Shown: piece by piece, positions 1 through 64,000 of the stretch
Layout of the letters: each line of letters starts with the position of its first letter
How positions within the stretch are numbered: the first letter of the stretch is position 1
DNA from: Bacteroidales bacterium
Lineage (GTDB): Bacteria; Bacteroidota; Bacteroidia; Bacteroidales; VadinHA17
Assembly: GCA_029210565.1 (NCBI GenBank)
Contig: JARGFQ010000016.1
Coordinates: 2,313 to 66,312 of the forward strand
Direction of reading: 5' to 3'
Length of the DNA stretch: 64,000 nucleotides
Notes under the pieces: model-generated
What the model was told of the DNA's origin: nothing
The model's input: the letters and a program-made list of their open reading frames with translations, nothing else
The model's database searches: none
Made by a program: the position numbers and the translations under genes

Positions 1-2533
1 CAAGCAGATTCACATCAACCGTGATGCTCTTTTTCTCGCCCGGCAGCAGAACAATATAATTGTCGTCGAAAAAGACAGGTGTCACCATCTTTCCGTCAAT
101 AGCCCTGATAACCTTCATCCTTACGAAGAAGGCTGCCACATCGCCGCTGTTTGCTATGTCAATGGTAAACTTACCCTGGTTACTCTTCATCATCTGACCT
201 ACAACCTTTGCCTTGCCAAGAGCCATCAGCTCCTTCTGGTCGCCTTCGCGGGGAAGCCAGTAGGTATTCTCATCTACGGTCAGGCCGGTGGAGACATAAG
301 TTATGCGGAGCCGCAGAAAATAAACCTTAGCCGGCTTGCCCCCGAGATCCACATCCCACACCTTTATGTGGCTGTTGGGAGGAAGAGTGGTTTCCTGAGA
401 TGCTTTCCATATTTCACGGCCGTTTTCATCAGTCAGCAGGGCATCAAGTCTCATGCCCTTGCGCTCCCTGGGCGTGGCATTGACGACATAGACGGCCGAG
501 TCTGCCGGATTGAACTGCAGATGTACCGGCGCTGCCCCGTGCCTGAAACCGTAGAAGCCTGCATTCTGATCAAGGTACCAGTCGTACATCTGCCCCTTGA
601 GTGCCGGCCAGGGATTCTGGCTCTTCCATAGCAGAAAGCCGGTGTACCAGTCCCACATGTGCGAGGTATATCCTTCAACCATCGAACGGTACTGTTCATA
701 GTTGACCAGCTGTGCCTTCTTCACGAAGTCCTTCAGGTCACTCACCTCCCCCATTCTATCAATCATGTCTCCATAGCCCATGTATTTATGATAGCGCCAT
801 ACCTCATTCACTTCCCTGCCTGAGGGCACAATCAGGTCGCTCTCATTCATCATCTTCTCCAGTGACTCCATATTTGGCAGACCTACTGAACCCATTTCAG
901 GATTGAACGGATGCCACTTTTCCGTGAAGAACCAGAGGGGCTCCCTGATATTGTAGGGGCCGTCACCAGTGCCTCCGATGGTGTTCCTGAGGATATCTGA
1001 AGAGGTTGACTCATCGAAGTAGAGCCTGGTGCCGTCAAGGGCGTCAAGTGTCTTTCTTATCCTGGCGTCCAGCTCCGGCGGCGGCGGGAACTCGTTGCCG
1101 CCGCAGTACATGTAGAGCGAAGGGTGATTACGAAGCATCTTCACCTGATCGGCCACCGAATTGATGAACAGAGAATGGTTGTCAGGATATTCACGGCGGC
1201 GTGCCTGTGTCTCGGCCTTTCTGAGGGTATCAGGCCACCTGCCGTTGCAGTCGCCGGTGATCCACAGATCCTGCCATACCAGTATGCCATACTTGTCGCA
1301 AGCCTCATAAAACTCCGGTCTCTCCATGATGGAGCCGCCCCACACCCTGATCATGTTCATGTTCATCTCGGCATGCATCTTCACCTCTGCATCGTATCTC
1401 GTACGGCTCAGACGCAGCATACCGTCGGAGACTATCCAGTTGGCCCCGCGGATAAATATCTTCTGACCGTTAATAGTAAAGACACGTGAGCCCGTCTTCT
1501 CATCGAACCAGCTGCCTGTCTCGCGGAAGCCGAACATCATATCCTCCCTGTCCAGCGTTGCCCCTTCCTTATCGTGAAATGTTATTACCGCCGGATAGAG
1601 TGACGGCTGACCCATTCCATTTGGCCACCAGATCCTGGGGTCAGTCTGTTTCATCTCCGAAAAGACAACTGTGGCCGTTGTCCCCGGCTCTATCTTTATC
1701 TTTTTCTTTTCAATGGAACCCATGTAGGCTAAGGCAGCCTCCCCCTCAACCAGCCTATCAGTGACGTTCTCAAACTCAGCAGAGAATGTAACGAAGGTCG
1801 GGTCCTGCAACTCGCCGGGAAGACGAGCGCCGGGCACACGTGTCCTGGCAAAACCGTTCCGTATATCCACATCACCGGTCACCTCAATGGAAACCTCATC
1901 CCAGATACCGGTGTTGCGGTCCCTGACAGGCTGTATCCAGTCCCACCCTGCTGTGAACTGCATGGTCACATCACGCCCTATCATACCGTCACCCCCCTGG
2001 CCGCCGTTGGGGTTGCCCGGATGGAGGGGCGGCTCCACCCTCACCGCAAGACGGTTGTAATCCTTCCTGTCGAGCAGTGAGGTGACATTATACTTCTGGC
2101 GCAGAAACATACCTTCGTGGGTGTCATCGCTTATCCGTTTCCCGTTGAAATAGATCTCCGCCCTGTAATTGATGCCCCTGAAGTTTATCCAGACCTGTTT
2201 CGTAGAATCGAGAGTCTCGGCTGAGAAACGTGTAAAGAACCAGTAAGTATAGTAATCACGTCCCTCGTTGTATACATCCGGTATCTCCTCGTTGTTTATG
2301 CCAAACCACGGCTCAGGCATGCGACCGTTGTTCACCAGGGTTGTCAGCACCGTCCCGGGAACGGTGGCGCTGATCCATCCGGATAGGTCAGGATCAGACT
2401 TTGTCAGATGGCATCCGTCAACATTTACTTCCGAGGCCTTCTTCGCCCTCCATCCTGCCGTGAGTGGCGTTACCTGGGCTGAAACAACCAGCGAGACAAT
2501 CAATAATAAGCTTGCAGTAAGTATCCGTTTCAT
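1..2533 (-). CDS. Glycoside hydrolase family 2 (beta-mannosidase / exo-beta-glucosaminidase-like), secreted; C-terminus lies outside the window
   Basis: Absent from the ORF track because it runs off the window edge. My reverse-strand translation from the ATG (rc of 2531-2533) gives MKRILTASLLLIVSLVVSAQVTPLTAGWR... and stays open to position 1. It contains the GH2-like motif NHPSLYMYCGGNEF (acid/base Glu region) and WQDLWITGDCNGRWPD. Confidence 0.75.
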   Translation of the reverse strand, partial: MKRILTASLLLIVSLVVSAQVTPLTAGWRAKKASEVNVDGCHLTKSDPDLSGWISATVPGTVLTTLVNNGRMPEPWFGINNEEIPDVYNEGRDYYTYWFFTRFSAETLDSTKQVWINFRGINYRAEIYFNGKRISDDTHEGMFLRQKYNVTSLLDRKDYNRLAVRVEPPLHPGNPNGGQGGDGMIGRDVTMQFTAGWDWIQPVRDRNTGIWDEVSIEVTGDVDIRNGFARTRVPGARLPGELQDPTFVTFSAEFENVTDRLVEGEAALAYMGSIEKKKIKIEPGTTATVVFSEMKQTDPRIWWPNGMGQPSLYPAVITFHDKEGATLDREDMMFGFRETGSWFDEKTGSRVFTINGQKIFIRGANWIVSDGMLRLSRTRYDAEVKMHAEMNMNMIRVWGGSIMERPEFYEACDKYGILVWQDLWITGDCNGRWPDTLRKAETQARRREYPDNHSLFINSVADQVKMLRNHPSLYMYCGGNEFPPPPELDARIRKTLDALDGTRLYFDESTSSDILRNTIGGTGDGPYNIREPLWFFTEKWHPFNPEMGSVGLPNMESLEKMMNESDLIVPSGREVNEVWRYHKYMGYGDMIDRMGEVSDLKDFVKKAQLVNYEQYRSMVEGYTSHMWDWYTGFLLWKSQNPWPALKGQMYDWYLDQNAGFYGFRHGAAPVHLQFNPADSAVYVVNATPRERKGMRLDALLTDENGREIWKASQETTLPPNSHIKVWDVDLGGKPAKVYFLRLRITYVSTGLTVDENTYWLPREGDQKELMALGKAKVVGQMMKSNQGKFTIDIANSGDVAAFFVRMKVIRAIDGKMVTPVFFDDNYIVLLPGEKKSITVDVNLL

Positions 2534-2625
2534 TCGATTATTTATTATTGTTTCATTGGTCGAATGGAACTTACATGTAGTACAATAACCATTTTCTCTT
2601 GCGGGTTACTGCTCATATAAGTTTC
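2531..2625 (-). repeat. Copy A of the ~95-nt structured leader element (hairpin + CCATTCGACCAAT + AT-rich spacer + CGAATG start)
   Basis: The reverse complement reads GAAACTTATATGAGCAG-N28-CTACATGTAAGTTCCATTCGACCAATGAAACAATAATAAATAATCGAATG. It ends on the GH2 start codon. Confidence 0.8.
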
Positions 2626-2869
2626 ATCCGTGTATAATTTGTTTTTAAAGGTAGGAGGGAACATCCATGAAATAATTATCTGCCTGTTTGTCAAACGGAA
2701 TTATCATTAATGTTTCATATGTGTCTCCTGTTGTAAACAAGAGTGGCAAGATATTAAAATTATCAGTACATGAGGGCCTACGCCCGATTGAAATGAATCA
2801 TGAACGTCCTCTGCCCGGGTGAAAAAAATTAACGGCAGACACTTTGATTTTAGCTGAAGAATTTAAACA

Positions 2870-5800
2870 TTGCAGATTCTATTATTTCTGTCCATGCACC
2901 AGCCCGGCCACCGGGAGCGAGAGAGGCTCTTTGCACTGATACTTACCCAGCACCGACGCTGGGGAACGGTTCTCGTACCTTATATACTTGAGAAACAGCA
3001 CGGTCGCGATTACTACCTGCTTGCCGAGGCCCTTGCACCTTTCCCTGACGGAACCACTCTCTCTGAACTTGACAATGAGGAAAGGGAGATTGTCAGGCTG
3101 GTTAATGAATACTCTGACAGGCATCTTTACAGGCTATTCTCAAAGCACAAGAACGTAAAGGAGTTTCTCGGGCTGGTCACCGACAGGGAATTTGGCAGGC
3201 TTATCAAGCCCTACATCGAGAGCCGTATCCATCATTGCCTTCATATAGCGCTCAATGAAGAGATCCCCGTGTACATCCAGAAGCTTACCACTCTTCATCC
3301 TGAAGACAGGCTTACCATTGCCCCTGAGGAAGCGAAGCCGGTCTTCAGGTTTGACCGCAACAGCGAGGGCAGCAGTTACTCCCTGACGGTTGAATACAAC
3401 GGGATCCAGATTGACCTGCGAAAACCTTTCACTGAGATACTCTCAAACAAGCCCTGCGTGATAAGATCAGACCGTACCCTCTTGTTTGTCTCTGAGATTG
3501 AGGGCACTAAACTGAGACCCTTTCTTGAGAGGGACAAGATCAGCATACCGGGGAAAGCAGAAGAGAAATATTTCAGCACTTTTGTGCTTTCTGTCATCAA
3601 CAGCCACAAGGTCACCGGCAGCGGATTCACTCTTGAAGAGAAAACACCCGCGAAGCAGGCTTTCATCACCCTTGAGAGAACCGTCATCGGCTATCCTGCC
3701 CTCCTCCTTACATTCCGGTATGATGACCGGACCATTTTCTCTTCTGATGAGCTGACACATTTCACCACCTTCAGCAATGAGCAGGGGAGGTTTATCTTCA
3801 CAAGAAAGGATCGCGACCTTGCCTGGGAGAAGAGGTGTGTCGGGGCACTGAATGAGTCGGGTTTTTTCACTGAGGACGGCATTATGTTCATGACCCCCGG
3901 TGCCACAAAGGAGAACGACGGCTCCCTTTACGACCTGATTGAGGCGATAGCCTTCAACCGGCAGAGACTGGAAGAGGCAGGAATGAAGGTCCGCACCGGG
4001 AGTCTCGAACATAATTATTCCCTCGAGCCTGTCACCTTAAATCTGAGCCATGAGCTGATAAACGACTGGTTTGATCTGAAGGCTGTAGTGCAGATTGGTT
4101 CCTTCACCATCCCGTTCACCAGGCTGCGGCGCAATATTCTTGACGGGGTACGTGAGTACACATTGCCTGACGGCACCGTAGCCATCCTTCCGGAAGAGTG
4201 GTTCACCCGCTACAGGGGCCTCTTTGAGATGGGTCGCGACCGTGAGGAGAGCATCATGCTCCACAAACAGCATTTTGCCCTGGTAAGCGACATTGTATCC
4301 GGTGACGACGGTGATACCTGTAACCGCCTGGACAAACTCTCCTTTCCCGACCAGATCCCGCTATTGATTTCACCGGCAGCAATCACCACCGAGTTGCGGC
4401 CCTACCAGGCCGAGGGGCTTAGCTGGCTCCATTACCTGCAGACCCAAAACCTCGGAGGCTGCCTGGCCGACGACATGGGGCTGGGCAAGACACTGCAGGC
4501 ACTGGCACTGCTGGCCTGGAACAAAGAGAACCGACGTCATCCTTCCCCGGAAGAGGCCCCGGCACAGATAAATCCGGATAGCCACGCCAGAGGTGAGAGC
4601 CCCGCACAGATAAAAGAGGATAGCCAGTGCAGTGGCACGATGCCGGTTCAGATGAACCTGTTCAGCAGCAGCAACCATGCAGACACCTCACTGGTAATCG
4701 TTCCGGCATCGCTATGTCACAACTGGTACAATGAGATAAAGAAGTTTTGCCCGTCACTGACGGCACTGATTCACCACGGCCCCGGAAGACAGAAATCAGC
4801 AGCGCACTTTTACCGTTATGACTTAATTATCTCAAGCTATCACACGGTACGCCAGGACATTGAAATTCTGTCCGGTATAAACTTCTTCTACGTAATCCTT
4901 GACGAGAGCCAGCATATTAAAAACCCCACCTCCAATATATACAGGTCCGTCATGCGTCTCCGGTCAAGCCACAGGCTTGTTCTAAGCGGAACACCCGTTG
5001 AGAACTCGCTGACTGACCTCTGGACACAGCTCAGCTTTGTCAATCCCGGCCTGCTCGGCTCACTAACCTTCTTCAGAAGAGAGTTTGCCAGACCCATCGA
5101 AAAGAATTTTGAAGAGGAGAAGGAGAACAGACTCAGGAAGATCATCCAGCCATTCATCATGCGACGCACCAAGGAGATGGTCGTTACCGAACTGCCGCCC
5201 GTGACCGAGCAGGTGATCCACTGTGACATGTCAGATGAGCAGGCTGCCATCTATGAGAGAGAGAAATCTGCCGTACGTAACAGCATACTGGAGAACATAG
5301 AATCCGTGGGCATGGAAAAATCTGCCATCATGGTGCTCCAGGGACTGATGCGACTCAGGCAGATAGCCAACCATCCGATCCTGACCGATGATTCATACAG
5401 CGGGGGATCAGGCAAGTATGACACGGTAATACATAATATTGAGAGTGTAGTCGCAGAGGGACATAAGATACTTGTCTTCTCATCGTTTGTCAAGCACCTC
5501 GAGCTTTTCCCGGACTGGCTCACCGCCAACGGTATTGGGTTTGCAATGCTGACGGGATCAACACGCAACCGGGAGGGTGTCATCGAAAGTTTCAGGAGGG
5601 ATAAGAGCATCAGGGTCTTTCTGATTTCCCTCAAGGCCGGTGGTGTGGGTCTCAACCTGACAGAGGCCGATTATGTTTTCATCCTGGACCCCTGGTGGAA
5701 CCCTGCGTCAGAGATACAGGCTCTAAGCAGGGCCCACAGAATAGGCCAGGAGAAAAGGGTATTCGTATCAAGATATATATCGGAAGAGACGATAGAGGAA

Positions 5801-5911
5801 AAGATACTCAGACTGCAGGATAGAAAATCGAAGCTGGCCGGAACCTTTGCCGGCATGCACAATCCGTTTGAAGAGCTCGATGTGAAGGAGATGATTGAGA
5901 TAATGAGCTGA
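2870..5911 (+). CDS. SNF2-family DEAD/DEAH-box helicase with a large (~500 aa) N-terminal domain
   Basis: 1013-aa ORF. Helicase motifs: LADDMGLGKT (I), ILDESQHIKN (II), LSGTPVENSL (III), QALSRAHRIGQ (VI). The start is uncertain: TTG at 2870 or ATG at 2894. Confidence 0.9.
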   Translation: MQILLFLSMHQPGHRERERLFALILTQHRRWGTVLVPYILEKQHGRDYYLLAEALAPFPDGTTLSELDNEEREIVRLVNEYSDRHLYRLFSKHKNVKEFLGLVTDREFGRLIKPYIESRIHHCLHIALNEEIPVYIQKLTTLHPEDRLTIAPEEAKPVFRFDRNSEGSSYSLTVEYNGIQIDLRKPFTEILSNKPCVIRSDRTLLFVSEIEGTKLRPFLERDKISIPGKAEEKYFSTFVLSVINSHKVTGSGFTLEEKTPAKQAFITLERTVIGYPALLLTFRYDDRTIFSSDELTHFTTFSNEQGRFIFTRKDRDLAWEKRCVGALNESGFFTEDGIMFMTPGATKENDGSLYDLIEAIAFNRQRLEEAGMKVRTGSLEHNYSLEPVTLNLSHELINDWFDLKAVVQIGSFTIPFTRLRRNILDGVREYTLPDGTVAILPEEWFTRYRGLFEMGRDREESIMLHKQHFALVSDIVSGDDGDTCNRLDKLSFPDQIPLLISPAAITTELRPYQAEGLSWLHYLQTQNLGGCLADDMGLGKTLQALALLAWNKENRRHPSPEEAPAQINPDSHARGESPAQIKEDSQCSGTMPVQMNLFSSSNHADTSLVIVPASLCHNWYNEIKKFCPSLTALIHHGPGRQKSAAHFYRYDLIISSYHTVRQDIEILSGINFFYVILDESQHIKNPTSNIYRSVMRLRSSHRLVLSGTPVENSLTDLWTQLSFVNPGLLGSLTFFRREFARPIEKNFEEEKENRLRKIIQPFIMRRTKEMVVTELPPVTEQVIHCDMSDEQAAIYEREKSAVRNSILENIESVGMEKSAIMVLQGLMRLRQIANHPILTDDSYSGGSGKYDTVIHNIESVVAEGHKILVFSSFVKHLELFPDWLTANGIGFAMLTGSTRNREGVIESFRRDKSIRVFLISLKAGGVGLNLTEADYVFILDPWWNPASEIQALSRAHRIGQEKRVFVSRYISEETIEEKILRLQDRKSKLAGTFAGMHNPFEELDVKEMIEIMS

Positions 5912-5965
5912 TTTTTTATTAGTTTTATCCCACCTTTTTTTAATCCAATTACAGGAAACGCTGCA

Positions 5966-6862
5966 ATGAAAAACTATCAGAACCATCCGCTGGCCGGGGC
6001 CGTCGACCTCGACAGTGCATTCAACAAAATGTGGTCTTTTTACAAGAAATACTTCATAGGTATGTACATCATCTCTGTGGCCGGCTCACTGTTATCGCTG
6101 ATTTTCATGGCAGACATTGATATGGCTTCCCTTCAGGAGGTCTCCGCCGATCCACAGCTGGTTCTGGAGAAGATGAAGTCGATGGCCGGACCCTATGCCC
6201 TCACGATGCTTGTGACCATGCTCCTGATGGTGGTTCTCCACACCTGGGTTCTCGACAGGCCTGCGGATGAGCCGGGATTCGCCTCAACGTTGCTGAAGAA
6301 GATGATCGTGACGCTACTGCCTTATCTTGTTGCCATCATCATATTAATGGTTCTGACGGCTATCCTGACATCAATTGGCATTGTTCTGCTTGTGCTGCCC
6401 GGGTTGTTTGCCCTGGCATACATGGCCACGGTGATGATATTTGCCATGCCGGTCACCCTTCTTGAGACCCATAATCCCATTGAGATTATTACACGCTCCT
6501 TCAGGCTGATGCACAGGAACCTGTGGCCCAATATGGGGTGGCTTGTTATTCTGGCTCTGATAATGGTTGTTACGGCAATGTTGCTCAGCACAGTGACAAT
6601 GCTTCCGTTCACCGGATCCTTCATTCGTTCCATCTCCAACCCCGGGGAGGCAACGGCGATGCTCGAGATGAGCAGAAATCCACTCTATATCGGATTGAGC
6701 GCCCTTACCGGAGCCCTGGTGAGGCCCCTGATGCCCATACTGGCCTTCATCCTCTATTTCAGGAACCGGGGTGAAGAGACGACCGAAACGGAGATAACAA
6801 CTGACACTGATCCGGCGGTGAGGGTGGAAGATCTTTACCCACGTATGCCTGAGAATGAATGA
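5966..6862 (+). CDS. Hypothetical polytopic membrane protein
   Basis: 298-aa ORF with about 6 long hydrophobic segments and an acidic C-terminal tail. I recognise no family. Confidence 0.5.
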   Translation: MKNYQNHPLAGAVDLDSAFNKMWSFYKKYFIGMYIISVAGSLLSLIFMADIDMASLQEVSADPQLVLEKMKSMAGPYALTMLVTMLLMVVLHTWVLDRPADEPGFASTLLKKMIVTLLPYLVAIIILMVLTAILTSIGIVLLVLPGLFALAYMATVMIFAMPVTLLETHNPIEIITRSFRLMHRNLWPNMGWLVILALIMVVTAMLLSTVTMLPFTGSFIRSISNPGEATAMLEMSRNPLYIGLSALTGALVRPLMPILAFILYFRNRGEETTETEITTDTDPAVRVEDLYPRMPENE

Positions 6863-6955
6863 TCAAAGATCTGTTTAATCTCATGCACAAAATTGATCGC
6901 CACAGACGGCTGGGATCTGCGTAACGATTGACCGGACAGCTGTCTGAAAACATTC

Positions 6956-8698
6956 TCAGCCTTTGTCGCTGAACCTGCGCGACATCTTTTTGGAGATCTT
7001 AACGTCAGGATACTGTGCCGAGAAGGACTCCCAGTATTCCTTCACATTCTGTTTTACCTCTTTTCTGAGGACGAGTATTCCGATCAGGTTGGGCACGGCC
7101 ATCAGCACTATGGCTATGTAGGAGAGTGACCATATGATTGTTGTATCGGTAAAGGAGGCTATGAAAAACCCTGCTACAAATATGACACGGTAATAGATGA
7201 CATATTTGCTGCCGAAAAGGTATGTAGTCGCCCTGTCACCGTAGTATGACCATGAGATGGCAGTTGAGAAGGCGAAGAGCAACAGTGAGAAGGTCACGAT
7301 ATAGGATCCGAAGCCCTTCAGTATGCTTTGGCTGAAGGCAAACGTAGTCAGCGGGGCGCTGTGGATAAGTGATTCTCCCCTCACTGTCAGAGAGGCCATG
7401 GCGGGAAGCTTGCCTGCAATAACCTCAAGCTCACCGGAGTAAGGATCCTTGCCTGAGAGAAACTCTATATTCTCTGCCAGGGACCTGGCATGTATGACAG
7501 AGACACCAGATGTCATAAGTCTACCATTCTCTATCACCAGAGTGCCGTCATAGAGGTCAAGGAACTGATCACCCCTGAGATGTTCGCCCAGCTTCGCAAT
7601 GTCATCGCTATTACTCTCATCATAGATGCCGGTAAGGATCTGCATGTCGGTAGTCTGAAACTGGTTCTCCGTCTTTGTGTTCCAGGCCCCTGATGCCAGC
7701 ACCACCAACCCGGTGAGGGTGCAGATGCAGATAGTGTCAATGAACGGCTCAAGCAGTGCCACCATCCCCTCAGAGACAGGCTCAGGGGCACGTGCCGCCG
7801 AGTGTGCTATCGGCGCCGATCCCTGTCCTGATTCATTGGAGAAGAGACCCCTGTTCACCCCCCTGTTCATGGCAAAGGCAAAGCTGGCCCCCAGGAACCC
7901 TCCAGCAGCTGCCGATCCGGTAAAGGCGTCGGCAAAGATTGAGAAAAATGACGGTATGATGTTTCCAGGATGGGAGAAGATCACCAGCAGAGCGCCGGCG
8001 ACATAGAGCATAGCCATGAAGGGTACAAGTATGGAGGTCACTCTGGCGATCCTCTTGATGCCTCCGATGATTACCAGGGCCAGAAAGAAGGCCAGCACCG
8101 CCCCGGTGATAATATGCTTGATGCCAAAGGAGGTAAATACCGAATTGGATATGCTGTTTATCTGCGGCAGGCTTCCCGTCCCAAAAGAGCTGAGGATGGT
8201 AGCCCCGGCAAAAAAGGCTCCCATGACGGCACCTATTTTTATAACCTTTCCACCGCGTGTCTTGAAGTTGAGTCGCTTTTTCATGTAGTACATGGGACCC
8301 CCCGAGACCGTTCCGTCGGGCAGGATATCCCTGTACTTGTGGGAGATCGACACCTCTACCATCTTGGTGCACATCCCGATGGCTGCAGTGACAAGCATCC
8401 AGAAGAGAGCTGCAGGGCCTCCAAGGTGCAGGGCAAGCGCCACCCCGGCAATGTTACCTGTACCTACGGTGCCTGACAGCGCTGTAGAGAGTGACTGGAA
8501 ATGAGAGGTGTCACCAATGTCGCGAGAGTGATCATAGGTGCCTTTGGTTATCCTGATGGCATGACGGAAATATCTTACCTGGGGAAACCCAAGATAAATG
8601 GTAAAAAAGAGGCCTGTACCTATTAGCAAGATCATGAACCACCAATGCCCTCCGAGGTACCCGTCAAGCTTTACAAGAAAATCATTTAAGCCGTGCAT
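6956..8698 (-). CDS. Alanine/glycine:cation symporter (AGCS) family transporter with a ~100-aa inserted soluble segment
   Basis: 580 aa. AGCS hallmarks: ALSGTVGTGNIAGVA, GGPAALFWMLVTAAIGM, FSNESGQGSAPIAHSAA. Confidence 0.9.
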   Translation of the reverse strand: MHGLNDFLVKLDGYLGGHWWFMILLIGTGLFFTIYLGFPQVRYFRHAIRITKGTYDHSRDIGDTSHFQSLSTALSGTVGTGNIAGVALALHLGGPAALFWMLVTAAIGMCTKMVEVSISHKYRDILPDGTVSGGPMYYMKKRLNFKTRGGKVIKIGAVMGAFFAGATILSSFGTGSLPQINSISNSVFTSFGIKHIITGAVLAFFLALVIIGGIKRIARVTSILVPFMAMLYVAGALLVIFSHPGNIIPSFFSIFADAFTGSAAAGGFLGASFAFAMNRGVNRGLFSNESGQGSAPIAHSAARAPEPVSEGMVALLEPFIDTICICTLTGLVVLASGAWNTKTENQFQTTDMQILTGIYDESNSDDIAKLGEHLRGDQFLDLYDGTLVIENGRLMTSGVSVIHARSLAENIEFLSGKDPYSGELEVIAGKLPAMASLTVRGESLIHSAPLTTFAFSQSILKGFGSYIVTFSLLLFAFSTAISWSYYGDRATTYLFGSKYVIYYRVIFVAGFFIASFTDTTIIWSLSYIAIVLMAVPNLIGILVLRKEVKQNVKEYWESFSAQYPDVKISKKMSRRFSDKG

Positions 8699-8715
8699 TA
8701 TAAAATAATTAGCGG

Positions 8716-10086
8716 TTAGAATTTAAGTAATCCGAGTCCGTTGAGAAACACCAGGGCAATGGCCACAGGGGCAATGAACCTGATAACAAAGCGGTAGAGG
8801 GAATAGTATCTCACCGGCAGGGTGCCGCCGTTGGATAGCTCATCCCTGACAGAGTGGCCAGGGAAGAACCAGCCAAGAAATGCTACGATAAGCAGACCTC
8901 CTAGAGGCAACAGTATGTTAGCCGTGGTAAAGTTAAAGAGATCGAAGATGTTCAGGTTAAAGAGTTTGACATCCCTCATCACTCCCCACGACAGCGATGT
9001 CGATATCCCAAGTATGAACATAGATGCCGTTGCAATGATTATGGCAGTGCGCCTGCTCATATTAAGCTGTTCCGAGAAATATGCCACGATCACCTCCATT
9101 ACGGAGATGGTAGAGGTCAGTGCCGCAATGGCCAGCAGGAAGAAGAATGCAAAGGCGAAGATCATTCCTCCGCTCACCTGCTGGAAGATGCCTGGCAGGA
9201 CTATAAATGTGAGCGCCTCACCTGACGCCGGAGATATTCCGAATGCGAATACAGCCGGGAATATTGCCAGTCCGGCGAGGACGGCAATGAAGAGGTCAAC
9301 CATGGAGACCTGGACTGCAGTGCTTGCCAGTTTGTTGTCCGCAGGGATATAGGAACCATATGTAATCAGGGTCCCCATGCCAATGCTGAGTGAGAAGAAG
9401 GCCTGACCCAGTGCCATCAGAACGGTTGTACCGGTAATCTTTGAAAAGTCAGGCCGGAAGAGGAACTCCACGCCCTTGCCTGCACCGGGGAGTGTCAGTG
9501 ACTTGACACACATCAGCACCAGCAGAATTAACAGCACGGGCATCAGCACCTTGGTCGACTTCTCGATGCCTTTCCTGACACCTCCCAGCACAATGCCGGC
9601 TGTAGCCAGCAGGAAGATTGAGAACCACAATGCCGGCCGGAGAGATTCGCTCCTGAAGGCGTCAAACATAACCGTTAGTTCGGCTGACGACTTGCCCTGG
9701 ATACCTCCTGCAAGGATCTGGTATATATATTCCAGTGTCCATCCGGCCACGGCAGTATAGAATGCCAGGATCATAAAGGCTGCCACTATTCCCATCATCC
9801 CTACCAGGAACCAGGGCCGGCGCGATGAGAGCATGCGGAAGGCCCCGACAGGATTACGCTGGGTTCTCCTGCCGATCACCAGCTCCGACATCATCACGGG
9901 AATGCCGATGGCAAAGATTATCACAAGGTATATAATCAGAAAGGCACCGCCACCGTTCTCCCCAAGGACATAGGGGAACCTCCAGATGTTGCCCAGCCCG
10001 ACGGCTGAGCCGGCTGCCGCCATGATCACTCCCAACCTGCTGCCAAAGGAATCCCTTTTGGAAAAGTCAAATCCGCTCATCTTCAA
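8716..10086 (-). CDS. Sodium-dependent transporter, neurotransmitter:sodium symporter (NSS/SNF) family
   Basis: 456 aa. N-terminal GSAVGLGNIWRFPY hallmark, about 11-12 TM segments. It lies 17 nt upstream of the AGCS gene, so an operon is likely. Confidence 0.9.
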   Translation of the reverse strand: MKMSGFDFSKRDSFGSRLGVIMAAAGSAVGLGNIWRFPYVLGENGGGAFLIIYLVIIFAIGIPVMMSELVIGRRTQRNPVGAFRMLSSRRPWFLVGMMGIVAAFMILAFYTAVAGWTLEYIYQILAGGIQGKSSAELTVMFDAFRSESLRPALWFSIFLLATAGIVLGGVRKGIEKSTKVLMPVLLILLVLMCVKSLTLPGAGKGVEFLFRPDFSKITGTTVLMALGQAFFSLSIGMGTLITYGSYIPADNKLASTAVQVSMVDLFIAVLAGLAIFPAVFAFGISPASGEALTFIVLPGIFQQVSGGMIFAFAFFFLLAIAALTSTISVMEVIVAYFSEQLNMSRRTAIIIATASMFILGISTSLSWGVMRDVKLFNLNIFDLFNFTTANILLPLGGLLIVAFLGWFFPGHSVRDELSNGGTLPVRYYSLYRFVIRFIAPVAIALVFLNGLGLLKF

Positions 10087-10127
10087 CCCATATTAATGTG
10101 CGACGCTTTTTAAAAGCCTAAAGGTGG

Positions 10128-10160
10128 TAAAAATCTTAAAAGCAGCAACACGTTGCTGTT
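10128..10160 (-). terminator. Candidate intrinsic terminator downstream of hydA
   Basis: On the minus strand: CAGCAAC-GT-GTTGCTG followed by CTTTTAAGATTTTT. Confidence 0.4.
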
Positions 10161-10209
10161 AAAAAACAGCAATTCAATAACCCTCGCTGCCATGCCGGGC
10201 ACACAACAG

Positions 10210-10235
10210 GCAGAGACGTAGCTGGCTACGTCTCT
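10210..10235 (-). terminator. Strong 12-bp hairpin just after the hydA stop (no U-tract)
   Basis: CAGAGACGTAGC-TG-GCTACGTCTCTG is a perfect inverted repeat located 27 nt past the stop codon. Confidence 0.35.
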
Positions 10236-10261
10236 GTATCAGTGCTTAACAAACTATTGAG

Positions 10262-12043
10262 TTAGTATGATTCGCGTTCCGTGTAGTGAGTATGGAGAAG
10301 CTCATGTGCCTTGTGGCCATTGGGTTTCTCAAGGAACTCCTGGTAAATTGCAGTTACCTCAGGGTTATCATGCGACTTCCTGAGATCCATATTCATATCC
10401 TCGACATAGATAGCCTCCATACGCTTCTGCCTGATCTCCGTACTGGTGGGTATGGGCTGGCCACCGCCACCGAGACATCCTCCCGGGCAGGCCATGATCT
10501 CAATGAAGTGATACTGTGCCTTGCCCTGGCTGACCGCTTTGGCGATCTTGTTTGCGTTGACCAGTCCGTGTGCGATAGCTACTTTGAGTTCGGCTCCCTC
10601 AAGGAACTTCCACTCTTCCCTGGTTCCTTCTATCTTTATGGTAGCCTCCTTGACTCCTTCCATGCCGCGTACAGGCATGATGTTGAGGTTCTTGAAAGGC
10701 ACCGGCCTGCCGGTCACTATCTCGTAGGCCGTACGCAGTGCGGCTTCCATCACTCCGCCGGTGGCACCGAAGATAACCCCGGCGCCCGTTGAGACACCCA
10801 TGACAGAATCATAATGACTCTCTTCAAGGGTACGGAAATCCAGACCTGCCTGCTTTATCATTACGGCGAGCTCACGGGTGGTGAGTACGAAGTCGATGTC
10901 CTTGTACCCGCTGGATCTCATCTCCGGTCTGTCAGCCTCATATTTCTTGGCAGTGCAGGGCATGATGGAGACAGAGACCACATTGGCAGGGTCAAGTTTG
11001 CGCTTATCGGCATAGAATGTCTTTGCCAGTGCCCCAAACATCTGCTGTGGTGATTTGCAGGTCGACAGGTTGGGAAGCATATGCGGATACTTGTGCTCAA
11101 TGAACTTGATCCATCCCGGTGAGCAGGAGGTGAACATCGGAAGGGCAAGAGTCTTGTCGCCTTCCACCAGCACCTTCTTCAGCCTGGTAAGGAGCTCTGT
11201 TCCCTCCTCAATGATGGTCAGGTCTGCCGTGAAGTCGGTATCCAGCACCGAATCAAAGCCCAGCTGCCGCAGGGCGGTAACCAGCTTGCCGGTAACCCTC
11301 TCACCAGGGTCATAACCAAGATCTTCACCCAGGGCAATACGGACTGCCGGAGCTGTCTGGACAACCACATGCTTGTCGGTATCATAAATGGCATCCCACA
11401 CCTGGTCAATATATGTCTTCTCCGTCAGGGCTCCCGTCGGGCAGCGGTTGACACACTGTCCGCAGTTGGTGCAGACGACGTGGCTCATGGGCCTGTCATG
11501 GAATGAGCTTATCTTCATCTCCGAGCCCTTGTGGGAAACGGCTATGGCAGATACATACTGAAGCTGGGCGCAGGTACGCACACAGCGCTGGCATCTGATG
11601 CACTTGCTGTCATCCTTGATGAAGGCCGGCGACGACCTGTCAATGACATAATTGTGATCCTCCGTAAGATCGAAGAAGATATGCTCACCGAAAGAATACT
11701 CGTTTGCCAGTGTCTGCAGTTCGCAGTTCTGGTTCTTGTAGCACTTGGTGCAGTCTGCCCTGTGCTCTGACAGCAGCAGCTCAACAATATGCTTGCGGGC
11801 ATTTCTAACCTTCAGGGAATTGGTCTGTATCTCCATACCCTGGGACACCGGAGTGACACATGAGGCCACCAGCGTACGGGCCCCCTTCTGCTCAACCACG
11901 CAGACACGGCAGTTACCTGCCACACAGAGGTCAGGGTGATTACACAGTGTGGGTATGTTTATGCCAAGAGTTTTTGCGGCAGCCAGGACAGTTGTTCCCT
12001 CCGCCACCTTAACCTCATGCTCGTTTATCTTAAGTGTTACCAT
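10262..12043 (-). CDS. hydA: [FeFe]-hydrogenase catalytic subunit (HydA / HndD type, multi-FeS)
   Basis: H-cluster motifs FTSCSPGW, MPCTAKKYE and EIMACPGGCLGGGGQP are present. N-terminal 2Fe-2S domain (MVTLKINEHEVKV...CNHPDL) plus ferredoxin Cys motifs. I placed the start at the ATG at 12043, because the track ORF extends into the hydB stop region. Confidence 0.93.
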   Translation of the reverse strand: MVTLKINEHEVKVAEGTTVLAAAKTLGINIPTLCNHPDLCVAGNCRVCVVEQKGARTLVASCVTPVSQGMEIQTNSLKVRNARKHIVELLLSEHRADCTKCYKNQNCELQTLANEYSFGEHIFFDLTEDHNYVIDRSSPAFIKDDSKCIRCQRCVRTCAQLQYVSAIAVSHKGSEMKISSFHDRPMSHVVCTNCGQCVNRCPTGALTEKTYIDQVWDAIYDTDKHVVVQTAPAVRIALGEDLGYDPGERVTGKLVTALRQLGFDSVLDTDFTADLTIIEEGTELLTRLKKVLVEGDKTLALPMFTSCSPGWIKFIEHKYPHMLPNLSTCKSPQQMFGALAKTFYADKRKLDPANVVSVSIMPCTAKKYEADRPEMRSSGYKDIDFVLTTRELAVMIKQAGLDFRTLEESHYDSVMGVSTGAGVIFGATGGVMEAALRTAYEIVTGRPVPFKNLNIMPVRGMEGVKEATIKIEGTREEWKFLEGAELKVAIAHGLVNANKIAKAVSQGKAQYHFIEIMACPGGCLGGGGQPIPTSTEIRQKRMEAIYVEDMNMDLRKSHDNPEVTAIYQEFLEKPNGHKAHELLHTHYTERESY

Positions 12044-12062
12044 AATTATCAATAGACTAGGA

Positions 12063-13223
12063 TTAGTAAATAACTTCTTCTCTGAAATTCTCAACGATCG
12101 ATTTGAAGGCATTGCCTACCGACTGTCCGAGGCCGCACTTCGATGCCACCTTCATGGTATCGGCCAGCTTGATGAGCTCATTGAGGTATGTCGACTTAGC
12201 CTCTCCCTTCTTGACCTTTTCAATACCCTTGAGAAGCTGCTGGCATCCGACGCGGCACGGAGTGCATTGACCGCATGACTCCTCGGCAAAGAAATCAAGA
12301 TAGTTATGGAGTACGTTGTACATCGAGCGGGAGCTGTTGAAAAGCTTCATCGACCCGCCAGTGGGAACTCCTTCAAAGCCTATTATGGTATCGGCAAACT
12401 TCTTGCGCGGTACGCAGAAGCCGGATGCGCCTCCTACCTGAACTGCCTTGGCGTCTCCGTCACCGAATTCATTGACAAATTGCTGAACGGTCATCCCCAG
12501 CTCCAGCTCAAAAATGCCCGGTAAGGGAGTGTCACCGGAGATGGAGAAAACTTTTGATCCGCGCGAGTCCTTGGTCCCGAGCTTGACATATTCAAGGGGT
12601 CCCTTCTCAATGATCATCATCGCAGTCACCAGCGTCTCAACATTGTTGATGGAGGTGGGCTTGGAGAAGAGTCCGGATGTGGTCGGATAGGGAGGCTTGT
12701 TACGTGGTTCACCCCTGCGACCTTCTATTGATTCAAACAATGCGCTCTCCTCACCGCATATGTATGCGCCGCTGCCCATACGGTACTCGATGCTGAAGTC
12801 GTAACCAATCTCGGCAATCATCTTGTGAAACTTATGAAGCTCAACGTAAAGCTGCGGCAGCAGAAACCTGTACTCACCGCGGAGGTATATGAAGCCTTTT
12901 TTTGCACCCATCGCCTTGCCGGCTATGGCCATCCCGGCGTAAACCTTGGGGGCCACCTTGTCAAGGATCTCACGGTCCTTAAAGGTGCCGGGCTCTCCTT
13001 CGTCAGCATTACAGACTATGTATTTCTCCGGATCCTTCTCCGCAGCAGTATATTTCCATTTCAATCCCGTGGGGAAACCAGCCCCGCCACGACCTTTCAG
13101 ACCCGATTCCAGAACCTGCTGAATAATCTCATCACTTGTCATCTCGAAGGCTTTCTTTATAACCTTCCTGACATCTACGGTCTCAAATATAAGGTCAACT
13201 TTTGTCAGTCCTTTGTTTTTCAT
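12063..13223 (-). CDS. hydB: NuoF-like NAD(P)H/FMN flavoprotein subunit of HydABC (HydB / HndC), minimal form
   Basis: 386 aa. GRGGAGFPTGLKWK (FMN site), ICGEESAL, ESCGQCTPCRVG...KCGLG (N3-type 4Fe-4S). No extra N- or C-terminal FeS domains. Confidence 0.9.
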   Translation of the reverse strand: MKNKGLTKVDLIFETVDVRKVIKKAFEMTSDEIIQQVLESGLKGRGGAGFPTGLKWKYTAAEKDPEKYIVCNADEGEPGTFKDREILDKVAPKVYAGMAIAGKAMGAKKGFIYLRGEYRFLLPQLYVELHKFHKMIAEIGYDFSIEYRMGSGAYICGEESALFESIEGRRGEPRNKPPYPTTSGLFSKPTSINNVETLVTAMMIIEKGPLEYVKLGTKDSRGSKVFSISGDTPLPGIFELELGMTVQQFVNEFGDGDAKAVQVGGASGFCVPRKKFADTIIGFEGVPTGGSMKLFNSSRSMYNVLHNYLDFFAEESCGQCTPCRVGCQQLLKGIEKVKKGEAKSTYLNELIKLADTMKVASKCGLGQSVGNAFKSIVENFREEVIY

Positions 13224-13241
13224 ATCAGTGTCTCCCTCTGT

Positions 13242-13703
13242 TTAGCGCATGTAACCTTTAATAACGTCAATAACCGTCTCCTGCGTAAGATCAGTGTACG
13301 GCATGTCATTGATCAGAATCGCGGGAGCCTTGTGACACCATCCTATGCAGTTGGTCTCAAGAAGTGTGAACATCTTGTCGGGAGTGGTCTCACCTACCCT
13401 GATCTTGAGCATATCCTCAATAGTACTTATTATGTCATTCTTGCCCTTCATCGAGCAGGTAATGGTCTTGCAGACCCTGATGACATTCCTGCCACGCTCC
13501 TCCGTATCCAGGAAGGTATAAAACGATGCCGTGCCGTAAACCTCTGCTGCAGAGATATCCAGTTCTGTTGCAACTGCCACCATGACATCGTCTGTCAGGT
13601 AGTTGTGCTTCTTAACAATATCCTGAAGTATCGGCATGAGGCTCTCTCTCTTTCGGCCGTGCTTCTCTGCCAAATCCTTCACCAGGTTACCAGTTTGATA
13701 CAT
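13242..13703 (-). CDS. hydC: NuoE-like thioredoxin-fold [2Fe-2S] subunit (HydC / HndA)
   Basis: 153 aa. Cys pattern VCKTITCS...NCIGWCHKAP. Confidence 0.88.
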   Translation of the reverse strand: MYQTGNLVKDLAEKHGRKRESLMPILQDIVKKHNYLTDDVMVAVATELDISAAEVYGTASFYTFLDTEERGRNVIRVCKTITCSMKGKNDIISTIEDMLKIRVGETTPDKMFTLLETNCIGWCHKAPAILINDMPYTDLTQETVIDVIKGYMR

Positions 13704-13759
13704 ATATTACGTTTTTAAGTGTGTTTGAAAAATATGTTAGCCACTGTTTTCAATTTCGG

Positions 13760-13777
13760 CTGTGAAACTAATAACAA
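13760..13777. promoter_or_regulatory. Weak Rex-box-like site upstream of hydCBA
   Basis: CTGTGAA-ACTA-ATAACAA compared with TTGTGAA-N4-TTCACAA matches 6/7 and 5/7 in the two half-sites. It lies 57-74 nt upstream of the hydC start. Confidence 0.3.
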
Positions 13778-13875
13778 TAATCAACCAAAAACCTTACATA
13801 AATCATGTTTAAGAATATTTAAGGCTTCTGTAAAACTTATTGTCTTTATAAATGGAGGAGGGTTACAGTGTCTGT

Positions 13876-14535
13876 TCAGCCTGCGCTGAAGCTTTCCAGC
13901 TGGGAGGTGAGCCACCCGATCCATCTGTCGATGCCCTCCCCACCGGTCGCTGAAGTTTTGATAATGGTGATGCCGGGATTCAGCGAGGCCATATCAGATT
14001 CGAATGAGGCGGTATTGAAATTGGTGTAGGGTATAAGGTCTGTCTTATTGAGGATAATCGCCCTGGCGCCCGTAAAGAGCATCGGATATTTTGCCGGCTT
14101 GTCATCACCTTCGGCCGTGCTGACAACAGCCAGCTTGAAGGTTTCGCCCAGGTCAAACTGCGAAGGACAGATCAGGTTGCCGACATTCTCAACGAAGAGA
14201 AGGTCGGTCTGATCAAGATCGAAATGTCCCAGCACCTTTGATATGCTGTGGGAGTCGAGATGACACCCGCCCCCGGTATTGATGCAAACGATAGGGATAT
14301 TATACTTTTGCAGGCGCCGGGCATCACGGTCAGTGGCAACATCACCCTCTATCACACCTATCCTTATCTTATCAGCCATAGCTTCGCAGGTGCGCTCAAG
14401 CAGTGTGGTCTTACCGGCTCCGGGGGAACTGATGATGTTAACCATCATAACCTTTTTCTCCCTCAGGAGAGAACGTACCTCTTCAGCCATGTTCTGGTTC
14501 CTGTCCAGAATATCTTTCATGATCTTGATTTCCAT
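13876..14535 (-). CDS. hypB: Hydrogenase nickel-incorporation GTPase HypB
   Basis: 219 aa. P-loop SSPGAGKTTLLE, CH motif GGGCHLD, NKTDL. Confidence 0.93.
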   Translation of the reverse strand: MEIKIMKDILDRNQNMAEEVRSLLREKKVMMVNIISSPGAGKTTLLERTCEAMADKIRIGVIEGDVATDRDARRLQKYNIPIVCINTGGGCHLDSHSISKVLGHFDLDQTDLLFVENVGNLICPSQFDLGETFKLAVVSTAEGDDKPAKYPMLFTGARAIILNKTDLIPYTNFNTASFESDMASLNPGITIIKTSATGGEGIDRWIGWLTSQLESFSAG

Positions 14536-14537
14536 CT

Positions 14538-14879
14538 CTATTCTCCTTCGATACTTTTAATGAATAACTCTTTGCCGTGTACTACATCTATATCTGTGGA
14601 ACCGCATGCCGTGCAGGCATGCAGATCATCATCAGGCCTGTACTCCGTGCCGCACCTCCGGCATCGCATCTCGGCAGCAATGATCTCTATCTCCAGCCGT
14701 GCTGCCGAGGCGACACTCTCCACGGCAGCTATACTGAAGGCTGCCTCAAGCAGATCAGGCACTACCTGCACGAACTGCCCGACGCTGATATTCACCCTCT
14801 CAACTATCCTGAGTCCTGCTTCTGCGGCATGGTGTGACACCATCGCTGACAACTCTTCTGCTATCTTCAGTTCGTGCAT
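14538..14879 (-). CDS. hypA: Hydrogenase nickel-insertion protein HypA
   Basis: 113 aa. MHELKIAEEL N-terminus and a Zn site CRRCG...CTACGS. Confidence 0.92.
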   Translation of the reverse strand: MHELKIAEELSAMVSHHAAEAGLRIVERVNISVGQFVQVVPDLLEAAFSIAAVESVASAARLEIEIIAAEMRCRRCGTEYRPDDDLHACTACGSTDIDVVHGKELFIKSIEGE

Positions 14880-14889
14880 CGTCCTCCTG

Positions 14890-15897
14890 TCAGCATATTC
14901 TTGGCAGCAGCAACCCTGACGGCATATCCAGGAACCGCCTTCCGCCGGTTAAACTGTTAAGAACAACCCTGCCGCGGCACTCAGCAGTTATCTCACCGAT
15001 GACTGCTGATTCTCTCCCCAGGGCGTCGGAGCGCAATATCTCAACTATCCTGTCAGCTGCCTCAGGAGCGGCAATGATAACCATCCTTCCCTCGCTGGCG
15101 AGAGTAAGCGGATCGAACCCGAGAATCTCACATAAGCCCCTGACAGGTTCGGCTATCGGAACACTCTCTTCGTTGACTGTAATACCGCAGCTGATCATGG
15201 TGGCAAGCTCGTTGAGCACTGCAGCAAGCCCGCCCCTGGTGAGATCACGCATGAAATGCACCGCCGCCGGCTTCTCCAGTATCTTACCTGTCAACCTGTT
15301 GAGTGAGGCGCAGTCGGAGATCAGCGGCCGGTCAAAGGAGAGCTTCCTTCGTGAAGCAAGTATGGCAACTGCATGGTCGCCTGGCGGCCCGCTGATAATC
15401 AGCCTGTCGCCTTCCTTCACGGATACACCGCTGCTGATATGCATGTGCTGCCGGGGAAGGAGCCCTACCCCGGCAGTGTTTATGAATATCCTGTCACACT
15501 GTCCCTTCTCCACCACCTTGGTGTCACCTGTTACTATCATTACCCCGGCAGTGTCAGCCTCTGCAGCCATGGAGGCTACTATGGCGTCAAGCTCGCTGAC
15601 TTCAAATCCCTCTTCAATGATGAATGCTGCCGAGAGAAACCTGGGTTCGGCACCTGATACGGCAAGATCGTTTACCGTACCGCATACTGCCAGCTTGCCG
15701 ATGTTGCCGCCTGGGAAGAAGAGCGGGTCGATCACAAACGAGTCTGTGGTGAAGGCGATCATCCCCTCTCCCGCTGAGAGCAGCGCAGAGTCAGTCATCG
15801 GTCCCTCCATCCCGAACCGGGAGGCAAAATGGTCAAGGATAAGATCCTGCGCCTGTCTTCCTCCGCTTCCTTGTCCCAGGGTTATCTTCTCATTCAT
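14890..15897 (-). CDS. hypE: Hydrogenase maturation protein HypE
   Basis: Starts MNEKITLGQGSGG and ends with the C-terminal PRIC motif. The start is an ATG in an ATGAATGA overlap with the hypD stop. The track ORF (to 16017) over-extends into hypD. Confidence 0.92.
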   Translation of the reverse strand: MNEKITLGQGSGGRQAQDLILDHFASRFGMEGPMTDSALLSAGEGMIAFTTDSFVIDPLFFPGGNIGKLAVCGTVNDLAVSGAEPRFLSAAFIIEEGFEVSELDAIVASMAAEADTAGVMIVTGDTKVVEKGQCDRIFINTAGVGLLPRQHMHISSGVSVKEGDRLIISGPPGDHAVAILASRRKLSFDRPLISDCASLNRLTGKILEKPAAVHFMRDLTRGGLAAVLNELATMISCGITVNEESVPIAEPVRGLCEILGFDPLTLASEGRMVIIAAPEAADRIVEILRSDALGRESAVIGEITAECRGRVVLNSLTGGRRFLDMPSGLLLPRIC

Positions 15898-16984
15898 CGT
15901 GGCAGTATTTGAACCAGGAATTGCACGCACCCTCTTCCGATACCATGCAGGCCCCCTCTGGATGTTCAGGGGTGCATTGTGATGCATATAGGGCACATTC
16001 CGGAGGAGTCCTGACACCTCTCAGTATCTCTCCGCAGATACATGCGCTGTCACGGGTCGACTCAGGCAGGCTGACCGGGAAGGCAGTCCCGGCGTCAAAA
16101 CGTCGGTAGCGGTCGCGCAGCCGGAGGCCCGACAAAGCTATAGGCCCCAGGCCGCGCCATTGCGCGTCACAGGGCTCAAAGACTTCGTCCAGGTAAGCCT
16201 GTGCCCTCCGGTTTCCCGCGCGTGACACCGCCCTTGTGTACTCTGTCTCCACGGACGGCGAAGAGCCGTTAACCTGTCGGATAAGCATCAGAACCGACAT
16301 AAGCAGATCGGCAGGTTCAAATCCTGCCACCACGCAGGCGAGCCGGTACCTCTCCGGGATGAAGTCAAAAGCTGATGCGCCTGTAATGACAGCCACATGG
16401 CCAGGGCATATAAATCCGTCAATGCGGGTGCCGTCCTTCAGTATGGCCTCCATGGCCGGAGGCATCAGCTTGTGTGCGCTCAGAACATAGAAATTGTCTC
16501 TCCCCTCACTGTCAGCCTGCATGACCGTCACAGCGGTTCCCGGTGCCGTGGTCTCAAATCCGACGGCGGAAAAGACTATCTTCCTCTGCGGGTCGGACCG
16601 TGCCATCTGCAGAGCCTCATGCGCCGATAGCACCACCCTCAGGTCTGCACCCTCCGCTGCGGCGGCAGCAGGAGAGAGAAGAGTACCCGGCACCCGCATC
16701 AGGTCCCCGAAGAGGGCCACAGTGACATCCCGGAGCGATGCCAGGGCTATCAGCCTGTCTATGTAATCAGCAGAGGTGACGCAGACCGGGCATCCCGGAC
16801 CGGAAAGAAGTCTTACGGTGTCAGGGATCAACGATGGTATTCCAAACCTGTGTATGGCAGAGGTGTGACCTCCGCATACCTCCATAAAGGTGTAGTCGCG
16901 CGTGGCAGCCTCCGCAATCATCCTTGCCAGGCTCTCCGTCTGACTCCTCAGTCTGAATTCATCAACAAACTTCATCGCCGTCAC
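15890..16984 (-). CDS. hypD: Hydrogenase maturation protein HypD
   Basis: 364 aa. Motifs CGGHT, GPGCPVCV and FETT. Confidence 0.93.
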   Translation of the reverse strand: MTAMKFVDEFRLRSQTESLARMIAEAATRDYTFMEVCGGHTSAIHRFGIPSLIPDTVRLLSGPGCPVCVTSADYIDRLIALASLRDVTVALFGDLMRVPGTLLSPAAAAAEGADLRVVLSAHEALQMARSDPQRKIVFSAVGFETTAPGTAVTVMQADSEGRDNFYVLSAHKLMPPAMEAILKDGTRIDGFICPGHVAVITGASAFDFIPERYRLACVVAGFEPADLLMSVLMLIRQVNGSSPSVETEYTRAVSRAGNRRAQAYLDEVFEPCDAQWRGLGPIALSGLRLRDRYRRFDAGTAFPVSLPESTRDSACICGEILRGVRTPPECALYASQCTPEHPEGACMVSEEGACNSWFKYCHDE

Positions 16985-17207
16985 TCCCGCTTACTGAATC
17001 CTCCATCTCCTTCAGGAGACGCAGTGTCTCCATGGCCTCCTCCTCCTTCATCTTCTCTATGGCAAAACCTGCATGAAGCAGGACATAATCCCCGACCCTC
17101 ACCCCTTCAACCATCTGCAGGCCTGCCTGGAATACAACTCCCCCTACGGAGACCTGTCCCATGTCACCCTCAATGGAAATGATGCGTGCAGGAAGACTCA
17201 GACACAT
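16962..17207 (-). CDS. hypC: Hydrogenase assembly chaperone HypC
   Basis: 81 aa with N-terminal MCLSLPARI. It overlaps both hypF and hypD. Confidence 0.92.
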   Translation of the reverse strand: MCLSLPARIISIEGDMGQVSVGGVVFQAGLQMVEGVRVGDYVLLHAGFAIEKMKEEEAMETLRLLKEMEDSVSGSDGDEVC

Positions 17208-19441
17208 TTTCCCCTCCTTTCTGCAGCAACAAGAAGCTGCCCCAGTGAAACACCACCATCGTTAGCAGGCACAAGGTGATTGGTATAAACCCTGAATTTG
17301 TTCATGCTTAAAAGATACAAAGATTTCTCAAGCAGATACCTGTTCTGAAAAACTCCTCCCGAGAGGACCACCCTTTTCAACCCTGTCTCCCGCCTGATCC
17401 TGAGACAGACATCCAGGATAATATGCGCCACGGTGTTGTGGAACCTGGCAGCAATACCCGGTACATCCGGGTGTTCAAGCTCTTTCAGCATCTCTGCAAA
17501 CATTGCTTGCAGGCTGACCGTCCCGTTGAGGGAATAGGGATAATATTCATCAATATTTGAAGAGGCTGCAGATTCAAGACGCATCGGAGCTTCTGCATCG
17601 AACTTACTCTCCGTGCAGAGCAGAAGGAGTGCCGAGACAGCATCGAAGATGCGGCCTGCACCGCAGGTGAGAGGTGAGTTGATGCCGTTGACAAGCATCT
17701 GCCTCACCGTCTCAAGCTTTCTCCCCTCAACCTGTCTGAACAACTCTAGTGAGCTGAAGTCATAGTCGCTGCCGAAATAACGGAAGAGGCATGAGAGTGC
17801 CATGCGCCACGGCTCATCTGCAGCAATGTCGCCACCGGGCATCATGAAATAATCAAAGTGAGTGTATCTCTCAAAATCCGCGGGAGTAGCAATCATGAAC
17901 TCACTCCCCCATATATTTCCGTCAGTGCCGTAACCGGTGCCATCCATGATTACTCCTATCACCTCCCCGATAAGCCTGTGCTCAGCCATCACCGATGCCG
18001 CATGAGCATGGTGGTGCTGAACCCTCACCAGCGGCACTCCATTCTGTTCAGCCATCTCCTCCGCAAACCTTCCGGAGAGATAATCAGGATGCATATCGCA
18101 TGCCACATGAGAGGGTGTAAACCTGAAGAGTGAGGAGAACAGCCTCAGTGAATCGAGATAGAAATCGTATGTGGAGAGGTTCACGAGATCACCTATATAC
18201 TGGCTCATGAAGGCCTGGCTTCCCCTTCCGATGCAGAAGCTGTTCTTCTGTTCAGCCCCCGCTGCGAAAACGCCCTCAACAGAGCAACTCAGATCAACAG
18301 GCTCCGGGGCATAACCCCTTGACCTCCTTATCAGACTGATATTTCCGTTGATAACTCTGACCACTGAATCATCAGCCCTGTTGTTTATCTCCCTGTTGTA
18401 ACTCACGATGCATCCGGTGACGGGCATAAGATCACGTTCAGCCTTACTGTCAAGGGTAATTATGGGTTCATCGCTGAGGTTGCCGCTGGTGAGCACCAGG
18501 ACAGGGGTTGTGATGAGCCTGAACAGCAGGTAATGAACTGGCATATGGGGCAGCATCGCTCCCGTTGTGTTCAGTCCGCTGCTCACCGACGGTGCCAGGG
18601 GCATCTTCTGCTGCAATATGACAACCGGCCTTCTCCACGACTCAAGCATCGCCTTCTCCTGCACCTCAACATGGCAGTACTCATGCACGGCATTTATATC
18701 CCTGAACATCACTGCAAAGGGTTTACTGTCACGCTGCTTACGCTGCCTGAGGCCTGCAACGGCTGCCTCGTTCAGTGCATCACACATAATGTTGTAGCCC
18801 CCTGTCGATTTTATGGCGACACTGCCCCCGGAAGCCAGCCGGAGGGCTATCTCCTCCAAAATGTCATTTATGGAGGTGATGACCAGATCACCTGCCCTCA
18901 GCGTATATACCGGCCCGCAGCTGTTGCAGGCCACAGGCTGGGCATGAAACCTGCGGTCTGAAATGTCCATGTATTCAGCAGCACACCGATGACACATCTC
19001 AAAGGCAGCCATGGTTGTATTGATCCTGTCATACGGCAACGACTTGATGATGGTGAAGCGGGGACCGCAATTCGTGCAATTGATGAAAGGATAACCTCGC
19101 CGTCCGGGATCGGTTACCAGGTCATCAAGGCACTCCCGGCAGACTGCTATGTCCGGACTGACCTCGGTGATAGTCTCATCAGCATCGAGGCTGGGCCTTA
19201 TGCTGAAGCCTGTAAACCCGGCTGTCCTGGTTTTCCTGAGCTGCACTGACCTGACAACCGCTGCAGGAGGGGCAAGGTCTTGAATGTCCCGGGCAAACAT
19301 GTCGGCTCTCTCCCGGTCACACTCTATCACCACAGTGACACCACCGGTCCGGTTGACTACCTCGCCCGTGAGGTTGTGCTTTATGGCAAGCCTGCGGATG
19401 AAAGGACGAAATCCAACACCCTGCACCAACCCCCTGACCAA
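17198..19441 (-). CDS. hypF: Carbamoyltransferase HypF
   Basis: 747 aa. Acylphosphatase motif VQGVGFRPF, two Zn-finger pairs (CRECL...CTNCGPRF and CHRCAAEY...CNSCGP), and YrdC plus Kae1-like regions. The start is a TTG. Confidence 0.92.
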   Translation of the reverse strand: MVRGLVQGVGFRPFIRRLAIKHNLTGEVVNRTGGVTVVIECDRERADMFARDIQDLAPPAAVVRSVQLRKTRTAGFTGFSIRPSLDADETITEVSPDIAVCRECLDDLVTDPGRRGYPFINCTNCGPRFTIIKSLPYDRINTTMAAFEMCHRCAAEYMDISDRRFHAQPVACNSCGPVYTLRAGDLVITSINDILEEIALRLASGGSVAIKSTGGYNIMCDALNEAAVAGLRQRKQRDSKPFAVMFRDINAVHEYCHVEVQEKAMLESWRRPVVILQQKMPLAPSVSSGLNTTGAMLPHMPVHYLLFRLITTPVLVLTSGNLSDEPIITLDSKAERDLMPVTGCIVSYNREINNRADDSVVRVINGNISLIRRSRGYAPEPVDLSCSVEGVFAAGAEQKNSFCIGRGSQAFMSQYIGDLVNLSTYDFYLDSLRLFSSLFRFTPSHVACDMHPDYLSGRFAEEMAEQNGVPLVRVQHHHAHAASVMAEHRLIGEVIGVIMDGTGYGTDGNIWGSEFMIATPADFERYTHFDYFMMPGGDIAADEPWRMALSCLFRYFGSDYDFSSLELFRQVEGRKLETVRQMLVNGINSPLTCGAGRIFDAVSALLLLCTESKFDAEAPMRLESAASSNIDEYYPYSLNGTVSLQAMFAEMLKELEHPDVPGIAARFHNTVAHIILDVCLRIRRETGLKRVVLSGGVFQNRYLLEKSLYLLSMNKFRVYTNHLVPANDGGVSLGQLLVAAERRGKCV

Positions 19442-19467
19442 TATCTCGTAACCTTTTTCTATGACTG

Positions 19468-20121
19468 CTACAAAAATAAAGTCTGCTCTTCCTTCATACG
19501 CCGCACAGAGAGGATCACACTCTCTATCTCATCACTCAGGTTGACATTGTTGACAACCACGTATTGAGGCACCTTAAGCAATACGGGAGAGAAATTCACT
19601 ATACCCCTTATCCCCAGGTTAACAAGTTCATCACACACCTCCTGTGCCGAAATCTCAGGTACGGCAAGAATTGCCACGGTGACACCGAACCGCTCCGTGA
19701 TCTCCTCAAGACGCTCCATGGGGTAGACGTGAATGTCACTCCTGCTCTTATGCTTGTAAGGATCTATATCAAAGGTGGCAACGATATTTATTCCACGCCC
19801 TGCAAACCTTTCATACCGCGATAGAGCCTGACCAAGATTACCCATACCCACCACCACCACATTGCTCTTCCTGTCACGGCTGAAGATAACCTCAATCGCC
19901 CTGATAAGAGACTCCGTAAGATAGCCGCCCCTCCTGTTACCCTTGATTCCATATTCGGAAAAATCCTTCCTCACCTGCTCGGGAGTTACCCCTGCCTTAC
20001 CTGCAAGAGTATAGGAATATACCCGGGTTACCCCCATTGCCTTTAGCCTCATCAATAACCCATGATAGGACAATATCCTCCTCAGGCTGTTCCTGACACT
20101 GTATTTTGTGAATTGTTTCAC
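19468..20121 (-). CDS. rex: Redox-sensing transcriptional repressor Rex
   Basis: 217 aa. N-terminal winged-helix region (RRILSYHGLLMRL...VRKDFSEYG) and a Rossmann NADH site VVVVGMGNLGQAL. GTG start. It lies 27 nt upstream of hypF. Confidence 0.9.
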   Translation of the reverse strand: MKQFTKYSVRNSLRRILSYHGLLMRLKAMGVTRVYSYTLAGKAGVTPEQVRKDFSEYGIKGNRRGGYLTESLIRAIEVIFSRDRKSNVVVVGMGNLGQALSRYERFAGRGINIVATFDIDPYKHKSRSDIHVYPMERLEEITERFGVTVAILAVPEISAQEVCDELVNLGIRGIVNFSPVLLKVPQYVVVNNVNLSDEIESVILSVRRMKEEQTLFL

Positions 20122-20123
20122 AA
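20106..20123. promoter_or_regulatory. Perfect Rex operator overlapping the rex start codon
   Basis: TTGTGAA-TTGT-TTCACAA matches both half-sites of the Rex consensus TTGTGAA-N4-TTCACAA exactly. The rex GTG start (rc of 20119-20121) lies inside the right half-site. Confidence 0.7.
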
Positions 20124-20287
20124 TAGATCACTGTCATACGATTGCCTTATGCAAGTTAAACTAACTTTTTCAAACAGCGTATAAAAAATATTTAATTGAT
20201 TATGAGTATTTTATTTACCAAAAAATTCATTCTGACCATAAACAGGCAAAAAAAACTTGACTTGAGTTTATTGCACACCTAACTTTA

Positions 20288-20309
20288 TTATGTGAATCTT
20301 CTCACATAA
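20288..20309. promoter_or_regulatory. 22-bp palindrome (Rex/CRP-class TGTGA-N6-TCACA) abutting the first gene of the [NiFe] operon
   Basis: TTATGTGA-ATCTTC-TCACATAA has perfect 8-bp arms and ends 1 nt before the ATG at 20311. Confidence 0.55.
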
Positions 20310-20310
20310 A

Positions 20311-21300
20311 ATGTTCTACGCAGGTATCAGGAAAGAAGATTGGCATCGTTCACTGGAAAAACTGCTCACCACTTATGACATTTTTGTTCCGGTGAAAGAT
20401 GAGTTCAGCCTTGACTACGAGCCGTTCAGGCCGGGTCAGGCGGATAGAATAGCATACAACACCCCCAAGCCTGCCACTCCGCTGAAGAATTTCTTTCTCC
20501 CAGTCAGGGAGAATGTGACTTCAGCAAGAGCTGGCAGCAAGCCCAGGATCATCATCGGAGTGCCCAACTGTGACATTGAGGCACTGATGCTACTTGACGA
20601 GATATACCTTGATGAGGTTTTTGCCGATCCCTGGTACCGGAGCAGGAGGGACAGCACCATACTGGTGGCGTCAGACTGCTATACGGTGGATGATCACTGC
20701 CACTGCCTCTCCTATGGGGTAAAGCCCTGGTCCATGGCCCATGCCGATATGGCGATCCTCGCCGAGGGAGACCAGATCTTCCTGAGGGTAATGTCTGAGA
20801 CGGGGAAGGAGATTGCAGAGCAGCTCACTGACATATACAGTGTGGACGATGCTGCTGCTGTCTCTTTTGCGGAGCAGAGGCACAGTGAGACCGAAGAGCT
20901 TCTCACCGCCCTTAATGCAGGGCTCCCTGATTACACTACTACCGGTGAGATCATACAGAAGGCAGGTGATCAGATCTGGGAAAAATATGCCGCAAAGTGT
21001 GTCTCCTGCGGTGCCTGCACCACAATCTGTCCCACATGCAGCTGCTTTCTCCTGATTGACAAGCCCGATTTTGAAAAAGTGAAACAGATGGATGCCTGCC
21101 AGTACCCCGGGTTTGAGAGGGTGGCGGGAGGTGAGGATGCTCTCTTTGAACTTCACCGGCGCTTCAGGAACAGGTATATGTGCAAGTACGTCTGGAGGCC
21201 TCAGCAATTCAACTCCCTGGCTTGCACCGGTTGCGGCAGGTGCATCGAGGCATGTATTGGAAAGATCAATAAGAACGAACTGTTCATGGAACTCACCTGA
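20311..21300 (+). CDS. Sulfhydrogenase beta / AsrA-like 2x[4Fe-4S] electron-transfer subunit
   Basis: 329 aa. Cys clusters CVSCGACTTICPTCSCF and CTGCGRCIEAC. The length and layout match HydB(beta)/AsrA-type proteins. Confidence 0.7.
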   Translation: MFYAGIRKEDWHRSLEKLLTTYDIFVPVKDEFSLDYEPFRPGQADRIAYNTPKPATPLKNFFLPVRENVTSARAGSKPRIIIGVPNCDIEALMLLDEIYLDEVFADPWYRSRRDSTILVASDCYTVDDHCHCLSYGVKPWSMAHADMAILAEGDQIFLRVMSETGKEIAEQLTDIYSVDDAAAVSFAEQRHSETEELLTALNAGLPDYTTTGEIIQKAGDQIWEKYAAKCVSCGACTTICPTCSCFLLIDKPDFEKVKQMDACQYPGFERVAGGEDALFELHRRFRNRYMCKYVWRPQQFNSLACTGCGRCIEACIGKINKNELFMELT

Positions 21301-21308
21301 AAACCGTT

Positions 21309-22136
21309 ATGGACAGCCATACCAATAATATATATAAGCCGCTGCGGGCTACACTTGAGGATGTGATAGAGGAATCACCCCTCATCAAGACTTTCGTCCT
21401 CACTCCCGACGAAGAGTTCGTGTTCAAAACGGGCCAGTTCATCGAGCTCTCCGTTGACGGCGTGGGCGAGGCCCCCTTTACCCCCTCATCATCACCCCTG
21501 GTGACTGACAGGCTCGAAGTCACCGTGATGAAGACAGGATATGTGACCGGCATCATGCATGAGCTTAAGCCGGGAGCCGTGATGGGTATCAGGGGCCCTT
21601 ACGGACGAGGTTACCCTGTCAGTGAATTTGAAGGAAAAGAGGTGCTGATCCTCGGCGGAGGCTGCGGTCTTGCTCCCATAAGGTCGCTGCTCTACACCCT
21701 CGAACACATGAAGGATGACCTCGAGAAGGTGATTCTCTGCTACGGCTCCAAGACACCGGCCGACTGCATCTACAAGCCGCTCTTCAGCAGGCTTAACAGT
21801 ATAGACAAGTTTGAAGCTCACCGCACGGTGGATATAACCGATGACGACTGGGACGGGCCGGTTGGTGTGGCCACCATCCTGCTTGATAACGTAAAGGTAA
21901 GGATTGACAACTCCGTAGCCGTGGTCTGTGGACCACCGATCATGATGAAATTCGGGACTATAAGGCTTCTGGAGATGGGTTACCGTGACGTGCAGATCTA
22001 CCTCTCAATGGAAAAAAACATGTCGTGCGGCCTTGGTAAATGCGGCCACTGCATGATGGGTGAATTTTTCGTCTGCAAGGATGGCCCTGTCTTTACCTAC
22101 AACGAAATAAAACATAATCCTGAAATATGGAAATAA
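21309..22136 (+). CDS. Sulfhydrogenase gamma / AsrB-like FAD-NAD(P)-binding subunit with a C-terminal [2Fe-2S]
   Basis: 275 aa. FNR-like FAD motif region (APFTPSS), NAD(P) loop LILGGGCGLAPI, and C-terminal CGLGKCGHCMMGEFFVCKDGPVF. Confidence 0.75.
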   Translation: MDSHTNNIYKPLRATLEDVIEESPLIKTFVLTPDEEFVFKTGQFIELSVDGVGEAPFTPSSSPLVTDRLEVTVMKTGYVTGIMHELKPGAVMGIRGPYGRGYPVSEFEGKEVLILGGGCGLAPIRSLLYTLEHMKDDLEKVILCYGSKTPADCIYKPLFSRLNSIDKFEAHRTVDITDDDWDGPVGVATILLDNVKVRIDNSVAVVCGPPIMMKFGTIRLLEMGYRDVQIYLSMEKNMSCGLGKCGHCMMGEFFVCKDGPVFTYNEIKHNPEIWK

Positions 22137-22151
22137 CCTAACAAGAATGTC

Positions 22152-22607
22152 ATGAAGGTGGAAATTGATGATCTGAAACAGATCAGATTCTTTGAGAAAT
22201 ACTCTGATGACCAGCTCAGAACGATTGCCATGATATCTTCCATCAGGGAATTCAAGGTTAAGGAAATTCTCTTCGAACAGTATGATGAACTTTCGGAAGT
22301 CTTCGTTTTGCTGTCAGGATCGCTCTCATTGGGTATCAGCCTGCCAAAAGATAAAAGGATACATCTGGGGTCCATTACAGAGGGCCAGCTATTCTCCTGG
22401 TCAGCCGTCTTCCAACCCTACATATCCACCGCATGGGTGATGGCAGTCACTCCTGCCAGGGTAATAGCCATAGATGCACATAAGCTGAATGCAGAGATTG
22501 AGAGGGACTGCGACTTCGGTTTCAAGACCATGTCGAAGATTGCCCAGACTATTTCTCAAAGGCTCAGTGATACAAGGTTCCAGCTCATGAACCAGCTGAA
22601 CCTATAG
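22152..22607 (+). CDS. Stand-alone cyclic-nucleotide-binding-like domain protein (no DNA-binding domain; degenerate phosphate-binding cassette)
   Basis: 151 aa. CNB-fold pattern FFEKYSDDQL...FKVKEILFEQYD...VFVLLSGSL. At the PBC position it has FSWSAV...YISTAWV instead of FGE.A...RSA. Confidence 0.6.
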   Translation: MKVEIDDLKQIRFFEKYSDDQLRTIAMISSIREFKVKEILFEQYDELSEVFVLLSGSLSLGISLPKDKRIHLGSITEGQLFSWSAVFQPYISTAWVMAVTPARVIAIDAHKLNAEIERDCDFGFKTMSKIAQTISQRLSDTRFQLMNQLNL

Positions 22608-22619
22608 ACAGGATAGCTC

Positions 22620-23111
22620 ATGAAGGTGCTTATAGATATGATAGAACTGAGGACTGCCATGACGCAGAACCCGTCTCTCATGCTTCCTGAGGCTCTCTGT
22701 TACAGCTCAGCCAACACCAACGGTCTTAAGACCATACGTGAGCTGGCCACCTTCAGGTTTACATGCCGCAGGTGCGAAGATGCTCCGTGTATTGCCGTAT
22801 GCCCTGCCGATGCCCTTGAAAAGGATGAGGAGGGGGTGATCATGCGCCATACCAACCTCTGCGTCTCGTGCAAGTCGTGCGTCACGATCTGTCCCTTTGG
22901 CACCATGATGACCGATTTCTTCAGCCATCACCGCAATAAAGATCTGCTTTATGATCTGTGTGATCATGAAGAGGCCCTTAAGTTTGTTGAAGCATGCCCG
23001 CCGGGAACGGCGATGCTCACCGATAGAAAGGAAAATCCTAAAGAGCATATCTACAAGCTGAATGAGAAGGTGCTCATCAGGGAATACATTTACGAAACTG
23101 AAAAAGAGTAA
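22620..23111 (+). CDS. HycB/CooF-like 4Fe-4S ferredoxin subunit
   Basis: 163 aa. CRRCEDAPCIAVCP and CVSCKSCVTICP motifs. Confidence 0.75.
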   Translation: MKVLIDMIELRTAMTQNPSLMLPEALCYSSANTNGLKTIRELATFRFTCRRCEDAPCIAVCPADALEKDEEGVIMRHTNLCVSCKSCVTICPFGTMMTDFFSHHRNKDLLYDLCDHEEALKFVEACPPGTAMLTDRKENPKEHIYKLNEKVLIREYIYETEKE

Positions 23112-23122
23112 CGAGCAGGACT

Positions 23123-24052
23123 ATGGCGGTATATCTCTTCTATTTCCTTATCTTCCCGGGATTGCTCTTCATGGCGGTCGCGGGGGCATTACTCTCATGG
23201 TATGACAGGAAGATCACCGCCAGGGTTCAGTTTCGCAAAGGACCGCCTCTGCTTCAGCCCTTCTATGACTTCTTCAAGCTGCTGCTGGTCAAGGAGTCTA
23301 TCCTCCCGAAGCACGGTTCACGCTCCGTCTTCCTTATCGCACCGCTCCTTGGAGTATTCGGGGCGGCGATGGCCGGCCTGTTTATCCTCCTTCCGCTCTT
23401 TGACATAGAGACAGGTTTCAGGGGCGACATAATCGTCATTTTCTACCTGCTCACTCTTCCCTCTTTCTCATATATCATCGGCTCCCTGGCCTCGGGAAAT
23501 CCCCTGGCAGCAGTGGGAGCCTCACGCGAGATGAAGCTGATAATCAGTTATGAGCTCACCTTCCTCCTCGTGGTGGCCGCCGTGATTATGAAGAGCGGAC
23601 AGCAGTTTGACATGAACAGCATCATTGAGACACAGCAGACAGGCAGACCGTTTATCGGAAGCATCTCCGGTGTGCTTCTCTTCGTTGCAGGAGTGTTCTG
23701 CATACAGGCAAAACTGGCACTGGTACCCTTTGACATGCCCGAGGCCGAGACTGAGCTTGCTTCAGGCATATATATAGAATATTCCGGTCCCCCCTACGCG
23801 ATGATAAAACTGGCAAAGTACATCATGTTCTTCATCCTGCCGGCTTTCCTCGTCGCCATACTCTTGAACGGCATGAACCCGGGCATAAACATCATCTGGT
23901 TCATACTGAAGATCCTCGGAGTGGTGCTTCTGCTCACACTGATAAGAAATACCAACCCGAGACTGAAGATAAAGCAGGCATCCGGCTTCTTTCTCATATG
24001 GATGAACCTGCTTGTTGTCGTAGCCATTGTGCTGATTGCATTCGGATTATAA
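23123..24052 (+). CDS. NuoH / HycD / MbhM-like membrane subunit
   Basis: 309 aa, about 8 TM segments. NuoH-type motifs RKITARVQFRKGP and LVPFDMPEAETEL. Confidence 0.85.
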   Translation: MAVYLFYFLIFPGLLFMAVAGALLSWYDRKITARVQFRKGPPLLQPFYDFFKLLLVKESILPKHGSRSVFLIAPLLGVFGAAMAGLFILLPLFDIETGFRGDIIVIFYLLTLPSFSYIIGSLASGNPLAAVGASREMKLIISYELTFLLVVAAVIMKSGQQFDMNSIIETQQTGRPFIGSISGVLLFVAGVFCIQAKLALVPFDMPEAETELASGIYIEYSGPPYAMIKLAKYIMFFILPAFLVAILLNGMNPGINIIWFILKILGVVLLLTLIRNTNPRLKIKQASGFFLIWMNLLVVVAIVLIAFGL

Positions 24053-24063
24053 AAACACAGACC

Positions 24064-24477
24064 GTGGGCTTCAAGGATTATTGTTTCAGGAAATCACTCT
24101 GGGTCTTTCACTTCGGGGGAGCATCATGCAACAACTGTGATATCGAGATCCTTGATTGCCTGACACCGAGGCATGACCTTGAACGCTTTGGCATTTTGCT
24201 GGTGGGAAGCATAAGGCACGCCGATGTGCTGCTGGTCAACGGCTCCATCAACCGCCGCGACAGGGACCGGCTGCTGGAACTCTACAGGCAGGCACCAAAA
24301 CCTATCCTCGTGGTGGCCATAGGCGCCTGCGGATGCACCGGAGGGATCTTTGCCGAGGGCAACACCTTTGCCGGGCCCGTCGACAAGATCATCCCGGTAG
24401 ATGCCTACATCCCGGGATGCCCCCCTAAACCCGAGGCTATAATTGCAGGAATAGTAAAACTGGCAGGGAAAAAATAG
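24064..24477 (+). CDS. Group-4 [NiFe]-hydrogenase small subunit (NuoB / MbhJ-like)
   Basis: GTG start just after the nuoH-like stop. Proximal-cluster Cys residues: GGASCNNCDIE, GACGCTGG, PGCPP. Confidence 0.85.
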   Translation: MGFKDYCFRKSLWVFHFGGASCNNCDIEILDCLTPRHDLERFGILLVGSIRHADVLLVNGSINRRDRDRLLELYRQAPKPILVVAIGACGCTGGIFAEGNTFAGPVDKIIPVDAYIPGCPPKPEAIIAGIVKLAGKK

Positions 24478-24487
24478 CGATAAAGGC

Positions 24488-24925
24488 ATGGATACAGAGG
24501 CAGCCATTAACAAACTGACAGGTAAATTCATCGATGAAATTGCCGAAGTGACCCTCCAGAAGGGCAAACGCGCAATCGTCACCATCAGGCCCACCGCCCT
24601 CCTCACCCTCTCCGAATACCTCTTTAAAAGCGAAGGCTTCAGGTTTATCATTGCCTCAGCCATGCATACCAGGCGTGGCTTTGAAATATACTACCACTTT
24701 AGCCTCGATGCTGACGGAATAATACTCAGCCTCCATGTCATCCTTGACAAAGAGAAACCGCATATTGAATCTCTCTCCAACATGTTCAGCGCATCAAACT
24801 GGATAGAGAGAGAGATGCATGAACTCTTCGGCATTGACTTCCTCCACCATCCCAACCAGGAGAAACTGCTCTCTGAGGGCAACTGGGCTGAGGGTGTCTA
24901 CCCTTACCGGAAAGAGTTCAAATAA
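24488..24925 (+). CDS. NuoC / MbhK-like subunit
   Basis: 145 aa. NuoC-type C-terminal region ANWIEREMHELFGIDF. Confidence 0.8.
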   Translation: MDTEAAINKLTGKFIDEIAEVTLQKGKRAIVTIRPTALLTLSEYLFKSEGFRFIIASAMHTRRGFEIYYHFSLDADGIILSLHVILDKEKPHIESLSNMFSASNWIEREMHELFGIDFLHHPNQEKLLSEGNWAEGVYPYRKEFK

Positions 24926-24938
24926 CACCCTGACAACC

Positions 24939-26144
24939 ATGAGCAGAAAAACACTCATACCGATAGGACCCTACCACCCGCTCCAGGAAGAGCCTGAACT
25001 CTTCAAGCTATACTGCGACGGAGAGATTGTCAGGGATATCAAATGGGAGACCGGCTACAACCACCGCGGCATAGAGAAACTGAGTGAGTCAAAGAGCTAT
25101 GACCAGGTCTTCTTCCTTGTCGAACGTATCTGCGGTATCTGCTCCACCTCCCACCCCTTCGCCTTCGCCAACGCCGTGGAAGAGATAGTCGGTGTCGAGA
25201 TCACTGACAGGACCAAATACATCAGGTCTGTCATCGGGGAGCTTGAACGAATCCACAGCCACCTTCTCTGGGTAGGCCTCGCAGGCCATTTTCTGGGTTA
25301 CAACACTGTCTTCATGTGGGCGTGGAAGTACCGCGAGCCCATTCTTGACCTCTTCGAGATGATAACAGGCAACAGGAACAGCTATGCCATGTTCAAGGTA
25401 GGTGGCGTAAGACGAGACATCGAGAAGAGCAAGATACCGGCCATCAGGAGGGAGATGGGCGTCATACGCAAGAAGCTGGACCTCCTCACGGGAGCGGTCA
25501 TGGATGACCCTGTCATACATGCCAGAACCAAAGGCGTGGGAATCCTGACACGGCAGGACATAATCGATTACGCTGCCGTGGGGCCCACCGCCAGGGCATC
25601 AGGCGTTGACATCGATGTGCGCAGGGATGACCCCTATGCAGCATACCCGCTAGTCAACTGGAAGGTGATAACGGCCGGGGCCGGAGATGTCTTCGCCAAA
25701 GCTGAGGTGAGGCTTCTTGAGATGTACGAATCGGCCTCAATTATTGAACAGTGTCTTGATGCACTCGAAAAACTGGAAGAGGGTAATATTGCGCTGAAGA
25801 TAAATGAGATACCCGCCGGGATAGGAACCGGGCGGGCTGAAGCGCCCAGGGGAGAAGTGTTCCACTTCGTCGTCTCCGACGGCTCCAACTCGCCGGCAAG
25901 GCATAAGATACGAGCCCCGAGCTATACCAACATAGCAACATTCAAAAAATCATGCATCGGACAGACTATCGCCGATGCCACTATCTCTCTCGCGGCAGTT
26001 GATCCCTGCTACTGCTGCACCGAGAGAATGGCAGCAGCCTATGACAGCTCTTCAGGGGAGAAGATCCTCAATGCCAATGAGCTCATTGAGATTTCAATGA
26101 AGAGAACAAAAGAATTAAGGAAATCAGAAGCAGGTCATGAATGA
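24939..26144 (+). CDS. Group-4 [NiFe]-hydrogenase large (catalytic) subunit (MbhL / EchE / HycE-like)
   Basis: Starts MSRKTLIPIGPYHPLQEEP. NiFe ligand motifs ERICGICSTSH (N-terminal) and DPCYCCTER (C-terminal), followed by a ~35-aa tail. The track ORF starting at 24819 overlaps the nuoC-like gene. Confidence 0.9.
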   Translation: MSRKTLIPIGPYHPLQEEPELFKLYCDGEIVRDIKWETGYNHRGIEKLSESKSYDQVFFLVERICGICSTSHPFAFANAVEEIVGVEITDRTKYIRSVIGELERIHSHLLWVGLAGHFLGYNTVFMWAWKYREPILDLFEMITGNRNSYAMFKVGGVRRDIEKSKIPAIRREMGVIRKKLDLLTGAVMDDPVIHARTKGVGILTRQDIIDYAAVGPTARASGVDIDVRRDDPYAAYPLVNWKVITAGAGDVFAKAEVRLLEMYESASIIEQCLDALEKLEEGNIALKINEIPAGIGTGRAEAPRGEVFHFVVSDGSNSPARHKIRAPSYTNIATFKKSCIGQTIADATISLAAVDPCYCCTERMAAAYDSSSGEKILNANELIEISMKRTKELRKSEAGHE

Positions 26145-28038
26145 GCCACTTGCCATATTAGCTGAACCGTCTGCATGCTGGATGCTCCAGATGCTGATAA
26201 TGATACCTCTGGCTGCAGGGTTACTGCTTTTCCTGGTCCCCGAAAGGTTCCGGATGGCCAAAGGAATACTGGCTATGGCTGTGACCCTGTACGCCGGATA
26301 CCTCTCTCTCGGCCTTTACACCTCCGCCAAACAGATGATCATGCAGGGAGAAACAGTCAGACAGGGCTGCCTCACCCTCTTTGACTTCGACCTCCTGCAG
26401 AAGGCCGGTGAATACCTTACATTCACCGTCGACGGCCTCAGCAAGCTGATCGTTCTGTTTGTCAGCATCCTGGCCATACTGATACTGCTATATACAATTG
26501 TCTACAACAGGACCGCAAAAGTACCTGGATACTACCAGTGGTTCCTCATCACCCTGGGCTGCACCTACGGTGCCGTGCTCTCTGACAACCTGATCCTCTT
26601 CATCATGTTCTGGGGTATCCTCGGCATCACCCTGTACAAGCTGATACCCGGGAGGGACGAGGAGAGCTCCGCTGCTGCCAAAAAGACCATGATACTTATC
26701 GGGGCATCAGACACCATCATGCTCCTGGGCATCGCTCTCCTCTGGAGACTCACTGACACCCTGAGCATTAACGGCATATCCCTGGAGACCAATAACATTC
26801 TTACTGTCACGGCATTCCTTGCCCTGCTTGTCGGCAGCTTCACCAAGGCCGGCGCCTTCCCGTTCCATTCGTGGGTACCTGATTACGCCACCAACGCCCC
26901 TGCATCCTCATCAGCCCTGCTGCCCGCGTCACTCGACAAGCTGCTGGGAATATACTTCCTGGCCAGGATCACAAACGACCTGTTCATAATGACCCAGGGT
27001 ATTAAACTTACAATGCTTATCATCGGTGTAATAACAATCATCACAGCCGTACTGATGGCATTGATGCAGCACGACTATAAGCGGCTGCTCGGTTATCATG
27101 CCGTTTCCCAGGTGGGTTACATGATAGTCGGTTTTGGCCTCGGATCGCTTGTGGGAATAGCAGCAGGACTCTTCCACATGATAAACAACGCACTTTACAA
27201 GAGTGGCCTCTTCCTGGCTGCCGGTGCAGTGGAACAACGTACAGGAAAGAGTGACATCAGTGATCTGGGAGGCCTCTCCGGGGCTATGCCCGTGACATTC
27301 GTCGCCTCCCTGATCTTCGCCATGTCAATCTCAGGGGTCCCTCCTTTCAACGGCTTTGCATCCAAATGGATGATATACCAGGGGATAATTGATTTCGGGG
27401 CCGGTGACGGTATAGCCTCAAGCCTCTGGATAGTATGGCTCGGACTGGCAGTGCTCGGCTCAGCACTGACGCTGGCCAGCTTCATAAAATTCATCGGGGG
27501 GATCTTCCTCGGAAGAAGAGAGCCCTGGCTCGATAAAATCAGGGAGGTGCCCTTCCTGATGTGGGCCCCGATGGCAATACTGGCACTCTTCTGCGTCCTC
27601 TTCGGCGTCTTCGCTACAGAGGTTGTAATCCCCCGACTCTTCACCCCCGTGGTCGGTGCTTTCACCTTCAACGGACTCTGGAGCTCATCCTTCGTCTCCC
27701 TGCTTGTCTTGATATCAATTATCCTTGGCCTGCTCATCTACCTCGCTGCCGGGAAGAAGAAATTCAGGACAGAAGAGAGCTTTATCGGCGGTGAAACGGT
27801 GGAGAAGCTCGGAGCTTCATATCCGGCTCCCGAGTTCTACAAGACCTTTACCGAGTTCGGCCTTTTCTCAAAAATCTATAAAAGAGCCGAAGCGAAGGCC
27901 TTCGACATCTATGACCTCTCAAAAGGGGCTGTTCTCTGGCTCAGCGAAAGGTTGAGCAGTGCTCATACCGGCGTGCTCCCAGGATATGTCATCTGGGTAT
28001 GCGCCGGACTGATAATCATGTTGCTGATAATGATCTGA
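26137..28038 (+). CDS. NuoL/MrpA/MbhH-class antiporter-like subunit
   Basis: 633 aa, polytopic. FPFHSWVPDYATNAPASSSALL motif. ATGAATGA overlap with the large subunit. Confidence 0.85.
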   Translation: MNEPLAILAEPSACWMLQMLIMIPLAAGLLLFLVPERFRMAKGILAMAVTLYAGYLSLGLYTSAKQMIMQGETVRQGCLTLFDFDLLQKAGEYLTFTVDGLSKLIVLFVSILAILILLYTIVYNRTAKVPGYYQWFLITLGCTYGAVLSDNLILFIMFWGILGITLYKLIPGRDEESSAAAKKTMILIGASDTIMLLGIALLWRLTDTLSINGISLETNNILTVTAFLALLVGSFTKAGAFPFHSWVPDYATNAPASSSALLPASLDKLLGIYFLARITNDLFIMTQGIKLTMLIIGVITIITAVLMALMQHDYKRLLGYHAVSQVGYMIVGFGLGSLVGIAAGLFHMINNALYKSGLFLAAGAVEQRTGKSDISDLGGLSGAMPVTFVASLIFAMSISGVPPFNGFASKWMIYQGIIDFGAGDGIASSLWIVWLGLAVLGSALTLASFIKFIGGIFLGRREPWLDKIREVPFLMWAPMAILALFCVLFGVFATEVVIPRLFTPVVGAFTFNGLWSSSFVSLLVLISIILGLLIYLAAGKKKFRTEESFIGGETVEKLGASYPAPEFYKTFTEFGLFSKIYKRAEAKAFDIYDLSKGAVLWLSERLSSAHTGVLPGYVIWVCAGLIIMLLIMI

Positions 28039-28050
28039 CACAAATAGACT

Positions 28051-28578
28051 ATGGAACTGGCAATATCGGTAATAGTAATTTTCATGATACTGGGTGCCAT
28101 CTATGCCATCCATGCCAGCGATATTCTTTCAGCAGTGATAGCAGGAGGCATAGTGGGCTATAGCCTCGTAATCTGTTTCCTCCTGCTGAAGGCGCCCGAC
28201 CTGGCAATAGTGCAGATAGTGGTGGAGACCATCACACTGATCATAATGGTGGCGGTGGTGCTTGACAGCTCGCGAAAAGAGGCATACGGTAAGTTTGACA
28301 CCCAGGCCTGGGTCACTGCAGCCACGGCCGTCGTAATACTGGCGATCCTCTTCTGGTTCCTGAAAGAGGCTTCAGCGCCCCTTGCCCCATTCGGTGAGAA
28401 TACAATGAGGATGGCCGATGCTTATGTAAACGGAGCCGTCGATAAGACCGGAAGTGTCAACCTTGTCACCGGAGTGCTTTTTGACTTCAGGGGATACGAT
28501 ACCCTCGGCGAGGCTACGGTGCTGGTCACAGCAGTGCTCGGCGTATTGACGATTCTCAGGATAAGAGGCAGGAAATGA
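28051..28578 (+). CDS. MbhD/MbhE-like (DUF4040 + MnhB N-terminal type) membrane subunit
   Basis: 175 aa. DLAIVQIVVE and FDFRGYDTLGEATV motifs. Confidence 0.7.
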   Translation: MELAISVIVIFMILGAIYAIHASDILSAVIAGGIVGYSLVICFLLLKAPDLAIVQIVVETITLIIMVAVVLDSSRKEAYGKFDTQAWVTAATAVVILAILFWFLKEASAPLAPFGENTMRMADAYVNGAVDKTGSVNLVTGVLFDFRGYDTLGEATVLVTAVLGVLTILRIRGRK

Positions 28579-28580
28579 AG

Positions 28581-28623
28581 GAATTAAGAATTAAGAGGTG
28601 TGAGTTGAGAATTAAGAATTAGG
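28581..28623. repeat. GAATTAAG-type octamer repeats inside the operon
   Basis: GAATTAAGAATTAAGA-GGTGTGAGTTGA-GAATTAAGAATTAGG fills the 49-nt gap between two Mrp-like genes. Confidence 0.8.
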
Positions 28624-28627
28624 CCAC

Positions 28628-29065
28628 ATGAAAGGAATGACAGTCATAGTAAAGAAGACGACGCAGCTGATAGCCGGGATTGTTTTTCTCTACGGGATCT
28701 ATATCATACTGCACGGTCATCTTACCCCCGGTGGCGGGTTCGCCGGAGGGGTTATCGTAGCAGGGTCGTTCATCCTACTGATCCTGGCTTACGGAAGTGA
28801 TTTCCTGAACCTGGTGAAGGAGGAGAGAGGGTCAACGACATATGAAAACCTCGCCATTCTTGTCTTCCTTTTCCTTGCGCTTACAGGAATGGTTGCAGGG
28901 GTAGGGATCTTCTTCGCCAACTGGCTGCCCCACGGTACCCCCGGCGAGCTTGTCAGCGCGGGCTTCCTCCCGCTTTACAATATATTCGTTGGGATCGAGG
29001 TCGCCGCTTCAATACTTACAATCTTCCTGGCCCTGATAATCTTTAAAGAGGAGGTGTTGAAATGA
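28628..29065 (+). CDS. MnhB / MrpB / MbhF-like subunit
   Basis: 145 aa, 4 TM segments. HGHLTPGGGFAGGVI motif. Confidence 0.8.
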   Translation: MKGMTVIVKKTTQLIAGIVFLYGIYIILHGHLTPGGGFAGGVIVAGSFILLILAYGSDFLNLVKEERGSTTYENLAILVFLFLALTGMVAGVGIFFANWLPHGTPGELVSAGFLPLYNIFVGIEVAASILTIFLALIIFKEEVLK

Positions 29066-29400
29066 CAGTTTATTGGCTCTGCTTTATACTGTTCCTGGTA
29101 GGACTGTATGGAGTGATCACCAGGAGAAACCTGATCAAGATAGCGATATCGCTCTCCGTCATGGAGTTCAGCTGCTTTCTCTTCCTGGCCCTGATTGGGT
29201 ATACTGAGGGAGGGGCCGCCCCTATCGTTGATACTGCTGACCCGGTAAAGATATATGTTGACCCGTTGCCACAGGCAATGGTATTGACGGCAATTGTGAT
29301 CGGACTGGCCACGACAGCCATGCTGATGGCTGTTATTATCCGGATATACAGAAAATACGGGACTTTTGACATAAGAGAGATAAATAACTTAAGAGGGTAA
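29062..29400 (+). CDS. MnhC / MrpC / NuoK / MbhG-like subunit
   Basis: 112 aa, 3 TM segments. 4-nt overlap with the upstream gene. Confidence 0.8.
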   Translation: MTVYWLCFILFLVGLYGVITRRNLIKIAISLSVMEFSCFLFLALIGYTEGGAAPIVDTADPVKIYVDPLPQAMVLTAIVIGLATTAMLMAVIIRIYRKYGTFDIREINNLRG

Positions 29401-30942
29401 ATGATGAATCCGCTGATACCGCTTTTCGTAGCCGTACCTCTTGCCGGGGCTTTCCTGACAATGATACTGGGCAGGTTCATTACAGCTATCCCCAGGTATA
29501 TGGCGCTGGCTGTGCTGCTCTTCCTGGCCTTCATCAGCTTCTGGTCACTGGTCGTGGGCGGGGATGGATCATCAGTCTATACACTTGGCGGCTGGGAGCC
29601 CGTCGATGGGGTTCCCATAGGTCTGTACCTGGTCCATGACGGTTTCTCGGCACTGCTGCTCTGCCTCATAAGCCTTGTAGGTCTCCTGTCAGTCACCTAC
29701 TCAGTCTCCTACATGGCAAGGTACACCTCCGAAAATTACTTCTACTCCCTCTTCTGCCTGATGATAGCAGGCATGAACGGAGTGGTGCTCAGCGGAGACA
29801 TCTTCAATATCTACGTCTTCCTGGAGATATCTGCCATCTCATCCTACGCACTCGTCGCCTTCGGGGTTGAGAAGAATGAACTTGAGGCCACACTCAAATA
29901 CCAGATCCTGGGGGTCGTCGCCTCATTCATGATACTCTTTGCCATCGGATTCATCTACTGGAGTGCAAAGACACTGAATATTGCAGATATCCGTACCGTC
30001 TTCAGTGCTGGTCACGACAACAGGTATTATCTTCTGATACAGTTACTGCTTCTCACCGGTTTTGGCCTCAAGGCTGCCATGATACCATTCCACGCGTGGC
30101 TGCCTGATGCCCACTCATCGGCCCCCTCTCCCATCTCGGCAATGCTCTCCGGGGTGCTTATCAAGGCGGTAGGCATCTATGTGATCATTCGCCTCTTCTT
30201 CAATATGTTCGAAGTTACAGAGGGCATGTCAATAGTTATCACCACCCTTGGCGCGCTCTCAATGGCTGTTGGCGTCTTCCTGGCTATCGGTCAGTGGGAC
30301 ATCAAGCGGCTGCTGGCCTATCACAGCATCAGCCAGATGGGTTACGTGGTCATGTCGGTGGGAATAGGAATGATACTCATGGCCAGGGGCATCCGGAGCG
30401 AGGTAGCCGCCCTCGCTATCACCGGGGGCATCTTTCATATGCTCAACCATGCTGCCTTCAAGGGACTGCTCTTCCTCAACGCGGGGGCCATAGAGTATTC
30501 AGTCGGCACCCGTGACCTAAGGGAGATGGGCGGACTGGCAAAGGGCATGCCGGTAACCTCCGCCACTTCGCTGGTCGCCTCACTCTCAATATCCGGCATA
30601 CCACCCTTCAATGGCTTCTTCAGCAAACTGATAATTATAGTGGCAGCAGTGATGGGCCGCTTTTATTTCCTGGCTCTCCTTGCGGTCATAGTGAGTATCA
30701 TTACACTGGCCTCCTTCATGAAGTTCCAGCGCTATGCCTTCTACAATATTGATCCCGGAAAGATCAGGAACGACATAAAAGAGGTGCCAGCGCCCATGTT
30801 GCTGAGCATGATCACCCTGGCTGTCGTCTGCCTGCTGCTCAGCCTGCTGGCGCTGCCCGGCCTCCGCGAGACGGTACTCTCACCCGCAACGGACATTCTG
30901 ATGGACCAGCTCAAATATTCCTCACAGATAACAGGCATGTGA
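29401..30942 (+). CDS. MrpD / NuoN-class antiporter-like subunit (second one)
   Basis: 513 aa. IPFHAWLPDAHSSAPSPISAMLSGVLIK motif. Confidence 0.88.
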   Translation: MMNPLIPLFVAVPLAGAFLTMILGRFITAIPRYMALAVLLFLAFISFWSLVVGGDGSSVYTLGGWEPVDGVPIGLYLVHDGFSALLLCLISLVGLLSVTYSVSYMARYTSENYFYSLFCLMIAGMNGVVLSGDIFNIYVFLEISAISSYALVAFGVEKNELEATLKYQILGVVASFMILFAIGFIYWSAKTLNIADIRTVFSAGHDNRYYLLIQLLLLTGFGLKAAMIPFHAWLPDAHSSAPSPISAMLSGVLIKAVGIYVIIRLFFNMFEVTEGMSIVITTLGALSMAVGVFLAIGQWDIKRLLAYHSISQMGYVVMSVGIGMILMARGIRSEVAALAITGGIFHMLNHAAFKGLLFLNAGAIEYSVGTRDLREMGGLAKGMPVTSATSLVASLSISGIPPFNGFFSKLIIIVAAVMGRFYFLALLAVIVSIITLASFMKFQRYAFYNIDPGKIRNDIKEVPAPMLLSMITLAVVCLLLSLLALPGLRETVLSPATDILMDQLKYSSQITGM

Positions 30943-30943
30943 T

Positions 30944-31429
30944 ATGAGATACGTGACAGTTTTTATATTATCCATGATCTTCTGGCTCCTGATCACCTTC
31001 AGATTCACGGTGTCGAATATTGTTGCAGGAGCCGCTGTTGCAGCCATAACGTCAGCCATCTTCGGCAGGTACTACTTCCATAATGTGGGCAAATTCCTCC
31101 AGCCGAGGCGCTGGTTCTGGTTCCTGGTATACCTTGTCACATTCATCTGGGCATGCATAAAGGCCAACTTCGATGTAGCCTACCGTGTGCTCCATCCGGG
31201 TATGCCAATCAGACCGGGAATAGTGAAGGTGAAGACCACCCTGCGGTCCGACTTCGCCCGGACACTGCTTGCCAATTCGATTACTATGACGCCGGGGACG
31301 ATCACCGTCGACATTATCGGCGATGAGATGTATATCCACTGGATCTATATCCGGTCTGAAGACCCTGCGGTATATTCCAGGATGGTGACCGGGAGATTTG
31401 AAGAGTACATTAAAAAATTTGCGGAATGA
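30944..31429 (+). CDS. MnhE / MrpE / MbhA-like subunit
   Basis: 161 aa. NSITMTPGTITVD motif. Confidence 0.8.
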   Translation: MRYVTVFILSMIFWLLITFRFTVSNIVAGAAVAAITSAIFGRYYFHNVGKFLQPRRWFWFLVYLVTFIWACIKANFDVAYRVLHPGMPIRPGIVKVKTTLRSDFARTLLANSITMTPGTITVDIIGDEMYIHWIYIRSEDPAVYSRMVTGRFEEYIKKFAE

Positions 31430-31692
31430 CCACTTTCCTGAATATCCTGCTTTACATACAGATTGCACTGTGCGCAGCCTGCCTCTACCGGATTGTCAGG
31501 GGGCCTACCATACCCGACCGGATGGTAGGCATAGACATATTCGGGATACTGGTGGTAGGAATCTGCGGAATCATATCGGTGCTGACAGACAAGGCCTTTA
31601 TCCTCGATATCGGCATTGCCTGGGTAATATTGAGTTTTATAGGAACCCTTACGCTGGCAAAATACCTCAGCGGCAAAAAACTGAACGAGTGA
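31426..31692 (+). CDS. MnhF / MrpF / MbhB-like subunit
   Basis: 88 aa. RIVRGPTIPDRMVGID motif. Confidence 0.8.
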   Translation: MTTFLNILLYIQIALCAACLYRIVRGPTIPDRMVGIDIFGILVVGICGIISVLTDKAFILDIGIAWVILSFIGTLTLAKYLSGKKLNE

Positions 31693-31693
31693 T

Positions 31694-32011
31694 ATGGCAG
31701 CTGTGATCTTAATATCGGTAGGAGTCCTCTTTAATCTCTTCGGGTGTCTGGGCCTCCTGAGGCTGCCGGACATGTACAACAGGTTGCAGGCAGCAACAAA
31801 GTGCGTGACGCTGGGATGCTGCAGCATCCTCCTGGGTGTCATGTTTCACTACGGTCTCGGCAGTGCCGGCTTCCGTGCCCTGGTGGCTATCCCGGTGCTC
31901 TTCTTTACAGCCACCGTGGCTGCACACGCCCTGGTCAGGGGCGCATACCATTTCGGAACGAAAATGGACAAAAGGAGTGTGAAAGATGATTATAGTGAGA
32001 TAGTAAAATGA
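31694..32011 (+). CDS. MnhG / MrpG / MbhC-like subunit
   Basis: 105 aa. LRLPDMYNRLQAATKCVTLG motif. Confidence 0.8.
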   Translation: MAAVILISVGVLFNLFGCLGLLRLPDMYNRLQAATKCVTLGCCSILLGVMFHYGLGSAGFRALVAIPVLFFTATVAAHALVRGAYHFGTKMDKRSVKDDYSEIVK

Positions 32012-32105
32012 AACTTGCATGAGCTAAAGCTTACAAAAGGATTTGATTACTAATTTTCATGCAAGTTCCATTCGACCAATACAATAAATTTTTCAGATAC
32101 GAATG
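32010..32105 (+). repeat. Copy B of the structured leader element, located inside the [NiFe] operon
   Basis: GAAACTTGCATGAGC-N33-TTCATGCAAGTTCCATTCGACCAATACAATAAATTTTTCAGATACGAATG. It begins at the mnhG-like stop and ends on the nuoI-like start codon. Confidence 0.8.
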
Positions 32106-32723
32106 AAGTACCCTAAACTTAGAGAGCTGAAAGAGGCAGTGACATCACTGGTAACACCTGCATATACCTCAAATTTTCCGGCCGGGGGCCATGTGCCCTT
32201 CAAGGATTTTAGGGGTAAGCCTGTTGTTGATGATGCCAACTGTGTGGGGTGTGAGACATGTGCCAATGTATGTCCCCCGCTGGCGATCACCTTCACTGAC
32301 GACAGGGAGAAGAAGATCCGTACCATCAGGCGGGATTACGGCAAGTGCATCTTCTGCGGCCAGTGCCAGGAGCATTGCATCACGGGCAAGGGAGTGAAAC
32401 TCTCCGACACCATCTTCGATATGGCTGCCTTCGACAGGTCAGCCGTCGTGGAGTACCAGGAAAAGGAGTTGCTGGTGTGCGAGAACTGTGGCGCCATAAT
32501 AACAACAGTCGAGCACCTCAGCTATATGCACCGCAAGCTCGGACCTAAAGCCTTTGCATCAATACTCAACCTCAACATCCTGAACCGTAAGCTGAAACTG
32601 GCTGAGGGACAGGATCTCTCGGCAGAGATAGACGAGACACTCCAGAGAAAGGATATGTTTAATGTCATCTGCCCTAACTGCCTGCGGCAGGTAACCGTCA
32701 AGTATCTTATCAGAGGTGCCTGA
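32103..32723 (+). CDS. NuoI / MbhN-like 2x[4Fe-4S] subunit with a C-terminal Cys4 extension
   Basis: 206 aa. CVGCETCANVCP and CIFCGQCQEHC motifs, plus extra CENC...CPNC pairs in the last ~85 aa. Confidence 0.8.
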   Translation: MKYPKLRELKEAVTSLVTPAYTSNFPAGGHVPFKDFRGKPVVDDANCVGCETCANVCPPLAITFTDDREKKIRTIRRDYGKCIFCGQCQEHCITGKGVKLSDTIFDMAAFDRSAVVEYQEKELLVCENCGAIITTVEHLSYMHRKLGPKAFASILNLNILNRKLKLAEGQDLSAEIDETLQRKDMFNVICPNCLRQVTVKYLIRGA

Positions 32724-33171
32724 GAACCTGACAGACCTTCTTTCGGACAAAAACCGGAAAATCCTCTTCGTCGGCATAGGAAACATCCTGCGACAGGATG
32801 ACGGAGCAGGTGTATATGTCAGCACACATATAAACGAAACAGAAACCATAAGAGTGCTGACTCCGGAAGTCAGCATCGAGAACTATATCGGGAAAATCAA
32901 CTCCATTGACCATGATACCCTCGTGCTGATCGACTGTGCAGACATTAAAAAGCCACCCGGAACATGGGAACTGATACCCGTGGAGCAGATCAGGGACCTC
33001 ACCTTCAATACTCATAACATCTCACTCAGACGACTCTCTGAATTCTTTGAAAATGAAGTGCTGATACTCACAATTCAGCCGGAAACTGTTGCTTTCGGAG
33101 AAAATTTATCGTATATTGTACATGAAGCTTGTAACAAAATTGTCGGACTGATTAACAAAAAGGAGGTATAA
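32716..33171 (+). CDS. Hydrogenase maturation endopeptidase (HycI/HyaD family)
   Basis: 151 aa. ILFVGIGNILRQDDGAGVYV motif. GTG start overlapping the upstream stop. Confidence 0.85.
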   Translation: MPENLTDLLSDKNRKILFVGIGNILRQDDGAGVYVSTHINETETIRVLTPEVSIENYIGKINSIDHDTLVLIDCADIKKPPGTWELIPVEQIRDLTFNTHNISLRRLSEFFENEVLILTIQPETVAFGENLSYIVHEACNKIVGLINKKEV

Positions 33172-33172
33172 A

Positions 33173-33586
33173 ATGGCGATAGAATATTTATGCAAGGCCT
33201 GCAGAGGACACCTTAAGGTCAAATCATCAATAGTGCTCTCTGCCACCAAGATCAACAGCTCAACGAGAGGGCTTGTCTTACTGAACCCTGAGCTGGGAAA
33301 CTACACGAAAACAACCCACCCGTCGTTTGAAATGGAGAAGGGTTCCGAGTACCTGATAAACTGTCCCATCTGCCACTCCCAACTCAACAGCATGAAGTAT
33401 CCTCACCTGGTCAGGATCATCATGGTTGATGAGAATAGTAAGGAATTTGACATCTATTTCTCGGGTATCGTAGGGGAAAACTGCACCTACAAGATCAGTG
33501 AGACAGGGGTGGAAAAGAGCGGTCCCGATGCAAATCTCTATGATAAGTACTTCGATGTCCCCAGGGAGGACAGGAAGTATCTCTGA
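33173..33586 (+). CDS. Hypothetical Cys4 (zinc-ribbon-like) protein, last gene of the hydrogenase operon
   Basis: 137 aa. The CKAC (aa 7-10) and CPIC (aa 64-67) pairs are present. It starts 1 nt after the protease stop. I recognise no family. Confidence 0.5.
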   Translation: MAIEYLCKACRGHLKVKSSIVLSATKINSSTRGLVLLNPELGNYTKTTHPSFEMEKGSEYLINCPICHSQLNSMKYPHLVRIIMVDENSKEFDIYFSGIVGENCTYKISETGVEKSGPDANLYDKYFDVPREDRKYL

Positions 33587-33590
33587 AAGG

Positions 33591-33629
33591 CAGTCTGACA
33601 GTCCACAGTTTACAGTATGCAGTTTGAGG
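33591..33629. repeat. Degenerate CAGTNNN heptamer/octamer run
   Basis: CAGTCTGA CAGTCCA CAGTTTA CAGTATG CAGTTTGA. Confidence 0.7.
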
Positions 33630-33702
33630 CTTCGACGCAGGAGAAGACTCAATCCCGACCACGAAGTGCGTCGGAACGGCAGCCTGTAGGCCGCAGAACC
33701 TG

Positions 33703-33873
33703 TATTGTAGCATAGGCCGTAGCATTAAGGTATTGTAGCATAGGCCGTAGGCATTCAGGTCTTGTAGCATATGCCGTAGCATTAAGGTATTGTAGCATAG
33801 GCCGTAGGCATTCAGGTATTGTGCATATGCCGTAGGCATTCAGGTATTGTGGCATATGCCGTAGGCATTCAGG
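33703..33873. repeat. Tandem array of six 28/29-nt repeats with no spacers
   Basis: Units start at 33703, 33731, 33760, 33788, 33817 and 33845. The consensus is TATTGTAGCATAGGCCGTAGGCATTCAGG. Each unit holds a small ATGCC-GTA-GGCAT hairpin or a GCATATGC palindrome. Confidence 0.9.
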
Positions 33874-34009
33874 TAGGCGGAAGGTTATTTATCCTTCACC
33901 CTTCATAATGCCGCGGTACATCTCTCATTTTGTAACCCGTTCTTCTCGTTGTTTCCTATTTTTTTGGTTAAATTTAACCGGCATAATGCATTAACCAATT
34001 ACAAGACGT

Positions 34010-34852
34010 ATGAAAACCAATATTGAACTCAGGTATGCCGCCCATCCTGAAGATGTGAAAAACTGGTGTACGGAGCAGCTCCGCAATGAGCATCTTGTCA
34101 GCAACCTCTTTGAAGTTAACACCATTAACATGGTCTATTCACTCTATGATCGCATGGTGGCCGGAGGAGCAATGCCGTCAGGTGAAGCCCTGAGGCTTGA
34201 ACCGGTGGATGAGGTCAAGGCAGCATGGTTTCTTCACAGACGCGAGCTCGGTATCTTCAACGTAGGAGGCGAAGGGAGGGTGACCGCCGGAGACAAAACA
34301 TACTCACTTGGACACAAAGAGGCTCTCTACCTCGGCAGCGGCGACAGGGAGGTGATCTTTGAAAGCGCTGACCCCGGCAGTCCCGCGCTCTTCTACTTCA
34401 ACTCCGCCCCGGCACACCGCAAATACCCCGACAGGAAAGTGATAAAAGCGGATTGCATAACCGCAGAAATGGGTTCGATGGAAGCTGCCAACCACAGGGT
34501 GATAAACAAGATGATTGTGAGGGAGGTGCTGGATACATGCCAGTTGCAGATGGGCATGACTGAACTGATGACCGGCAGCGTGTGGAACACCATGCCGCCC
34601 CACACTCACGGCCGGCGCATGGAGGTTTACTTCTATTTCGGGGTGCCTGAAGGAGGAGCCGTATGCCACTTTATGGGAGAACCAACCGAGACACGTCATA
34701 TATGGATGAAGAACAACGAAGCGGTGATATCACCGCAGTGGTCTATCCATGCCGCTACGGCTACCTCCAGCTACACCTTCATCTGGGGGATGGCCGGGGA
34801 GAACCTCGATTACGGCGACCAGGACTTCTTCAAACAGACAGACCTGCGCTAG
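34010..34852 (+). CDS. kduI: 5-dehydro-4-deoxy-D-glucuronate isomerase
   Basis: 280 aa. Strong resemblance to KduI throughout (ELGIFNVGG, WNTMPPHTHGRRMEVYFYF, YTFIWGMAGEN). Confidence 0.92.
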   Translation: MKTNIELRYAAHPEDVKNWCTEQLRNEHLVSNLFEVNTINMVYSLYDRMVAGGAMPSGEALRLEPVDEVKAAWFLHRRELGIFNVGGEGRVTAGDKTYSLGHKEALYLGSGDREVIFESADPGSPALFYFNSAPAHRKYPDRKVIKADCITAEMGSMEAANHRVINKMIVREVLDTCQLQMGMTELMTGSVWNTMPPHTHGRRMEVYFYFGVPEGGAVCHFMGEPTETRHIWMKNNEAVISPQWSIHAATATSSYTFIWGMAGENLDYGDQDFFKQTDLR

Positions 34853-34883
34853 ACCCCTGTTTCACCAAACAAAATATTTAGCT

Positions 34884-35669
34884 ATGAACAGTGACTTATT
34901 CAGGCTCGACGGCAAGGTGGCTCTTATCACCGGCGCATCCTACGGCATAGGCATGGCAATGGCGAAAGCTCTGGCCCAGGCAGGAGCCACCATCGTGTTC
35001 AACGACCGCAACCAGGAGAAAGTTGAGACGGCACTTCAGGAGTACAGTGATTCAGGCATAGATGCCAGGGGCTACCTCTTTGATGTAACCGACGAGAAGG
35101 CGGTCAGGAAAAATATTGAAAAGATAGGCTCAGAGGTCGGCGTGATAGACATCCTTGTCAACAACGCCGGCATTATCAAGAGGATACCCGCCCTTGAGAT
35201 GAATGCTGCCGAGTTCCGGGAGGTGATCGACATAGATCTTACCGGCCCCTTCATCATGTCAAGGGCCGTGGCTCCCGGAATGATAAAAAAGGGTGGCGGT
35301 AAGATCATCAACATATGTTCCATGATGAGCGAGCTCGGACGCGAGACCGTATCTGCCTATGCCGCCGCAAAGGGCGGATTGAAGATGCTGACCCGCAACC
35401 TGGCCTGCGAATGGGCAGAGTTCAACATCCAGGTCAACGGCATCGGACCGGGATATATCGCCACCCCGCAGACAGCACCGCTGCGAGAAGAGGGACACCC
35501 GTTCAACACCTTCATTATCGGACGTACACCCGCTGCAAGATGGGGCAAACCCCAGGATCTGGAGGGACCGGCAGTGTTCCTTGCCTCGAGGGCCTCCGAC
35601 TTCGTGAACGGACACATACTCTACGTCGACGGCGGCATACTCGCCTATCTCGGCAAGCAACCAAAATGA
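34884..35669 (+). CDS. kduD: 2-dehydro-3-deoxy-D-gluconate 5-dehydrogenase / gluconate 5-dehydrogenase-family SDR
   Basis: Starts MNSDLFRLDGKVALITGASYGIG. YAAAK catalytic motif. Adjacent to kduI. The track ORF starts too early, inside kduI. Confidence 0.85.
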   Translation: MNSDLFRLDGKVALITGASYGIGMAMAKALAQAGATIVFNDRNQEKVETALQEYSDSGIDARGYLFDVTDEKAVRKNIEKIGSEVGVIDILVNNAGIIKRIPALEMNAAEFREVIDIDLTGPFIMSRAVAPGMIKKGGGKIINICSMMSELGRETVSAYAAAKGGLKMLTRNLACEWAEFNIQVNGIGPGYIATPQTAPLREEGHPFNTFIIGRTPAARWGKPQDLEGPAVFLASRASDFVNGHILYVDGGILAYLGKQPK

Positions 35670-35732
35670 ATAACACACTACAGAATGAATCCCGCATCAA
35701 CCAGAGATCAAAAATGGATCTGATCATTGATT

Positions 35733-35772
35733 AAATGCAGGTGCCATTCGTCCAATAACCCTCTATCAAATG
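35733..35772 (+). repeat. Degenerate 3-prime remnant (copy C) of the leader element
   Basis: AATGCAGGTGCCATTCGTCCAATAACCCTCTATCAAATG compared with CATGTAAGTTCCATTCGACCAAT...ATG. Confidence 0.45.
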
Positions 35773-36897
35773 AAAAAAACACTCCTTCTGCTCTTCTCCG
35801 CCGTGATCGTAAGCGGATGTGCAGGTGACCGTGCAAAAGTCAAGATTGAAAATCCTCTCCCCTTTGACAGGAGTGCGGAGACCGTTGAGATACCCATTAC
35901 CTCAATAGCTGAGAAGCTGCCTGACTTCAACCCATCCGAACTACTGATTACTGACCGCAAGGGAAATGAGATCCCCTCACAACTCATCTATGCCGGAAAA
36001 GCCGAACCGCAGTCGCTGATCTTTCAGTCTGACATGAAGGCCGGCTCCTCCTCGGTATACTTCATCGAAAATGGGACGCCTTCAGATTATGAGGCCAAAG
36101 CCTTTGGGCGGTTTGTTCCCGAGCGAATGGACGACTACACCTGGGAAAATGACCGAATCGCCTTCCGCATATACGGCCCTGCTCTTATTGCCAAGGACGG
36201 TCCCAGCAACGGCCTCGACGTATGGGTCAAAAGGACTGACAGGATGGTTATAGACAGATGGTACTCCGATTATTTGGCAGGGAAGAACAGCTATCATGAT
36301 GATAACGGTGAGGGGTGCGACTCCTACAAGGTGGGACGCACGCTGGGAGCCGGGGCGATGGCCCCCTTCGTTGACGATTCCCTCTGGCTGGGAATCAACT
36401 TCGAAACATGGGAGACACTTGACAATGGCCCGCTTCGCACATCCTTCAGACTGACATATCCTCCGTTTGAGGTTCGCGGCGTGATGTTCACCGAGACCCG
36501 CACCTTCTCACTCGATGCCGGCAGCCAGATGAACCGGGTGACGGAAGAGTTTTCCGGGTTGGACAAGGTCTTTACCGTGGCCGCTGGCATAGTAAAGAGA
36601 GATGAAGGCTCAGCACTGCTCTTTCCCCCGGAAAAAAATGCCATTGCCTACCGCCTCGACGGAGGAGAGGGGGGTATAACATACGTAGGGACTGTCCTGA
36701 CCACCTCCGCCACGGCCGTTCAGGAGAACAGTGAACACCTGATGATCATCACCAGGTACATCCCGGGCACCCCGCTGGTATACTATACCGGTGCAGGCTG
36801 GAGCAAGTGGGGCTTTGAAACTGACGATGCCTGGAAAGATTATATTGACAAATTCTCTCAGAAACTGAGAACGCCTGTCAGGGTGTCATTGAAGTGA
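35770..36897 (+). CDS. DUF4861-family lipoprotein (common in pectin utilisation loci)
   Basis: 375 aa. Lipobox LFSAVIVSGCAG. The family assignment is from sequence recollection only. Confidence 0.6.
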   Translation: MKKTLLLLFSAVIVSGCAGDRAKVKIENPLPFDRSAETVEIPITSIAEKLPDFNPSELLITDRKGNEIPSQLIYAGKAEPQSLIFQSDMKAGSSSVYFIENGTPSDYEAKAFGRFVPERMDDYTWENDRIAFRIYGPALIAKDGPSNGLDVWVKRTDRMVIDRWYSDYLAGKNSYHDDNGEGCDSYKVGRTLGAGAMAPFVDDSLWLGINFETWETLDNGPLRTSFRLTYPPFEVRGVMFTETRTFSLDAGSQMNRVTEEFSGLDKVFTVAAGIVKRDEGSALLFPPEKNAIAYRLDGGEGGITYVGTVLTTSATAVQENSEHLMIITRYIPGTPLVYYTGAGWSKWGFETDDAWKDYIDKFSQKLRTPVRVSLK

Positions 36898-36933
36898 CCG
36901 TCGGCATAAACCATAGACATCGTTACACGTAAT

Positions 36934-37029
36934 GAAACCTACATGAGCAGCATCTTACAAATGAGATTGATTCCCTTATCTCATGTAAGTTCCATTCGAC
37001 CAATGAAATAACAATTACTTATTCGAATG
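36934..37029 (+). repeat. Copy D of the structured leader element
   Basis: GAAACCTACATGAGCAG-N29-CTCATGTAAGTTCCATTCGACCAATGAAATAACAATTACTTATTCGAATG. It ends on the GH105 start codon. Confidence 0.8.
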
Positions 37030-38250
37030 AAAACAAGAGTCATCACTCTCCTTGTCGCCGGCATCACGCTGGCATCACTACTCTCTTCATGCCTGAGCCG
37101 TAGCAATAACCGTGGCACCAGCGAGGCAGGACTTAAATCCCCCCTTTGGTCGGTACGCATGGCGGAATCGGAGATGGTTCGCAACCCTTCACTCTGGATG
37201 GTTGACTTCGTTAAGGTAAAGAAGTGGAACTACACTCACGGACTGATGGGCCTCGCTTTTCTGAGACTCCATGAGGCCACTGGCGACAGCAGGTATTTTG
37301 AATATGCAAAGGGTTATGCCGACTCACTCATCGACGAAAACGGAGTGATCTACAAATACAAAAAGGAAAACTACAACATTGACCATGTAAATCCCGGGAA
37401 AATGATGTTCCTGCTCCATGACCTGACGAAGAATCCGGCATACGAAAAGGTGATACACACTCTCAGGGAGCAGCTCGAATCACAGCCCAGGACTCCTGAG
37501 GGCGGTTTCTGGCATAAGAAGATCTACCCCGACCAGATGTGGCTCGACGGCCTTTACATGGGGGCTCCCTTTTATGCTGAATATGCACTCAGGTATGACC
37601 GGCCGGAGGATTTTCAGGATGTGATCAACCAGTTTCTTATCGCCACAGCGAACACTCATGATCCGGCAACAGGACTCTACAGGCACGCCTTCGATGCCTC
37701 GCGGAAGATGGCATGGGCTGACCCTGTGACCGGGCAGGCGCCTCATGCATGGGGACGGGCCATGGGGTGGCTCTCAATGGCTTTTGTTGATGTGCTGGAC
37801 TTCCTGCCGGAAGATCAGCCCGGCCGGGATGAACTGATTACCATACTACGAACAATGGTTGACAGGCTGGCGGAGATACAGGACCCGGAGACCGGAGGAT
37901 GGTACCAGGTGCTTGACCGGTCGGGTGATCCGGGCAATTACATCGAAACATCCTGCACCTCTATGTTTGCCTATTCCATCTTCAAAGGGGTAAGAAAAGG
38001 ATATCTCGACAGCGACCTCCTTGAAATAGCCATTGAAGCCTATGAAGGGCTCATTGAAAACTTCATTGAGATAGAGGAAAACGGGCTGGTGACATTGACA
38101 AACATTTGCGGTGTGGCGGGACTCGGGGGCGATCCTTACCGCGACGGCTCCTATGAGTATTATATCGGTGAGGTGATACGCGACAATGACCCCAAGGGAG
38201 CAGGACCATTTATCATGGCCAGCCTCGAATATGAAAGACTCTCAAAATAA
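37027..38250 (+). CDS. GH105 unsaturated rhamnogalacturonyl hydrolase (YteR/YesR family)
   Basis: 407 aa with a lipoprotein signal. GH88/105-type motifs WNYTHGLMG, MWLDGLYMG and WGRAMGW. Confidence 0.8.
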   Translation: MKTRVITLLVAGITLASLLSSCLSRSNNRGTSEAGLKSPLWSVRMAESEMVRNPSLWMVDFVKVKKWNYTHGLMGLAFLRLHEATGDSRYFEYAKGYADSLIDENGVIYKYKKENYNIDHVNPGKMMFLLHDLTKNPAYEKVIHTLREQLESQPRTPEGGFWHKKIYPDQMWLDGLYMGAPFYAEYALRYDRPEDFQDVINQFLIATANTHDPATGLYRHAFDASRKMAWADPVTGQAPHAWGRAMGWLSMAFVDVLDFLPEDQPGRDELITILRTMVDRLAEIQDPETGGWYQVLDRSGDPGNYIETSCTSMFAYSIFKGVRKGYLDSDLLEIAIEAYEGLIENFIEIEENGLVTLTNICGVAGLGGDPYRDGSYEYYIGEVIRDNDPKGAGPFIMASLEYERLSK

Positions 38251-38380
38251 GATTCACCGGCCGTAAATAACCGTCATAGCAGGGCAGAACAGTACTGGTC
38301 GTGGAAGACATGCCGGCCCGGGGTCACCATTCCGGCCCGGGGCAAACCCGTTGTCTATCTGAATACCGTGTAATCGGCCA

Positions 38381-39325
38381 CTAGCGCGCGGGCATCCAGC
38401 CATCGTGGCGGGCAAAGACCCTCTCCACCGTGTATCTCTTGACCTCCTTCCTGCTCAGCTGACGGCTCCATGCAACTCTCGACTGCGGGTTGGCCCCCGG
38501 ACCGCTGCTGCGGTACTCGGCATAACGTGCCGTCTTCTCATTGTCAGAATTGTCCCAGTTATGCCAGCCCTCAGGCCTGATATGGTCTCCCAGGTCGCAC
38601 TTTATGAACACCGTGGCAGCAAACGGACGCCAGGGCCGGCCCAGGTAGGCCCGCGTGACACTGTCTGCGGCCGTAAGCCTGCAGCGGTTGAAGATGTAGC
38701 CCTGTTCATGGTCCTCCACCGTTGAGGCGGCAGTGACATAGGAGTTCTTCTTGCTGTGAATGTGACATCTCTCAAACCAGGCGGTTGCCGGTCCGAAGAT
38801 GAAGTCGGTAGTACCCTCAATGTAACACTCCTCATAATACTGTCTGCTCTCCTGGTTGGCCGTCAGCAGCGTATCCTGGTTACCCAGGAACCTGCAGCGA
38901 CGGAAGACAACCCTGTCGGCATCGACATGCACCGCCACCGCCTGCCCCAACTGCTCCGCATTGTTTTCAAAGGTGATATCCTCCGCGGTGAACCCTGATC
39001 CAAGCACCCAGACGGTGTATGTCCTGAAGGTACCCATGTTGCGTATCCTGGCGTGGTCATTCCAGGTGATGACCGTCATGTCCGCGCTCTCCCCCTTCAT
39101 GTAAAGATTTGTAACCCACGAGGGGATAACTATCTTTTCACGGTAGGTGCCGTTCCTGATGAACATGTAAGTGGTGTCTGACATATAAGCCCTGATCGAA
39201 TTGACCGCTTCCTGTACCGAGGTGAATTCGCCGGAACCGTCGGAAGCTACCGTGATATGCCTCGGCTCACTGAAAACAGCAACCGATTGCAACGCGATTG
39301 TAAGCAGGATGGCAAACCTCTTCAT
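38381..39325 (-). CDS. Pectinesterase (CE8)
   Basis: 314 aa with a signal peptide. CE8 motifs GTYRE, QAVAV, QDTL, DFIFG and LGRPW. Confidence 0.9.
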   Translation of the reverse strand: MKRFAILLTIALQSVAVFSEPRHITVASDGSGEFTSVQEAVNSIRAYMSDTTYMFIRNGTYREKIVIPSWVTNLYMKGESADMTVITWNDHARIRNMGTFRTYTVWVLGSGFTAEDITFENNAEQLGQAVAVHVDADRVVFRRCRFLGNQDTLLTANQESRQYYEECYIEGTTDFIFGPATAWFERCHIHSKKNSYVTAASTVEDHEQGYIFNRCRLTAADSVTRAYLGRPWRPFAATVFIKCDLGDHIRPEGWHNWDNSDNEKTARYAEYRSSGPGANPQSRVAWSRQLSRKEVKRYTVERVFARHDGWMPAR

Positions 39326-39413
39326 GTATGCTGCATTATTAGGGAATTAAGACCCTAATTTAGTTTTTTATTATTATTTTTCGAAATCGCTAAAACCTCT
39401 TAACAGAGAAAAA

Positions 39414-40667
39414 ATGAATGAGACCGGCAAATACTCTTTTGGGATCGGAGACAGGTTCTCACACCAGGGTAAAGCACAGCTGCAGGCACTGATGAAGGCT
39501 TCTGCCAACCTTGGGATCCAAATTACACCTGTATGGAATAAGTCAAACAGGGAACATAATATCGTTCATTCCGAGCCGTCTGACACGCGTGCCGAGGCCG
39601 ATGCCGCCGTTCTGGCTCTAGGCTACAACGGCCCCTATTTTGTTGACGCTGACCACATTAACCTGCTAACCGTCGGACGCTTTATCGATCACTCCGATTT
39701 CTTTACCCTTGATGTGGCCGATTATATCGGCAAACAGGCATCGGATACCGATATCGAGGGGTTTGTCGAAGCCCACCGCTCCTATATAGGTGACCTCAGC
39801 ATACCGGGCATAACAGACCGGTTCACCATAACTGAAAATTATCTTAGGGAATTTGCAGGGAAATTTCTCTTTGCCCTTAACGAGGCTGCTGCCATATACC
39901 GTCATATAGCATCGGTGAAAGGCGCAGGGAACTTTGTGACGGAAGTATCTATGGATGAGGTCGACCAGCCGCAGCAACCGCTGGATATGCTATTCATCCT
40001 CAAGGGACTGGCTGACCTCGAAGTACCCTTGCAGACCATAGCTCCCAAATTTACCGGCAGGTTCAACAAGGGAGTCGATTATGAGGGTGACCCGGTCCGC
40101 TTCGGCAAGGAGTTCGAAGAGGACATCCTCGTCATCAGGTATGCCATCAGGATGTTCGGACTGCCTGCTGACCTGAAGCTCAGCGTCCACTCCGGAAGTG
40201 ACAAGTTCTCCATCTACCCGGTCATGGGATCCCTGATAAGAAAACATGACTGCGGACTGCATCTCAAGACCGCCGGCACCACATGGCTCGAGGAGGTGAT
40301 CGGCCTGGCCCTCTCCGGAGGCACTGGCCTCGATCTTGCAAAACTCATCTACCGCAGGGCCTTTGAAAGACGGGAAGAGCTGTGCACACCATATGCCACA
40401 GTCATCGACATCAATCCGGAAATACTTCCCAATCCCGATGAAGTTGAGACATGGGACAGCCGAAAGTATGCAGAGACACTGAGACATGTGCCGGGCAACC
40501 CGAACTACAACCCGAGCTTCCGCCAGCTCATACATGTGGGCTACAAGGTTGCATCCGAACTGGGAGAGCAATATACCGCTGCACTGGAGGTAAACGCCGC
40601 CGTAATAGCCGGATGCGTCACTGAAAACATATATGAAAGACATGTCACCCCGCTATTCAGCGAATAA
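39414..40667 (+). CDS. Tagaturonate/fructuronate epimerase (UxaE-like)
   Basis: 417 aa. The family call rests on recollection of UxaE-type sequences (FGIGDRFSHQGKAQL N-terminus) and on the hexuronate context. Confidence 0.55.
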   Translation: MNETGKYSFGIGDRFSHQGKAQLQALMKASANLGIQITPVWNKSNREHNIVHSEPSDTRAEADAAVLALGYNGPYFVDADHINLLTVGRFIDHSDFFTLDVADYIGKQASDTDIEGFVEAHRSYIGDLSIPGITDRFTITENYLREFAGKFLFALNEAAAIYRHIASVKGAGNFVTEVSMDEVDQPQQPLDMLFILKGLADLEVPLQTIAPKFTGRFNKGVDYEGDPVRFGKEFEEDILVIRYAIRMFGLPADLKLSVHSGSDKFSIYPVMGSLIRKHDCGLHLKTAGTTWLEEVIGLALSGGTGLDLAKLIYRRAFERREELCTPYATVIDINPEILPNPDEVETWDSRKYAETLRHVPGNPNYNPSFRQLIHVGYKVASELGEQYTAALEVNAAVIAGCVTENIYERHVTPLFSE

Positions 40668-40808
40668 TTGCATCTGGTATTCCATGGCACGGGAACAGTG
40701 AGGGCATGATATAACCTCAGAAGAAAAGGTGACAGCTGAATCAGATTCTCGCACCCAATCAAATAAACTGAATGTGTAGCGGCACATATAAGATATTGAA
40801 TACAAGGT

Positions 40809-40855
40809 CTCATGAGGGTTAGATCCGATCAATGAGGTAAATTTTTACGCGAATG
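40809..40855 (+). repeat. Diverged 3-prime half (copy F) of the leader element
   Basis: CTCATGAGGGTTAGATCCGATCAATGAGGTAAATTTTTACGCGAATG aligns with CTCATGTAAGTTCCATTCGACCAATGAAATAACAATTACTTATTCGAATG. Confidence 0.55.
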
Positions 40856-42259
40856 AAAGAATTTATCAATAAAGATTTTCTTCTGCAGAATGATGTGGCA
40901 AGGGCACTCTACCATGATCATTCTTCAGGTATGCCGATAATCGACTATCACTGCCATCTCAGCCCGGAAGCCATCGCAAACGACAGGCGGTTTGAAGATC
41001 TCGGACAGTTGTGGCTTGAGGGCGACCACTACAAGTGGAGGGCTATGAGGGCCAACGGCGTCGACGAAAAATTCATTACCGGTAAGGAGACCTCCTTCCG
41101 CCAGAAGTATGACCGCTGGGCAGAGACAGTACCATTCACCATGCGCAATCCGCTCTATGCCTGGACACACCTTGAGCTGAAACGGGTCTTCGGCGTGAGC
41201 CGTATCTTCAAGCCTGAAACTGCAGCTGAGATATGGGAAGAGTGTACTGAGCTCCTCCGCCAACCGGAATATTCGGCTCGCGGACTGATGAAGAAATTTA
41301 ACGTGGAGACAGTCTGCACAACAGATGACCCGGTCGACTCCCTCGAATATCATAAAGCCATCAGGGAGGGCGGTTTTGAAGTTAAAGTTCTGCCTGCCTG
41401 GCGGCCCGACAAAGCCATGGCGGTCGAAGACCCCGTGACATATAATGACTATATTTCAAGGCTCTCGGAGGTGTCAGACACTAACATCAAAAACTTCGCA
41501 ACCCTTCTTGAGACCCTGCGTAGGCGTCACGACTTCTTTGCCGGCGAAGGCTGCCGCCTGAGTGACCACGGCATTGAACAGTTCTATGCAGATGATTATA
41601 CTGACAGTGAGATAGACGCCATTCTCGGGAAAATCCTTTCTGGTAACCGCCTGAATCAGGCGGAGATTTCCAGGTTCAAATCTGCCATGCTCTATGAACT
41701 TGCCGTCATGGATGCGGAAAAGGGATGGACACAGCAGTTTCACTACGGTGCCATACGCAACAACAATAGCCGTATGTTTGCCAGGCTTGGCCCTGATACC
41801 GGCTATGACTCCATGGGCGACTTCACCGTGGCAAGAGATCTTGCCAGGCTGCTCGACCGGCTCGATGCCGGAGGCAATCTCACGAAGACTATTCTCTACA
41901 ATCTCAATCCCCGCGACAACGAACTGATTGCCTCCATGACCGGCAACTTCCAGGACGGTATTTTTCCCGGAAAGATCCAGTTCGGGGCCGGGTGGTGGTT
42001 CCTTGACCAGGAGACCGGCATGATCAACCAGCTCAATGCCCTCTCGCTGATGGGACTGCTCAGCAGGTTCGTCGGCATGCTCACCGACTCGCGCAGCTTT
42101 ATCTCCTATCCGCGTCATGAGTACTTCCGCAGGATACTCTGCAACATGCTCGGGGAAGATGTCATCAAAGGCAAACTGCCCGAGTCAGAGCTTGATACAA
42201 TAGGGAAAATGGTTGAAAACATCTCATACTACAATGCAAGAGATTTTTTCGGATTCTGA
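40853..42259 (+). CDS. uxaC: Glucuronate isomerase
   Basis: 468 aa. FLLQNDVARALYHDH..PIIDYHCHL N-terminus is typical of UxaC. Confidence 0.92.
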   Translation: MKEFINKDFLLQNDVARALYHDHSSGMPIIDYHCHLSPEAIANDRRFEDLGQLWLEGDHYKWRAMRANGVDEKFITGKETSFRQKYDRWAETVPFTMRNPLYAWTHLELKRVFGVSRIFKPETAAEIWEECTELLRQPEYSARGLMKKFNVETVCTTDDPVDSLEYHKAIREGGFEVKVLPAWRPDKAMAVEDPVTYNDYISRLSEVSDTNIKNFATLLETLRRRHDFFAGEGCRLSDHGIEQFYADDYTDSEIDAILGKILSGNRLNQAEISRFKSAMLYELAVMDAEKGWTQQFHYGAIRNNNSRMFARLGPDTGYDSMGDFTVARDLARLLDRLDAGGNLTKTILYNLNPRDNELIASMTGNFQDGIFPGKIQFGAGWWFLDQETGMINQLNALSLMGLLSRFVGMLTDSRSFISYPRHEYFRRILCNMLGEDVIKGKLPESELDTIGKMVENISYYNARDFFGF

Positions 42260-42282
42260 AATCATCATTCAAAACATAGCTG

Positions 42283-42963
42283 ATGGCCAGGTTCACACGT
42301 ATTCAGACAGTGCTCGCGATGGAGGAGACAGGGCTTGTACCTCTCTTTTACCACAGCGATCCGGAAAAATGCAGGGAGGTTATCTCTGCATGTCATGCCG
42401 GCGGCGCACGACTGTTCGAATTTACCAACAGGGGCGACTTCGCCCATGAGGTGTTCGCCGAGGTTAAGAAATGGGCCGCGGAGCATTACCCTGCGATAAT
42501 AATCGGAGCAGGCTCAGTGGCTGACGCTCCTACGGCTGCCATATTCATGCAGATGGGTGCCGACTTTATTGTCTCCCCCACCCTGAATCCTGACGTGGCA
42601 AGAATATGCAACAGAAGAAAAGTGCTGTGGATCCCCGGATGTGCAACCCTCACAGAGATTTCGCAGGCTGAGGAACTGGGCGCTGAGATAGTAAAGATAT
42701 TTCCCGGTAACGCTGCCGGAGGCCCCTCCTTTGTCAAAGCCGTCAAAGGACCGTCGCCCTGGACCAGCATCATGCCCACAGGAGGCGTAGAACCCACCGA
42801 AGAGAACCTGAAAGAGTGGTTCGATGCCGGCGTGACCTGCGTGGGGATGGGATCAAAATTGATAGCCGACAACCATGTGAAGGAGGCTGCATGGCATGAG
42901 GTCACAGCGAAAGTTAAAGAGACACTTGAACTAATCGGAAAACTGAGGGCTGCAGCTCACTGA
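42283..42963 (+). CDS. eda: KDPG / KHG aldolase
   Basis: 226 aa. Eda-type layout (GARLFEFTNR, IVKIFPG, PTGGV). Confidence 0.85.
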   Translation: MARFTRIQTVLAMEETGLVPLFYHSDPEKCREVISACHAGGARLFEFTNRGDFAHEVFAEVKKWAAEHYPAIIIGAGSVADAPTAAIFMQMGADFIVSPTLNPDVARICNRRKVLWIPGCATLTEISQAEELGAEIVKIFPGNAAGGPSFVKAVKGPSPWTSIMPTGGVEPTEENLKEWFDAGVTCVGMGSKLIADNHVKEAAWHEVTAKVKETLELIGKLRAAAH

Positions 42964-43019
42964 GAAAAGGTGTCGCGGCCAGGTTCACTTAACATATAAC
43001 CACACTTCAAAGCAAAACT

Positions 43020-44552
43020 ATGTCTTCACAAACCACTGATGTGAAAATGACAAACTACAGGTGGGTTATCACCGGGTTGTTGTTTTTCTCCGTTGCCATC
43101 AACTACATGGACAGGCAGGTACTGTCACTCACCTGGAAGGACTTCATTGCACCCGAGTTTCACTGGACAAACAATGATTACGGCACAATCACCGGCCTCT
43201 TCTCGATCTTCTATGCCGTCTGCCTCCTGGTAGCAGGCAGGTTCATCGACTGGATAGACACTAAGAAGGGATTCCTCTGGGCTATAGGCGTCTGGTCGGC
43301 AGGAGCCGTGCTCCATGCTTTCTGCGGCATCGCCACCTCAGGCATCACAGCCGGCAGATGGCTGGTAGGTTTCAATGAGGCACGGGAGATAATAGGCACC
43401 GTGGATGACATCGGCCTGGTGACCAGCGTCAGCGTGACCCTCTTTATCTTCGCACGGTTCGTGCTGGCCCTCGGTGAGGCTGGCAACTTCCCGGCCGCTA
43501 TAAAGACCACCGCTGAGTTTTTCCCGAAAAAAGACAGGGCCTTCTCAACCAGCATCTTCAACTCCGGAGCACAGGTGGGAGCCCTCGTGGCCCCCATAAC
43601 CATCCCCGTGATTGCTGTAAAGTGGGGTTGGGAAATGGCATTCCTGGCTATCGGGGCCATTGGATTCATCTGGATGGGATTCTGGGTCTTTATGTACAAA
43701 AAACCACATGCTCATCCATTGGTGAATAAGACTGAACTTGATTATATCAACCAGGACACAATCGCGGAGACGATTGCCAACAACAATGTGGAGAAGCAGG
43801 AGAAGAAGATGCCATTCTCGCAGTGCTTCAAATACCGGCAGACCTGGGCTTTCGCCTTCGGGAAGTTCATGACTGACGGTGTGTGGTGGTTCTATCTCTT
43901 CTGGACACCGGCATATCTCAGTGATGTATACGGACTTACCTCTGACACCACAATGGCCAAGCTGCTAATATTCGTTCTGTATGCAATCGTCATGCTGTCG
44001 ATCATCGGCGGCTGGCTCCCAAGATACTTTGTCGACAAGCTCGGAATGAATCCCTACGCCGGACGTATGCGCGCGATGCTGATCTTTGCCTTCTTCCCCC
44101 TTCTTGCCCTGCTGGCACAGCCCATGGGACATCTCTCCTACTGGTTCCCCGTAATTATCATTGGCATTGCGGCTGCAGCCCACCAGGCATGGTCAGCCAA
44201 CCTCTTCTCCACTATCGGCGACATGTTCCCGAAATCAGCCATCGCAACCATAACAGGCATAGGTGGCATGGCAGGCGGCTTCGGGGCATTTCTTATCAAT
44301 AAGGGCTCCGGGGTGCTGTTTGACTTCTCATCGGGAAGCACAACCCTGGCTGACGGCACGGTGAGCGTGATGACCAAGGAGCTGCTGGCAGGCGGCGCTC
44401 AGTATCTGACTGAACCAATGAAACTGTTAGGGTTTGAAGGTATTAGGGCTGGCTATTTCATCATATTCTGCATCTGTGCCGTTGCATACCTGATCGGATG
44501 GATTGTGATGAAACTGCTTGTGCCTGTATATAAACCAATTGAAGTTGAATAG
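43020..44552 (+). CDS. MFS transporter, hexuronate (ExuT)-like
   Basis: 510 aa, 12 or more TM segments. INYMDRQVLS motif. Hexuronate context. Confidence 0.75.
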   Translation: MSSQTTDVKMTNYRWVITGLLFFSVAINYMDRQVLSLTWKDFIAPEFHWTNNDYGTITGLFSIFYAVCLLVAGRFIDWIDTKKGFLWAIGVWSAGAVLHAFCGIATSGITAGRWLVGFNEAREIIGTVDDIGLVTSVSVTLFIFARFVLALGEAGNFPAAIKTTAEFFPKKDRAFSTSIFNSGAQVGALVAPITIPVIAVKWGWEMAFLAIGAIGFIWMGFWVFMYKKPHAHPLVNKTELDYINQDTIAETIANNNVEKQEKKMPFSQCFKYRQTWAFAFGKFMTDGVWWFYLFWTPAYLSDVYGLTSDTTMAKLLIFVLYAIVMLSIIGGWLPRYFVDKLGMNPYAGRMRAMLIFAFFPLLALLAQPMGHLSYWFPVIIIGIAAAAHQAWSANLFSTIGDMFPKSAIATITGIGGMAGGFGAFLINKGSGVLFDFSSGSTTLADGTVSVMTKELLAGGAQYLTEPMKLLGFEGIRAGYFIIFCICAVAYLIGWIVMKLLVPVYKPIEVE

Positions 44553-44565
44553 AAACATTTTGAAT

Positions 44566-45411
44566 ATGAATGATTTCAGCGATCTGAAAGGTAAGGTAGC
44601 CGCTGTCACCGGCGGCAGCGGGGTGATAGGACAGACACTGGTGAAAGGACTCTGCAGTGCCGGGGTGACGGTAATAATACTTGACATCAACCCTGCAAGA
44701 GGTGCTGTCACGGCTGCCGAGATGGTCAAAAGACCCGACTGCAGCGTGGCAGCAGCCATAGGTGCCAGCGTCACCGACAGGGAGTCGCTCCTCAAGGCTC
44801 GCGAGGAGATAAGATCAGCTTTCGGCTCACTCGACATACTCATTAACTGCGCAGGAGGTAACAAAGCCTCGGCAACAACCGCCAGGGAGTTCATCACCCG
44901 AGACAACAAGGACCTTGGCGGAAGCTTCTTTGACCTTGACATAGAAGGATTTGATGGGGTTTTCGACCTGAACTTCAAGGGCACGGTGCTCCCCTCAATG
45001 ATCCTCAGCGAGGATATGGTCAGAAAAGGCAGCGGGGTGATCCTGAACATATCCTCCATGAACGCCTACAGGCCTCTGACAAAGATACCTGCCTATTCGG
45101 CTGCCAAGGCTGCCATCAACAACTTCACCCAGTGGCTGGCAGTGCACTTTGCTCCGGCAGGCGTGAGGGTCAACGCCATCGCACCCGGATTCCTGCTGAC
45201 AAACCAGAACCGCTTTCTGCTTACCGAGGAGCAGACGGGCGAGATGACTCCCCGCGGGAGGAAGATCATCAATGCCACCCCCATGGGTCGCTACGCGGAG
45301 CCCGAAGAGCTGGTGGGAACCATGCTCTACCTCCTCTCGGAGACCTCTTCGTTCGTCACCGGCGTGGTCATACCTGTCGACGGAGGATTCAGTGCCTACA
45401 GCGGGGTGTAA
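44566..45411 (+). CDS. SDR-family oxidoreductase (UxuB-type fructuronate/mannonate reductase candidate)
   Basis: Starts MNDFSDLKGKVAAVTGGSGVIG. YSAAK catalytic motif. The track ORF starts too early, inside the MFS gene. Confidence 0.7.
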   Translation: MNDFSDLKGKVAAVTGGSGVIGQTLVKGLCSAGVTVIILDINPARGAVTAAEMVKRPDCSVAAAIGASVTDRESLLKAREEIRSAFGSLDILINCAGGNKASATTAREFITRDNKDLGGSFFDLDIEGFDGVFDLNFKGTVLPSMILSEDMVRKGSGVILNISSMNAYRPLTKIPAYSAAKAAINNFTQWLAVHFAPAGVRVNAIAPGFLLTNQNRFLLTEEQTGEMTPRGRKIINATPMGRYAEPEELVGTMLYLLSETSSFVTGVVIPVDGGFSAYSGV

Positions 45412-45513
45412 TTGAACAAAATGGGCCTGAAGACATTATTTATGATGAATCCTTAAGTCACTAACCCTTTCGCGGGGCATGAGAATGCACGCAGGATCAG
45501 ACTGGCTTATGTT

Positions 45514-46389
45514 TTGAGAATGAACATCCTTGAGAAAATAACACCGGAGAAGAAATTCTTTATCGGCATCGACTCCGACGGATGTGTCTTTGACACAATG
45601 GAGGTCAAGCACAAGGAGTTCTTCATCCCCAATGTGGTCAAATATTTCGGTCTCTTCGCCATAGCAAAGTATGTGCGCCAGACATGGGAGTTCGTCAATC
45701 TCTATTCCGTCACCCGGGGCATCAACCGTTTTCCCGCGCTGGTGAAGGTGATGGAGTTGCTGGCTGAGAGACCGGAGATCAGAGAGCTGGGCATCCCGTT
45801 GCCCGATATGGAACCGCTGAAGGAGTGGATAGCCGGCGAGACCAGGCTTGGCAACCCCGCCTTCGCGGAATATGTAGAAAAGAACCCGCACCCAGCCCTG
45901 AAACAGGTCCTGGCATGGACCCTGGCACTCAACGAGGATATCTCGGCCTGGCTGCGCAATACCCCTCCCTTTCCTTATGCCCGCAGATCAATAGAGAAAC
46001 TGAGTGAAGTGGCAGATGCTGTGGTGGTGTCACAGACACCCCTGGAGGCGCTGACCAGAGAGTGGAGAGAACACTCCATCGACAGGTATGTACAGGCAAT
46101 CGCAGGACAGGAACTCGGCACCAAGACCGAACATATCACCATGGCCGCGAGGGGTAAATATCCTCCGGAAAGGATACTTATGATAGGCGATGCCCCCGGT
46201 GATCATAAGGCAGCCGTGGGCAACGGCGCCCTCTTCTTTCCTGTGATACCCGGACAGGAGAACCGATCCTGGAAACTGTTCCATGATGAGGCCCTCGGCA
46301 AATTCATTGAGGGTACCTACCGGGGCAATTACGAGGAGAAACTGATAAGGGAGTTCCGGCAAGCACTCCCGGGAACACCCCCATGGTAA
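45514..46389 (+). CDS. HAD-superfamily hydrolase
   Basis: 291 aa. Motif I GIDSDGCVFDT, and a late GDAPGD motif. Confidence 0.65.
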   Translation: MRMNILEKITPEKKFFIGIDSDGCVFDTMEVKHKEFFIPNVVKYFGLFAIAKYVRQTWEFVNLYSVTRGINRFPALVKVMELLAERPEIRELGIPLPDMEPLKEWIAGETRLGNPAFAEYVEKNPHPALKQVLAWTLALNEDISAWLRNTPPFPYARRSIEKLSEVADAVVVSQTPLEALTREWREHSIDRYVQAIAGQELGTKTEHITMAARGKYPPERILMIGDAPGDHKAAVGNGALFFPVIPGQENRSWKLFHDEALGKFIEGTYRGNYEEKLIREFRQALPGTPPW

Positions 46390-46402
46390 AAATGCAAACA
46401 TT

Positions 46403-47665
46403 ATGATATACTACGCAGCAGCAGGTCCCGAGAGGGAGCTGACAAAAGATGACATCAGGGAGGCCCTTAAAAATGCACTCTCAGCCTTCGTAACAAAGAA
46501 GAGGGTTTTGATAATTCCCCCTGACATTACCCGCATGCACTCCGGCGCCGGTATGATAACCGAACTACTCTGGGAACAGCTGGGCAAAAAAGTAAAGAAC
46601 ATCCTTCCGGCCCTCGGCACCCATATGCCTATGGAGAAGAAGGAGCTGACGAAGATGTTCGGAACCGTCCCCCTCTCTCTCTTCAGGGAACACCGGTGGC
46701 GTACTGACATCGATGAACTTGGGAGGGTGCCCTCCTCATTCATTTCGGAAGTGACGGGCGGCAGTCTCAACTTCGACTACCCCGTACAGGTCAACAAACT
46801 ACTGACAACAGGAGGCCATGACCTGATAATCTCGGTTGGACAGGTGGTGCCTCACGAGGTGACCGGCATGGCCAACTACAACAAGAACATCTTCGTAGGT
46901 TGTGGCGGCAGCGAAGCCATCAATAAAAGCCACTTCATGGGTGCCGTCCACGGAATTGAAAATATCCTCGGAACGGTTGACAACCCCGTCAGGGCTGTTC
47001 TGAATGAAGCCTCCGCGATGTCAGTCTCTAAACTGCCGCTGCTCTATGTGCTGACGGTGGTCTCCCCGGACCAGGAAGGGGCGCTTAAGATCAGGGGGTT
47101 CTATGTGGGCGATGACATTGAGTGCTTCAGGCAGGCTGCCACTCTATCGGCAATGGTCAATTTCACAACCCTGCCGGAGAGACTCAGGAAGGTGGTTGTG
47201 TGGCTTGACCCCGAGGAGTACAAGAGCACCTGGCTCGGCAACAAGAGCATCTACCGTACCCGCATGGCCATTGCTGACGGAGGAGAATTGGTGGTTCTGG
47301 CACCGGGAGTAAAGACTTTCGGCGAAGACCCGGCCATCGACAGGCTAATAAGGAGGTACGGGTACCGCACCACGCCGGAGATACTCACCTTCGTTGAGGA
47401 GAACGATGATCTGAATGAGAACCTGAGCGCTGCCGCACATCTGATCCACGGTTCAACAGAGAACAGGTTCACGGTGACTTATGCCCCCGGCCATCTGACC
47501 CACGATGAGACAGAGTCCGTCGGTTACAGCTTCGGAGAGGTCAAGGCGCTAATTAACAGGTATAACCCTCTCGGGCTGCAAACCGGGTTCCATACTGCTG
47601 CCGACGGAGAAGAGTTTTACTTTATTTCCAACCCGGCTATAGGTCTCTGGAAAGCAGTTGAGTAA
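46403..47665 (+). CDS. LarA-like (DUF2088, nickel-pincer-dependent 2-hydroxyacid racemase/epimerase family) protein
   Basis: 420 aa. PPDITR, LGTHMP, VVPHEVTGMANYNK and INKSH segments occur in the order expected for LarA active-site elements. Confidence 0.6.
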   Translation: MIYYAAAGPERELTKDDIREALKNALSAFVTKKRVLIIPPDITRMHSGAGMITELLWEQLGKKVKNILPALGTHMPMEKKELTKMFGTVPLSLFREHRWRTDIDELGRVPSSFISEVTGGSLNFDYPVQVNKLLTTGGHDLIISVGQVVPHEVTGMANYNKNIFVGCGGSEAINKSHFMGAVHGIENILGTVDNPVRAVLNEASAMSVSKLPLLYVLTVVSPDQEGALKIRGFYVGDDIECFRQAATLSAMVNFTTLPERLRKVVVWLDPEEYKSTWLGNKSIYRTRMAIADGGELVVLAPGVKTFGEDPAIDRLIRRYGYRTTPEILTFVEENDDLNENLSAAAHLIHGSTENRFTVTYAPGHLTHDETESVGYSFGEVKALINRYNPLGLQTGFHTAADGEEFYFISNPAIGLWKAVE

Positions 47666-47669
47666 GACC

Positions 47670-48794
47670 ATGAAGATCGTTATCGACGAAAAGATACCGT
47701 TCATCAAAGGGATCTTCGAACCCTGGGCAGATGTTGTTTACTCTCCCGGCAGGGACATTGATGCTGCCACGATTTACGATGCCGATGCGTTGATAGTACG
47801 TACGCGCACCAGGTGCGACAGCCGGCTTCTGGAGAAAAGCAGGGTCAGGATCATCGCCTCGGCCACTATAGGCTTTGATCACCTCGATACGGTCTGGCTC
47901 GATCAGACAGGCATAAAATGGGTCAATGCGCCGGGGTGCAACTCCGGATCGGTGATGCAGTATATTACGGCAGCACTCCTGTTCCTGGCTTCCAGGCATT
48001 CGCTGGACCTTCGCTCCCTCACACTGGGGGTTGTCGGTGTTGGCCACGTCGGGACAAAGGTGGTCAGAGCTGCCAGGGCACTGGGCATGAGCGTGCTGCT
48101 GAATGACCCTCCCCGGGAGAGAGAAGAGGGAGCAGCAGACTTCTCACCGCTGGAAAAGCTGCTGGAAGAGTCGGACATACTGACACTGCACGTGCCGCTG
48201 ACACATGAGGGGGAAGACCGTACACGACACCTGATCAACGGCATAACCCTGGGGAGGCTCAGGAAGAATTGCATACTGATAAACACCTCCCGCGGAGAGG
48301 TGGTGGACAACACTGCGCTCCGGAAGGCACTGGAAGATAAAGTCATACGGGGCGCCGTGCTTGATGTGTGGGAGGGCGAACCCGAGGCCGACAGAGGGCT
48401 GCTGGCACTGACGGAGATAGCCACACCCCATATTGCCGGTTACTCCGTCGACGGCAAGGCCAATGCCACCGTGAACTCCGTGAGGGAGGTTGCTGCATTT
48501 CTGGGCATTCCGCTGCCCAACTGGACACCCGATTCACTGCCCCAACCGGCTGAACCGGTGATAGACCTTGCACGCCACACCGCTGTGACATACCCTGTTG
48601 ACCTGGCAGGAGCGGCTGTCAGACACTCCTACCGCATCAGGGAGGATGACAGCCTCTTTCGCGGAAACCCGGAAAAATTCGAGTATCTTCGCGACAACTA
48701 CCAAGCTAGAAGGGAGTTCGGATCCTATACGGTCAGGAACGCTGACCCTGCAGCAGCACAGATCCTTTCAGGACTCGGTTTCAGGATAATATAA
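47670..48794 (+). CDS. pdxB: 4-phosphoerythronate dehydrogenase-like D-2-hydroxyacid dehydrogenase
   Basis: Starts MKIVIDEKIPF. NAD loop GVVGVGHVGTKV. C-terminal PdxB-type extension. ATG at 47670, just after the larA-like stop. Confidence 0.75.
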   Translation: MKIVIDEKIPFIKGIFEPWADVVYSPGRDIDAATIYDADALIVRTRTRCDSRLLEKSRVRIIASATIGFDHLDTVWLDQTGIKWVNAPGCNSGSVMQYITAALLFLASRHSLDLRSLTLGVVGVGHVGTKVVRAARALGMSVLLNDPPREREEGAADFSPLEKLLEESDILTLHVPLTHEGEDRTRHLINGITLGRLRKNCILINTSRGEVVDNTALRKALEDKVIRGAVLDVWEGEPEADRGLLALTEIATPHIAGYSVDGKANATVNSVREVAAFLGIPLPNWTPDSLPQPAEPVIDLARHTAVTYPVDLAGAAVRHSYRIREDDSLFRGNPEKFEYLRDNYQARREFGSYTVRNADPAAAQILSGLGFRII

Positions 48795-48812
48795 ACAACT
48801 CAATAAACAGGA

Positions 48813-50261
48813 ATGAAAGCAGATATTGGATTGATAGGTCTCGCCGTGATGGGAGAAAACCTGGTGCTTAATATTGAAAGCAGGGGGTTTACTGTCGCTG
48901 TCTTCAACCGGACGACGGAAAAGGTTACCAATTTTGTGAACGGACGCGGGAAAGGGAAGAAGATAATTCCTGCCTACTCACTCGAGGAACTGATATCGGG
49001 CCTCAGCAGACCGCGCAAGGTGATGCTGATGATAAAGGCAGGTAAACCGGTTGACGACTTCATAGAGATGATCATCCCGCTCCTCGACGAGGGAGACATA
49101 ATCATTGAGGGGGGCAACTCTCACTTCCCCGACACCATCAGAAGGACAAAATATGTTGAAAGCAAGGGGCTGCTTTACATCGGCACCGGAGTCTCCGGCG
49201 GCGAGGAGGGTGCCCTCCTGGGTCCTTCGCTCATGCCCGGCGGATCGAAGGATGCATGGCCTCATGTGAAGGATATTTTCCATGCCATCGCTGCCAGGGC
49301 ATCTGACGGTGCCCCCTGCGTCACCTGGATAGGCGACAACGGTGCCGGACACTTCGTCAAGATGGCCCACAACGGAATCGAGTACGGCGACATGCAGCTC
49401 ATCTGCGAAGCCTGGCACCTGATGCTGAACACCGGATCATTCACCTATGACGAGATGGCCGACATCTTTGATGAGTGGAACAGGGGAGAACTTGACTCCT
49501 ACCTTATAGAGATCACCGGGGAGATACTGAGGTTCAGGGACACCGACGGAGAGCCCATTGTGACGAAGATACTTGATTCCGCCGGCCAGAAGGGAACGGG
49601 CAAGTGGACCGTTGTCAGCGCCCTCGACCACGGCGTGCCGCTGAGCCTTATAGGTGAGTCGGTCTTCGCCAGGTTCATCTCCTCAATGAAAAAGGAGAGA
49701 GTGGAGGCTTCACCCCTCTTCCACAGTCCCGCCCGGGGACCGGTCATTGACAGGAAGCAGTATGTAGAGGACATCCGCAGGGCACTCTATGCTTCCAAGA
49801 TTGTATCCTATGCGCAGGGGTTCAACCTGCTGAAGAACGCTGCCGGGGAGTACGGCTGGGATCTCAACTACGGTGAGATAGCCATGATCTGGAGGGGAGG
49901 ATGCATTATCAGGTCAGCCTTCCTAAACAAGATATACGAAGCTTTTAATCGTGATCCGCATCTGTCAAACCTGATCGTCGACAGCTATTTTGCCTCCATC
50001 ATCACTGAGAACAGCGAGAGCTGGAGGAGGGTCATCGCCGGGGCCGTCAGGGACGGGGTGCCGGTGCCTGCCATGAGCGCCGCCCTGTCATGGTTTGACA
50101 GCTACCGCTCTGCCTGGCTGCCAGCCAGCCTGCTACAGGCACAGCGCGATTACTTCGGGGCACATACCTACCAGCGTACTGACAGACCGGAGGAAGAGTT
50201 CTTCCACACCAACTGGACAGGCCGCGGTGGTGACACCGCCTCCTCAACATACAATGCCTGA
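48813..50261 (+). CDS. gnd: 6-phosphogluconate dehydrogenase (decarboxylating)
   Basis: 482 aa. IGLIGLAVMGENL, and HNGIEYGDMQLI. Confidence 0.93.
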   Translation: MKADIGLIGLAVMGENLVLNIESRGFTVAVFNRTTEKVTNFVNGRGKGKKIIPAYSLEELISGLSRPRKVMLMIKAGKPVDDFIEMIIPLLDEGDIIIEGGNSHFPDTIRRTKYVESKGLLYIGTGVSGGEEGALLGPSLMPGGSKDAWPHVKDIFHAIAARASDGAPCVTWIGDNGAGHFVKMAHNGIEYGDMQLICEAWHLMLNTGSFTYDEMADIFDEWNRGELDSYLIEITGEILRFRDTDGEPIVTKILDSAGQKGTGKWTVVSALDHGVPLSLIGESVFARFISSMKKERVEASPLFHSPARGPVIDRKQYVEDIRRALYASKIVSYAQGFNLLKNAAGEYGWDLNYGEIAMIWRGGCIIRSAFLNKIYEAFNRDPHLSNLIVDSYFASIITENSESWRRVIAGAVRDGVPVPAMSAALSWFDSYRSAWLPASLLQAQRDYFGAHTYQRTDRPEEEFFHTNWTGRGGDTASSTYNA

Positions 50262-50301
50262 ATTTTACTAAATTTATCGCAACCCAAAGATATTAACAGT
50301 C

Positions 50302-52335
50302 ATGATCAGAAACGTAAACGAACGCGCAGCAGACAATATCCGCATCCTCTCGATGGCAATGGTCGAGAAGGCCAACTCGGGACACCCCGGCGGCGCCATG
50401 GGCGGAGCTGACTTCATCCATATTCTCTATTCGGAGTTCCTCCGCTTTGACCCTGCCGACCCGGCATGGATAAACAGGGACAGGTTCTTTCTTGACCCCG
50501 GCCACATGTCGCCCATGCTCTATTCGGTGCTGACACTGACAGGAATGTTTACCGTGGAGGACCTGATGCAGTTCCGTCAGTGGGGAAGCATAACACCCGG
50601 ACATCCTGAGCTCGACCTCAGACATGGCATTGAAAACACCTCCGGCCCTCTCGGCCAGGGCCATACCATGGCCGTTGGCGCTGCCATAGCCGAAAGGTTT
50701 CTCACTGCGCGGTTCGGACGGCTGTTTGAACATAAGATCTATACCTATATCTCCGACGGCGGCATACAGGAGGAGATATCACAGGGGGCGGGACGCCTGG
50801 CAGGACACCTCGGCCTCTGCAACCTGGTTATGTTCTACGACTCAAACAATATACAGCTCTCCACAGAGACCGCAGCCGTGACCTCGGAGGATACAGCTGC
50901 CAAATACCGGGCGTGGGGATGGCGCGTGATGGAGATCGACGGCGACAGCCACAACCAGATACGCGGTGCCCTTCGCATGGCATCAGATGAAAACGAGAAA
51001 CCGGTGCTGATCATCGGCAGAACGGTGATGGGCAAGGGTCTCATCGATGAAGAGGGCAACAGCTTCGAGGGTAAAACCTCGACGCACGGTCAACCCGTGT
51101 CACACGCCGGAGCCTCTTTCAGAAAAACGGTTTCAGCCCTGGGTGGTGATCCCGAAAAACCATTTGAGATATTCCCGGACGTAAGGGATCTTTACCGGGA
51201 TGTTCTGGCAGGCAAGAGTGCAGCGGCAGCAGAGTGGAGGATGAAAAAGGATGAGTGGACTGCCTCAGAGCCTGAAGCTGCAAAGGTGCTTGAAGGATTC
51301 TACGCCGGGACTCTGCCGGACATTGACTTCACCGCCATAGTACAGAAGGAGAACGATGCTACCCGTAATGCCTCTGCTGCCATACTCGCCCACTTCGCCG
51401 CGACAGTGCCCAACATGATAGTGGCGTCTGCCGACCTCGCCAACTCCGACAAGACCGACGGCTTCCTCAAGAAGAGCAGGCCACTGACCAGGGGCGACTT
51501 CTCCGGTGCCTTCCTACATGCCGGAGTCTCAGAGCTCACCATGGCAGCATTGATGAACGGCATGGCGCTGCACGGCGGCGTCATACCCGTCTGCGGCACC
51601 TTCTTCGTCTTTTCCGACTACATGAAACCCGCCGTCAGGCTGGCGGCGCTGATGGGACTGCCTGTCAAGTATGTCTGGACACATGACGCCTTCCGGGTGG
51701 GTGAGGACGGACCGACGCATCAGCCCGTGGAGCAGGAGGCGCAGATAAGGCTCATGGAGCACCTGAAGAACCATCACGGGCAGAACAGCATGCTGGTGCT
51801 TCGTCCTGCCGACGCCATCGAGACCAATGTCGCATGGAAGCTTGCACTTGAGAACAGGACAACACCTACGGCCCTCATTCTCTCACGCCAGAACATCAAG
51901 ACCCTGCCGTCGACGGGCATGACAAGAGCTGAGGCTGCGGCGATGGCCGCAAAAGGCGCTTATATCGTCTCGGAAGCAGCCGCTACTCCTGACGTGATAC
52001 TCGTTGCCAGCGGATCCGAGGTGGCCACCCTCGTTGAGGCTGACACCTTGCTTGCCGCAGATGGCATCAGAACACGGATTGTCTCGGCACCGTCGGAAGG
52101 CCTCTTCCGCATGCAGGATAAAGAGTACCGTGAGAGTGTTATCACTCCCGGCATCCCGGTCTTCTGCCTCACGGCAGGACTGCCCGTAACCATGCTCGGC
52201 TTTGCCGGGTCAGAGGGCAAGGTGTTCGGACTCGAAAGCTTTGGCTTCTCTGCATCGTATAAGGTACTTGACGAGAAACTGGGATTCACCGAGGAAAATA
52301 TCGCAAAGGAGGTAAAAAGATTCCTCGGGAAATAA
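50302..52335 (+). CDS. tkt: Transketolase
   Basis: 677 aa. SGHPGGAMG, GPLGQG and GEDGPTHQPVE motifs. Confidence 0.93.
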   Translation: MIRNVNERAADNIRILSMAMVEKANSGHPGGAMGGADFIHILYSEFLRFDPADPAWINRDRFFLDPGHMSPMLYSVLTLTGMFTVEDLMQFRQWGSITPGHPELDLRHGIENTSGPLGQGHTMAVGAAIAERFLTARFGRLFEHKIYTYISDGGIQEEISQGAGRLAGHLGLCNLVMFYDSNNIQLSTETAAVTSEDTAAKYRAWGWRVMEIDGDSHNQIRGALRMASDENEKPVLIIGRTVMGKGLIDEEGNSFEGKTSTHGQPVSHAGASFRKTVSALGGDPEKPFEIFPDVRDLYRDVLAGKSAAAAEWRMKKDEWTASEPEAAKVLEGFYAGTLPDIDFTAIVQKENDATRNASAAILAHFAATVPNMIVASADLANSDKTDGFLKKSRPLTRGDFSGAFLHAGVSELTMAALMNGMALHGGVIPVCGTFFVFSDYMKPAVRLAALMGLPVKYVWTHDAFRVGEDGPTHQPVEQEAQIRLMEHLKNHHGQNSMLVLRPADAIETNVAWKLALENRTTPTALILSRQNIKTLPSTGMTRAEAAAMAAKGAYIVSEAAATPDVILVASGSEVATLVEADTLLAADGIRTRIVSAPSEGLFRMQDKEYRESVITPGIPVFCLTAGLPVTMLGFAGSEGKVFGLESFGFSASYKVLDEKLGFTEENIAKEVKRFLGK

Positions 52336-52405
52336 CAGGCAGAACCCCATCAGGTAAGTGCCCTGTGGCGGGTCATAATTTTTCGAAGGTTTATACCTTT
52401 TATTG

Positions 52406-52413
52406 TATTTTTG
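52406..52413 (+). promoter_or_regulatory. Candidate Bacteroidota -7 promoter box
   Basis: TATTTTTG matches TAnnTTTG. It lies 113 nt upstream of the HAD gene start. Confidence 0.3.
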
Positions 52414-52449
52414 CACCCAATCATTATCAGTATCATGAATGTCTGCATT

Positions 52450-52513
52450 GACTGCCGACTGCCTCTGGCCACCGTAGCCTTGGCGCAGGTGGCCGACTGC
52501 CGACTGAAGACTG
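52450..52513. repeat. CCGACTG heptamer repeats flanking a 7-bp-stem hairpin
   Basis: GACTGCCGACTGCC-TCT-GGCCACC(gtagccttggcgca)GGTGGCC-GACTGCCGACTGAAGACTG. Confidence 0.8.
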
Positions 52514-52525
52514 GAATACTGGCTT

Positions 52526-53137
52526 ATGCACGAATACGACATCACCCCCGGAGTCAAAGGACTCATCTTCGATCTCGACGGCACCCTTGCCAACACCATG
52601 CCATGGCACTACCAGGCGTGGCAGAAAGCCTGCCTCCACTTTGGAATTCATATGGACACGGCTTTCCTGCAGGCACACACCGGCGCCCCGGGATGGAAGA
52701 TAGCAGAGGAGATCATCGAAAAGAACGGCATGACCGGCAAAGTCTCACCCGAAGAGATCATGCAAGTCAAGCTGGAGGAGTTTTTTACCATCCAGCACAA
52801 AGTGACACCCATTGAGCCTGTCACCGCCCTCGTGCAGAAATACCACGGTAAGATGCCAATCGCAGTCGGCACCGGGGGACACCGCGAGGCGGTGGAGAAG
52901 ACGCTCGAGATAATAGGCATAAGAGAGTACTTCGACATCATCGTCACCGCCAACGATGTGAAAAACCACAAGCCTCACCCTGAGACATTCCTCAGATGTG
53001 CCGAACTGATGAATCTCGATCCGTCAGACTGTGAGGTTTTTGAGGACGGTGACCTGGGTATCGAGGCCGCACGCAGGGCAGGCATGATAGCTACCGACGT
53101 GCGCACATGGTATGAATCGAACTGGCAGCAAAGTTGA
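52526..53137 (+). CDS. HAD-IA hydrolase (beta-phosphoglucomutase family)
   Basis: 203 aa. GLIFDLDGTLANT motif I, TGG, and KPHPE..FEDG motifs. Confidence 0.8.
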   Translation: MHEYDITPGVKGLIFDLDGTLANTMPWHYQAWQKACLHFGIHMDTAFLQAHTGAPGWKIAEEIIEKNGMTGKVSPEEIMQVKLEEFFTIQHKVTPIEPVTALVQKYHGKMPIAVGTGGHREAVEKTLEIIGIREYFDIIVTANDVKNHKPHPETFLRCAELMNLDPSDCEVFEDGDLGIEAARRAGMIATDVRTWYESNWQQS

Positions 53138-53141
53138 AAGT

Positions 53142-53243
53142 CTCCCTCCTCCGCCAAGGCTTCGGACTGCGTCCGACAGAGTCGGAGGGCAGGAAAGTCG
53201 AAAGTCCTTAAAGTCGAAAAGTCTGAAATCGCAAATTCAAATT
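53142..53243. repeat. Hairpin block plus AAAGTCNN degenerate repeats
   Basis: CCCTCC...TCCGAC-AGA-GTCGGAGGG, then GAAAGTCGAAAGTCCTTAAAGTCGAAAAGTCTGAAATCG. It shares CGCCAAGGCTTCGG with the rc of 52472-52485. Confidence 0.75.
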
Positions 53244-53901
53244 GGATACCATAATCAAACTCACCTCCGATGGCTCCCACACCCTTTACGTGCCTGAACT
53301 GAATGAGCATTATCACTCCCATTTTGGTGCCGTCACAGAGTCGATGCACATATTTATTAACGCAGGCCTAAGGAACATTCAGGGTGACAGTGTCACCATC
53401 CTGGAAGTAGGGTTCGGCACGGGACTGAATGCACTTCTGACGGCACTCTATGCCTCTGAGCACAGGATAAAAGTGGATTATACCTCGCTGGAAAAGTACC
53501 CGCTCGACGATTCAGTCGTCTCAAAACTCAATTACGGGTCACTTACCGGAAAAGAAGGCATGGAGCTCTTCGCAGCAATTCATTCAGCGCCCTGGGATAA
53601 ACCGGCCTCAATTATCGAATGGTTTACCCTCCATAAAAGAGTAACCGACCTGACCACAGAGCAACCCGAAGGTCTCTTTGACCTTGTCTTCTTCGATGCC
53701 TTCGGTCCTGACAAGCAGCCCGAGATGTGGAGCGGGGAGGTGATGCGGAAGATAGCAGCCGTGATGCATGCCGGATCGGTTTTTGTTACATACTCGGCAA
53801 AAGGAAGCCTTAAAAGGATACTCCGGAAACTGCAGATGGAGGTGAACCTCCTGCCAGGCCCTCCGGGAAAAAGGGTATTCACAAGGGCGGTGAAGTTATG
53901 A
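53242..53901 (+). CDS. MnmC/MnmD-type tRNA (mnm5s2U34) methyltransferase domain protein (DUF752)
   Basis: 219 aa, TTG start. DGSHTLYVPELNEHYHS and FFDAFGPDKQPEMW motifs. Confidence 0.65.
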   Translation: MDTIIKLTSDGSHTLYVPELNEHYHSHFGAVTESMHIFINAGLRNIQGDSVTILEVGFGTGLNALLTALYASEHRIKVDYTSLEKYPLDDSVVSKLNYGSLTGKEGMELFAAIHSAPWDKPASIIEWFTLHKRVTDLTTEQPEGLFDLVFFDAFGPDKQPEMWSGEVMRKIAAVMHAGSVFVTYSAKGSLKRILRKLQMEVNLLPGPPGKRVFTRAVKL

Positions 53902-54044
53902 TTTATATCCCGCTTTTTTGTTCCCGGTCCGTGGGCCTGAATTTTGTTCGCCGGTGAAAAATCAGCTGTTTTTATGTATGTTTGCGTGATTAATAACCGG
54001 CAGATATGCAGCATACCCGCTCTCTGCACACAAGAATGAATACT

Positions 54045-54144
54045 GAAACTTACATGAGCAGAAACTCACAGAAGGACATGATTTGTTTATTTCATGTAAG
54101 TTCCATTCGACCAATGCAATAATAATTATTTATTTACCCGAATG
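54045..54144 (+). repeat. Copy E of the structured leader element
   Basis: GAAACTTACATGAGCAG-N30-TTCATGTAAGTTCCATTCGACCAATGCAATAATAATTATTTATTTACCCGAATG. The terminal ATG opens a 3-codon uORF whose TGA overlaps the FKBP start. Confidence 0.8.
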
Positions 54145-54149
54145 AAACG

Positions 54150-54842
54150 ATGAAAAATGTCAAAATCTTAACCGTCATTGTTCTTTGTGCCGTGACAACA
54201 TTCACCGCCGCGGCGCAGAAATCAAAATTCTCCACCTCCGAAGACTCACTATCCTATGCTCTCGGCGTGGCAAATTATAAATACTATGTGGCCGACAGTA
54301 TTGATATCAGCACAAAACTGTTCTATAAAGGGATGAAGGATGCCGAAAAGGAGAAGCCCGTCATGAACGATACAACTGCCAGTGCTTTCATAGTAAGCTA
54401 TATGCAGAGGCGTGAGAAAGCACGACTGACTGCCGAGTACAGCACTCAGATCCAGGAGGCAGAAGCGTTTTTCGACGAGAACGGCAAAAAAGAGGGTGTC
54501 GTCGTACTTCCAAGCGGACTTCAGTATAAAGTTCTGAACCGGGGTACAGGCGCAACTCCAGGTCCTGATGATGTTGTCAGGGTACATTATACCGGCACCA
54601 CTGTCAACGGAACAAAGTTCGACTCCTCGTATGACCGTGGCGAGCCTGCACAGTTCAGGGTCAGCAACGTCATAAAAGGATGGATTGAAGGACTACAACT
54701 GATGCAGGAGGGCTCAAAAATGATGCTTTATATTCCCTATGACCTTGCCTACGGGGAGAGAGGAGCAGGCAGTATCATCAAACCGTTTGAGACACTGATC
54801 TTCGAAGTTGAGCTTTTAGAGGTGATAAAAGAAGATGAGTAG
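54150..54842 (+). CDS. FKBP-type peptidyl-prolyl isomerase (FkpA/Mip-like), secreted
   Basis: 230 aa with a signal peptide. [27 protein letters not shown], and LIFEVELL. Confidence 0.9.
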   Translation: MKNVKILTVIVLCAVTTFTAAAQKSKFSTSEDSLSYALGVANYKYYVADSIDISTKLFYKGMKDAEKEKPVMNDTTASAFIVSYMQRREKARLTAEYSTQIQEAEAFFDENGKKEGVVVLPSGLQYKVLNRGTGATPGPDDVVRVHYTGTTVNGTKFDSSYDRGEPAQFRVSNVIKGWIEGLQLMQEGSKMMLYIPYDLAYGERGAGSIIKPFETLIFEVELLEVIKEDE

Positions 54843-54865
54843 CGTTAAATTGACTACCAAAATAT

Positions 54866-54873
54866 TATCTTTG
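54866..54873 (+). promoter_or_regulatory. Candidate -7 promoter box
   Basis: TATCTTTG matches TAnnTTTG. It lies 27 nt upstream of the ATG at 54900. Confidence 0.35.
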
Positions 54874-54899
54874 CCAAAATTTAAATAAAAACAGACACA

Positions 54900-55595
54900 A
54901 TGAAAATCAAAGGTTTAGTAATCCTCGCCGTGGCGGCATCCATGATTGCATCTTCATGCAATACAAGGTCAAGCATCACCGGCACAAAGCTGAAGAGTGC
55001 AGAAGACTCTCTTGCATATGCAATAGGCATTGCCAATTATTTCTATTTCATGAGCGACAGTCTCGAAATTGACCCTGTACTTTTTGCCAAGGGGATGATC
55101 GATGCTGAGAATGAAAAGAACACACTTGATGAACAAACTGCACAGGGTTATGTTATGACCTATATGCAAAATAGACAGGCAGATCAGATGAAAAAAGCTT
55201 ACGGAAAGAACATAGACGAAGGTGAAAATTTCCTTGCAGAGAATAAAAAGCGTGAAGGCGTCCAGGAGACAAGCAGCGGACTGCAATATGAAGTAATCAC
55301 CATGGGCACCGGAGACAAACCGGGTCCTCAGGATATGGTTAAAGTCCATTACACCGGCATGCTCCTTGACAGCACCAAGTTTGACTCCTCGCTTGACCGC
55401 GGTGAGCCCGCTCAGTTCGGTGTGAACCAGGTCATCACCGGATGGCAGGAAGGTATCCAGCTGATGCCCGTCGGATCCAAATTCAAGTTCTACATTCCTT
55501 ATGAACTGGGTTACGGCGAACAGGGCACCGGCCCTATCCCACCCTACTCGACGCTCCTCTTTGAGGTTGAGCTGCTCGAGATCGTGAAGGAATAA
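54900..55595 (+). CDS. FKBP-type peptidyl-prolyl isomerase, lipoprotein paralog
   Basis: 231 aa. The lipobox-like segment IASSC is present. [27 protein letters not shown]. Confidence 0.9.
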
Positions 55596-55602
55596 AACAA
55601 CA

Positions 55603-55986
55603 ATGGAATACCAGATCGCAGGCAAAGTTGCCGAGGTTTACCCTGTCAACAGGGTCAGTGAACGCTTCCGCAAGCGCGAGTTCGTGATTGAACACAAGGA
55701 TAGCAGCAGCGGACAGGCATTCGTTGACTTCATCAAGTTCCAGCTGACCCAGGAGAGGTGTGACCTCATCGATGAGTCATGGCTGAGGCAGGAGGTGACA
55801 GTCACTTTCAACCTCAAAGGCAACCGCTGGGAAAAGAACGGGATGGTGAATTACATCACCAACCTCAACGCCCTGAGCGTCGTCCGTGGTGTTGCTGTGC
55901 CTGAGGGCGGAGAGCAGCTTGCTGCCCTCCCTAAGCTTGAAGATGCCCCCTCACCCGACCCCGAGCTCGACGACCTGCCGTTCTGA
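55603..55986 (+). CDS. DUF3127-family protein
   Basis: 127 aa. N-terminal OB-like region MEYQIAGKV...FRKREFVIE. Confidence 0.55.
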   Translation: MEYQIAGKVAEVYPVNRVSERFRKREFVIEHKDSSSGQAFVDFIKFQLTQERCDLIDESWLRQEVTVTFNLKGNRWEKNGMVNYITNLNALSVVRGVAVPEGGEQLAALPKLEDAPSPDPELDDLPF

Positions 55987-56007
55987 ACTTACTCCACCAA
56001 CTGTATC

Positions 56008-56041
56008 AATGCCATATCTCCAACGATATGGCATTTTTTTC
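56008..56041 (+). terminator. Rho-independent terminator
   Basis: AATGCCATATC-TCCAAC-GATATGGCATT followed by TTTTTTT. Confidence 0.8.
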
Positions 56042-56073
56042 ATTACTTGATGGTCTTCAGCCAATGGGTGAAA

Positions 56074-56153
56074 CCTTACCGCGTAGCGGTTACAGTGTTG
56101 TAGGTCATGCACCAGAATTAGATCCTTATCGCGTAGCGGTTATAGTATTGTAG
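56074..56153. repeat. Two 30-nt copies (50-nt period) of a hairpin(GTA loop)...TTGTAG repeat related to the 33.7-kb array
   Basis: CCTTACCGCGTAGCGGTTACAGTGTTGTAG (56074-56103) and CCTTATCGCGTAGCGGTTATAGTATTGTAG (56124-56153). Confidence 0.8.
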
Positions 56154-56166
56154 AACAAAAAGAATA

Positions 56167-56174
56167 TATATTTG
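56167..56174 (+). promoter_or_regulatory. Candidate -7 promoter box
   Basis: TATATTTG matches TAnnTTTG. It lies 21 nt upstream of the ATG at 56195. Confidence 0.4.
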
Positions 56175-56194
56175 TCTCAATACAGTCCAAACCC

Positions 56195-58297
56195 ATGAAC
56201 CACAATATTGAAACCCCCAACCCCCTTCTTCAGGAGTGGAACACCCCCTTCAACATTGCGCCCTTTGAGCTCATTAAGCCGGAACACTACAGGCCTGCCG
56301 TAGAGCAGGCCATAGAAAAGGCTCGACAGGAGATAGACGACATCATTGCCGATCCGGCTGAGCCTGACTTCCGGAATACAATTGAGGCGCTGGAGAGGGC
56401 AGGCAGTCTTCTTAACCAAATCACCGCATTTCTCTTTAACCTGAACAGCGCCGACACCACACCTGAGCTTCAGGCAGCGGCCATGGAGGTCTCACCCCTG
56501 CTGACCAACTTTGCCAATGACATCACACTAAATCCGGCCCTTTTCCGGAAAGTGAAAAGTGTTTACGATAAAATGGATCAGCCGGGTCTGAACGCTGAGC
56601 AACGCATACTTCTCGACCGTAAGTACAAAGGCTTTGTCAGGGGCGGGGCAGCACTCTCCGACAGCGACAAGAAAAAATGCAGGGAGATAACAGTAGAGCT
56701 CTCAACCCTCTCTCTGAAGTTTGAAGAAAATGTGCTGGCTGAAACGAACGATTTCACCCTTCATCTCACCTCGGAGGATGAGCTGGCAGGACTGCCCTCC
56801 GGTATCCGAGAGGCAGCGGCAGCCCTTGCAAAAGAAAAGGGTCTGGAGGGGTGGCTCTTCACGCTTCATGCTCCCAGTTTCGTGCCCTTCATGCAGTACG
56901 CCGACCGTCGCGACCTGAGGGAGAAGCTCTTCCGGGCCTATTCCGTGCGCGCCTTCCGTGGCAATAAGCACGACAACAGCTCAATTGTGAAACGGATAGT
57001 TGAACTGAGACTGCAGCTGGCACAACTGCTCGGCTTCGGCGACTATGCATCATACGCCCTTGAAGATCGTATGGCATCCACACCTGAAGAGGTAAACAGC
57101 TTCCTTGAGAAGCTGCTGGAGGCATCAACACCTGCCGGCAAACGCGATCTGGAAGAAATAGAGCAATATGCCCGCAGGTTGGGTCATAATGCAAAGATCG
57201 AGCGATGGGACTGGGCTTATTATTCAGAAAAGCTGCGCCTGGAGCGGTTTAAGATCGACGATGAGGTGCTGCGGCCATACATGCCACTGGAGAAGGTGAG
57301 AGAAGCAGTGCTGGGCCTGGCCACAACGCTCTATGGTCTGACCTTCAGGGAGAACAGTGAAATACCGGTTTACAGTCATGAGGTGACCGCATATGAGGTT
57401 CATGACAGTGACAGGGGTATCATAGCCATTCTCATGCTCGACCCTCATCCGCGGCCGGGCAAGAGCGGCGGCGCATGGATGACCGGCTTCCGTGAACAGA
57501 GCCGGGAGCCGGTGACAGAGGTTGACAGCCGCAGACATGTTGAGGCCGGGAGGAGGGTAATCCCGGTGGTCTCACTGGTGATGAATTTTACACGTCCGAC
57601 CCCTGTCGGGCCGTCGCTGCTCTCTCACAGTGAGATGAATACCTTCCTCCACGAGTTCGGCCATGCTCTTCACGGCATGCTGTCGGACTGCACCTATGAG
57701 AGCCTGGCAGGCACCAACGTGAAGCGCGACTTTGTGGAGCTGTCTTCGCAGATAATGGAGAACTGGGCGTGGGAGAAAGAGTGGCTCGACACCTGGGCAG
57801 CGCACTGGCAGACCGGAGAGAAGATACCTGATGAGATACTGATGAAACTGAAGGAGTCGCTGACCTATAACGAGGGGTATGCGTGCATGCGGCAGCTCAG
57901 CTTCGGCCTTCTCGACATGGCATGGCACACCCTCAAGGAGCCGTTTGACGATGACATAGTGGCGTTTGAGAGGGCAGCCATGGCCCCTGCCCTGCTGCTC
58001 CCCCACGCCGACAGCTCATGCATGAGCGTCTCCTATGCCCACCTCTTCTCCGGAGGCTATGCGGCAGGATACTACGGATACAAATGGGCCGAGGTGCTTG
58101 ATGCCGATGCCTTCAGCCTGTTCAGGGAGAGAGGCATTTTCGACCGGGAGACAGCCCTGGCCTTCAGGAAAAACATCCTGGAAAAGGGCGGCAGCAGGGA
58201 GCCTGACGAGCTCTACCGCAACTTCCGCGGCCGCGAACCATCACTGGAACCGCTGATTGAGAGAAGCGGATTCAAAGAAGTGCAAACTGGTACCTGA
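56195..58297 (+). CDS. dcp: M3-family peptidyl-dipeptidase (Dcp)
   Basis: 700 aa. HEFGHALH zinc motif. M3 layout. Confidence 0.9.
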   Translation: MNHNIETPNPLLQEWNTPFNIAPFELIKPEHYRPAVEQAIEKARQEIDDIIADPAEPDFRNTIEALERAGSLLNQITAFLFNLNSADTTPELQAAAMEVSPLLTNFANDITLNPALFRKVKSVYDKMDQPGLNAEQRILLDRKYKGFVRGGAALSDSDKKKCREITVELSTLSLKFEENVLAETNDFTLHLTSEDELAGLPSGIREAAAALAKEKGLEGWLFTLHAPSFVPFMQYADRRDLREKLFRAYSVRAFRGNKHDNSSIVKRIVELRLQLAQLLGFGDYASYALEDRMASTPEEVNSFLEKLLEASTPAGKRDLEEIEQYARRLGHNAKIERWDWAYYSEKLRLERFKIDDEVLRPYMPLEKVREAVLGLATTLYGLTFRENSEIPVYSHEVTAYEVHDSDRGIIAILMLDPHPRPGKSGGAWMTGFREQSREPVTEVDSRRHVEAGRRVIPVVSLVMNFTRPTPVGPSLLSHSEMNTFLHEFGHALHGMLSDCTYESLAGTNVKRDFVELSSQIMENWAWEKEWLDTWAAHWQTGEKIPDEILMKLKESLTYNEGYACMRQLSFGLLDMAWHTLKEPFDDDIVAFERAAMAPALLLPHADSSCMSVSYAHLFSGGYAAGYYGYKWAEVLDADAFSLFRERGIFDRETALAFRKNILEKGGSREPDELYRNFRGREPSLEPLIERSGFKEVQTGT

Positions 58298-58340
58298 AGT
58301 TTACAATCAGACCATCATTCCTTATCAAATTATCGAGCAT

Positions 58341-58374
58341 AATAAAAGGGGTGTCAGGAAATCCTGGCACCCCC
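58341..58374 (-). terminator. Terminator hairpin between the convergent dcp and susD-like genes
   Basis: GGGGTGTCAGG-AAAT-CCTGGCACCCC. On the minus strand it is followed by TTTTATT. Confidence 0.6.
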
Positions 58375-58398
58375 TCAATCTGATACTGAATTAAACTA

Positions 58399-60324
58399 TT
58401 ATTCTTTATCCCACCAAACGGGATCACTCCATATGGCATCCTGCATTGCAAGAGGATTTGATGCCATCAATTGCTCATTGTTATAGTTGCTTTCATGAGC
58501 GCTGTGGTTGAAACGACGGAACCAGTATGTCGGATCGGAAGGACTGGTCCCGGTCATGATATTGGTTGCGGTAAATTCATAAGGTCTCTTGTAGTCTTTG
58601 TAGACTACCCCAAAGCTACCAATGTTACCTGCGCTGTAGTTGAAACGGCGCATGTCATTCCAGTTCTGCATGTTTATCCCAAGGGCGATCAGCTTCTGTT
58701 GCATGATATCGGCCATGGTGAGAGCTGAAGCTGTCTGAGCAACAGCCGGGCTTGCCAGGTAAGCGGCAATATCTCCCTCATCCATCGGCATCTGATCAGG
58801 GTTAATGGTGCCGGCCGACACCCATTCATTCAGCTTAGTCTGCATGCGGTCGAAGCTGGCCTGAATGCCTGCCCTGTATGCAGTGAAAGCTTCCGGCGCA
58901 TTACCTTGCCTCAGGTAAACCTCTGCTTTGATGAAACACATCTCGGCATAGGTAAGAATATCAGAATCAGAATCTGGTCTGGCAAAGAAAGTCCCTGTAC
59001 CCCCGACAGCAGGTTCACTGCTGACCGGATAGTAATACATGTCAGTAACAGACCTGCCGCTGGTTGACATGCTGTTGGATCTCATGTTCACAAATACGGT
59101 ATCACCGGCCCTTTTGTGGTTTGTGCTGTTAATATAGAAAGAGCCCCCCGGATAGGTGACGGCAACTGAAGTCCCGTCAACTGTGTAAGGATGAGGCACA
59201 GCAGCAATGAAAGCAGCTCTTTCCGTATCATCAGAAATTGTATATTCAATTGTTCTTTCTGTCGCTGTATATGAATAATTTGACGGGCCGCTGTTCTGCC
59301 TGATATCAGAGTACATTATATCAACACCTACATCCCTGACCCAGTCATAATCGACTATATCACCCGAGGAGTTCAATTCAATGTTCGTCATCATTGCAGG
59401 AAGAAGCTTGGACATTCGCGGGTCAATAACACCCGAACCGCCCGTGAAATTATTAGTCAGCAGATTAGCGTACCATCTTGTAGAGCGCTGTGATGAACCG
59501 TAGGCGGCATAATCCCATGTGACATTAGCCTGATAGGGATCGCCGGTAGTAAACATAGTGGGATCACCCTCAACGTTGTAATGGCTCAAAATGATATTAT
59601 CGGCATTTGACTGGGGGGCATTTTGCAGGGCAGCCAGAACAGCATCAGGATCATATATAGATTTCTTTGAGACCTGAAGCAGATAGCGGGCTTTGAGGCC
59701 ATAGCATAACTTGATCCATTTGTTGACATCACCGTAATTCCATGCATCTCCCTCAGAAAGAGCCGGAGCACCGGCCTCCTGTGCCATACCAAAGTATTCA
59801 ATGGCTTTATCCAGGTCTTCCATACATCCATCGTAGATGACATCTCCCTGGTCGTAGACAGGGTTATACTTCCCGGTCATGGCTTCCGTATATGGCATCT
59901 CCCCGTAGATGTCGAGCATCATCAGAAAACCCATGGACTTGATACAGTAAGCTGCTCCCAGATAGTGATAAGCACCTGCCTCTTCTGCTTTCTCAATCAG
60001 AGGTTTCAGGTTGACAGCCGCACCAAGGAACCAGTTCTGGTAGATGGTAGTACAACTTCTCTGTGATGGGTTCCAGGCAACAAGCCTGCTATTGGAACTG
60101 GTTGAAGAACGGTAGCCAAGTGTCCCGTTAATGAAGCTGGAACGAACGTTTGCAACACCCCATGCATACAGGTAGTAGTGCTGTATCCAGGGAAGCCTGA
60201 TTTCCGGCGTCGCACTCTGATCATTTGGGTTATCAGGGTCAACGTTGACATCCAGCCACTTCTCACAGGAGGACGACCCTAAGAGGAAGATCAGACTTAG
60301 TGTTATATACAATATCTTTTTCAT
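58399..60324 (-). CDS. SusD/RagB-family nutrient-binding lipoprotein
   Basis: 641 aa. Lipobox LLGSSSC. It sits directly downstream of the SusC-like gene. Confidence 0.88.
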   Translation of the reverse strand: MKKILYITLSLIFLLGSSSCEKWLDVNVDPDNPNDQSATPEIRLPWIQHYYLYAWGVANVRSSFINGTLGYRSSTSSNSRLVAWNPSQRSCTTIYQNWFLGAAVNLKPLIEKAEEAGAYHYLGAAYCIKSMGFLMMLDIYGEMPYTEAMTGKYNPVYDQGDVIYDGCMEDLDKAIEYFGMAQEAGAPALSEGDAWNYGDVNKWIKLCYGLKARYLLQVSKKSIYDPDAVLAALQNAPQSNADNIILSHYNVEGDPTMFTTGDPYQANVTWDYAAYGSSQRSTRWYANLLTNNFTGGSGVIDPRMSKLLPAMMTNIELNSSGDIVDYDWVRDVGVDIMYSDIRQNSGPSNYSYTATERTIEYTISDDTERAAFIAAVPHPYTVDGTSVAVTYPGGSFYINSTNHKRAGDTVFVNMRSNSMSTSGRSVTDMYYYPVSSEPAVGGTGTFFARPDSDSDILTYAEMCFIKAEVYLRQGNAPEAFTAYRAGIQASFDRMQTKLNEWVSAGTINPDQMPMDEGDIAAYLASPAVAQTASALTMADIMQQKLIALGINMQNWNDMRRFNYSAGNIGSFGVVYKDYKRPYEFTATNIMTGTSPSDPTYWFRRFNHSAHESNYNNEQLMASNPLAMQDAIWSDPVWWDKE

Positions 60325-60348
60325 AATCCTATGTTGTTAAATCCGTTA

Positions 60349-63300
60349 TTAAAATGTGACATTGAGTCCGAAAGTGACATTCCTGGTAGCCGGGACACCG
60401 CAATAATCGATACCCATCGAGCCGGAGCCTCCCGTTCCTGAACCGGAGACGCTGACCTCGGGATCCATACCTTTATAGTTGGTCCATAGCCAGAGGTTAT
60501 ACCCTGCTACCGAAGCGGAGAGGCCTTTTATGTACTTGTTGTTACCAAGCAGGCCGCCAAAGTCGTATGACAGCGACATGGAGCGAAGCCTTAACCAGTT
60601 AGTACTGGTCATGAAATTGTAGGCGTTATTGGCATAGTTTAACCAGTATTGCTGTATCATATACTCACCTGAATATGAAGCACCGCCTATATTGTAGGTC
60701 TGCCCGGCTTGATAGGTATAGGAAAGCGGTTCATTGGTTGAAGAGGAGACGCCTGTAACAGTGACAGATTCACGATCCAGAGTCCTCATGCTCAAGCCAT
60801 TCACTGTGAGGAAATACTCTGTACCGTTGTAGATGTCTCCACCTTTCCTTATGTCAAACAGTAAGGAGAAATTCAGGTTCTTATAACGGAAATTGTTATT
60901 CAGTCCCCCGATGAAGTCCGGTTCACGGTTACCGATGACGTTGGTTGTAACCTTCGTGTTCTTGTAAAGTCCGGTAACTTCGTCAATCAGGTACCTTCCG
61001 TCGGGTATCTCGTTATCCTCCTCGTCTTTTTCTCTCTCCCAGTAATCGCCTGTCAGACCAAGGAAGTATCCTCCGTTGGGGATGGAGGCAGCTTTCACTC
61101 CCCCGATCTGAACGTCGGTCACATAGAATAGCCCTACACCCGGGAGAAATTCACCCAGCGTGCCGCGGTTCCCGGAGAGGTTCAGGGTCAGATCCCAGGT
61201 AAAATCCTGGCTCTTTACAGGAGTGGCGTTAATTGAAAGCTCCATTCCCTTGTTGTGTACCGAGCCGCTGTTCAGCGTCAGAAAAATAAATCCTGTCGAC
61301 TGTGCAAGGCGAGGACTTGCCAGCTGGTTTTTGGTCACACTGGTGTAGTAAGTAAAGTCTAACCCCAACCTGCCTTGAAGAAATTGTAATTCCGTACCGA
61401 ACTCGGTCGATGTCTGTATCTCGGGAACAAGATTCGGGCTTCCTCCTGTCCAGCTGTTACCCGTACCTACGAACTGAGCGCTGACCACCTGGGGTGCCCA
61501 GAGATAAGTGTTCGTGGCATAGGCACCGGCGTCCTTACCAACCTGAGCCCAGGAGGCACGGATCTTTCCGAATGAGAGTATGTCATTTTTCGGAAGCAGC
61601 TCCGTAAACACAAGGCTACCTGATACTGACGGATAGAAATATGACCTGTTCTCTATGGGCAGTGTTGACGACCAGTCGTTTCGTCCCGTCACCGTTAGGT
61701 ATGCAATGCTCTTGTATGAGGCCCTGAATTCACCGAAAGCACCCACCAGGCGTTTTGTTACATTCCTTTCAGTGAAGAACTTGGTGTCGTCAACAATATT
61801 CGCAAAGCTTATCGTACCTGCTGTGGAGAAACCGTAACCCCAGTTTGTCCGCAATACCCTGTTGGTATTCTCAACTGTATGACCCAAAAGTAGGTTCAGA
61901 TCGAAGTCCCCTACACTCTTGTTGAAATTGAGCATCAGGTTTGATGTAATAAACTCATAGTCAGAACTGCTCTTGCTGAGTCGGCCATCCTGGTATTTCT
62001 CAAGCACGGATCCTCCGGGAGCGATATAGGTAAAAGCCCCGCTCTTGTAGGTGTCGTAACCGACACGGTAAATGATGTTGAACCATTCAGTCACGTCTAT
62101 AGAGGCATTGATACCCCCGGTGAAGCGGTTGACTTCATCGGTCAGTTTGTTCTTGTTGATGATCCAGTAAGGATTTTCAACTTCATCTGCCAGTTCCAGC
62201 AGGCCTTCGAATCTCCTGTATTTGCTGCCGTCTTCATTCAGGTAGCGCGACATGTCATCACTGCGTGCCCATCCGTAGGTAGCAGTCATTGTACCGTTGC
62301 CACCACCGTTATAGAGTCCGGCTGACGTTAGTGTCTTGGCCGTATTCGAAATCGAATAGGCTGCATTTGCCCCCACTGTCAGTTTGCCGTATTTTTGCTC
62401 ACCATTGAACCTGAATGTGGTCTTGTCATATCCGGTCAGGGGCACAACGCCAGTCTGGTCAAAATTGGAGACAGAGAGATAAAAGCTGTTGCTCTTGCTT
62501 CCGCCGGAGATGCTCAGACTGTTATCGAATACATTGCCTCCCTGGAAGAAGTTACCCACGTTGTCATAGACAGTACCGGTGATCGGATTGCCCCATGACT
62601 GGGTAGTAAAGTCACTGAAAACTCCAGCCTGGTTATAGAACCCCCTGCCGTAAACACCCTGAAGCTCTGGCAGTATACCGGTCCAGGAGTATGAGTATTT
62701 TGAATTGAAGTCGATTTTTATGGGGCCTTCACTTCCTCTCTTTGTTGTAATGACAACCACACCGTCTGCGGCACGTGAACCGTACAGTGCGGAAGCAGCA
62801 GCACCCTTAAGGATCGACATGCTTTCAATATCATCCGGGTTGATATCCATCACGCGGTTACCGAATGATGTATTCACCTTGGTTACACCGTCGGTTCCCG
62901 AGTTACCGCTGTTTACGGTTGAGTTATCATAGATAATACCGTCAACCACGAACAGGGGCTGGTTGTCGCGCGATTCACTGGCTGAGTTGCCTCCGCGGAT
63001 GATAATTGTAGATCCGGAGCCGGCTGAACCGCTTGACTGGGTGATATTTACCCCGGCAACCTTTCCGGCAAGGGAGTTGATGATGTTGGTCTGCTTGTTC
63101 CTCATGATCTCATCGCTCTTGAGATCCTGAACGGCATAGCCCAGGGCTTTCTTCTCCTTTTCGATACCGAGAGCAGTGACCACAACCTCCTCAACCATCA
63201 CAGATGATTCTACCATTGTGAGGTTTATAACTGACCTGTTATTAACAGGAACTCTCTCACTCTCCATTCCGATAGCAGAGAAGAGAAGCACACCGTTTGA

Positions 63301-63522
63301 GGGGACCTCAATCGAGTATGTGCCGTCATAGTCTGTTGCCACGCCGGTGGTAGTACCTTCAATCAGTACCGTCACCCCCGGGATTGGCAGACCGGCGTTG
63401 TCTGTAACCTTGCCGGTCACTCTTGTATTCTGGGCGGATAACGTCCAGGAAACAAGAAGCAGGGCAAACACCGAAAGTATAAAGCGCTTACACCATTCGG
63501 TCATTTTTTTGGACATCAACAT
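60349..63522 (-). CDS. SusC/RagA-family TonB-dependent outer-membrane transporter
   Basis: 1057 aa. CarboxypepD_reg-like N-terminal domain (VTGKVTDNAGLPIPGVTVLIEGT), a plug domain, and a C-terminal ...TFGLNVTF beta-barrel end. Confidence 0.92.
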   Translation of the reverse strand: MLMSKKMTEWCKRFILSVFALLLVSWTLSAQNTRVTGKVTDNAGLPIPGVTVLIEGTTTGVATDYDGTYSIEVPSNGVLLFSAIGMESERVPVNNRSVINLTMVESSVMVEEVVVTALGIEKEKKALGYAVQDLKSDEIMRNKQTNIINSLAGKVAGVNITQSSGSAGSGSTIIIRGGNSASESRDNQPLFVVDGIIYDNSTVNSGNSGTDGVTKVNTSFGNRVMDINPDDIESMSILKGAAASALYGSRAADGVVVITTKRGSEGPIKIDFNSKYSYSWTGILPELQGVYGRGFYNQAGVFSDFTTQSWGNPITGTVYDNVGNFFQGGNVFDNSLSISGGSKSNSFYLSVSNFDQTGVVPLTGYDKTTFRFNGEQKYGKLTVGANAAYSISNTAKTLTSAGLYNGGGNGTMTATYGWARSDDMSRYLNEDGSKYRRFEGLLELADEVENPYWIINKNKLTDEVNRFTGGINASIDVTEWFNIIYRVGYDTYKSGAFTYIAPGGSVLEKYQDGRLSKSSSDYEFITSNLMLNFNKSVGDFDLNLLLGHTVENTNRVLRTNWGYGFSTAGTISFANIVDDTKFFTERNVTKRLVGAFGEFRASYKSIAYLTVTGRNDWSSTLPIENRSYFYPSVSGSLVFTELLPKNDILSFGKIRASWAQVGKDAGAYATNTYLWAPQVVSAQFVGTGNSWTGGSPNLVPEIQTSTEFGTELQFLQGRLGLDFTYYTSVTKNQLASPRLAQSTGFIFLTLNSGSVHNKGMELSINATPVKSQDFTWDLTLNLSGNRGTLGEFLPGVGLFYVTDVQIGGVKAASIPNGGYFLGLTGDYWEREKDEEDNEIPDGRYLIDEVTGLYKNTKVTTNVIGNREPDFIGGLNNNFRYKNLNFSLLFDIRKGGDIYNGTEYFLTVNGLSMRTLDRESVTVTGVSSSTNEPLSYTYQAGQTYNIGGASYSGEYMIQQYWLNYANNAYNFMTSTNWLRLRSMSLSYDFGGLLGNNKYIKGLSASVAGYNLWLWTNYKGMDPEVSVSGSGTGGSGSMGIDYCGVPATRNVTFGLNVTF

Positions 63523-63707
63523 AAATCAATGTTTTAGGTTAGTAAATAGGGTTTTCTTAAATAATTGCCGATGCTGAAAACCAGCCGTCAATCAGACAAG
63601 AAAGATACAACAATTCATTTAACCAGAAAACAATTGTTAATATTTTCCCTCGATTCCGCTACCGGTAAGGCCGACACAAACAGGTGCAGATCCAGAGCCA
63701 TATCCAT

Positions 63708-63742
63708 AAAAAAAGCAGAGACGCACACAAGCGCGTCTCTGC
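63708..63742 (-). terminator. Rho-independent terminator of the upstream minus-strand gene
   Basis: Minus strand: GCAGAGACGC-gcttgtgt-GCGTCTCTGC followed by TTTTTTT. Confidence 0.8.
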
Positions 63743-63797
63743 AATATTAACCAACCCAAATTCTACCCCATCAACGGGGTAAACTTCATTGTTTCAT

Positions 63798-64000
63798 CTA
63801 CAGGGCATAGAACAACCTCACTGCTGCTCTGGGGTTTGCTGCCCTCATGCCGCAATAGATATGGTGAACACGTCTGTTAAGGTATCCTGTCCAGTAGTCG
63901 GAATAGTTGACAAAGTTACCGCTGGAGTTCATCACCTGAAGATCCCCCAGGATATTTCCGGCGTTGTCCACTACCTTGATCTTGTAGTATATGCGCCGCG
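63798..64000 (-). CDS. C-terminal fragment of an unidentified protein (N-terminus outside the window)
   Basis: My reverse-strand translation gives ...RRIYYKIKVVDNAGNILGDLQVMNSSGNFVNYSDYWTGYLNRRVHHIYCGMRAANPRAAVRLFYAL, with the stop at rc 63798-63800. It is not in the track because it is cut by the window edge. Confidence 0.45.
   Translation of the reverse strand, partial: RRIYYKIKVVDNAGNILGDLQVMNSSGNFVNYSDYWTGYLNRRVHHIYCGMRAANPRAAVRLFYAL

Follow-up and report, generated by a model that had tools for sequence, protein, structure and literature searches.

The conserved nineteen-gene operon of uncultured Bacteroidales at 20311-33586 of the window (the whole 64,000-nucleotide stretch analyzed) probably encodes an ion-coupled NAD(P)H:H+ oxidoreductase under Rex control, a putative "NAD(P)H hydrogenlyase", a reading to which we give a probability of roughly 60% from sequence comparisons. 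The predicted product is a single multisubunit membrane complex in which an NAD(P)H module would be wired through a HycB-like ferredoxin to an Mrp-linked group-4 [NiFe]-hydrogenase. That these parts belong together was the core of the original prediction, and every in silico test run here agreed with it. All 19 ORFs are present on the + strand at the coordinates first proposed, and each ORF for which a domain had been claimed carries that domain by Pfam; only the last has no match in Pfam or NCBIfam. In order, the genes are as follows:

20311..21300, + strand: sulfhydrogenase-beta/AsrA-like iron-sulfur subunit, 329 aa (Pfam Fer4_22, 1.8e-22)
21309..22136, + strand: sulfhydrogenase-gamma/AsrB-like FAD, NAD(P) and [2Fe-2S] subunit, 275 aa (FAD_binding_6, NAD_binding_1, DHODB_Fe-S_bind)
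22152..22607, + strand: stand-alone cNMP-binding-domain protein, accessory, 151 aa (cNMP_binding, 2e-11)
22620..23111, + strand: HycB/CooF-like [4Fe-4S] ferredoxin, proposed connector, 163 aa (Fer4_11)
23123..24052, + strand: NuoH/MbhM-like membrane anchor (NADHdh, 4.8e-64)
24064..24477, + strand: NuoB-like hydrogenase small subunit, ORF open from 23998, homologues called at 137 aa (Oxidored_q6, 1.8e-31)
24488..24925, + strand: NuoC-like subunit (Complex1_30kDa, 6.9e-22)
24939..26144, + strand: group-4 [NiFe]-hydrogenase large subunit, 401 aa (NiFeSe_Hases, Complex1_49kDa)
26137..28038, + strand: MrpA/NuoL-like antiporter subunit, 633 aa (Proton_antipo_M, 3.6e-59)
28051..28578, + strand: MbhD and MbhE fusion, MrpA C-terminal-like (MbhD, 6.5e-16; MbhE, 1.6e-9)
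28628..29065, + strand: MrpB/MnhB-like subunit (MnhB, 2.1e-23)
29062..29400, + strand: MrpC/NuoK-like subunit (Oxidored_q2, 1.3e-28)
29401..30942, + strand: MrpD/NuoL-M-N-like antiporter subunit, 513 aa (Proton_antipo_M, 3.9e-66)
30944..31429, + strand: MrpE-like subunit (MNHE, 9e-43)
31426..31692, + strand: MrpF-like subunit (MrpF_PhaF, 1.2e-13)
31694..32011, + strand: MrpG-like subunit (PhaG_MnhG_YufB, 1.3e-22)
32103..32723, + strand: HycF/NuoI-like 2x[4Fe-4S] subunit, 206 aa (Fer4_7, Fer4)
32716..33171, + strand: HycI-type large-subunit maturation endopeptidase (Pfam HycI; NCBIfam TIGR00072, 85.8 bits, cutoff 47.45)
33173..33586, + strand: conserved Cys4 protein, 137 aa, last gene of the operon, conserved in position

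The tight packing noted originally is also borne out: all but two junctions lie between an overlap of 8 nt and a gap of 15 nt, and the two exceptions are gaps of 49 and 91 nt. The gaps among the first five genes are 8-15 nt, terminator-like sites within the operon show no excess (14, with 11.9 expected from shuffled sequence), and no conserved promoter/operator footprint was seen other than the one immediately ahead of the beta gene; together, these features lead us to predict a single transcription unit. GTG 24064 is the probable start codon of the NuoB-like gene. For the large-subunit gene, we place the start at 24939, which gives a protein that begins MSRKTLIPIGPYHP and whose 401 aa equal the homologue length; an in-frame ATG at 24819 was rejected as its start, as homologue length fits 24939 instead.

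The best solved-structure matches of the beta and gamma subunits are those of Pyrococcus furiosus SHI (PDB 9nez), with all cofactor motifs aligned. The beta subunit matches 9nez_B at 3.3e-29 over residues 2-319, including its Cys motifs, and also matches NCBIfam ShyB, HydB and AsrA, in each case under the family cutoff, while the gamma subunit matches 9nez_C at 6.3e-49, with GGGCGLAP (the GGxGxAP motif) and CGxGKCGHC...CKDGPVF aligned. PDB matches of the HycB-like ferredoxin include the polyferredoxin 9mqx_E, HDCR HycB3/HycB4 and FHL HycB (7z0s_B), and the HycF/NuoI-like subunit, which carries an additional C-terminal CxxC...CxxC region, is best matched by HycF (7z0s_F, 2.9e-15), followed by MbhN (6cfw_N, 2.1e-11). 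In Escherichia coli FHL (7z0s), the HycB and HycF pair joins FdhF to the hydrogenase, and the operon holds counterparts of both; the predicted complex resembles formate hydrogenlyase in build, with beta/gamma taking the place of FdhF. Such modularity has precedent: in group 4a and 4b enzymes, FdhF or CODH is joined on by ferredoxins of the HycB/CooF type. The operon is an uncharacterized variant of a modular design that is itself known.

Both motifs originally reported for the large subunit, RICGICSTSH and DPCYCC, were found, and all four Ni-Fe cysteine ligands are kept. Its best PDB match is MbhL (6cfw_L, 7e-83), with HycE (7z0s_E) at 1e-76, and its 38-aa C-terminal extension, following ...CCTER, aligns to that of HycE. 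This extension, the HycI-type endopeptidase and the adjacent hyp maturation cluster described below indicate an active [NiFe] hydrogenase. By Pfam, the Mrp-like set is complete (MrpA-G). The Cys4 protein has 284 homologues, all from Bacteroidales, all annotated as hypothetical and 71-86% identical; its position is kept in three related loci whose downstream genes differ (L081-L083), and comparison of its AF2 model (pLDDT 79.5) with the PDB gave no significant match.

The gene order beta-gamma-(x)-HycB-NuoH-B-C-D-Mrp is kept in all of the approximately 77-80 related loci on long-enough contigs, which come from Bacteroidota, Cloacimonadota, Omnitrophota, Aerophobetes, Neomarinimicrobiota and WOR-3, and it holds even at 31% beta identity and in other phyla. 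The closest locus, from Bacteroidales bacterium UBA4772, shares 95-98% amino-acid identity, in support of a Bacteroidota origin. A HycB-like homologue is present in 77 of 77 loci of sufficient length, and beta, gamma and HycB have diverged in step with NuoH, NuoC and the large subunit (Spearman 0.82-0.94) and with the two antiporter-like subunits (0.60-0.82). The first reading had included the cNMP-binding protein in the gene order to be sought in other genomes; its gene is accessory, occurring in roughly one locus in three (~25 of 78). The closest relatives (L001-L003) lack it, and in them just 16 nt separate gamma from HycB. The architecture is not unusual in Bacteroidota, being very common in Bacteroidales MAGs.

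The region upstream of the operon bears on the direction of the reaction, as it holds a rex gene and a predicted operator:

13876..19441, - strand: hypF-hypC-hypD-hypE-hypA-hypB [NiFe] maturation cluster, downstream of rex (Pfam HypF domains, HupF_HypC, HypD, AIRS/AIRS_C, HypA, cobW/HypB)
19468..20121, - strand: rex, redox-sensing (NADH/NAD+) transcriptional repressor, divergent from the operon (Put_DNA-bind_N, CoA_binding)
20106..20123, no strand: Rex box TTGTGAATTGTTTCACAA at the rex start, 0 mismatches to TTGTGAANNNNTTCACAA
20290..20307, no strand: predicted palindromic operator ATGTGAATCTTCTCACAT, three mismatches to the Rex consensus

The Rex protein scores 201.9 bits to NCBIfam NF003996 (cutoff 138), and rex lies upstream of beta in 52 of 76 related loci, mostly divergent and ~190 nt distant. 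The Rex box, at about -205 from the beta gene, is conserved in most Bacteroidales loci. The operator lies 3 nt ahead of the beta start codon, directly after a TAnnTTTA -7-like box, and is nearly invariant across loci while flanking sequence diverges. In 46 of 78 loci, the 60 nt preceding beta contain a box with at most 3 mismatches, compared with 1% of random 60-nt windows, and operator-like boxes with at most 1 mismatch also occur in Aerophobetes and unclassified bacteria. The hyp arrangement recurs in L081-L083. Upstream, the neighboring genes form an [FeFe] HydABC-like hydrogenase operon, which could already serve NADH-linked H2 production and so counts against our reading. The rex gene with its operator, the hyp cluster and the [FeFe]-hydrogenase operon had all been overlooked in the original prediction.

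In the proposed mechanism, NAD(P)H would reduce the gamma FAD, and electrons would pass from the gamma [2Fe-2S] to the beta [4Fe-4S] clusters, then through the HycB-like ferredoxin and the HycF/NuoI-like subunit to the proximal cluster of the NuoB-like subunit, and finally to the [NiFe] site, where protons would be reduced to H2. The NuoH-like anchor and MrpA-G-like module would link this near-equilibrium reaction to H+/Na+ movement, such that the enzyme should be reversible. An objection to our reading is that, under standard conditions, H2 formation from NAD(P)H costs +18 kJ/mol; the NAD(P)H/H2 couple could support ion pumping only at low H2 or high NADPH/NADP+. Energy may be conserved where syntrophic partners hold H2 low, and the ion gradient drawn on where H2 is high. 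The divergently encoded Rex would bind the operator overlapping the beta promoter, turning on the whole operon when NADH/NAD+ rises, and this suggests that its physiological role is to get rid of excess NAD(P)H by making H2. Ferredoxin-dependent hydrogenases of other anaerobes are also under Rex control, so this control is no proof of NAD(P)H use, and the NADPH specificity of SHI, set beside the NADH sensing of Rex, counts against our reading; both nucleotide specificity and reaction direction are predictions.

Among the alternatives, a dual-donor or confurcating enzyme is improbable, though it fares best. Here, reduced ferredoxin would enter at exposed clusters of the HycF/NuoI-like, HycB-like or beta subunit and NAD(P)H at gamma, both feeding the [NiFe] site, with the exergonic ferredoxin branch paying for NAD(P)H oxidation and ion pumping, as in a membrane-bound counterpart of HydABC. 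The core is Mbh-like, and Mbh is ferredoxin-driven (PMC8165549). Bifurcation or confurcation has been proposed for group-4b clusters with SHI-beta/gamma and an Fdh-like subunit (PMC13582414), and in one WOR-3 locus (L079) an Fdh-like gene of this kind separates gamma from HycB, which relates the two cluster types. However, a recognized bifurcating cofactor is absent from the operon, which by Pfam has a single FNR-type FAD and neither a Bfu-type HydB nor an NfnB-like subunit; SHI beta/gamma are described as non-bifurcating in the passage of PMC13582414 that draws on Xiao et al. 2025; and uncoupled double entry would open a short circuit from ferredoxin to NAD(P)+.

Somewhat less probable still is a ferredoxin-only Mbh/Mrp hydrogenase, with beta, gamma and a diffusible HycB-like ferredoxin forming a separate, merely co-transcribed soluble NAD(P)H:ferredoxin-type oxidoreductase. 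The default literature label for such enzymes, used in metagenomic papers, is "Group 4g, ferredoxin-coupled" (PMC8542988, PMC9324843, PMC5037454), and beta/gamma modules do serve other partners (SHI, AsrC). Yet for the orthologous enzyme of Ca. Tenebribacter (PMC8542988), this label was given by default rather than from experiment. The order is also strictly kept across phyla with junctions of 5-40 nt, every one of the best beta homologues retrieved is linked to a hydrogenase, and the HycB-like and HycF-like (rather than MbhN-like) subunits correspond to a pair that is built into FHL as a fixed wire. Either way, the overall reaction would run from NAD(P)H to H2.

The second option raised originally, an energy-conserving H2:NAD(P)+ oxidoreductase making NAD(P)H from H2 with ion pumping, appears quite unlikely. 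By standard potentials that direction is exergonic by ~18 kJ/mol at 1 bar H2, and SHI is reversible, but the Rex family derepresses once NADH is already high, which is more in keeping with disposal of NAD(P)H than with its production, and record titles place the carriers as fermentative Bacteroidales in low-H2 habitats. A sulfur or polysulfide reductase complex, whether MBS-like or a sulfhydrogenase side activity, is very improbable: beta/gamma derive from a "sulfhydrogenase" and the Mrp-linked architecture is common to MBS (PDB 6u8y matches), but the Ni-Fe ligands, HycI protease, C-terminal extension and hyp cluster all argue for a hydrogenase, and the large subunit scores 282 bits to MbhL against 169 to MbsL.

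The original statement that a characterized enzyme of such composition is not known stands in that we found no such biochemistry in the literature. Related clusters had already been noticed in silico, as asrA/asrB with cooF and an Mrp-hydrogenase in 2019 (PMC6349859) and as SHI-beta/gamma with group 4b in 2026 (PMC13582414), in both cases also with an Fdh-like subunit. If our preferred reading of an ion-coupled NAD(P)H:H+ oxidoreductase is correct, the enzyme would provide a direct link from NAD(P)H to both H2 and a membrane ion gradient.

Nineteen open reading frames lie within 20311-33586 of the window, all on the + strand, in agreement with the one-direction, 19-gene operon of the original prediction. 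Most junctions fall between an overlap of 8 nt and a gap of 15 nt, and terminator-like sites within the operon show no enrichment, with 14 found and 11.9 expected. The genes are numbered g1 to g19 in order, with Pfam families where named.

Genes of the hydrogenase operon (20311-33586, + strand)
g1, +: Fer4_22, sulfhydrogenase-beta/AsrA family (beta)
g2, +: FAD_binding_6, NAD_binding_1 and DHODB_Fe-S_bind, gamma/AsrB-like (gamma)
g3, 22152-22607, +: cNMP_binding
g4, +: Fer4_11, HycB/CooF-like
g5, +: NADHdh, NuoH-like
g6, +: Oxidored_q6, NuoB-like, start probably GTG at 24064
g7, +: Complex1_30kDa, NuoC-like
g8, +: NiFeSe_Hases and Complex1_49kDa, large subunit, NuoD-like, start at 24939, 401 aa
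g9 to g16, +: Proton_antipo_M, MbhD+MbhE, MnhB, Oxidored_q2, Proton_antipo_M, MNHE, MrpF and MnhG
g17, 32103-32723, +: two-cluster ferredoxin, Fer4 dicluster
g18, +: HycI
g19, +: 137-aa ORF of no family, last gene of the operon

The start of g8 was corrected to 24939 because the resulting 401 aa match the length of its homologues. Both nickel-iron ligand motifs expected from the original prediction are present in this large subunit, an N-terminal RxCGxCxxxH (RICGICSTSH) and a C-terminal DPCxxC (DPCYCC), and NuoB-, NuoC-, NuoH- and NuoI-like partners are all encoded beside it (Pfam, with HycF and MbhN matches for g17). In the PDB ranking, the large subunit matches MbhL best (6cfw_L, 282 bits), then HycE (261 bits) and, far behind, the MBS large subunit MbsL (169 bits). 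It continues for 38 residues past ...DPCYCCTER, aligning with the HycE extension, whereas the MbhL chain in the structure stops at ...CTDR; a C-terminal extension of this kind fits the HycI gene in the operon. Models for HydA and ShyA score 27-38 bits against cutoffs of 700-880, and the sole hydrogenase subunits in the operon are of group-4 type. Genes g9 to g16 form a complete MrpA-G-like set in mrp order (MrpA plus MbhD/E), and g17 is closer to HycF (7z0s_F) than to MbhN in the PDB comparison. The C-terminal part of g17 (residues ~116-193) also holds a region of ~65 residues with CxxC...CxxC (CENCG...CPNCL) that lies outside both the HycF and MbhN alignments and may serve for docking or bind an additional metal.

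Among solved structures, g1 has a single match, the beta subunit of Pyrococcus furiosus sulfhydrogenase I (SHI; 9nez_B, 3.3e-29, residues 2-319), with every cysteine group aligned. SHI gamma (9nez_C, 6.3e-49) is the match for g2, and both the nucleotide-binding loop GGGCGLAP and the [2Fe-2S] motif CGxGKCGHC...CKDGPVF are aligned. Matches to the NCBIfam HydB/G, ShyB/C and AsrA/B equivalogs fall far under their cutoffs (111 bits vs 323 for AsrA and 194 vs 289 for AsrB), so the beta and gamma proteins of this operon, judged by sequence, form a distinct clade. The g4 product matches HycB-type wires, namely WOR polyferredoxin (9mqx_E), HDCR HycB3/HycB4 and FHL HycB; we rejected a reading of 9mqx, the best of these, as a hydrogenase complex, since this polyferredoxin belongs instead to a tungsten aldehyde oxidoreductase (PMC12318220). 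A HycB-type g4 and a HycF-type g17 amount to the same ferredoxin pair that joins FdhF to the hydrogenase in formate hydrogenlyase (FHL). Pfam searches detected neither a molybdopterin domain nor a Ni-CODH gene in the window operon.

To place the operon among its relatives, we used an alignment of beta subunits to scan genomes, one for each species, and retained the best 80 of 509 confirmed relatives. The order beta-gamma-(x)-HycB-NuoH-NuoB-NuoC-large subunit-Mrp is found in 77 of these 80 loci, the other three being cut by contig ends, and it persists down to a beta identity of 31%. Cloacimonadota, Omnitrophota, Aerophobetes, Neomarinimicrobiota, WOR-3 and Actinomycetota are among the labels of loci that keep it. 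Sequence divergence in beta, gamma and HycB correlates with that in NuoH, NuoC and the large subunit (Spearman 0.82-0.94) and with that in the two antiporter-like subunits (0.60-0.82). Because sampling started from beta, these data speak for one direction only: each of the nearest homologues of beta is linked to a hydrogenase. The closest public locus, from Bacteroidales bacterium UBA4772, is 95-98% identical at the amino-acid level. Three loci retrieved via the large subunit (L081-L083) carry the full operon, including g17, HycI and an ORF of 137-139 aa, followed by unrelated genes, which identifies g19 as the last gene. An AF2 model of g19 built with 30 homologues reached a pLDDT of 79.5, and Foldseek returned no significant match in the PDB; the best hits, to cereblon CULT and Yippee zinc beta-tent domains, had an E value of 0.39 and TM scores of 0.2-0.3, and we made no assignment from them.

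The part of the predicted gene order that did not hold generally is the cNMP-binding gene between gamma and HycB, which occurs in only ~25 of 78 loci. The three closest relatives (L001-L003) lack it and have gamma and HycB 16 nt apart. Present in the window, g3 is missing from relatives 88-98% identical in the flanking genes and returns in more distant Bacteroidales (80-90%), a patchiness that implies that the gene was recently lost or gained at one fixed position, rules out a core subunit and marks g3 as an accessory protein, possibly a regulatory one. It has no DNA-binding domain, and in the translation, read by eye, I-S-T-A stands where the phosphate-binding arginine would be expected. In a distant WOR-3 locus (L079) the same slot is occupied by a degenerate, Fdh-like molybdopterin gene of 556 aa (5653-7323), which ties the Bacteroidales operon to the Fdh-like-containing clusters of PMC6349859 and PMC13582414.

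Upstream of the operon, the window holds a divergent rex gene, two operator-like sites and further hydrogenase genes.

Features upstream of the operon
20290-20307: palindrome ATGTGAATCTTCTCACAT, 3 nt ahead of the beta start codon
20106-20123: perfect Rex box TTGTGAATTGTTTCACAA, at the rex start
19468-20121, divergent: rex (NCBIfam NF003996, 201.9 bits vs a cutoff of 138)
minus strand, behind rex: hypF-C-D-E-A-B
10262-13703, -: [FeFe]-hydrogenase operon, directly downstream of the hyp cluster
13242-13703, -: NuoE-like [2Fe-2S] protein of the [FeFe] operon
12063-13223, -: NuoF-like protein, only 386 aa, without the ferredoxin domains that bifurcating HydB typically has at its C-terminus
10262-12112, -: HydA of the [FeFe] operon

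Both a Rex protein and a predicted operator of the TTGTGAAnnnnTTCACAA type at the promoter were thus found for the window operon. The palindrome is near-invariant across Bacteroidales loci while its flanks diverge, and it is preceded by a conserved TAnnTTTA box that, in our reading, resembles the Bacteroidetes -7 promoter element. In 46 of 78 loci a box with at most three mismatches lies no more than 60 nt ahead of beta, compared with 1% of random windows, and distant loci (L034, L035, L049, L075, L077 and L080) have boxes with at most one mismatch; 52 of 76 loci have rex itself upstream of beta. TGTGA-N6-TCACA is also the CRP core, and g3 does contain a cNMP-binding domain, but a CRP-type site is less likely given the lack of a DNA-binding domain in g3, the presence of rex next to most of the loci and the full match of several loci to the 14-base Rex consensus. 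The predicted operators would therefore place the operon in the Rex regulon. Rex derepresses at high NADH/NAD+, and such control suggests that the enzyme gets rid of NAD(P)H by forming H2.

Together these genes make the region an island of hydrogen metabolism. The hydABC-like genes form an operon separate from g1-g19, and a Rex-like box with three mismatches (13760-13777) lies in the gap upstream of it. A sodium:alanine symporter and an SNF-family sodium symporter (6956-10086, -) adjoin the island; they are compatible with a sodium-based membrane economy but are not evidence for one. The 424-nt gap after g19 contains a tandem array (33702-33872) of ~6 copies of a 28-29-nt unit (GTATTGTAGCATAGGCCGTAGGCATTCAG and variants), whose lack of spacers rules out a CRISPR-like element. 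Transketolase directly follows the operon in L081-L083; in the window, ~16 kb of other genes come after g19 before 6-phosphogluconate dehydrogenase (48813-50261) and transketolase (50302-52335) are reached. This stretch (34010-48800) starts with hexuronate/pectin-utilisation genes (KduI, SDR, DUF4861, GH88, UxaE, UxaC and MFS), also contains a LarA-N-like protein and a 2-hydroxyacid dehydrogenase, and looks like a lineage-specific insertion.

Comparison with known systems places the operon within a modular family. Like P. furiosus MBH (HydDB group 4d, PDB 6CFW), it encodes a NuoH/B/C/D/I-type peripheral module whose [NiFe] site is intact, together with membrane subunits derived from Mrp (MbhD/E, MnhB, NuoK and MrpD/E/F/G-like). 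MBH, however, is ferredoxin-only, with no flavoprotein or HycB-like subunit, and neither its lack of a substrate-oxidising module nor its single antiporter-like subunit is seen here, where beta/gamma/HycB and two Proton_antipo_M proteins (g9 and g13) are encoded. The operon also differs from MBH in its order (hydrogenase core first, mrpA-G next and the NuoI-like gene last), in the HycE-like extension of its large subunit and in the presence of HycI. It shares with Escherichia coli FHL-1 (group 4a, PDB 7Z0S) a path from a soluble oxidising module through HycB/CooF-type and HycF/NuoI-type proteins to a group-4 hydrogenase, and with Thermococcus onnurineus Fdh-Mfh-Mnh and CODH-Mch-Mnh (group 4b) the same wiring logic followed by a full Mrp/Mnh module; the input in those systems is FdhF or CODH, whereas here it is a sulfhydrogenase-type beta/gamma flavoprotein pair. 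That pair is full-length homologous, with cofactor motifs kept, to P. furiosus SHI/II (group 3b, PDB 9NEZ) and AsrAB, but its partner is a membrane group-4 enzyme rather than the group-3 alpha/delta dimer of SHI or the sirohaem AsrC of AsrAB. Pfam detected no nitrite/sulfite reductase domain, and so no AsrC, in the 19 genes. Respiratory complex I (Nuo) similarly combines an NAD(P)H flavoprotein module, an Fe-S wire, a NuoB/C/D/H/I module and antiporter-like pumps, although beta/gamma/HycB are not homologous to NuoEFG and the acceptor is quinone in complex I and H+ at the [NiFe] site here.

Further precedents are the Saganbacteria RX5A cluster (PMC6349859) and the 4b clusters of PMC13582414, which likewise combine beta/gamma, a CooF/HycB-like ferredoxin and an Mrp-linked hydrogenase, but have a molybdopterin/Fdh subunit where the Bacteroidales slot is empty or holds the cNMP-binding gene. 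Matheus Carnevali et al. (2019) described the former as an "enigmatic" group-4 region with Mrp-like genes, an unclassifiable molybdopterin protein, cooF and asrA/asrB-like genes (PMC6349859), and a September 2026 paper reported that group-4b clusters containing a degenerate Fdh also encode homologues of SHI-beta/gamma, proposing bifurcation from AlphaFold models (PMC13582414); both reports are in silico only. HydDB group 4g is loosely clustered, of undetermined function and putatively ferredoxin-coupled (PMC5037454), and the Ace Lake studies assigned the Mrp-linked Mbh of Ca. Tenebribacter and relatives to this group with ferredoxin as the assumed donor (PMC8542988, PMC9324843). One of our loci (L061) comes from the Tenebribacter of those studies, Ca. 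Tenebribacter mawsonii MAG 3300035698_1174; it is syntenic, has a large subunit 72% identical and carries the beta/gamma-HycB head. The earlier statement, that no characterised enzyme of this composition was known, stands, in that our literature search found no biochemistry, only the in-silico remarks in PMC6349859 and PMC13582414. Bacteroidales MAGs from digesters, sediments and lakes carry the operon very commonly. Large-subunit homologues number more than 8000, a single one of which appears in 116 blocks of the assembly collection, and no cultured carrier is among the 80 genome loci, all of which are MAGs. The operon is thus neither categorically new nor rare; what is new is the Bacteroidales form, an uncharacterised member of the modular group-4 family with no molybdopterin subunit, a full Mrp set and a place under Rex.

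Homology and linkage together support, in silico, the predicted beta/gamma and HycB-like head on an Mrp-linked group-4 hydrogenase. The most economical reading is a single complex on the FHL/Fdh-Mfh-Mnh plan, in which electrons from NAD(P)H enter through the beta/gamma flavoprotein. Electrons would pass from NAD(P)H to the FAD and [2Fe-2S] cluster of gamma, on to the [4Fe-4S] clusters of beta and then through g4, g17 and g6 to the [NiFe] site in g8, with the NuoH-like and Mrp-like subunits coupling this path to ion movement. The probable direction is disposal of NAD(P)H as H2, and either nucleotide may be preferred. Calculated from standard potentials, NAD(P)H to H2 costs +18 kJ/mol at 1 bar H2; at 10 Pa the H+/H2 couple is ~-296 mV, and an NADPH pool near -370 mV would yield ~-14 kJ/mol, which we take to be similar to the energy that P. 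furiosus MBH works with. NADH near -280 mV is calculated to be near equilibrium, needing an ion gradient or H2 near 1 Pa, and an enzyme working this close to equilibrium should be reversible. We give a probability of roughly 0.3 to the full proposal of an unrecognised respiratory class, a complex-I-like NAD(P)H dehydrogenase with protons as terminal acceptor and Rex as its switch, which would pump ions where partner organisms hold H2 down to ~1-10 Pa and so make the oxidation of NAD(P)H to H2 sufficiently exergonic.

A dual-donor or confurcating enzyme, in which ferredoxin and NAD(P)H both supply the [NiFe] site, would parallel the bifurcation proposed for related 4b clusters (PMC13582414), but no bifurcating cofactor or flavin subunit (HydB with extra clusters, or NfnB-like) is encoded in the operon, where the sole FAD protein is the FNR-type gamma, and we regard this enzyme as unlikely. 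It is distinctly doubtful that the hydrogenase is a ferredoxin-only Mbh, the literature default, with a soluble beta/gamma/g4 oxidoreductase merely co-transcribed, as this is hard to square with the invariant linkage and the HycB/HycF-type pair. Operation toward H2 uptake is thermodynamically fine, yet fits Rex control poorly and seems improbable. A sulfur reductase can be dismissed almost entirely: intact Ni-Fe ligands, HycI and the hyp genes contradict it.

Anaerobic bioenergetics turns in large part on how fermenters and syntrophs shed NAD(P)H as H2, for which the recognised routes are electron-confurcating [FeFe] hydrogenases and reverse electron transport via Rnf plus Ech or Mbh. If the proposed NAD(P)H-to-H2 complex is real, a single membrane assembly joining NAD(P)H, H2 and an ion gradient would be a third route and would stand, in function, between Mbh and complex I. 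This interpretation is sharpened in silico by the Rex operator, by the accessory nature of g3 and by the link to Fdh-like variants, and the conserved predicted operator makes a readily testable regulatory prediction. Metabolic reconstructions score the enzyme as a ferredoxin-dependent "Mbh, group 4g" (PMC8542988), and if the prediction holds they mis-assign both the redox carrier and the H2 thresholds of the organisms that carry it. Were the full respiratory proposal correct, Bacteroidales, Cloacimonadota and other uncultured groups abundant in digesters and sediments would gain energy from electron flow from NAD(P)H to H2 with neither ferredoxin nor bifurcation.

Follow-up and report, generated by a model that had tools for sequence, protein, structure and literature searches.

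The window analysed here, a stretch of 64,000 nucleotides from a Bacteroidales genome, carries a hydrogenase operon in which an MnhG-like gene precedes a NuoI-like (2x[4Fe-4S]) gene. The two genes are separated by 91 nt, the sole gap of more than 50 nt in the late part of the operon, and this space is taken up by a 95-nt insertion, called copy B (Table 1). The coordinates agree with the original prediction of an element filling the only large late-operon gap, from the mnhG-like stop to the nuoI-like start. The TGA stop codon of the MnhG-like gene (32009-32011) is located within ATGAAAC (32008-32014) and belongs to the left ATGA, of which the ATG opens a mini-ORF. At the opposite end, the NuoI-like start is the ATG in CGAATGAAG (32100-32108). 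The extent of copy B may equally be given as 32008-32102, and a covariance-model match covers 32008-32107 with 105 bits. The mini-ORF is found in most copies of the element because the underlying nucleotide sequence is conserved.

Table 1. Features of copy B, its neighbouring genes and the other copies in the window (positions counted from the first nucleotide of the window).
Feature	Position	Strand	Remarks
MnhG-like gene	31694..32011	+	5' of the insertion; Pfam PhaG_MnhG_YufB
Left ATGA	32008..32011	+	target-derived copy; empty sites of 11 genomes show a single ATGA
Mini-ORF ATG AAA CTT GCA TGA	32008..32022	+	4 codons; nucleotide conservation alone
Inserted 95 nt (copy B)	32012..32106	+	AAC.. 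to ..CGAATGA; filled versus empty comparison
Hairpin 1	32012..32067	+	arms 32012-32021 / 32058-32067; ~36-nt loop with conserved bases
Hairpin 2	32069..32105	+	CATTCG box (32069-32074) pairs with CGAATG (32100-32105); A/T-rich loop
NuoI-like 2x[4Fe-4S] gene	32103..32723	+	start codon restored by the insertion
Copy A	2529..2627	-	terminal ATG starts the gene for an exported protein of 869 aa
Copy C, decayed	35685..35774 (approx.)	+	last bases form the start codon of a gene for a lipoprotein
Copy D	36932..37031	+	terminal ATG starts the gene for an exported protein of 407 aa
Sixth copy, strongly decayed	40769..40857	+	CGAATG on the start of a 468-aa ORF (40853-42259)
Copy E	54043..54146	+	terminal ATG opens a 3-codon ORF, ATGAAACGATGA

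Comparison of the copies shows that both predicted hairpins covary strongly. Double-sided changes occur in 8 of the 16 pairs, a value equalled in none of 500 shuffles, and the signal collapses in slid controls. In hairpin 1, changes on both sides affect 6 of 10 pairs. The pairing of hairpin 2 takes in the nuoI-like start codon; this hairpin is weak, with 6 bp closing a ~25-nt loop, and its two variable pairs account for eight compensated variants. G-U and A-C mismatches are equally frequent in the copies (19 versus 16), a result that favours neither strand as the active one and neither RNA nor DNA. 3' of hairpin 1 is an internal CAUU box that matches, by complementarity, the AAUG of each of the two junctions; the right junction lies inside hairpin 2, and the loops of the element are about 30 nt long. 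Terminal inverted repeats are absent in every rotation permitted by the ATGA repeat. A flank forming part of a conserved structure had been named beforehand as an argument against a mobile element. The 3' ATG does pair with the CAU box inside the element, yet such pairing is no argument against a mobile element.

The source genome (G000; 3.48 Mb, 97.7% complete) was compared with related genomes, among them G018, G036 and G117; in the public runs, relatives are represented by assembled contigs only. At the copy B locus, 11 related genomes are empty and have the predicted junction ..GTGAAATGAAGTACCC.., and a landfill-metagenome contig omits exactly 95 nt at 32006->32102 (6 ambiguous bases). The related operons thus contain the expected empty sites, and the ATGA stop/start overlap that deletion of the element with one ATGAA was predicted to restore exists in those 11 genomes. 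The pattern recurs elsewhere: at a second operon junction (sigma/anti-sigma-like), 25 genomes are empty and only 2 filled, a third junction is empty in 10 genomes, and 12 or more other loci have the element in one genome but not in another. In G018, for example, a filled site reads ATGAAAC...CGAATGAGATACCC, and its empty counterpart in a sister genome ATGAGGTACCC. Empty sites have one ATGA(A) only and bear no footprint.

The strictly repeated part at both ends is ATGA, usually followed by A, and not ATGAA(AC); GAAAC belongs to the element, in which it forms the first arm of one of the covarying hairpins. Of the ATGAA target-site duplication proposed originally, the sharing of bases between the two ends stands, but the shared part is shorter. 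The terminal ATGA may be a true target-site duplication or a target adjoining an element that ends in those bases, and the sequence fits either. In a tree of the regions flanking the copy B site, the filled states do not form one clade (AU p = 2e-7; a minimum of 2-3 gains or losses), and the copies present at this locus in three lineages are at most 82% alike, versus 84-86% for copies elsewhere. On these sequence comparisons, more than one event has occurred at the copy B site.

Copies A, D and E of the window are real, as the conserved 18-mer has four exact occurrences versus 0.06 expected. Beyond the intact copies noted earlier, the window contains two decayed ones, namely copy C and a sixth copy with a search score of E = 0.13. 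Copies A and D have ATGAAAC on their 5' side and CGAATGAA on their 3' side, and the site of copy A is filled in 4 relatives. Flanking by ATGAA, attributed originally to all four intact copies, holds for A, B and D but not for copy E, which begins with CTGAAAC, the ATGAA being 5 nt further upstream. The 3-codon ORF opened by copy E ends in a TGA that overlaps the actual start of the gene, located 7 nt downstream. The window also has GTAG-type REPs of the source genome at 33702-33872 and 56074-56153, which are a separate repeat family.

In line with the original prediction of a small mobile element, the family is present genome-wide, with about 80-83 copies in the source genome and from 0 to at least 65 copies per genome in 61 congeners. 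Diverged relatives of the family occur in 8 of 150 other Bacteroidales genomes. A recent burst is visible in G036, where the units are 94-100% identical. In the source genome, the pairwise identity has a maximum of 96% and a mean of 68%, and by this measure its copies are not very young. Older copies decay, including copy C and the sixth copy of the window. Ten tandem dimers were identified, each pair with one common ATGAA. Lineage-specific bursts, decay of old copies and tandem stacking are thus shown at the level of sequence.

In about 90% of the copies (65 of ~72, upstream tandem members left out), the terminal ATG opens a long ORF of the same orientation; of the free non-coding ATGAA sites, 46% open a long ORF. 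The predicted homing to start codons hence has statistical support, and part of the bias may be due to selection. The orientation is single relative to the non-palindromic target; one antisense intergenic copy exists. In eight copies, the TGA of the upstream gene falls in the left ATGA. ATGA(A) is the commonest gene beginning here (Met-Lys) and also the classic stop/start overlap, and about 9% of the genes starting with ATGAA carry the element, operon junctions included. Because the ..CGA at the end of the element is succeeded by ATGA, the upstream stop is kept and the downstream start is rebuilt, and the insertion is thereby tolerated even within an essential-looking operon. Beyond their ATGAA starts, the target genes have no functional class bias (47% versus 43% signal-peptide-like, p = 0.5). 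Enrichment of signal peptides among the targets results from the fact that the target is ATGAA (Met-Lys). This lack of class bias, together with the decay of old copies, argues against a regulon leader.

Copy B is very probably an inserted mobile element of ~95 nt, free of protein-coding genes, that integrates in one orientation only at ATGA. Integration would occur at this tetranucleotide, usually in the context ATGAA(A). Insertion on a start codon would rebuild the codon, so that genes and operons survive, and would place it downstream of an A/T-rich unstructured stretch. Such a stretch ahead of the start favours translation initiation in Bacteroidota. The hairpins could serve as the recognition structure for a trans-acting enzyme working on single-stranded DNA (or RNA). 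Pairing of the (C)CAUU box with AAUG at either junction would then allow both the junctions and the target to be recognised by base pairing. It is possible, if tentative, that the element represents a start-codon-homing class in which a CAU guide reads ATG(A), movement relies on a non-Y1 enzyme or an RNA route, and the inserted copy doubles as an initiation leader. The enzyme might in that case be one of the host or a strand transferase of a kind not yet described, or else the movement might go through RNA. An element that doubles as a ready-made leader could colonise operon junctions without killing genes.

Mobilisation by a Y1 HUH transposase (IS200/IS605 TnpA or RAYT) through a circular single-stranded intermediate, with the element as a PATE- or REP-like derivative, has to be weighed against this. 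Insertion 3' of a fixed tetranucleotide in which the element also terminates, the lack of terminal inverted repeats, strict polarity, head-to-tail stacking and covarying hairpins are hallmarks of the family mobilised by Y1 transposases (PMC6006769; PMC7290912). Moreover, G036, with its recent burst, has three Y1 genes, and 2 of the ~10 copies of one sub-family in G117 are located less than 400 nt from Y1 genes, the first sitting on a Y1 start codon and the second 190 nt downstream, which is a weak hint. The Y1 loci examined in G117 are, however, flanked by GTAG-type REPs, another repeat. Searches of the source genome, at its 97.7% completeness, gave no genes for Y1/RAYT (Y1_Tnp, Pfam PF01797), TnpB or IS110, and Y1_Tnp was not found in six other high-copy genomes either; in all, 7 of the 9 congeners with many copies lack Y1 genes, which are common in congeners with zero copies. 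Across the sampled Bacteroidales, 76% of the genomes have Y1 (RAYT-type) genes whether or not the element is present, and against this base rate their occurrence in 7 of the 8 element-positive genomes outside the genus gives no signal of association. None of 20 Y1 loci searched by covariance-model and BLAST scans has ends in common with the element, although one bears a copy on its start codon. The geometry also differs, with ~30-nt loops and a guide-like box 3' of hairpin 1. A lagging-strand-template bias is absent, since 43% of the copies are on the G-rich strand versus 57% of the genes (from GC skew in a draft genome, a rough proxy). Taken together, a Y1 transposase is a rather doubtful mover.

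A classical MITE, derived by deletion from an insertion sequence with a DDE transposase and flanked by a 4-5 bp target-site duplication, would account for the identical ATGA(A) on both sides, the small size and the many copies. Yet the absence of terminal inverted repeats in any rotation makes the term MITE unsuitable in its strict DDE-transposase sense, and a single orientation relative to a non-palindromic target does not fit either. The self-BLAST of the ORFs of the source genome gave no family with at least three near-identical (>=70%) members, and thus no sign of an amplified transposase. No longer parent was found in G117 (5 contigs), where every 5' end has its 3' part ~47 nt away, nor in G036, where the 13 burst copies have nothing in common beyond ~110-120 nt; a scan of viral contigs found nothing. 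The classical MITE is close to refuted. Spread through RNA, with the transcribed element reverse-transcribed into DNA at start codons, appears highly improbable. It would agree with the sense orientation of the copies in transcribed regions at mRNA start sites, with the absence of a replication-strand bias and with the reverse transcriptase (RT) genes of the source genome. These RT fragments are known by their match to Pfam RVT_1 only and lie partly at contig ends, which suggests a repeat such as a group II intron. Furthermore, intron-like or retron-like features and an Rfam match are absent, the ends are precise, with neither the poly-A nor the variable 5' truncation of retro-copies, and one copy is antisense and intergenic.

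The mobile element might also be a portable translational leader, with hairpin 2 masking the start in a switch co-opted by the host, and with the mini-ORF and hairpin 1 competing with hairpin 2 for the CAU box. The pairing between start codon and CAU box maintained through the eight compensated variants, the alternative partner of the CAUU box in the 5' AAUG, the 4-codon ORF in most copies and the sense orientation in transcribed leaders are consistent with such a role. A structure needed for transposition only would nevertheless give equal covariation, and the weakness of hairpin 2 (6 bp around a ~25-nt loop), the patchy presence at orthologous genes, the free decay of old copies and the lack of functional bias among target genes make the switch improbable. 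As for a vertically inherited, riboswitch-like leader RNA that never moved and that includes the ATGAA flanks, the covarying structure and the position in 5' leaders would suit it. It is refuted by the dozens of genomes in which the orthologous site is empty and the ATGA junction exact. The range from 0 to at least 65 copies among congeners, the tandem stacking and the unrelated target genes also speak against it. No Rfam family corresponds to the element: the window has no match at the gathering score, and permissive searches (E up to 10) gave only chance hairpin matches.

The mobile element of copy B is an undescribed protein-free mobile repeat of uncultured Bacteroidales; in the literature and Rfam searched, no bacterial mobile repeat that targets and rebuilds start codons was found. 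If confirmed, it would show that a selfish element can live within tightly packed operons. Replacement of the ATGA coupling junction by the leader of the element would provide a natural experiment on initiation in bacteria without Shine-Dalgarno sequences. The insertion polymorphisms could be used for strain typing in an abundant uncultured Bacteroidales genus of hydrocarbon, landfill and sediment metagenomes, and annotators should be aware that about 80 "leaders" per genome would not be regulatory RNAs. The mobilising enzyme, together with the guide-like junction pairing, might lead to a strand-transfer system of a new kind that is programmable by sequence.

Several known repeats resemble the element in part. 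Correia/NEMIS (Neisseria) and ERIC (enterobacteria) are small repeats in transcribed leaders and operons, which are co-transcribed and can reshape the expression of their neighbours. They have terminal inverted repeats, a TA duplication in the case of Correia, and both orientations, and are not known to land on start codons. MIRUs are operon-junction repeats in the direction of translation, overlap the stop and start codons of the flanking genes and may stack in tandem. The MIRU ORF spans the whole unit and keeps translational coupling, and neither this arrangement of two hairpins nor a fixed target ATGA is known from MIRUs. The left ATG of the element also overlaps the upstream stop in eight copies, yet its ORF stops after four codons within hairpin 1. 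REPs and REPINs with their RAYT (TnpA-REP) are likewise short, structured, non-autonomous, persistent in lineages and mobilised in trans. REPs bear a GTAG/CGTC tag and mostly follow genes, whereas the element has neither this tag nor the inverted-pair (REPIN) layout, is found on start codons and shows no co-occurrence with Y1 genes.

Similarities also exist with PATEs, which are protein-free elements derived from IS200/IS605, and with IS200/IS605 itself. In IS200/IS605, small subterminal hairpins are present at both ends, and the cleavage sites are paired by a guide tetranucleotide immediately 5' of the foot of the hairpin (PMC6006769). In contrast to PATEs, a cognate Y1 gene was not found in most genomes with many copies of the element, and the ends are shared with none of the Y1-bearing elements examined. 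The ~30-nt loops are not short, the guide-like box is 3' and not 5' of the hairpin, a lagging-strand-template bias is missing, and the target is ATGA, coinciding with start codons. Like PATEs and IS200/IS605, the element is very small, has no inverted termini, stacks head to tail and has conserved hairpins. Its insertion is likewise scarless and in a single orientation, by a fixed target of 4-5 nt, with a right end formed by a fixed tetranucleotide, and an internal sequence is complementary to the junctions. Recognition of the junctions by base pairing, as in the "peel and paste" of the IS200/IS605 type, is what we infer for the element as well.

The stretch at 32008-32107 is one member of a repeat family, a protein-free element of ~95 nt, which is a small non-autonomous mobile element. 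Its conserved 18-mer AAGTTCCATTCGACCAAT has four exact occurrences in the window, against 0.06 expected, and all window copies end at, or 7 nt ahead of, the start codon of a long co-oriented ORF. Copy B fills a 91-nt gap in an Mrp/Mbh-type hydrogenase operon, whose other late junctions overlap or are shorter than 50 nt. The MnhG-like stop TGA (32009-32011) lies within ATGAAAC, and the NuoI-like start is the ATG of CGAATGAAG. At copy E (54134-54160), the terminal ATG opens only ATGAAACGATGA, a three-codon ORF; its TGA shares bases with the start codon of the actual exported-protein gene, giving a new ATGA coupling junction downstream of the element.

Table. Element copies, neighboring genes and copy B hairpins (window positions)
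Feature	Position	Strand	Remarks
Copy A	2529-2627	minus	intact
MnhG-like gene	31694-32011		Pfam PhaG_MnhG_YufB
Copy B	32008-32107		intact
Hairpin 1	arms 32012-32021 and 32058-32067		directly after left ATGA; loop ~36 nt with several near-invariant bases
Hairpin 2	box CATTCG 32069-32074 pairs with CGAATG 32100-32105		takes in rebuilt start codon; A/T-rich loop
NuoI-like gene	32103-32723		two [4Fe-4S] motifs
Copy C	~35685-35774		decayed
Copy D	36932-37031		intact
Sixth copy	40769-40857		decayed
Copy E	54043-54146		intact

The orthologous operon was fetched from 14 related genomes via the NuoI-like protein. The site is empty in 11 of them, one belonging to another family, and the genes overlap there as ..GTGAAATGA(A/G)GTACCC.., the ATGA stop/start junction expected in the original prediction. 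It is filled in four genomes: the source genome (G000), its close relative G017, G012 and G018. The direct repeat claimed at both ends is real, but the proposed ATGAA(AC) is too long. The filled site of G018 reads ATGAGATACCC on the right and ATGAAAC on the left, and the empty site of a sister genome reads ATGAGGTACCC; therefore, only the minimal ATGA is doubled, and the AAC after it is already element sequence. A relative's contig from a landfill metagenome lacks exactly 95 nt at this site (32006 to 32102, six ambiguous bases). In assemblies of a hydrocarbon metagenome, contigs break off at the element, with an ~18-fold increase in summed word depth there.

A tree of the flanks (2.7 kb of operon sequence) does not group the filled genomes in a single clade, and constraining them to one lowers the log-likelihood by 622 units (AU p = 2e-7). 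Gains or losses at the copy B site number at least two to three. Copies at this site from three lineages are at most 82% similar to each other, versus 84-86% to copies at other loci, which mildly favors repeated insertion over a single gain followed by several precise losses.

The source draft genome measures 3.48 Mb and is 97.7% complete, the window being its contig 7; a profile built from the four intact window copies finds ~83 copies in it at E < 1e-3. The ATGAAAC start is present in 93 of 123 distinct copies across genomes. Nearly all copies end in CGAATGAA or CTAATGAA, with A as the next base in 90%. When the upstream members of tandem pairs are left out, the end is the ATG of a co-oriented ORF of at least 50 codons in 65 of ~72 copies. 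This start-codon rule is strong, though not absolute: on a small contig, a diverged copy sits in an intergenic region in antisense orientation. In eight copies, including copy B, the TGA of the left ATGA is the stop of the upstream gene. Ten tandem dimers share one ATGAA at their junction, and the gene-proximal copy is better preserved in nine. Copies in G000 have a mean pairwise identity of 68%; the younger CATTAG sub-family averages 84% (maximum 96%). On contig 11 (28574-28756, outside the window), a different small repeat of ~80 nt with two GC-rich hairpins is nested in the A/T-rich 3' part of a copy that three relatives carry uninterrupted.

In addition, 132 copies in related genomes were placed on G000 by their flanks. 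Many sites are filled in both genomes, several are single in one and tandem in the other, and a dozen are empty in G000, with a single ATGAA at the gene start. ATGCA stands instead at two empty sites outside the window (contig 41:278995 and contig 6:48700) where the close relative UBA4772 carries a copy; such alleles may have lost the target and so avoid insertion, or may have arisen by chance. An operon junction on contig 41, between genes of 208 and 328 aa, is filled only in G000 and G017; 25 congeners have an empty site there and keep the stop/start overlap. At another, on contig 2, ten genomes are empty and eight filled, several with badly decayed copies. Together with the dozen sites, these junctions confirm the anticipated polymorphic insertions among relatives. 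Across 61 congeneric genomes, copy number ranges from 0 (in 18 of them) to 65 or more, ~65 being the scoring cap.

Among 150 genomes belonging to the order's other families, 8 contain diverged relatives that share the element's ends and architecture. Public records with the element are all MAGs, labelled Bacteroidales or one of its families, one only Bacteroidetes. One genome of another family (G036; loci L248-L260) holds a burst of 94-100% identical units. These are often in tandem and lie no more than a few hundred bases from a contig end, and some have a ~35-nt GC-rich insertion in the hairpin 1 loop. The G000 copies are older than this burst, a population that is active now or was so recently and is a good place to find the mobilizing enzyme.

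Homing to start codons, as originally proposed, is supported statistically, though selection may account for part of the bias. About 2,136 unoccupied ATGAA sites lie outside gene interiors in G000; 46% open an ORF of at least 50 codons, compared with ~90% of element copies (odds ratio near 10). Such an excess is compatible with a broader target (ATGAAA in an A-rich context), with selection against insertion elsewhere, or with the two together. The element occupies ~9% of ATGAA-start ORFs of at least 200 codons. Exported proteins are many among the targets because of Met-Lys starts (signal-peptide-like 47% versus 43%, p = 0.5), and the G000 targets show no sign of a regulon.

No terminal inverted repeats exist in any rotation allowed by the ATGA repeat. 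Two hairpins were obtained with RNAalifold and single-sequence folds, under RNA or DNA parameters. In an alignment of 57 copies from many genomes, which was fitted to the model and leans towards structure, pairing holds in 95.7% of cells, and double-sided changes affect 8 of the 16 pairs (65 cells); both covarying positions had already shown up in an independent MAFFT alignment. None of 500 shuffles reaches any measure, and sliding partners by one column reduces pairing to 25-28%. The two variable pairs of hairpin 2 appear in eight compensated versions: CAUUCG/CGAAUG, CAUUAG/CUAAUG, CAUCUG/CAGAUG, CAUCAG/CUGAUG, CAUGUG/CACAUG, CAUACG/CGUAUG, CAUCCG/CGGAUG and CAUCAU/AUGAUG. The CAUU box can alternatively pair with the left-junction AAUG, lengthening hairpin 1; thus, one internal segment complements both junctions. 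G-U mismatches (19) are as common as A-C ones (16), which does not discriminate the selected strand, or RNA from DNA. The left ATG opens a four-codon ORF ending in the first arm of hairpin 1, its support being limited to nucleotide conservation.

Combined, these features point to structure-guided integration of a single strand, a principle already established in IS200/IS605 elements and in REPs (PMC6006769; PMC7290912). Insertion is scarless, beside a fixed tetranucleotide with which the right end also closes, and would be guided by the covarying hairpins and the segment complementary to both junctions. Single orientation, head-to-tail stacking and the lack of inverted termini point the same way, as does a size too small for a double-stranded circle. 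Membership in the IS200/IS605- or REP-type Y1 family (HUH transposases, Pfam PF01797) fails the tests on Y1 genes, shared ends and strand bias. The only hint in its favor comes from G117, a genome where 2 of ~10 copies of one sub-family lie within 400 nt of Y1 genes; the Y1 loci read there are flanked by GTAG-type REPs, a separate repeat also present in the window. Y1 genes were not found in G000 or six other high-copy congeners, many zero-copy genomes have one, and 76% of genomes across the order carry them whether the element is present or not. Moreover, 20 Y1 loci have no ends in common with the element, and orientation relative to GC skew is unbiased (43% of copies versus 57% for genes).

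One G117 Y1 gene (L181:1390-1947, contig 4) has a copy exactly on its ATGAAAC start codon; its motifs (..SHVH.., WQ, YIQNQEQHH) are similar to those of subclass 1.2, a poorly understood group from Bacteroidetes and Cyanobacteria (PMC6006769). Another (L175) has a copy 190 nt downstream. Near-identical GTAG-type units flank these RAYT-like genes of another Bacteroidales family and form arrays of short GC-rich palindromes in the window (33702-33872 and 56074-56153; units like CCGCGTAGCGGTTA.AGT.TTGTAG). With no Y1 gene detectable in G000, the window arrays look like orphan REP sequences.

TnpB and IS110 genes and multi-copy transposase ORFs were not found in G000, no longer parent element turned up, and viral contigs yielded no copy. 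Three reverse-transcriptase matches (Pfam RVT_1 only; contig 5, 1-935 and 41688-42311, and contig 38) are present in G000; two lie at contig ends, which hints at a multi-copy repeat, probably a group II intron, that breaks the assembly.

For the host, insertion would keep both the upstream stop and the downstream start, turning the ATGA coupling junction into a stop/mini-ORF overlap and a free-standing start 91 nt later, with an A/U-rich leader supplied by the element. Transcription should not terminate there, because no T-run follows the hairpins; hairpin 2, which is weak, could dampen initiation. Most copies are probably passengers that the host tolerates, to judge from the decay of old copies and the absence of target-class bias.

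No counterpart was found in Rfam or the searchable literature. New here are the empty sites at copy B and elsewhere, the repeated gain or loss at one site, the reduction of the repeat to ATGA, covariation across the order and the negative tests of Y1 involvement. The element is of solid interest to specialists in mobile DNA and Bacteroidota translation. While falling outside the definitions of PATEs (protein-free IS200/IS605 derivatives), REPs and MIRUs, it works most like the first two and, like MIRUs, sits in operons.

Follow-up and report, generated by a model that had tools for sequence, protein, structure and literature searches.

A structured repeat of about 95 bp, lying directly upstream of genes in Bacteroidales, is best explained as a non-autonomous mobile DNA element that enters the sequence ATGAAA (at least ATGAA) and is then kept as a leader of the gene; we put the probability of this reading at about 0.7. 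The DNA analyzed, referred to as the window, is a 64 kb stretch from a Bacteroidales bacterium (VadinHA17; GCA_029210565.1, contig JARGFQ010000016.1). It contains four intact and two decayed copies of this hairpin repeat, all six co-oriented with the gene 3′ of each.

Copies of the repeat in the window

An initial annotation had listed four copies with one shared architecture. The copies and their places were correct, but each of its intervals began at the G of the 5′ ATG and closed with the last letter of the 3′ one; the units given here are measured from ATG to ATG. Both decayed copies were located with a covariance model built from 68 copies. The shared 23-mer CATGTAAGTTCCATTCGACCAAT, allowing up to three mismatches, occurred four times in the window against none expected from 100 shuffles. 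The copies, and the parts of the focal copy D, are as follows.

2528..2627, minus strand: copy A (ATG to ATG 2627-2531); its terminal ATG, 2533-2531, starts a GH2 gene
32008..32108, plus strand: copy B (ATG to ATG 32008-32105), within the ATGA stop/start overlap of two genes
35685..35775, plus strand: copy C, decayed (covariance-model match 35678-35783, 47 bits); ends on the start ATG, 35770, of a DUF4861 gene
36932..37032, plus strand: copy D, full unit from 5′ ATGAAA to 3′ ATGAAA (covariance model 107.5 bits)
36932..36947, plus strand: copy D, 5′ arm of stem P1 (ATGAAACCTACATGAG), including the left hexamer copy, which is the old start codon
36948..36979, plus strand: copy D, variable loop enclosing a small hairpin of the GAGCAG..CUC type; the distal loop is 30-50% divergent among orthologues
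36980..36995, plus strand: copy D, 3′ arm of stem P1 (CTCATGTAAGTTCCAT)
36993..36999, plus strand: copy D, 5′ arm of helix P2 (CATTCGA), whose CAT is common to the base of P1
37000..37022, plus strand: copy D, linker CCAAT and A/T-rich tail, the 20-25 nt directly 5′ of the start codon
37023..37029, plus strand: copy D, 3′ arm of helix P2 (TCGAATG), including the start codon of the gene (predicted P2 probability 0.97)
40762..40858, plus strand: sixth copy, strongly decayed (covariance-model match 40755-40866, 36.6 bits); ends on the start ATG, 40853, of uxaC
54043..54153, plus strand: copy E (ATG to ATG 54043-54144), with its 5′ ATG mutated to CTG

The 3′ ATGAAA of copy D is the start of the GH88/GH105 gene (37027-38250). 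Copy B lies between an MnhG-like gene (31694-32011), whose stop TGA falls inside the 5′ ATGAAAC of the copy, and a 4Fe-4S gene (32103-32723). The element had been described as always ending on a start codon. This holds for most copies (55-62 of about 95), including copies A, B and D, but not for all of them, and the terminal ATG of copy E, at 54142, opens only a 3-codon ORF (ATG AAA CGA TGA) overlapping the FKBP start at 54150. Pfam searches identified the downstream genes as GH2 (A), a 4Fe-4S protein (B), GH88/GH105 (D) and FKBP (E) after the intact copies and as DUF4861 (C) and UxaC (sixth copy) after the decayed ones. They are unrelated in function, and the element is indeed generic rather than pathway-specific.

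The family was present in about 20 genomes and MAGs of Bacteroidales and Marinilabiliaceae, one MAG carrying at least 19 exact-core copies. Units measured 93-96 bp from ATG to ATG and formed two main sub-families, and paralogues within a genome were up to 96-98% identical (median 74%). The initial annotation had not recognized the element as a named RNA family, and it is absent from Rfam: the curated Rfam 15 models gave no match at the gathering score over the whole window, and a permissive Rfam scan of copy D returned only chance-level microRNA and sRNA matches far under the threshold. No published description was found in the literature on start-codon repeats in Bacteroidetes, on MITEs or by the motif string, and the Minerva preprint does not cover the family. 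A link to phages was rejected, as none of 15 matches in a 16-mer scan of IMG/VR was an element by the covariance model.

No ORF spans the unit and no frame is open across it; the frame of the old start stops after four codons (ATG AAA CTT GCA TGA). A leader peptide was considered and rejected. The 5′ 4-codon ORF varies (MKLA, MKLT, MKPT, MKLI) or is lost (CTG, GTG, ATA), and the 3′ arm encodes MQVPFDQ in one sub-family and a lone M in the other, each followed by a stop, indicating that coding is not conserved.

Empty sites and the ATGAAA target

The initial annotation missed that the repeat is an insertion. Related genomes lack it precisely and have a single ATGAAA at the site, and such empty sites at the gene start were found for three loci of the window (B, C and D). 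At locus B, a contig from one relative lacked precisely 95 nt, with 6 nt (AATGAA) at the joint that match either side. We fetched 80 metagenomic orthologues of this locus and read the upstream flank in 78. Most of these were empty: they read ...GTGAAATGA(A/G)..., in which the stop overlaps the start. Four (L084, L087, L090 and L106) were filled, as were the window, L002, L022 and L067. The insertion had split the ATGA overlap, and the repeated AATGAA preserved both the stop and the start. RNA splicing was rejected as the source of the 95-nt skip, since that empty junction also occurs in DNA, in the majority of the metagenome contigs read at the flank. At loci D and C, syntenic DUF4861-GH88 contigs (L182 and L183) had a single ATGAAA per gene start. 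Only the 95 bp is gained or lost at empty and filled loci, and adjacent genes remain syntenic. At locus E, a relative of about 85% identity skips 140 nt with imprecise ends, and this locus is not usable as an empty site. L067 has a truncated copy D, which resembles a deletion or a MAG misassembly. The filled state was not monophyletic on the locus B gene tree, a neighbour-joining tree of saturated DNA, and the locus B genes of L022 (filled) and L085 (empty) were 93% identical in DNA.

The direct repeat ATGAA(A), 5-6 bp long, is double in filled sites and single in empty ones, a pattern that by sequence is the same for a target duplication and for a shared recombination core. Following the 3′ ATG, position +5 was A in 95% and +6 in 87% of the copies; ATGAAA opens only 12% of the other called gene starts. 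In L005 the left hexamer is ATGAGA and the right one ATGAAA, a mismatch that later mutation could account for. Nested copies in L035/L057, L046 and L073 are built as one would expect if a unit had inserted at the AATGAA that lies within the element itself, and three-unit tandem arrays were found in Marinilabilia and Thermophagus. Together with paralogues of 98% identity, the nested and tandem copies point to recent movement.

Of 81 occupied sites, 68 lay at a co-oriented gene start or not more than 120 nt 5′ of one, compared with 24 of 50 unoccupied non-coding AATGAAA sites (Fisher p = 2e-5). Neither random orientation and position relative to genes nor a match to a known Rfam or MITE family was found, the two outcomes by which the initial annotation had proposed to be judged. 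Because insertion targets ATGAAA and copies are retained at gene starts, the ending on a start codon stems mainly from the target sequence and this retention. The target is the commonest gene start in the carrier genomes (Met-Lys), and it is also present at ATGA stop/start overlaps within operons. After insertion the hexamer stands on both sides, so that an upstream stop and a downstream start both survive.

Small size, lack of an ORF, high copy number and sub-families are general traits of MITEs, and with the 5-6-bp direct repeat around each copy they would fit a classical MITE moved by a DDE transposase with a strong preference for ATGAAA and a target-site duplication of 5-6 bp. We consider this improbable, since no terminal inverted repeats stand beside the direct repeats. 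In addition, the left repeat belongs to the element's own stem, its region pairing with GUUCCAU in 62-67 of 68 copies, which would be a coincidence if it were mere target DNA.

Two competing helices

The stem formed by the arms, proposed initially, is real. Its limits of 11-13 bp were too narrow. The hairpin has 16 bp (AUGAAACUUGCAUGAG / CUCAUGCAAGUUCCAU) and reaches ATGAAAC/GUUCCAU, so the 5′ ATG, the old start copy, is included at its base. A second helix had been overlooked, in which CAUUCG(A) pairs with (U)CGAAUG and so takes in the 3′ start codon. Across copies the main stem was 93-94% paired and the second helix 94%, the latter with the compensated variants CAUCCG/CGGAUG, CAUCAG/CUGAUG, CAUUAG/CUAAUG and CAUCUG/CAGAUG. 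The compensatory change in copy B (G-C vs A-U) and the G.U pair in copy A are present as described, and across the 68 copies the same pair was GC in 38, AU in 19, GU in 11 and unpaired in none. The argument from covariation was overstated: the variation is largely a difference between sub-families and represents few independent events. A mutual-information scan of the loop detected chiefly sub-family linkage and no additional helix.

In a resident copy the two helices share CAU and compete, one hiding the old AUG and the other the new AUG. They were predicted to be nearly equal in energy, with 33 of 64 copies favouring a shut gene AUG and 26 an open one. The predicted state was common to orthologues at some loci: copy A was always open, and copy D and a copy before a biotin-carrier gene were always shut. 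In silico, then, the start codon is either freed or shut, depending on which pairing forms. A helix that shuts the start codon is an odd feature for a leader meant to support translation.

More G.U than A.C pairs would point to a folded sense strand, either RNA or single-stranded DNA, rather than to duplex DNA. The counts were 26:10 in the main stem, a modest excess, and 10:9 in the second helix, no excess. Because the asymmetry is modest in P1 and absent in P2, the helices may matter as DNA only. The initial proposal of a selected RNA or DNA hairpin was right about a selected structure, and these counts do not decide between its two forms.

These observations bear on a view in which the repeat is primarily a cis-regulatory RNA (a translational switch, a thermometer or a riboswitch-like leader) and mobility is merely its route of spread. 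Stabilization of the hairpin down to AUGAAAC/GUUCCAU would free the start codon from the CAUUCG/CGAAUG helix, and dozens of unrelated genes would come under one global signal. The mutually exclusive helices of near-equal predicted energy, the G.U excess in the main stem, the predicted states common to orthologues, the constant orientation with the downstream gene and the purifying selection on the arms, linker and CGAAUG of resident copies (see below) are all consistent with it. On the other hand, conservation is lowest in the loop, where a ligand pocket would sit, and the genes that follow share no function. Decayed copies remain in front of apparently intact genes, young copies in Marinilabilia often precede no gene, and the second helix has no strand asymmetry. 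Neither the conserved ligand core nor the coherent downstream genes of a riboswitch were found. We regard a primarily regulatory RNA as unlikely, and as compatible with a mobile element rather than exclusive of it.

For a mobile element kept as a leader, the internal strand GUUCCAUUCGA is complementary to the joined ends (UCGA-AUGAAAC): its pairing with the old AUG would leave the gene's AUG free, its pairing with CGAAUG would shut it, and the same complementarity probably sets the recombination site in the mobile form. A more specific proposal is a site-specific hairpin element that recognizes the start hexamer through the internal strand and has been adopted by the host as a two-state leader, exposing either the decoy or the real AUG. 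We find this doubtful; if true, it would place dozens of unrelated Bacteroidales genes under one translational control.

Mode of movement and comparison with known elements

No terminal inverted repeats were visible in the aligned ends. The left end CTTGCATGAG... and the right end ...AAATAATCGA are not complementary, and the inverted repeat is subterminal at the left and internal at the right. The right end has only the 6-7-bp helix CATTCG/CGAATG around an A/T-rich loop, so that the single large hairpin is at the left. The joined ends (TCGA-ATGAAAC-TTGCATGAG) are complementary to the internal strand (CTCATGCAAGTTCCATTCGA), and 16-18 of the 20 positions of the resulting palindrome match. Terminal inverted repeats are absent, the core is fixed and the empty sites are apparently scarless. 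These traits favour a mobilizer that acts site-specifically or on single strands, namely a tyrosine recombinase or an HUH enzyme (a single-strand DNA nuclease-ligase), and speak against a DDE (cut-and-paste) transposase.

The closest systems in concept are MIRUs, REP elements and IS200/IS605-derived elements. Like the IS200/IS605-derived and REP/REPIN elements, which HUH Y1 enzymes mobilize, the repeat is hairpin-based, lacks terminal inverted repeats, uses one short, fixed target and has apparently scarless empty sites. A trans-acting single-strand HUH enzyme, with the repeat as an IS200/IS605-type or REP-like derivative, would insert it 3′ of ATGAA(A) without duplication, leave the same hexamer at its end and excise it without a scar. 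By sequence, an element that ends in its target looks the same as one that has duplicated it. The subterminal hairpin, the exact empty sites and the scattering of the filled state on the gene tree, which is compatible with scarless loss, would all fit. The internal sequence complementary to both junctions recalls IS608, where internal guide sequences pair with the cleavage sites (PMC3201880, PMC5934647). However, the repeat has one large hairpin instead of one per end, its pairing is Watson-Crick over 10-11 bp whereas IS608 uses 4-nt non-canonical contacts, and the consensus has no REP-type GTAG motif next to the stem. Also unlike these families, it targets start codons and would bring a translation leader with it. 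An HUH enzyme is a possible mobilizer, at odds well below even.

A tyrosine recombinase might instead act on the folded hairpin, much as on integron attC sites or in CTX-phage/Xer integration, with strand exchange in the shared core ATGAAA near AA|C at the stem base. Like attC, the repeat folds into an imperfect hairpin of similar size whose base reads AAC/GTT and which has an unpaired position; it also sits just 5′ of the next ORF and has a short shared core. A conserved A.C mismatch is present at the stem base. The repeated hexamer has its boundary at ATGAAA|C, and direct repeats of a core flanking the insert are typical of site-specific recombination. The 7-nt attC boxes, R″ RYYYAAC and R′ GTTRRRY, were not recovered: the repeat has ATGAAAC and GTTCCAT, in which only AAC/GTT and the outer positions fit. 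Moreover, the boundary is not at G|TT of the 3′ arm; on the coding strand it falls within the 5′ arm. The neighbours are syntenic housekeeping genes that are not mobile, with no array or integrase context, only 95 bp being gained or lost where attC sites accompany cassettes. We judge this route to have a slim chance.

MIRUs are 46-101 bp long, sit inside operons in the orientation of the genes and also form tandem arrays. The present repeat, of about 95 bp, is likewise a short interspersed repeat that forms tandem arrays and is found, gene-oriented, at start codons or stop/start junctions. In mycobacterial interspersed repetitive units, as summarized in PMC12548453 from Supply et al. 1997, the unit carries an ORF whose link to the gene is a 4-nt overlap of stop and start; the present repeat has no spanning ORF, has a 16-bp hairpin and its own A/U-rich leader, and belongs to a different phylum with a different sequence. 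Very few mobile elements treat the start codon as a safe place to land. MIRUs were the only case that we found, and this family would be a second, independently built example, with its own leader and hairpin in place of a coupled ORF.

Other multi-copy, structured repeats that are transcribed in mRNAs, namely Correia elements of Neisseria, ERIC, BOX/RUP and the Rickettsia palindromic elements, are tolerated owing to where or how they insert. They differ from this repeat in having no fixed relation to the start codon; Correia elements have terminal inverted repeats and TA duplications, and the Rickettsia elements are in frame within genes.

Conservation and expression of resident copies

Orthologous elements were 80-99% identical, compared with 35-69% at 4-fold sites of the adjacent genes, values that are partly biased, most loci having been retrieved through an exact match to an 18-mer of the element. 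In orthologues fetched by protein, which are free of this bias, the element was 83% identical vs 39% at 4-fold sites in L087 and 75% vs 51% in L106. Copy A was 98-99% identical to its orthologues (4-fold sites, 61-69%). Divergence was 0-10% in the arms, linker and CGAAUG and 30-50% in the distal loop, and the element was among the locally best-conserved stretches, most clearly at locus A and at pyrH. By comparison, the sixth copy was 68% identical to L067:1020-1131, where 4-fold sites were 77% identical; it has diverged at about the neutral rate and is decaying. Gene conversion is an unlikely cause of the conservation, since orthologues share copy-specific loops and paralogues of the same genome have a median identity of 74%.

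Because the intact copies are far better conserved than adjacent synonymous sites, they are under selection, in line with the initial annotation. Most likely, judging from the sequences, they are selected because they act as the A/U-rich translation leader of the gene. Directly 5′ of the new start copy lies the tail that the element brings with it, 20-25 nt long and about 90% A/U (about 90% A/T from -24 to -4 relative to the gene start). Translation initiation in Bacteroidota relies on unstructured A-rich leaders rather than on Shine-Dalgarno pairing, and the tail would stand in for the displaced native leader as the initiation region. Copies that land at gene starts would then be retained and come under purifying selection as part of the mRNA leader, and some others would decay.

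Conservation well above that of synonymous sites suggests host use of a once-selfish element, whose tail may serve as a portable region for initiation. By rewiring the final ~95 nt before many genes, the element offers a natural experiment on initiation without Shine-Dalgarno pairing. For annotation, the element marks true start codons and accounts for oddly long, repeated "intergenic" stretches and for repeat-induced contig breaks in these MAGs.

In the RNA data, which were assembled contigs from two runs with distant relatives, metatranscriptome contigs of run X22 joined the element to flanking sequence. Inspection by eye detected no Bacteroidetes-type -33 TTTG / -7 TAnnTTTG pair with proper spacing within the unit. 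A -33/-7 promoter pair of this type was seen, also by eye, upstream of copy E.

Copies of the element and their genes

The ~95-nt hairpin repeat is a mobile hairpin element that targets start codons, brings its own leader and is conserved once resident; the finding is real, and the element is more interesting than a simple repeat. The four copies reported in the initial annotation were found at their positions with the common architecture described for them, in the order ATGAAAC-TTRCATGAG, a loop of ~32-40 nt, CTCATGYAAGTT-CCATTCGACCAAT, an A/T-rich stretch of 20-25 nt and CGA-ATG. The 23-mer CATGTAAGTTCCATTCGACCAAT, with up to three mismatches, occurs four times in the window against zero expected. 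A covariance model built from an alignment of 68 non-identical copies detected two additional copies in the window, both decayed.

Copies in the window
Copy A, 2528-2627, minus strand
Copy B, 32008-32108
Copy C, decayed, model match 35678-35783, ends on the DUF4861 start at 35770
Copy D, 36932-37032
Sixth copy, decayed, model match 40755-40866, ends on the uxaC start at 40853
Copy E, 54043-54153

Copies C, D and the sixth lie within 6 kb in a pectin/hexuronate utilization cluster (34010-42259: KduI, short-chain dehydrogenase, DUF4861, GH88/GH105, pectinesterase, UxaE, UxaC). Copy B lies inside a co-oriented gene cluster (20311-33171), whose annotated part (29401-33171) encodes Proton_antipo_M, MnhE, MrpF and MnhG (Mrp/Mbh-like membrane subunits) followed by a 4Fe-4S protein and a HycI-like maturation protease, which suggests a membrane-bound hydrogenase-type complex.

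The proposal that the element always ends on a start codon held for most copies but not for copy E, where the terminal ATG (54142) opens the short ORF ATG AAA CGA TGA, overlapping the real FKBP start at 54150. Among ~95 sense copies, the terminal ATG was the first in a long ORF for 55-62; a further 13-17 preceded a co-oriented gene by ≤120 nt, in most cases separated from it by a 2-4-codon ORF, and only ~4 faced the end of a convergent gene. Occupied sites were at or near a co-oriented start more often (68/81) than unoccupied non-coding AATGAAA sites taken from the same loci (24/50; p = 2e-5). Young Marinilabilia copies were often followed by no gene, suggesting that insertion tracks the hexamer and that retention afterwards favors gene starts. 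One such copy (L051, minus strand, 1493-1609) is followed just downstream by a terminator-like hairpin, GGCAGGACGG...CCGTCCTGCC TTTT, and no gene.

Pfam matches and N-terminal sequences agreed with the earlier view that the downstream genes are functionally unrelated. Pfam supported GH2, a 4Fe-4S subunit, GH88/GH105, an FKBP isomerase, UxaC and DUF4861; judged solely by their N-terminal sequences, others resemble PyrH, formate-tetrahydrofolate ligase, a biotin-carrier subunit, an E2 acyltransferase, CysS, TatC and many secreted proteins. These unrelated genes and the variable loop argue against a riboswitch. In line with the initial annotation, which recognized no named RNA family, Rfam scans at the gathering threshold and at permissive E-values returned no family matching it.

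Filled and empty sites

Copy B separates an MnhG-like gene from the 4Fe-4S gene of an Mrp/Mbh-like operon. A relative's contig joins window position 32006 to 32102, a skip of 95 nt with 6 nt (AATGAA) assignable to either side of the joint. We retrieved 80 metagenomic orthologs of the 4Fe-4S gene and inspected the upstream flanks of 78. Most flanks read ...GCAGTGAAATGA(A/G)TACCC, with the upstream stop TGA overlapping the downstream start ATG, and only L084, L087, L090 and L106 were filled; the site is also filled in the window, L002, L022 and L067. In filled sites, the upstream stop lies within the element's 5′ AATGAAAC and the downstream start within its 3′ CGAATGAA, and therefore both flanking genes survive insertion. 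At loci D and C, two syntenic DUF4861-GH88 contigs (L182/L183, 78% protein identity) have one ATGAAA per gene start, where the window and L179 carry the element. In target sites rebuilt from 62 copies, A occupied +5 in 95% and +6 in 87%, whereas ATGAAA stands at only 12% of other called starts, which makes ATGAA(A), and not ATG alone, the shared core. We conclude with high confidence that the repeat is an insertion element and ATGAA(A) its core.

Filled sites at locus B were scattered on the gene tree, which implies repeated gain or scarless loss. The gene of L022 (filled) was 93% identical to that of L085 (empty) versus 87% to that of L087 (filled), and L106 (filled) paired with L109 (empty). 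In L035/L057, L046 and L073, the 5′ part of one unit is followed by a complete second unit and then the remaining tail of the first, the structure expected of insertion into the element's own internal ACCAATGAAAT. Marinilabilia and Thermophagus contain three tandem units with an ATGAAA common to each neighboring pair. Paralogs within a genome had a median identity of 74%, with maxima of 98% (a Marinilabilia MAG) and 96% (UBA4772). The element has thus been mobile repeatedly.

At copy E, 140 nt (53994-54133), comprising most of the element and ~50 nt upstream, are missing in a ~85%-identical relative (run X16); the ends are imprecise, so this is not a clean empty site. Two lineages (L102:760-850, L104:1-85) carry a different ~40-45-nt insert at the locus-B ATGA stop/start junction, resembling a degenerate duplicate of the 4Fe-4S gene start (ATGAAATATCCCAAATCAGAGAGC...), and this junction seems prone to rearrangement. 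In MAG WOFB09 (L067:2250-2780), the copy D ortholog ends after ...GTTCC and continues into the apparent interior of the GH88 gene, reflecting either a deletion with its breakpoint in the element or misassembly at the repeat. A Thermophagus xiamenensis copy (L010:6440-6640) has a loop enlarged by a run of the heptamers CACTAAC / CACTAAT and its terminal ATG mutated to ATA.

Helices, integration and translation

The left hexamer forms the base of the main stem, where AUG pairs with CAU in 62-67 of 68 copies. The same CAU together with UCG(A) pairs with the right-end (U)CGAAUG in 62-66 of the 68, a second helix with the compensated variants CAUCCG/CGGAUG, CAUCAG/CUGAUG, CAUUAG/CUAAUG and CAUCUG/CAGAUG. 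In the Marinilabilia/Thermophagus sub-family (L013:965-1262, L023:4360-4660), the mid-stem CGAGCAUG / CAUGCGAG has a tandem G.A/A.G mismatch in place of two U-A pairs, both sides being changed. The aligned copies have no terminal inverted repeats adjoining the repeated hexamer, which speaks against a classical MITE.

In joined ends or a circle, TCGA-ATGAAAC-TTGCATGAG is complementary to CTCATGCAAGTTCCATTCGA at 16-18 of 20 positions. The main stem and the second helix are thus halves of one junction helix, and from this anatomy we infer that the repeated hexamer belongs to the element. Integration would then proceed by identity or pairing at the hexamer core, on the model of site-specific or single-strand (HUH) systems and not through a DDE transposase. 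In IS608, cleavage and target sites are recognized via pairing with an internal guide (PMC3201880, PMC5934647). Confidence in any particular mobilizing enzyme is low. The main stem has 26 G.U against 10 A.C pairs, the second helix 10 against 9; this strand asymmetry is modest, and therefore the helices could act as RNA, single-stranded DNA, or both.

Translation initiation in the host phylum relies on unstructured A-rich leaders. Metatranscriptome contigs join the element to flanking sequence, and it would always be transcribed with its gene. Insertion would displace the native leader 95 nt upstream, and the tail, ~90% A/U from -24 to -4, could provide a new initiation region suited to this phylum. 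The hairpin may hide the old AUG, which meets a stop after four codons, and the competing second helix would hide the new AUG. Predicted pair probabilities placed the two states close together (shut favored in 33 copies, open in 26, neither in 5), and the predicted state agreed within some orthologous groups. An effect of the tail and hairpins on translation is put forward with moderate confidence.

Conservation, distribution and related repeats

Sequence comparisons argue that resident copies are under selection. Orthologous intact elements were 80-99% identical, versus 35-69% at 4-fold degenerate sites of the adjacent gene: 98-99% versus 61-69% for copy A, 95% versus 66% at the pyrH locus, and 83% versus 39% at locus B between the window and L087, which was found through protein and is free of element-based retrieval bias. 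The decayed sixth copy evolved at an approximately neutral rate (68% versus 77%). Both arms, the linker and CGAATG diverged by 0-10%, compared with 30-50% for the distal loop and 20-40% for the upstream flank. Because most loci came from a search with an exact 18-mer of the 3′ arm, conservation is inflated in that arm; the 5′ arm and loci retrieved through protein are unaffected. The element ranked among the locally best-conserved stretches, a pattern that was clear at loci A and pyrH. Because copy-specific loops are common to orthologs, gene conversion is unlikely to account for this conservation.

The element is related to known kinds of small bacterial repeats and forms no new category. MIRUs (Supply et al. 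1997, via PMC12548453), which likewise insert at start codons, are closest in concept. A MIRU does so with an ORF that spans the unit and is coupled through a 4-nt overlap; the element has no such ORF. IS200/IS605-derived elements fit only partially. The element lacks the GTAG motif of REP elements, and it differs from attC sites in box sequences and boundary position. Our literature search found no description of the family or its motif.

The family is widespread within a single clade. Scanning one genome per species for an exact 18-mer gave 83 stretches, ~75 of them true copies, in ~20 Bacteroidales MAGs (UBA4772, WOFB09, BF4_172 and MAGs labeled "Rikenella"), Marinilabilia MAGs and Thermophagus isolates; UBA4772 by itself accounts for at least 19 copies with the exact core. 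The covariance model found ~20 additional copies, of greater divergence, in the same loci, and IMG/VR viral contigs contained none. In one metagenome, the depth of the conserved core was ~32 times that of the flanks. Short-read assemblies of carrier organisms are fragmented by the repeat, with core depth excess up to ~32-fold, and metagenome contigs of runs X1, X9, X12 and X14 break inside the element (window 36941-37074).
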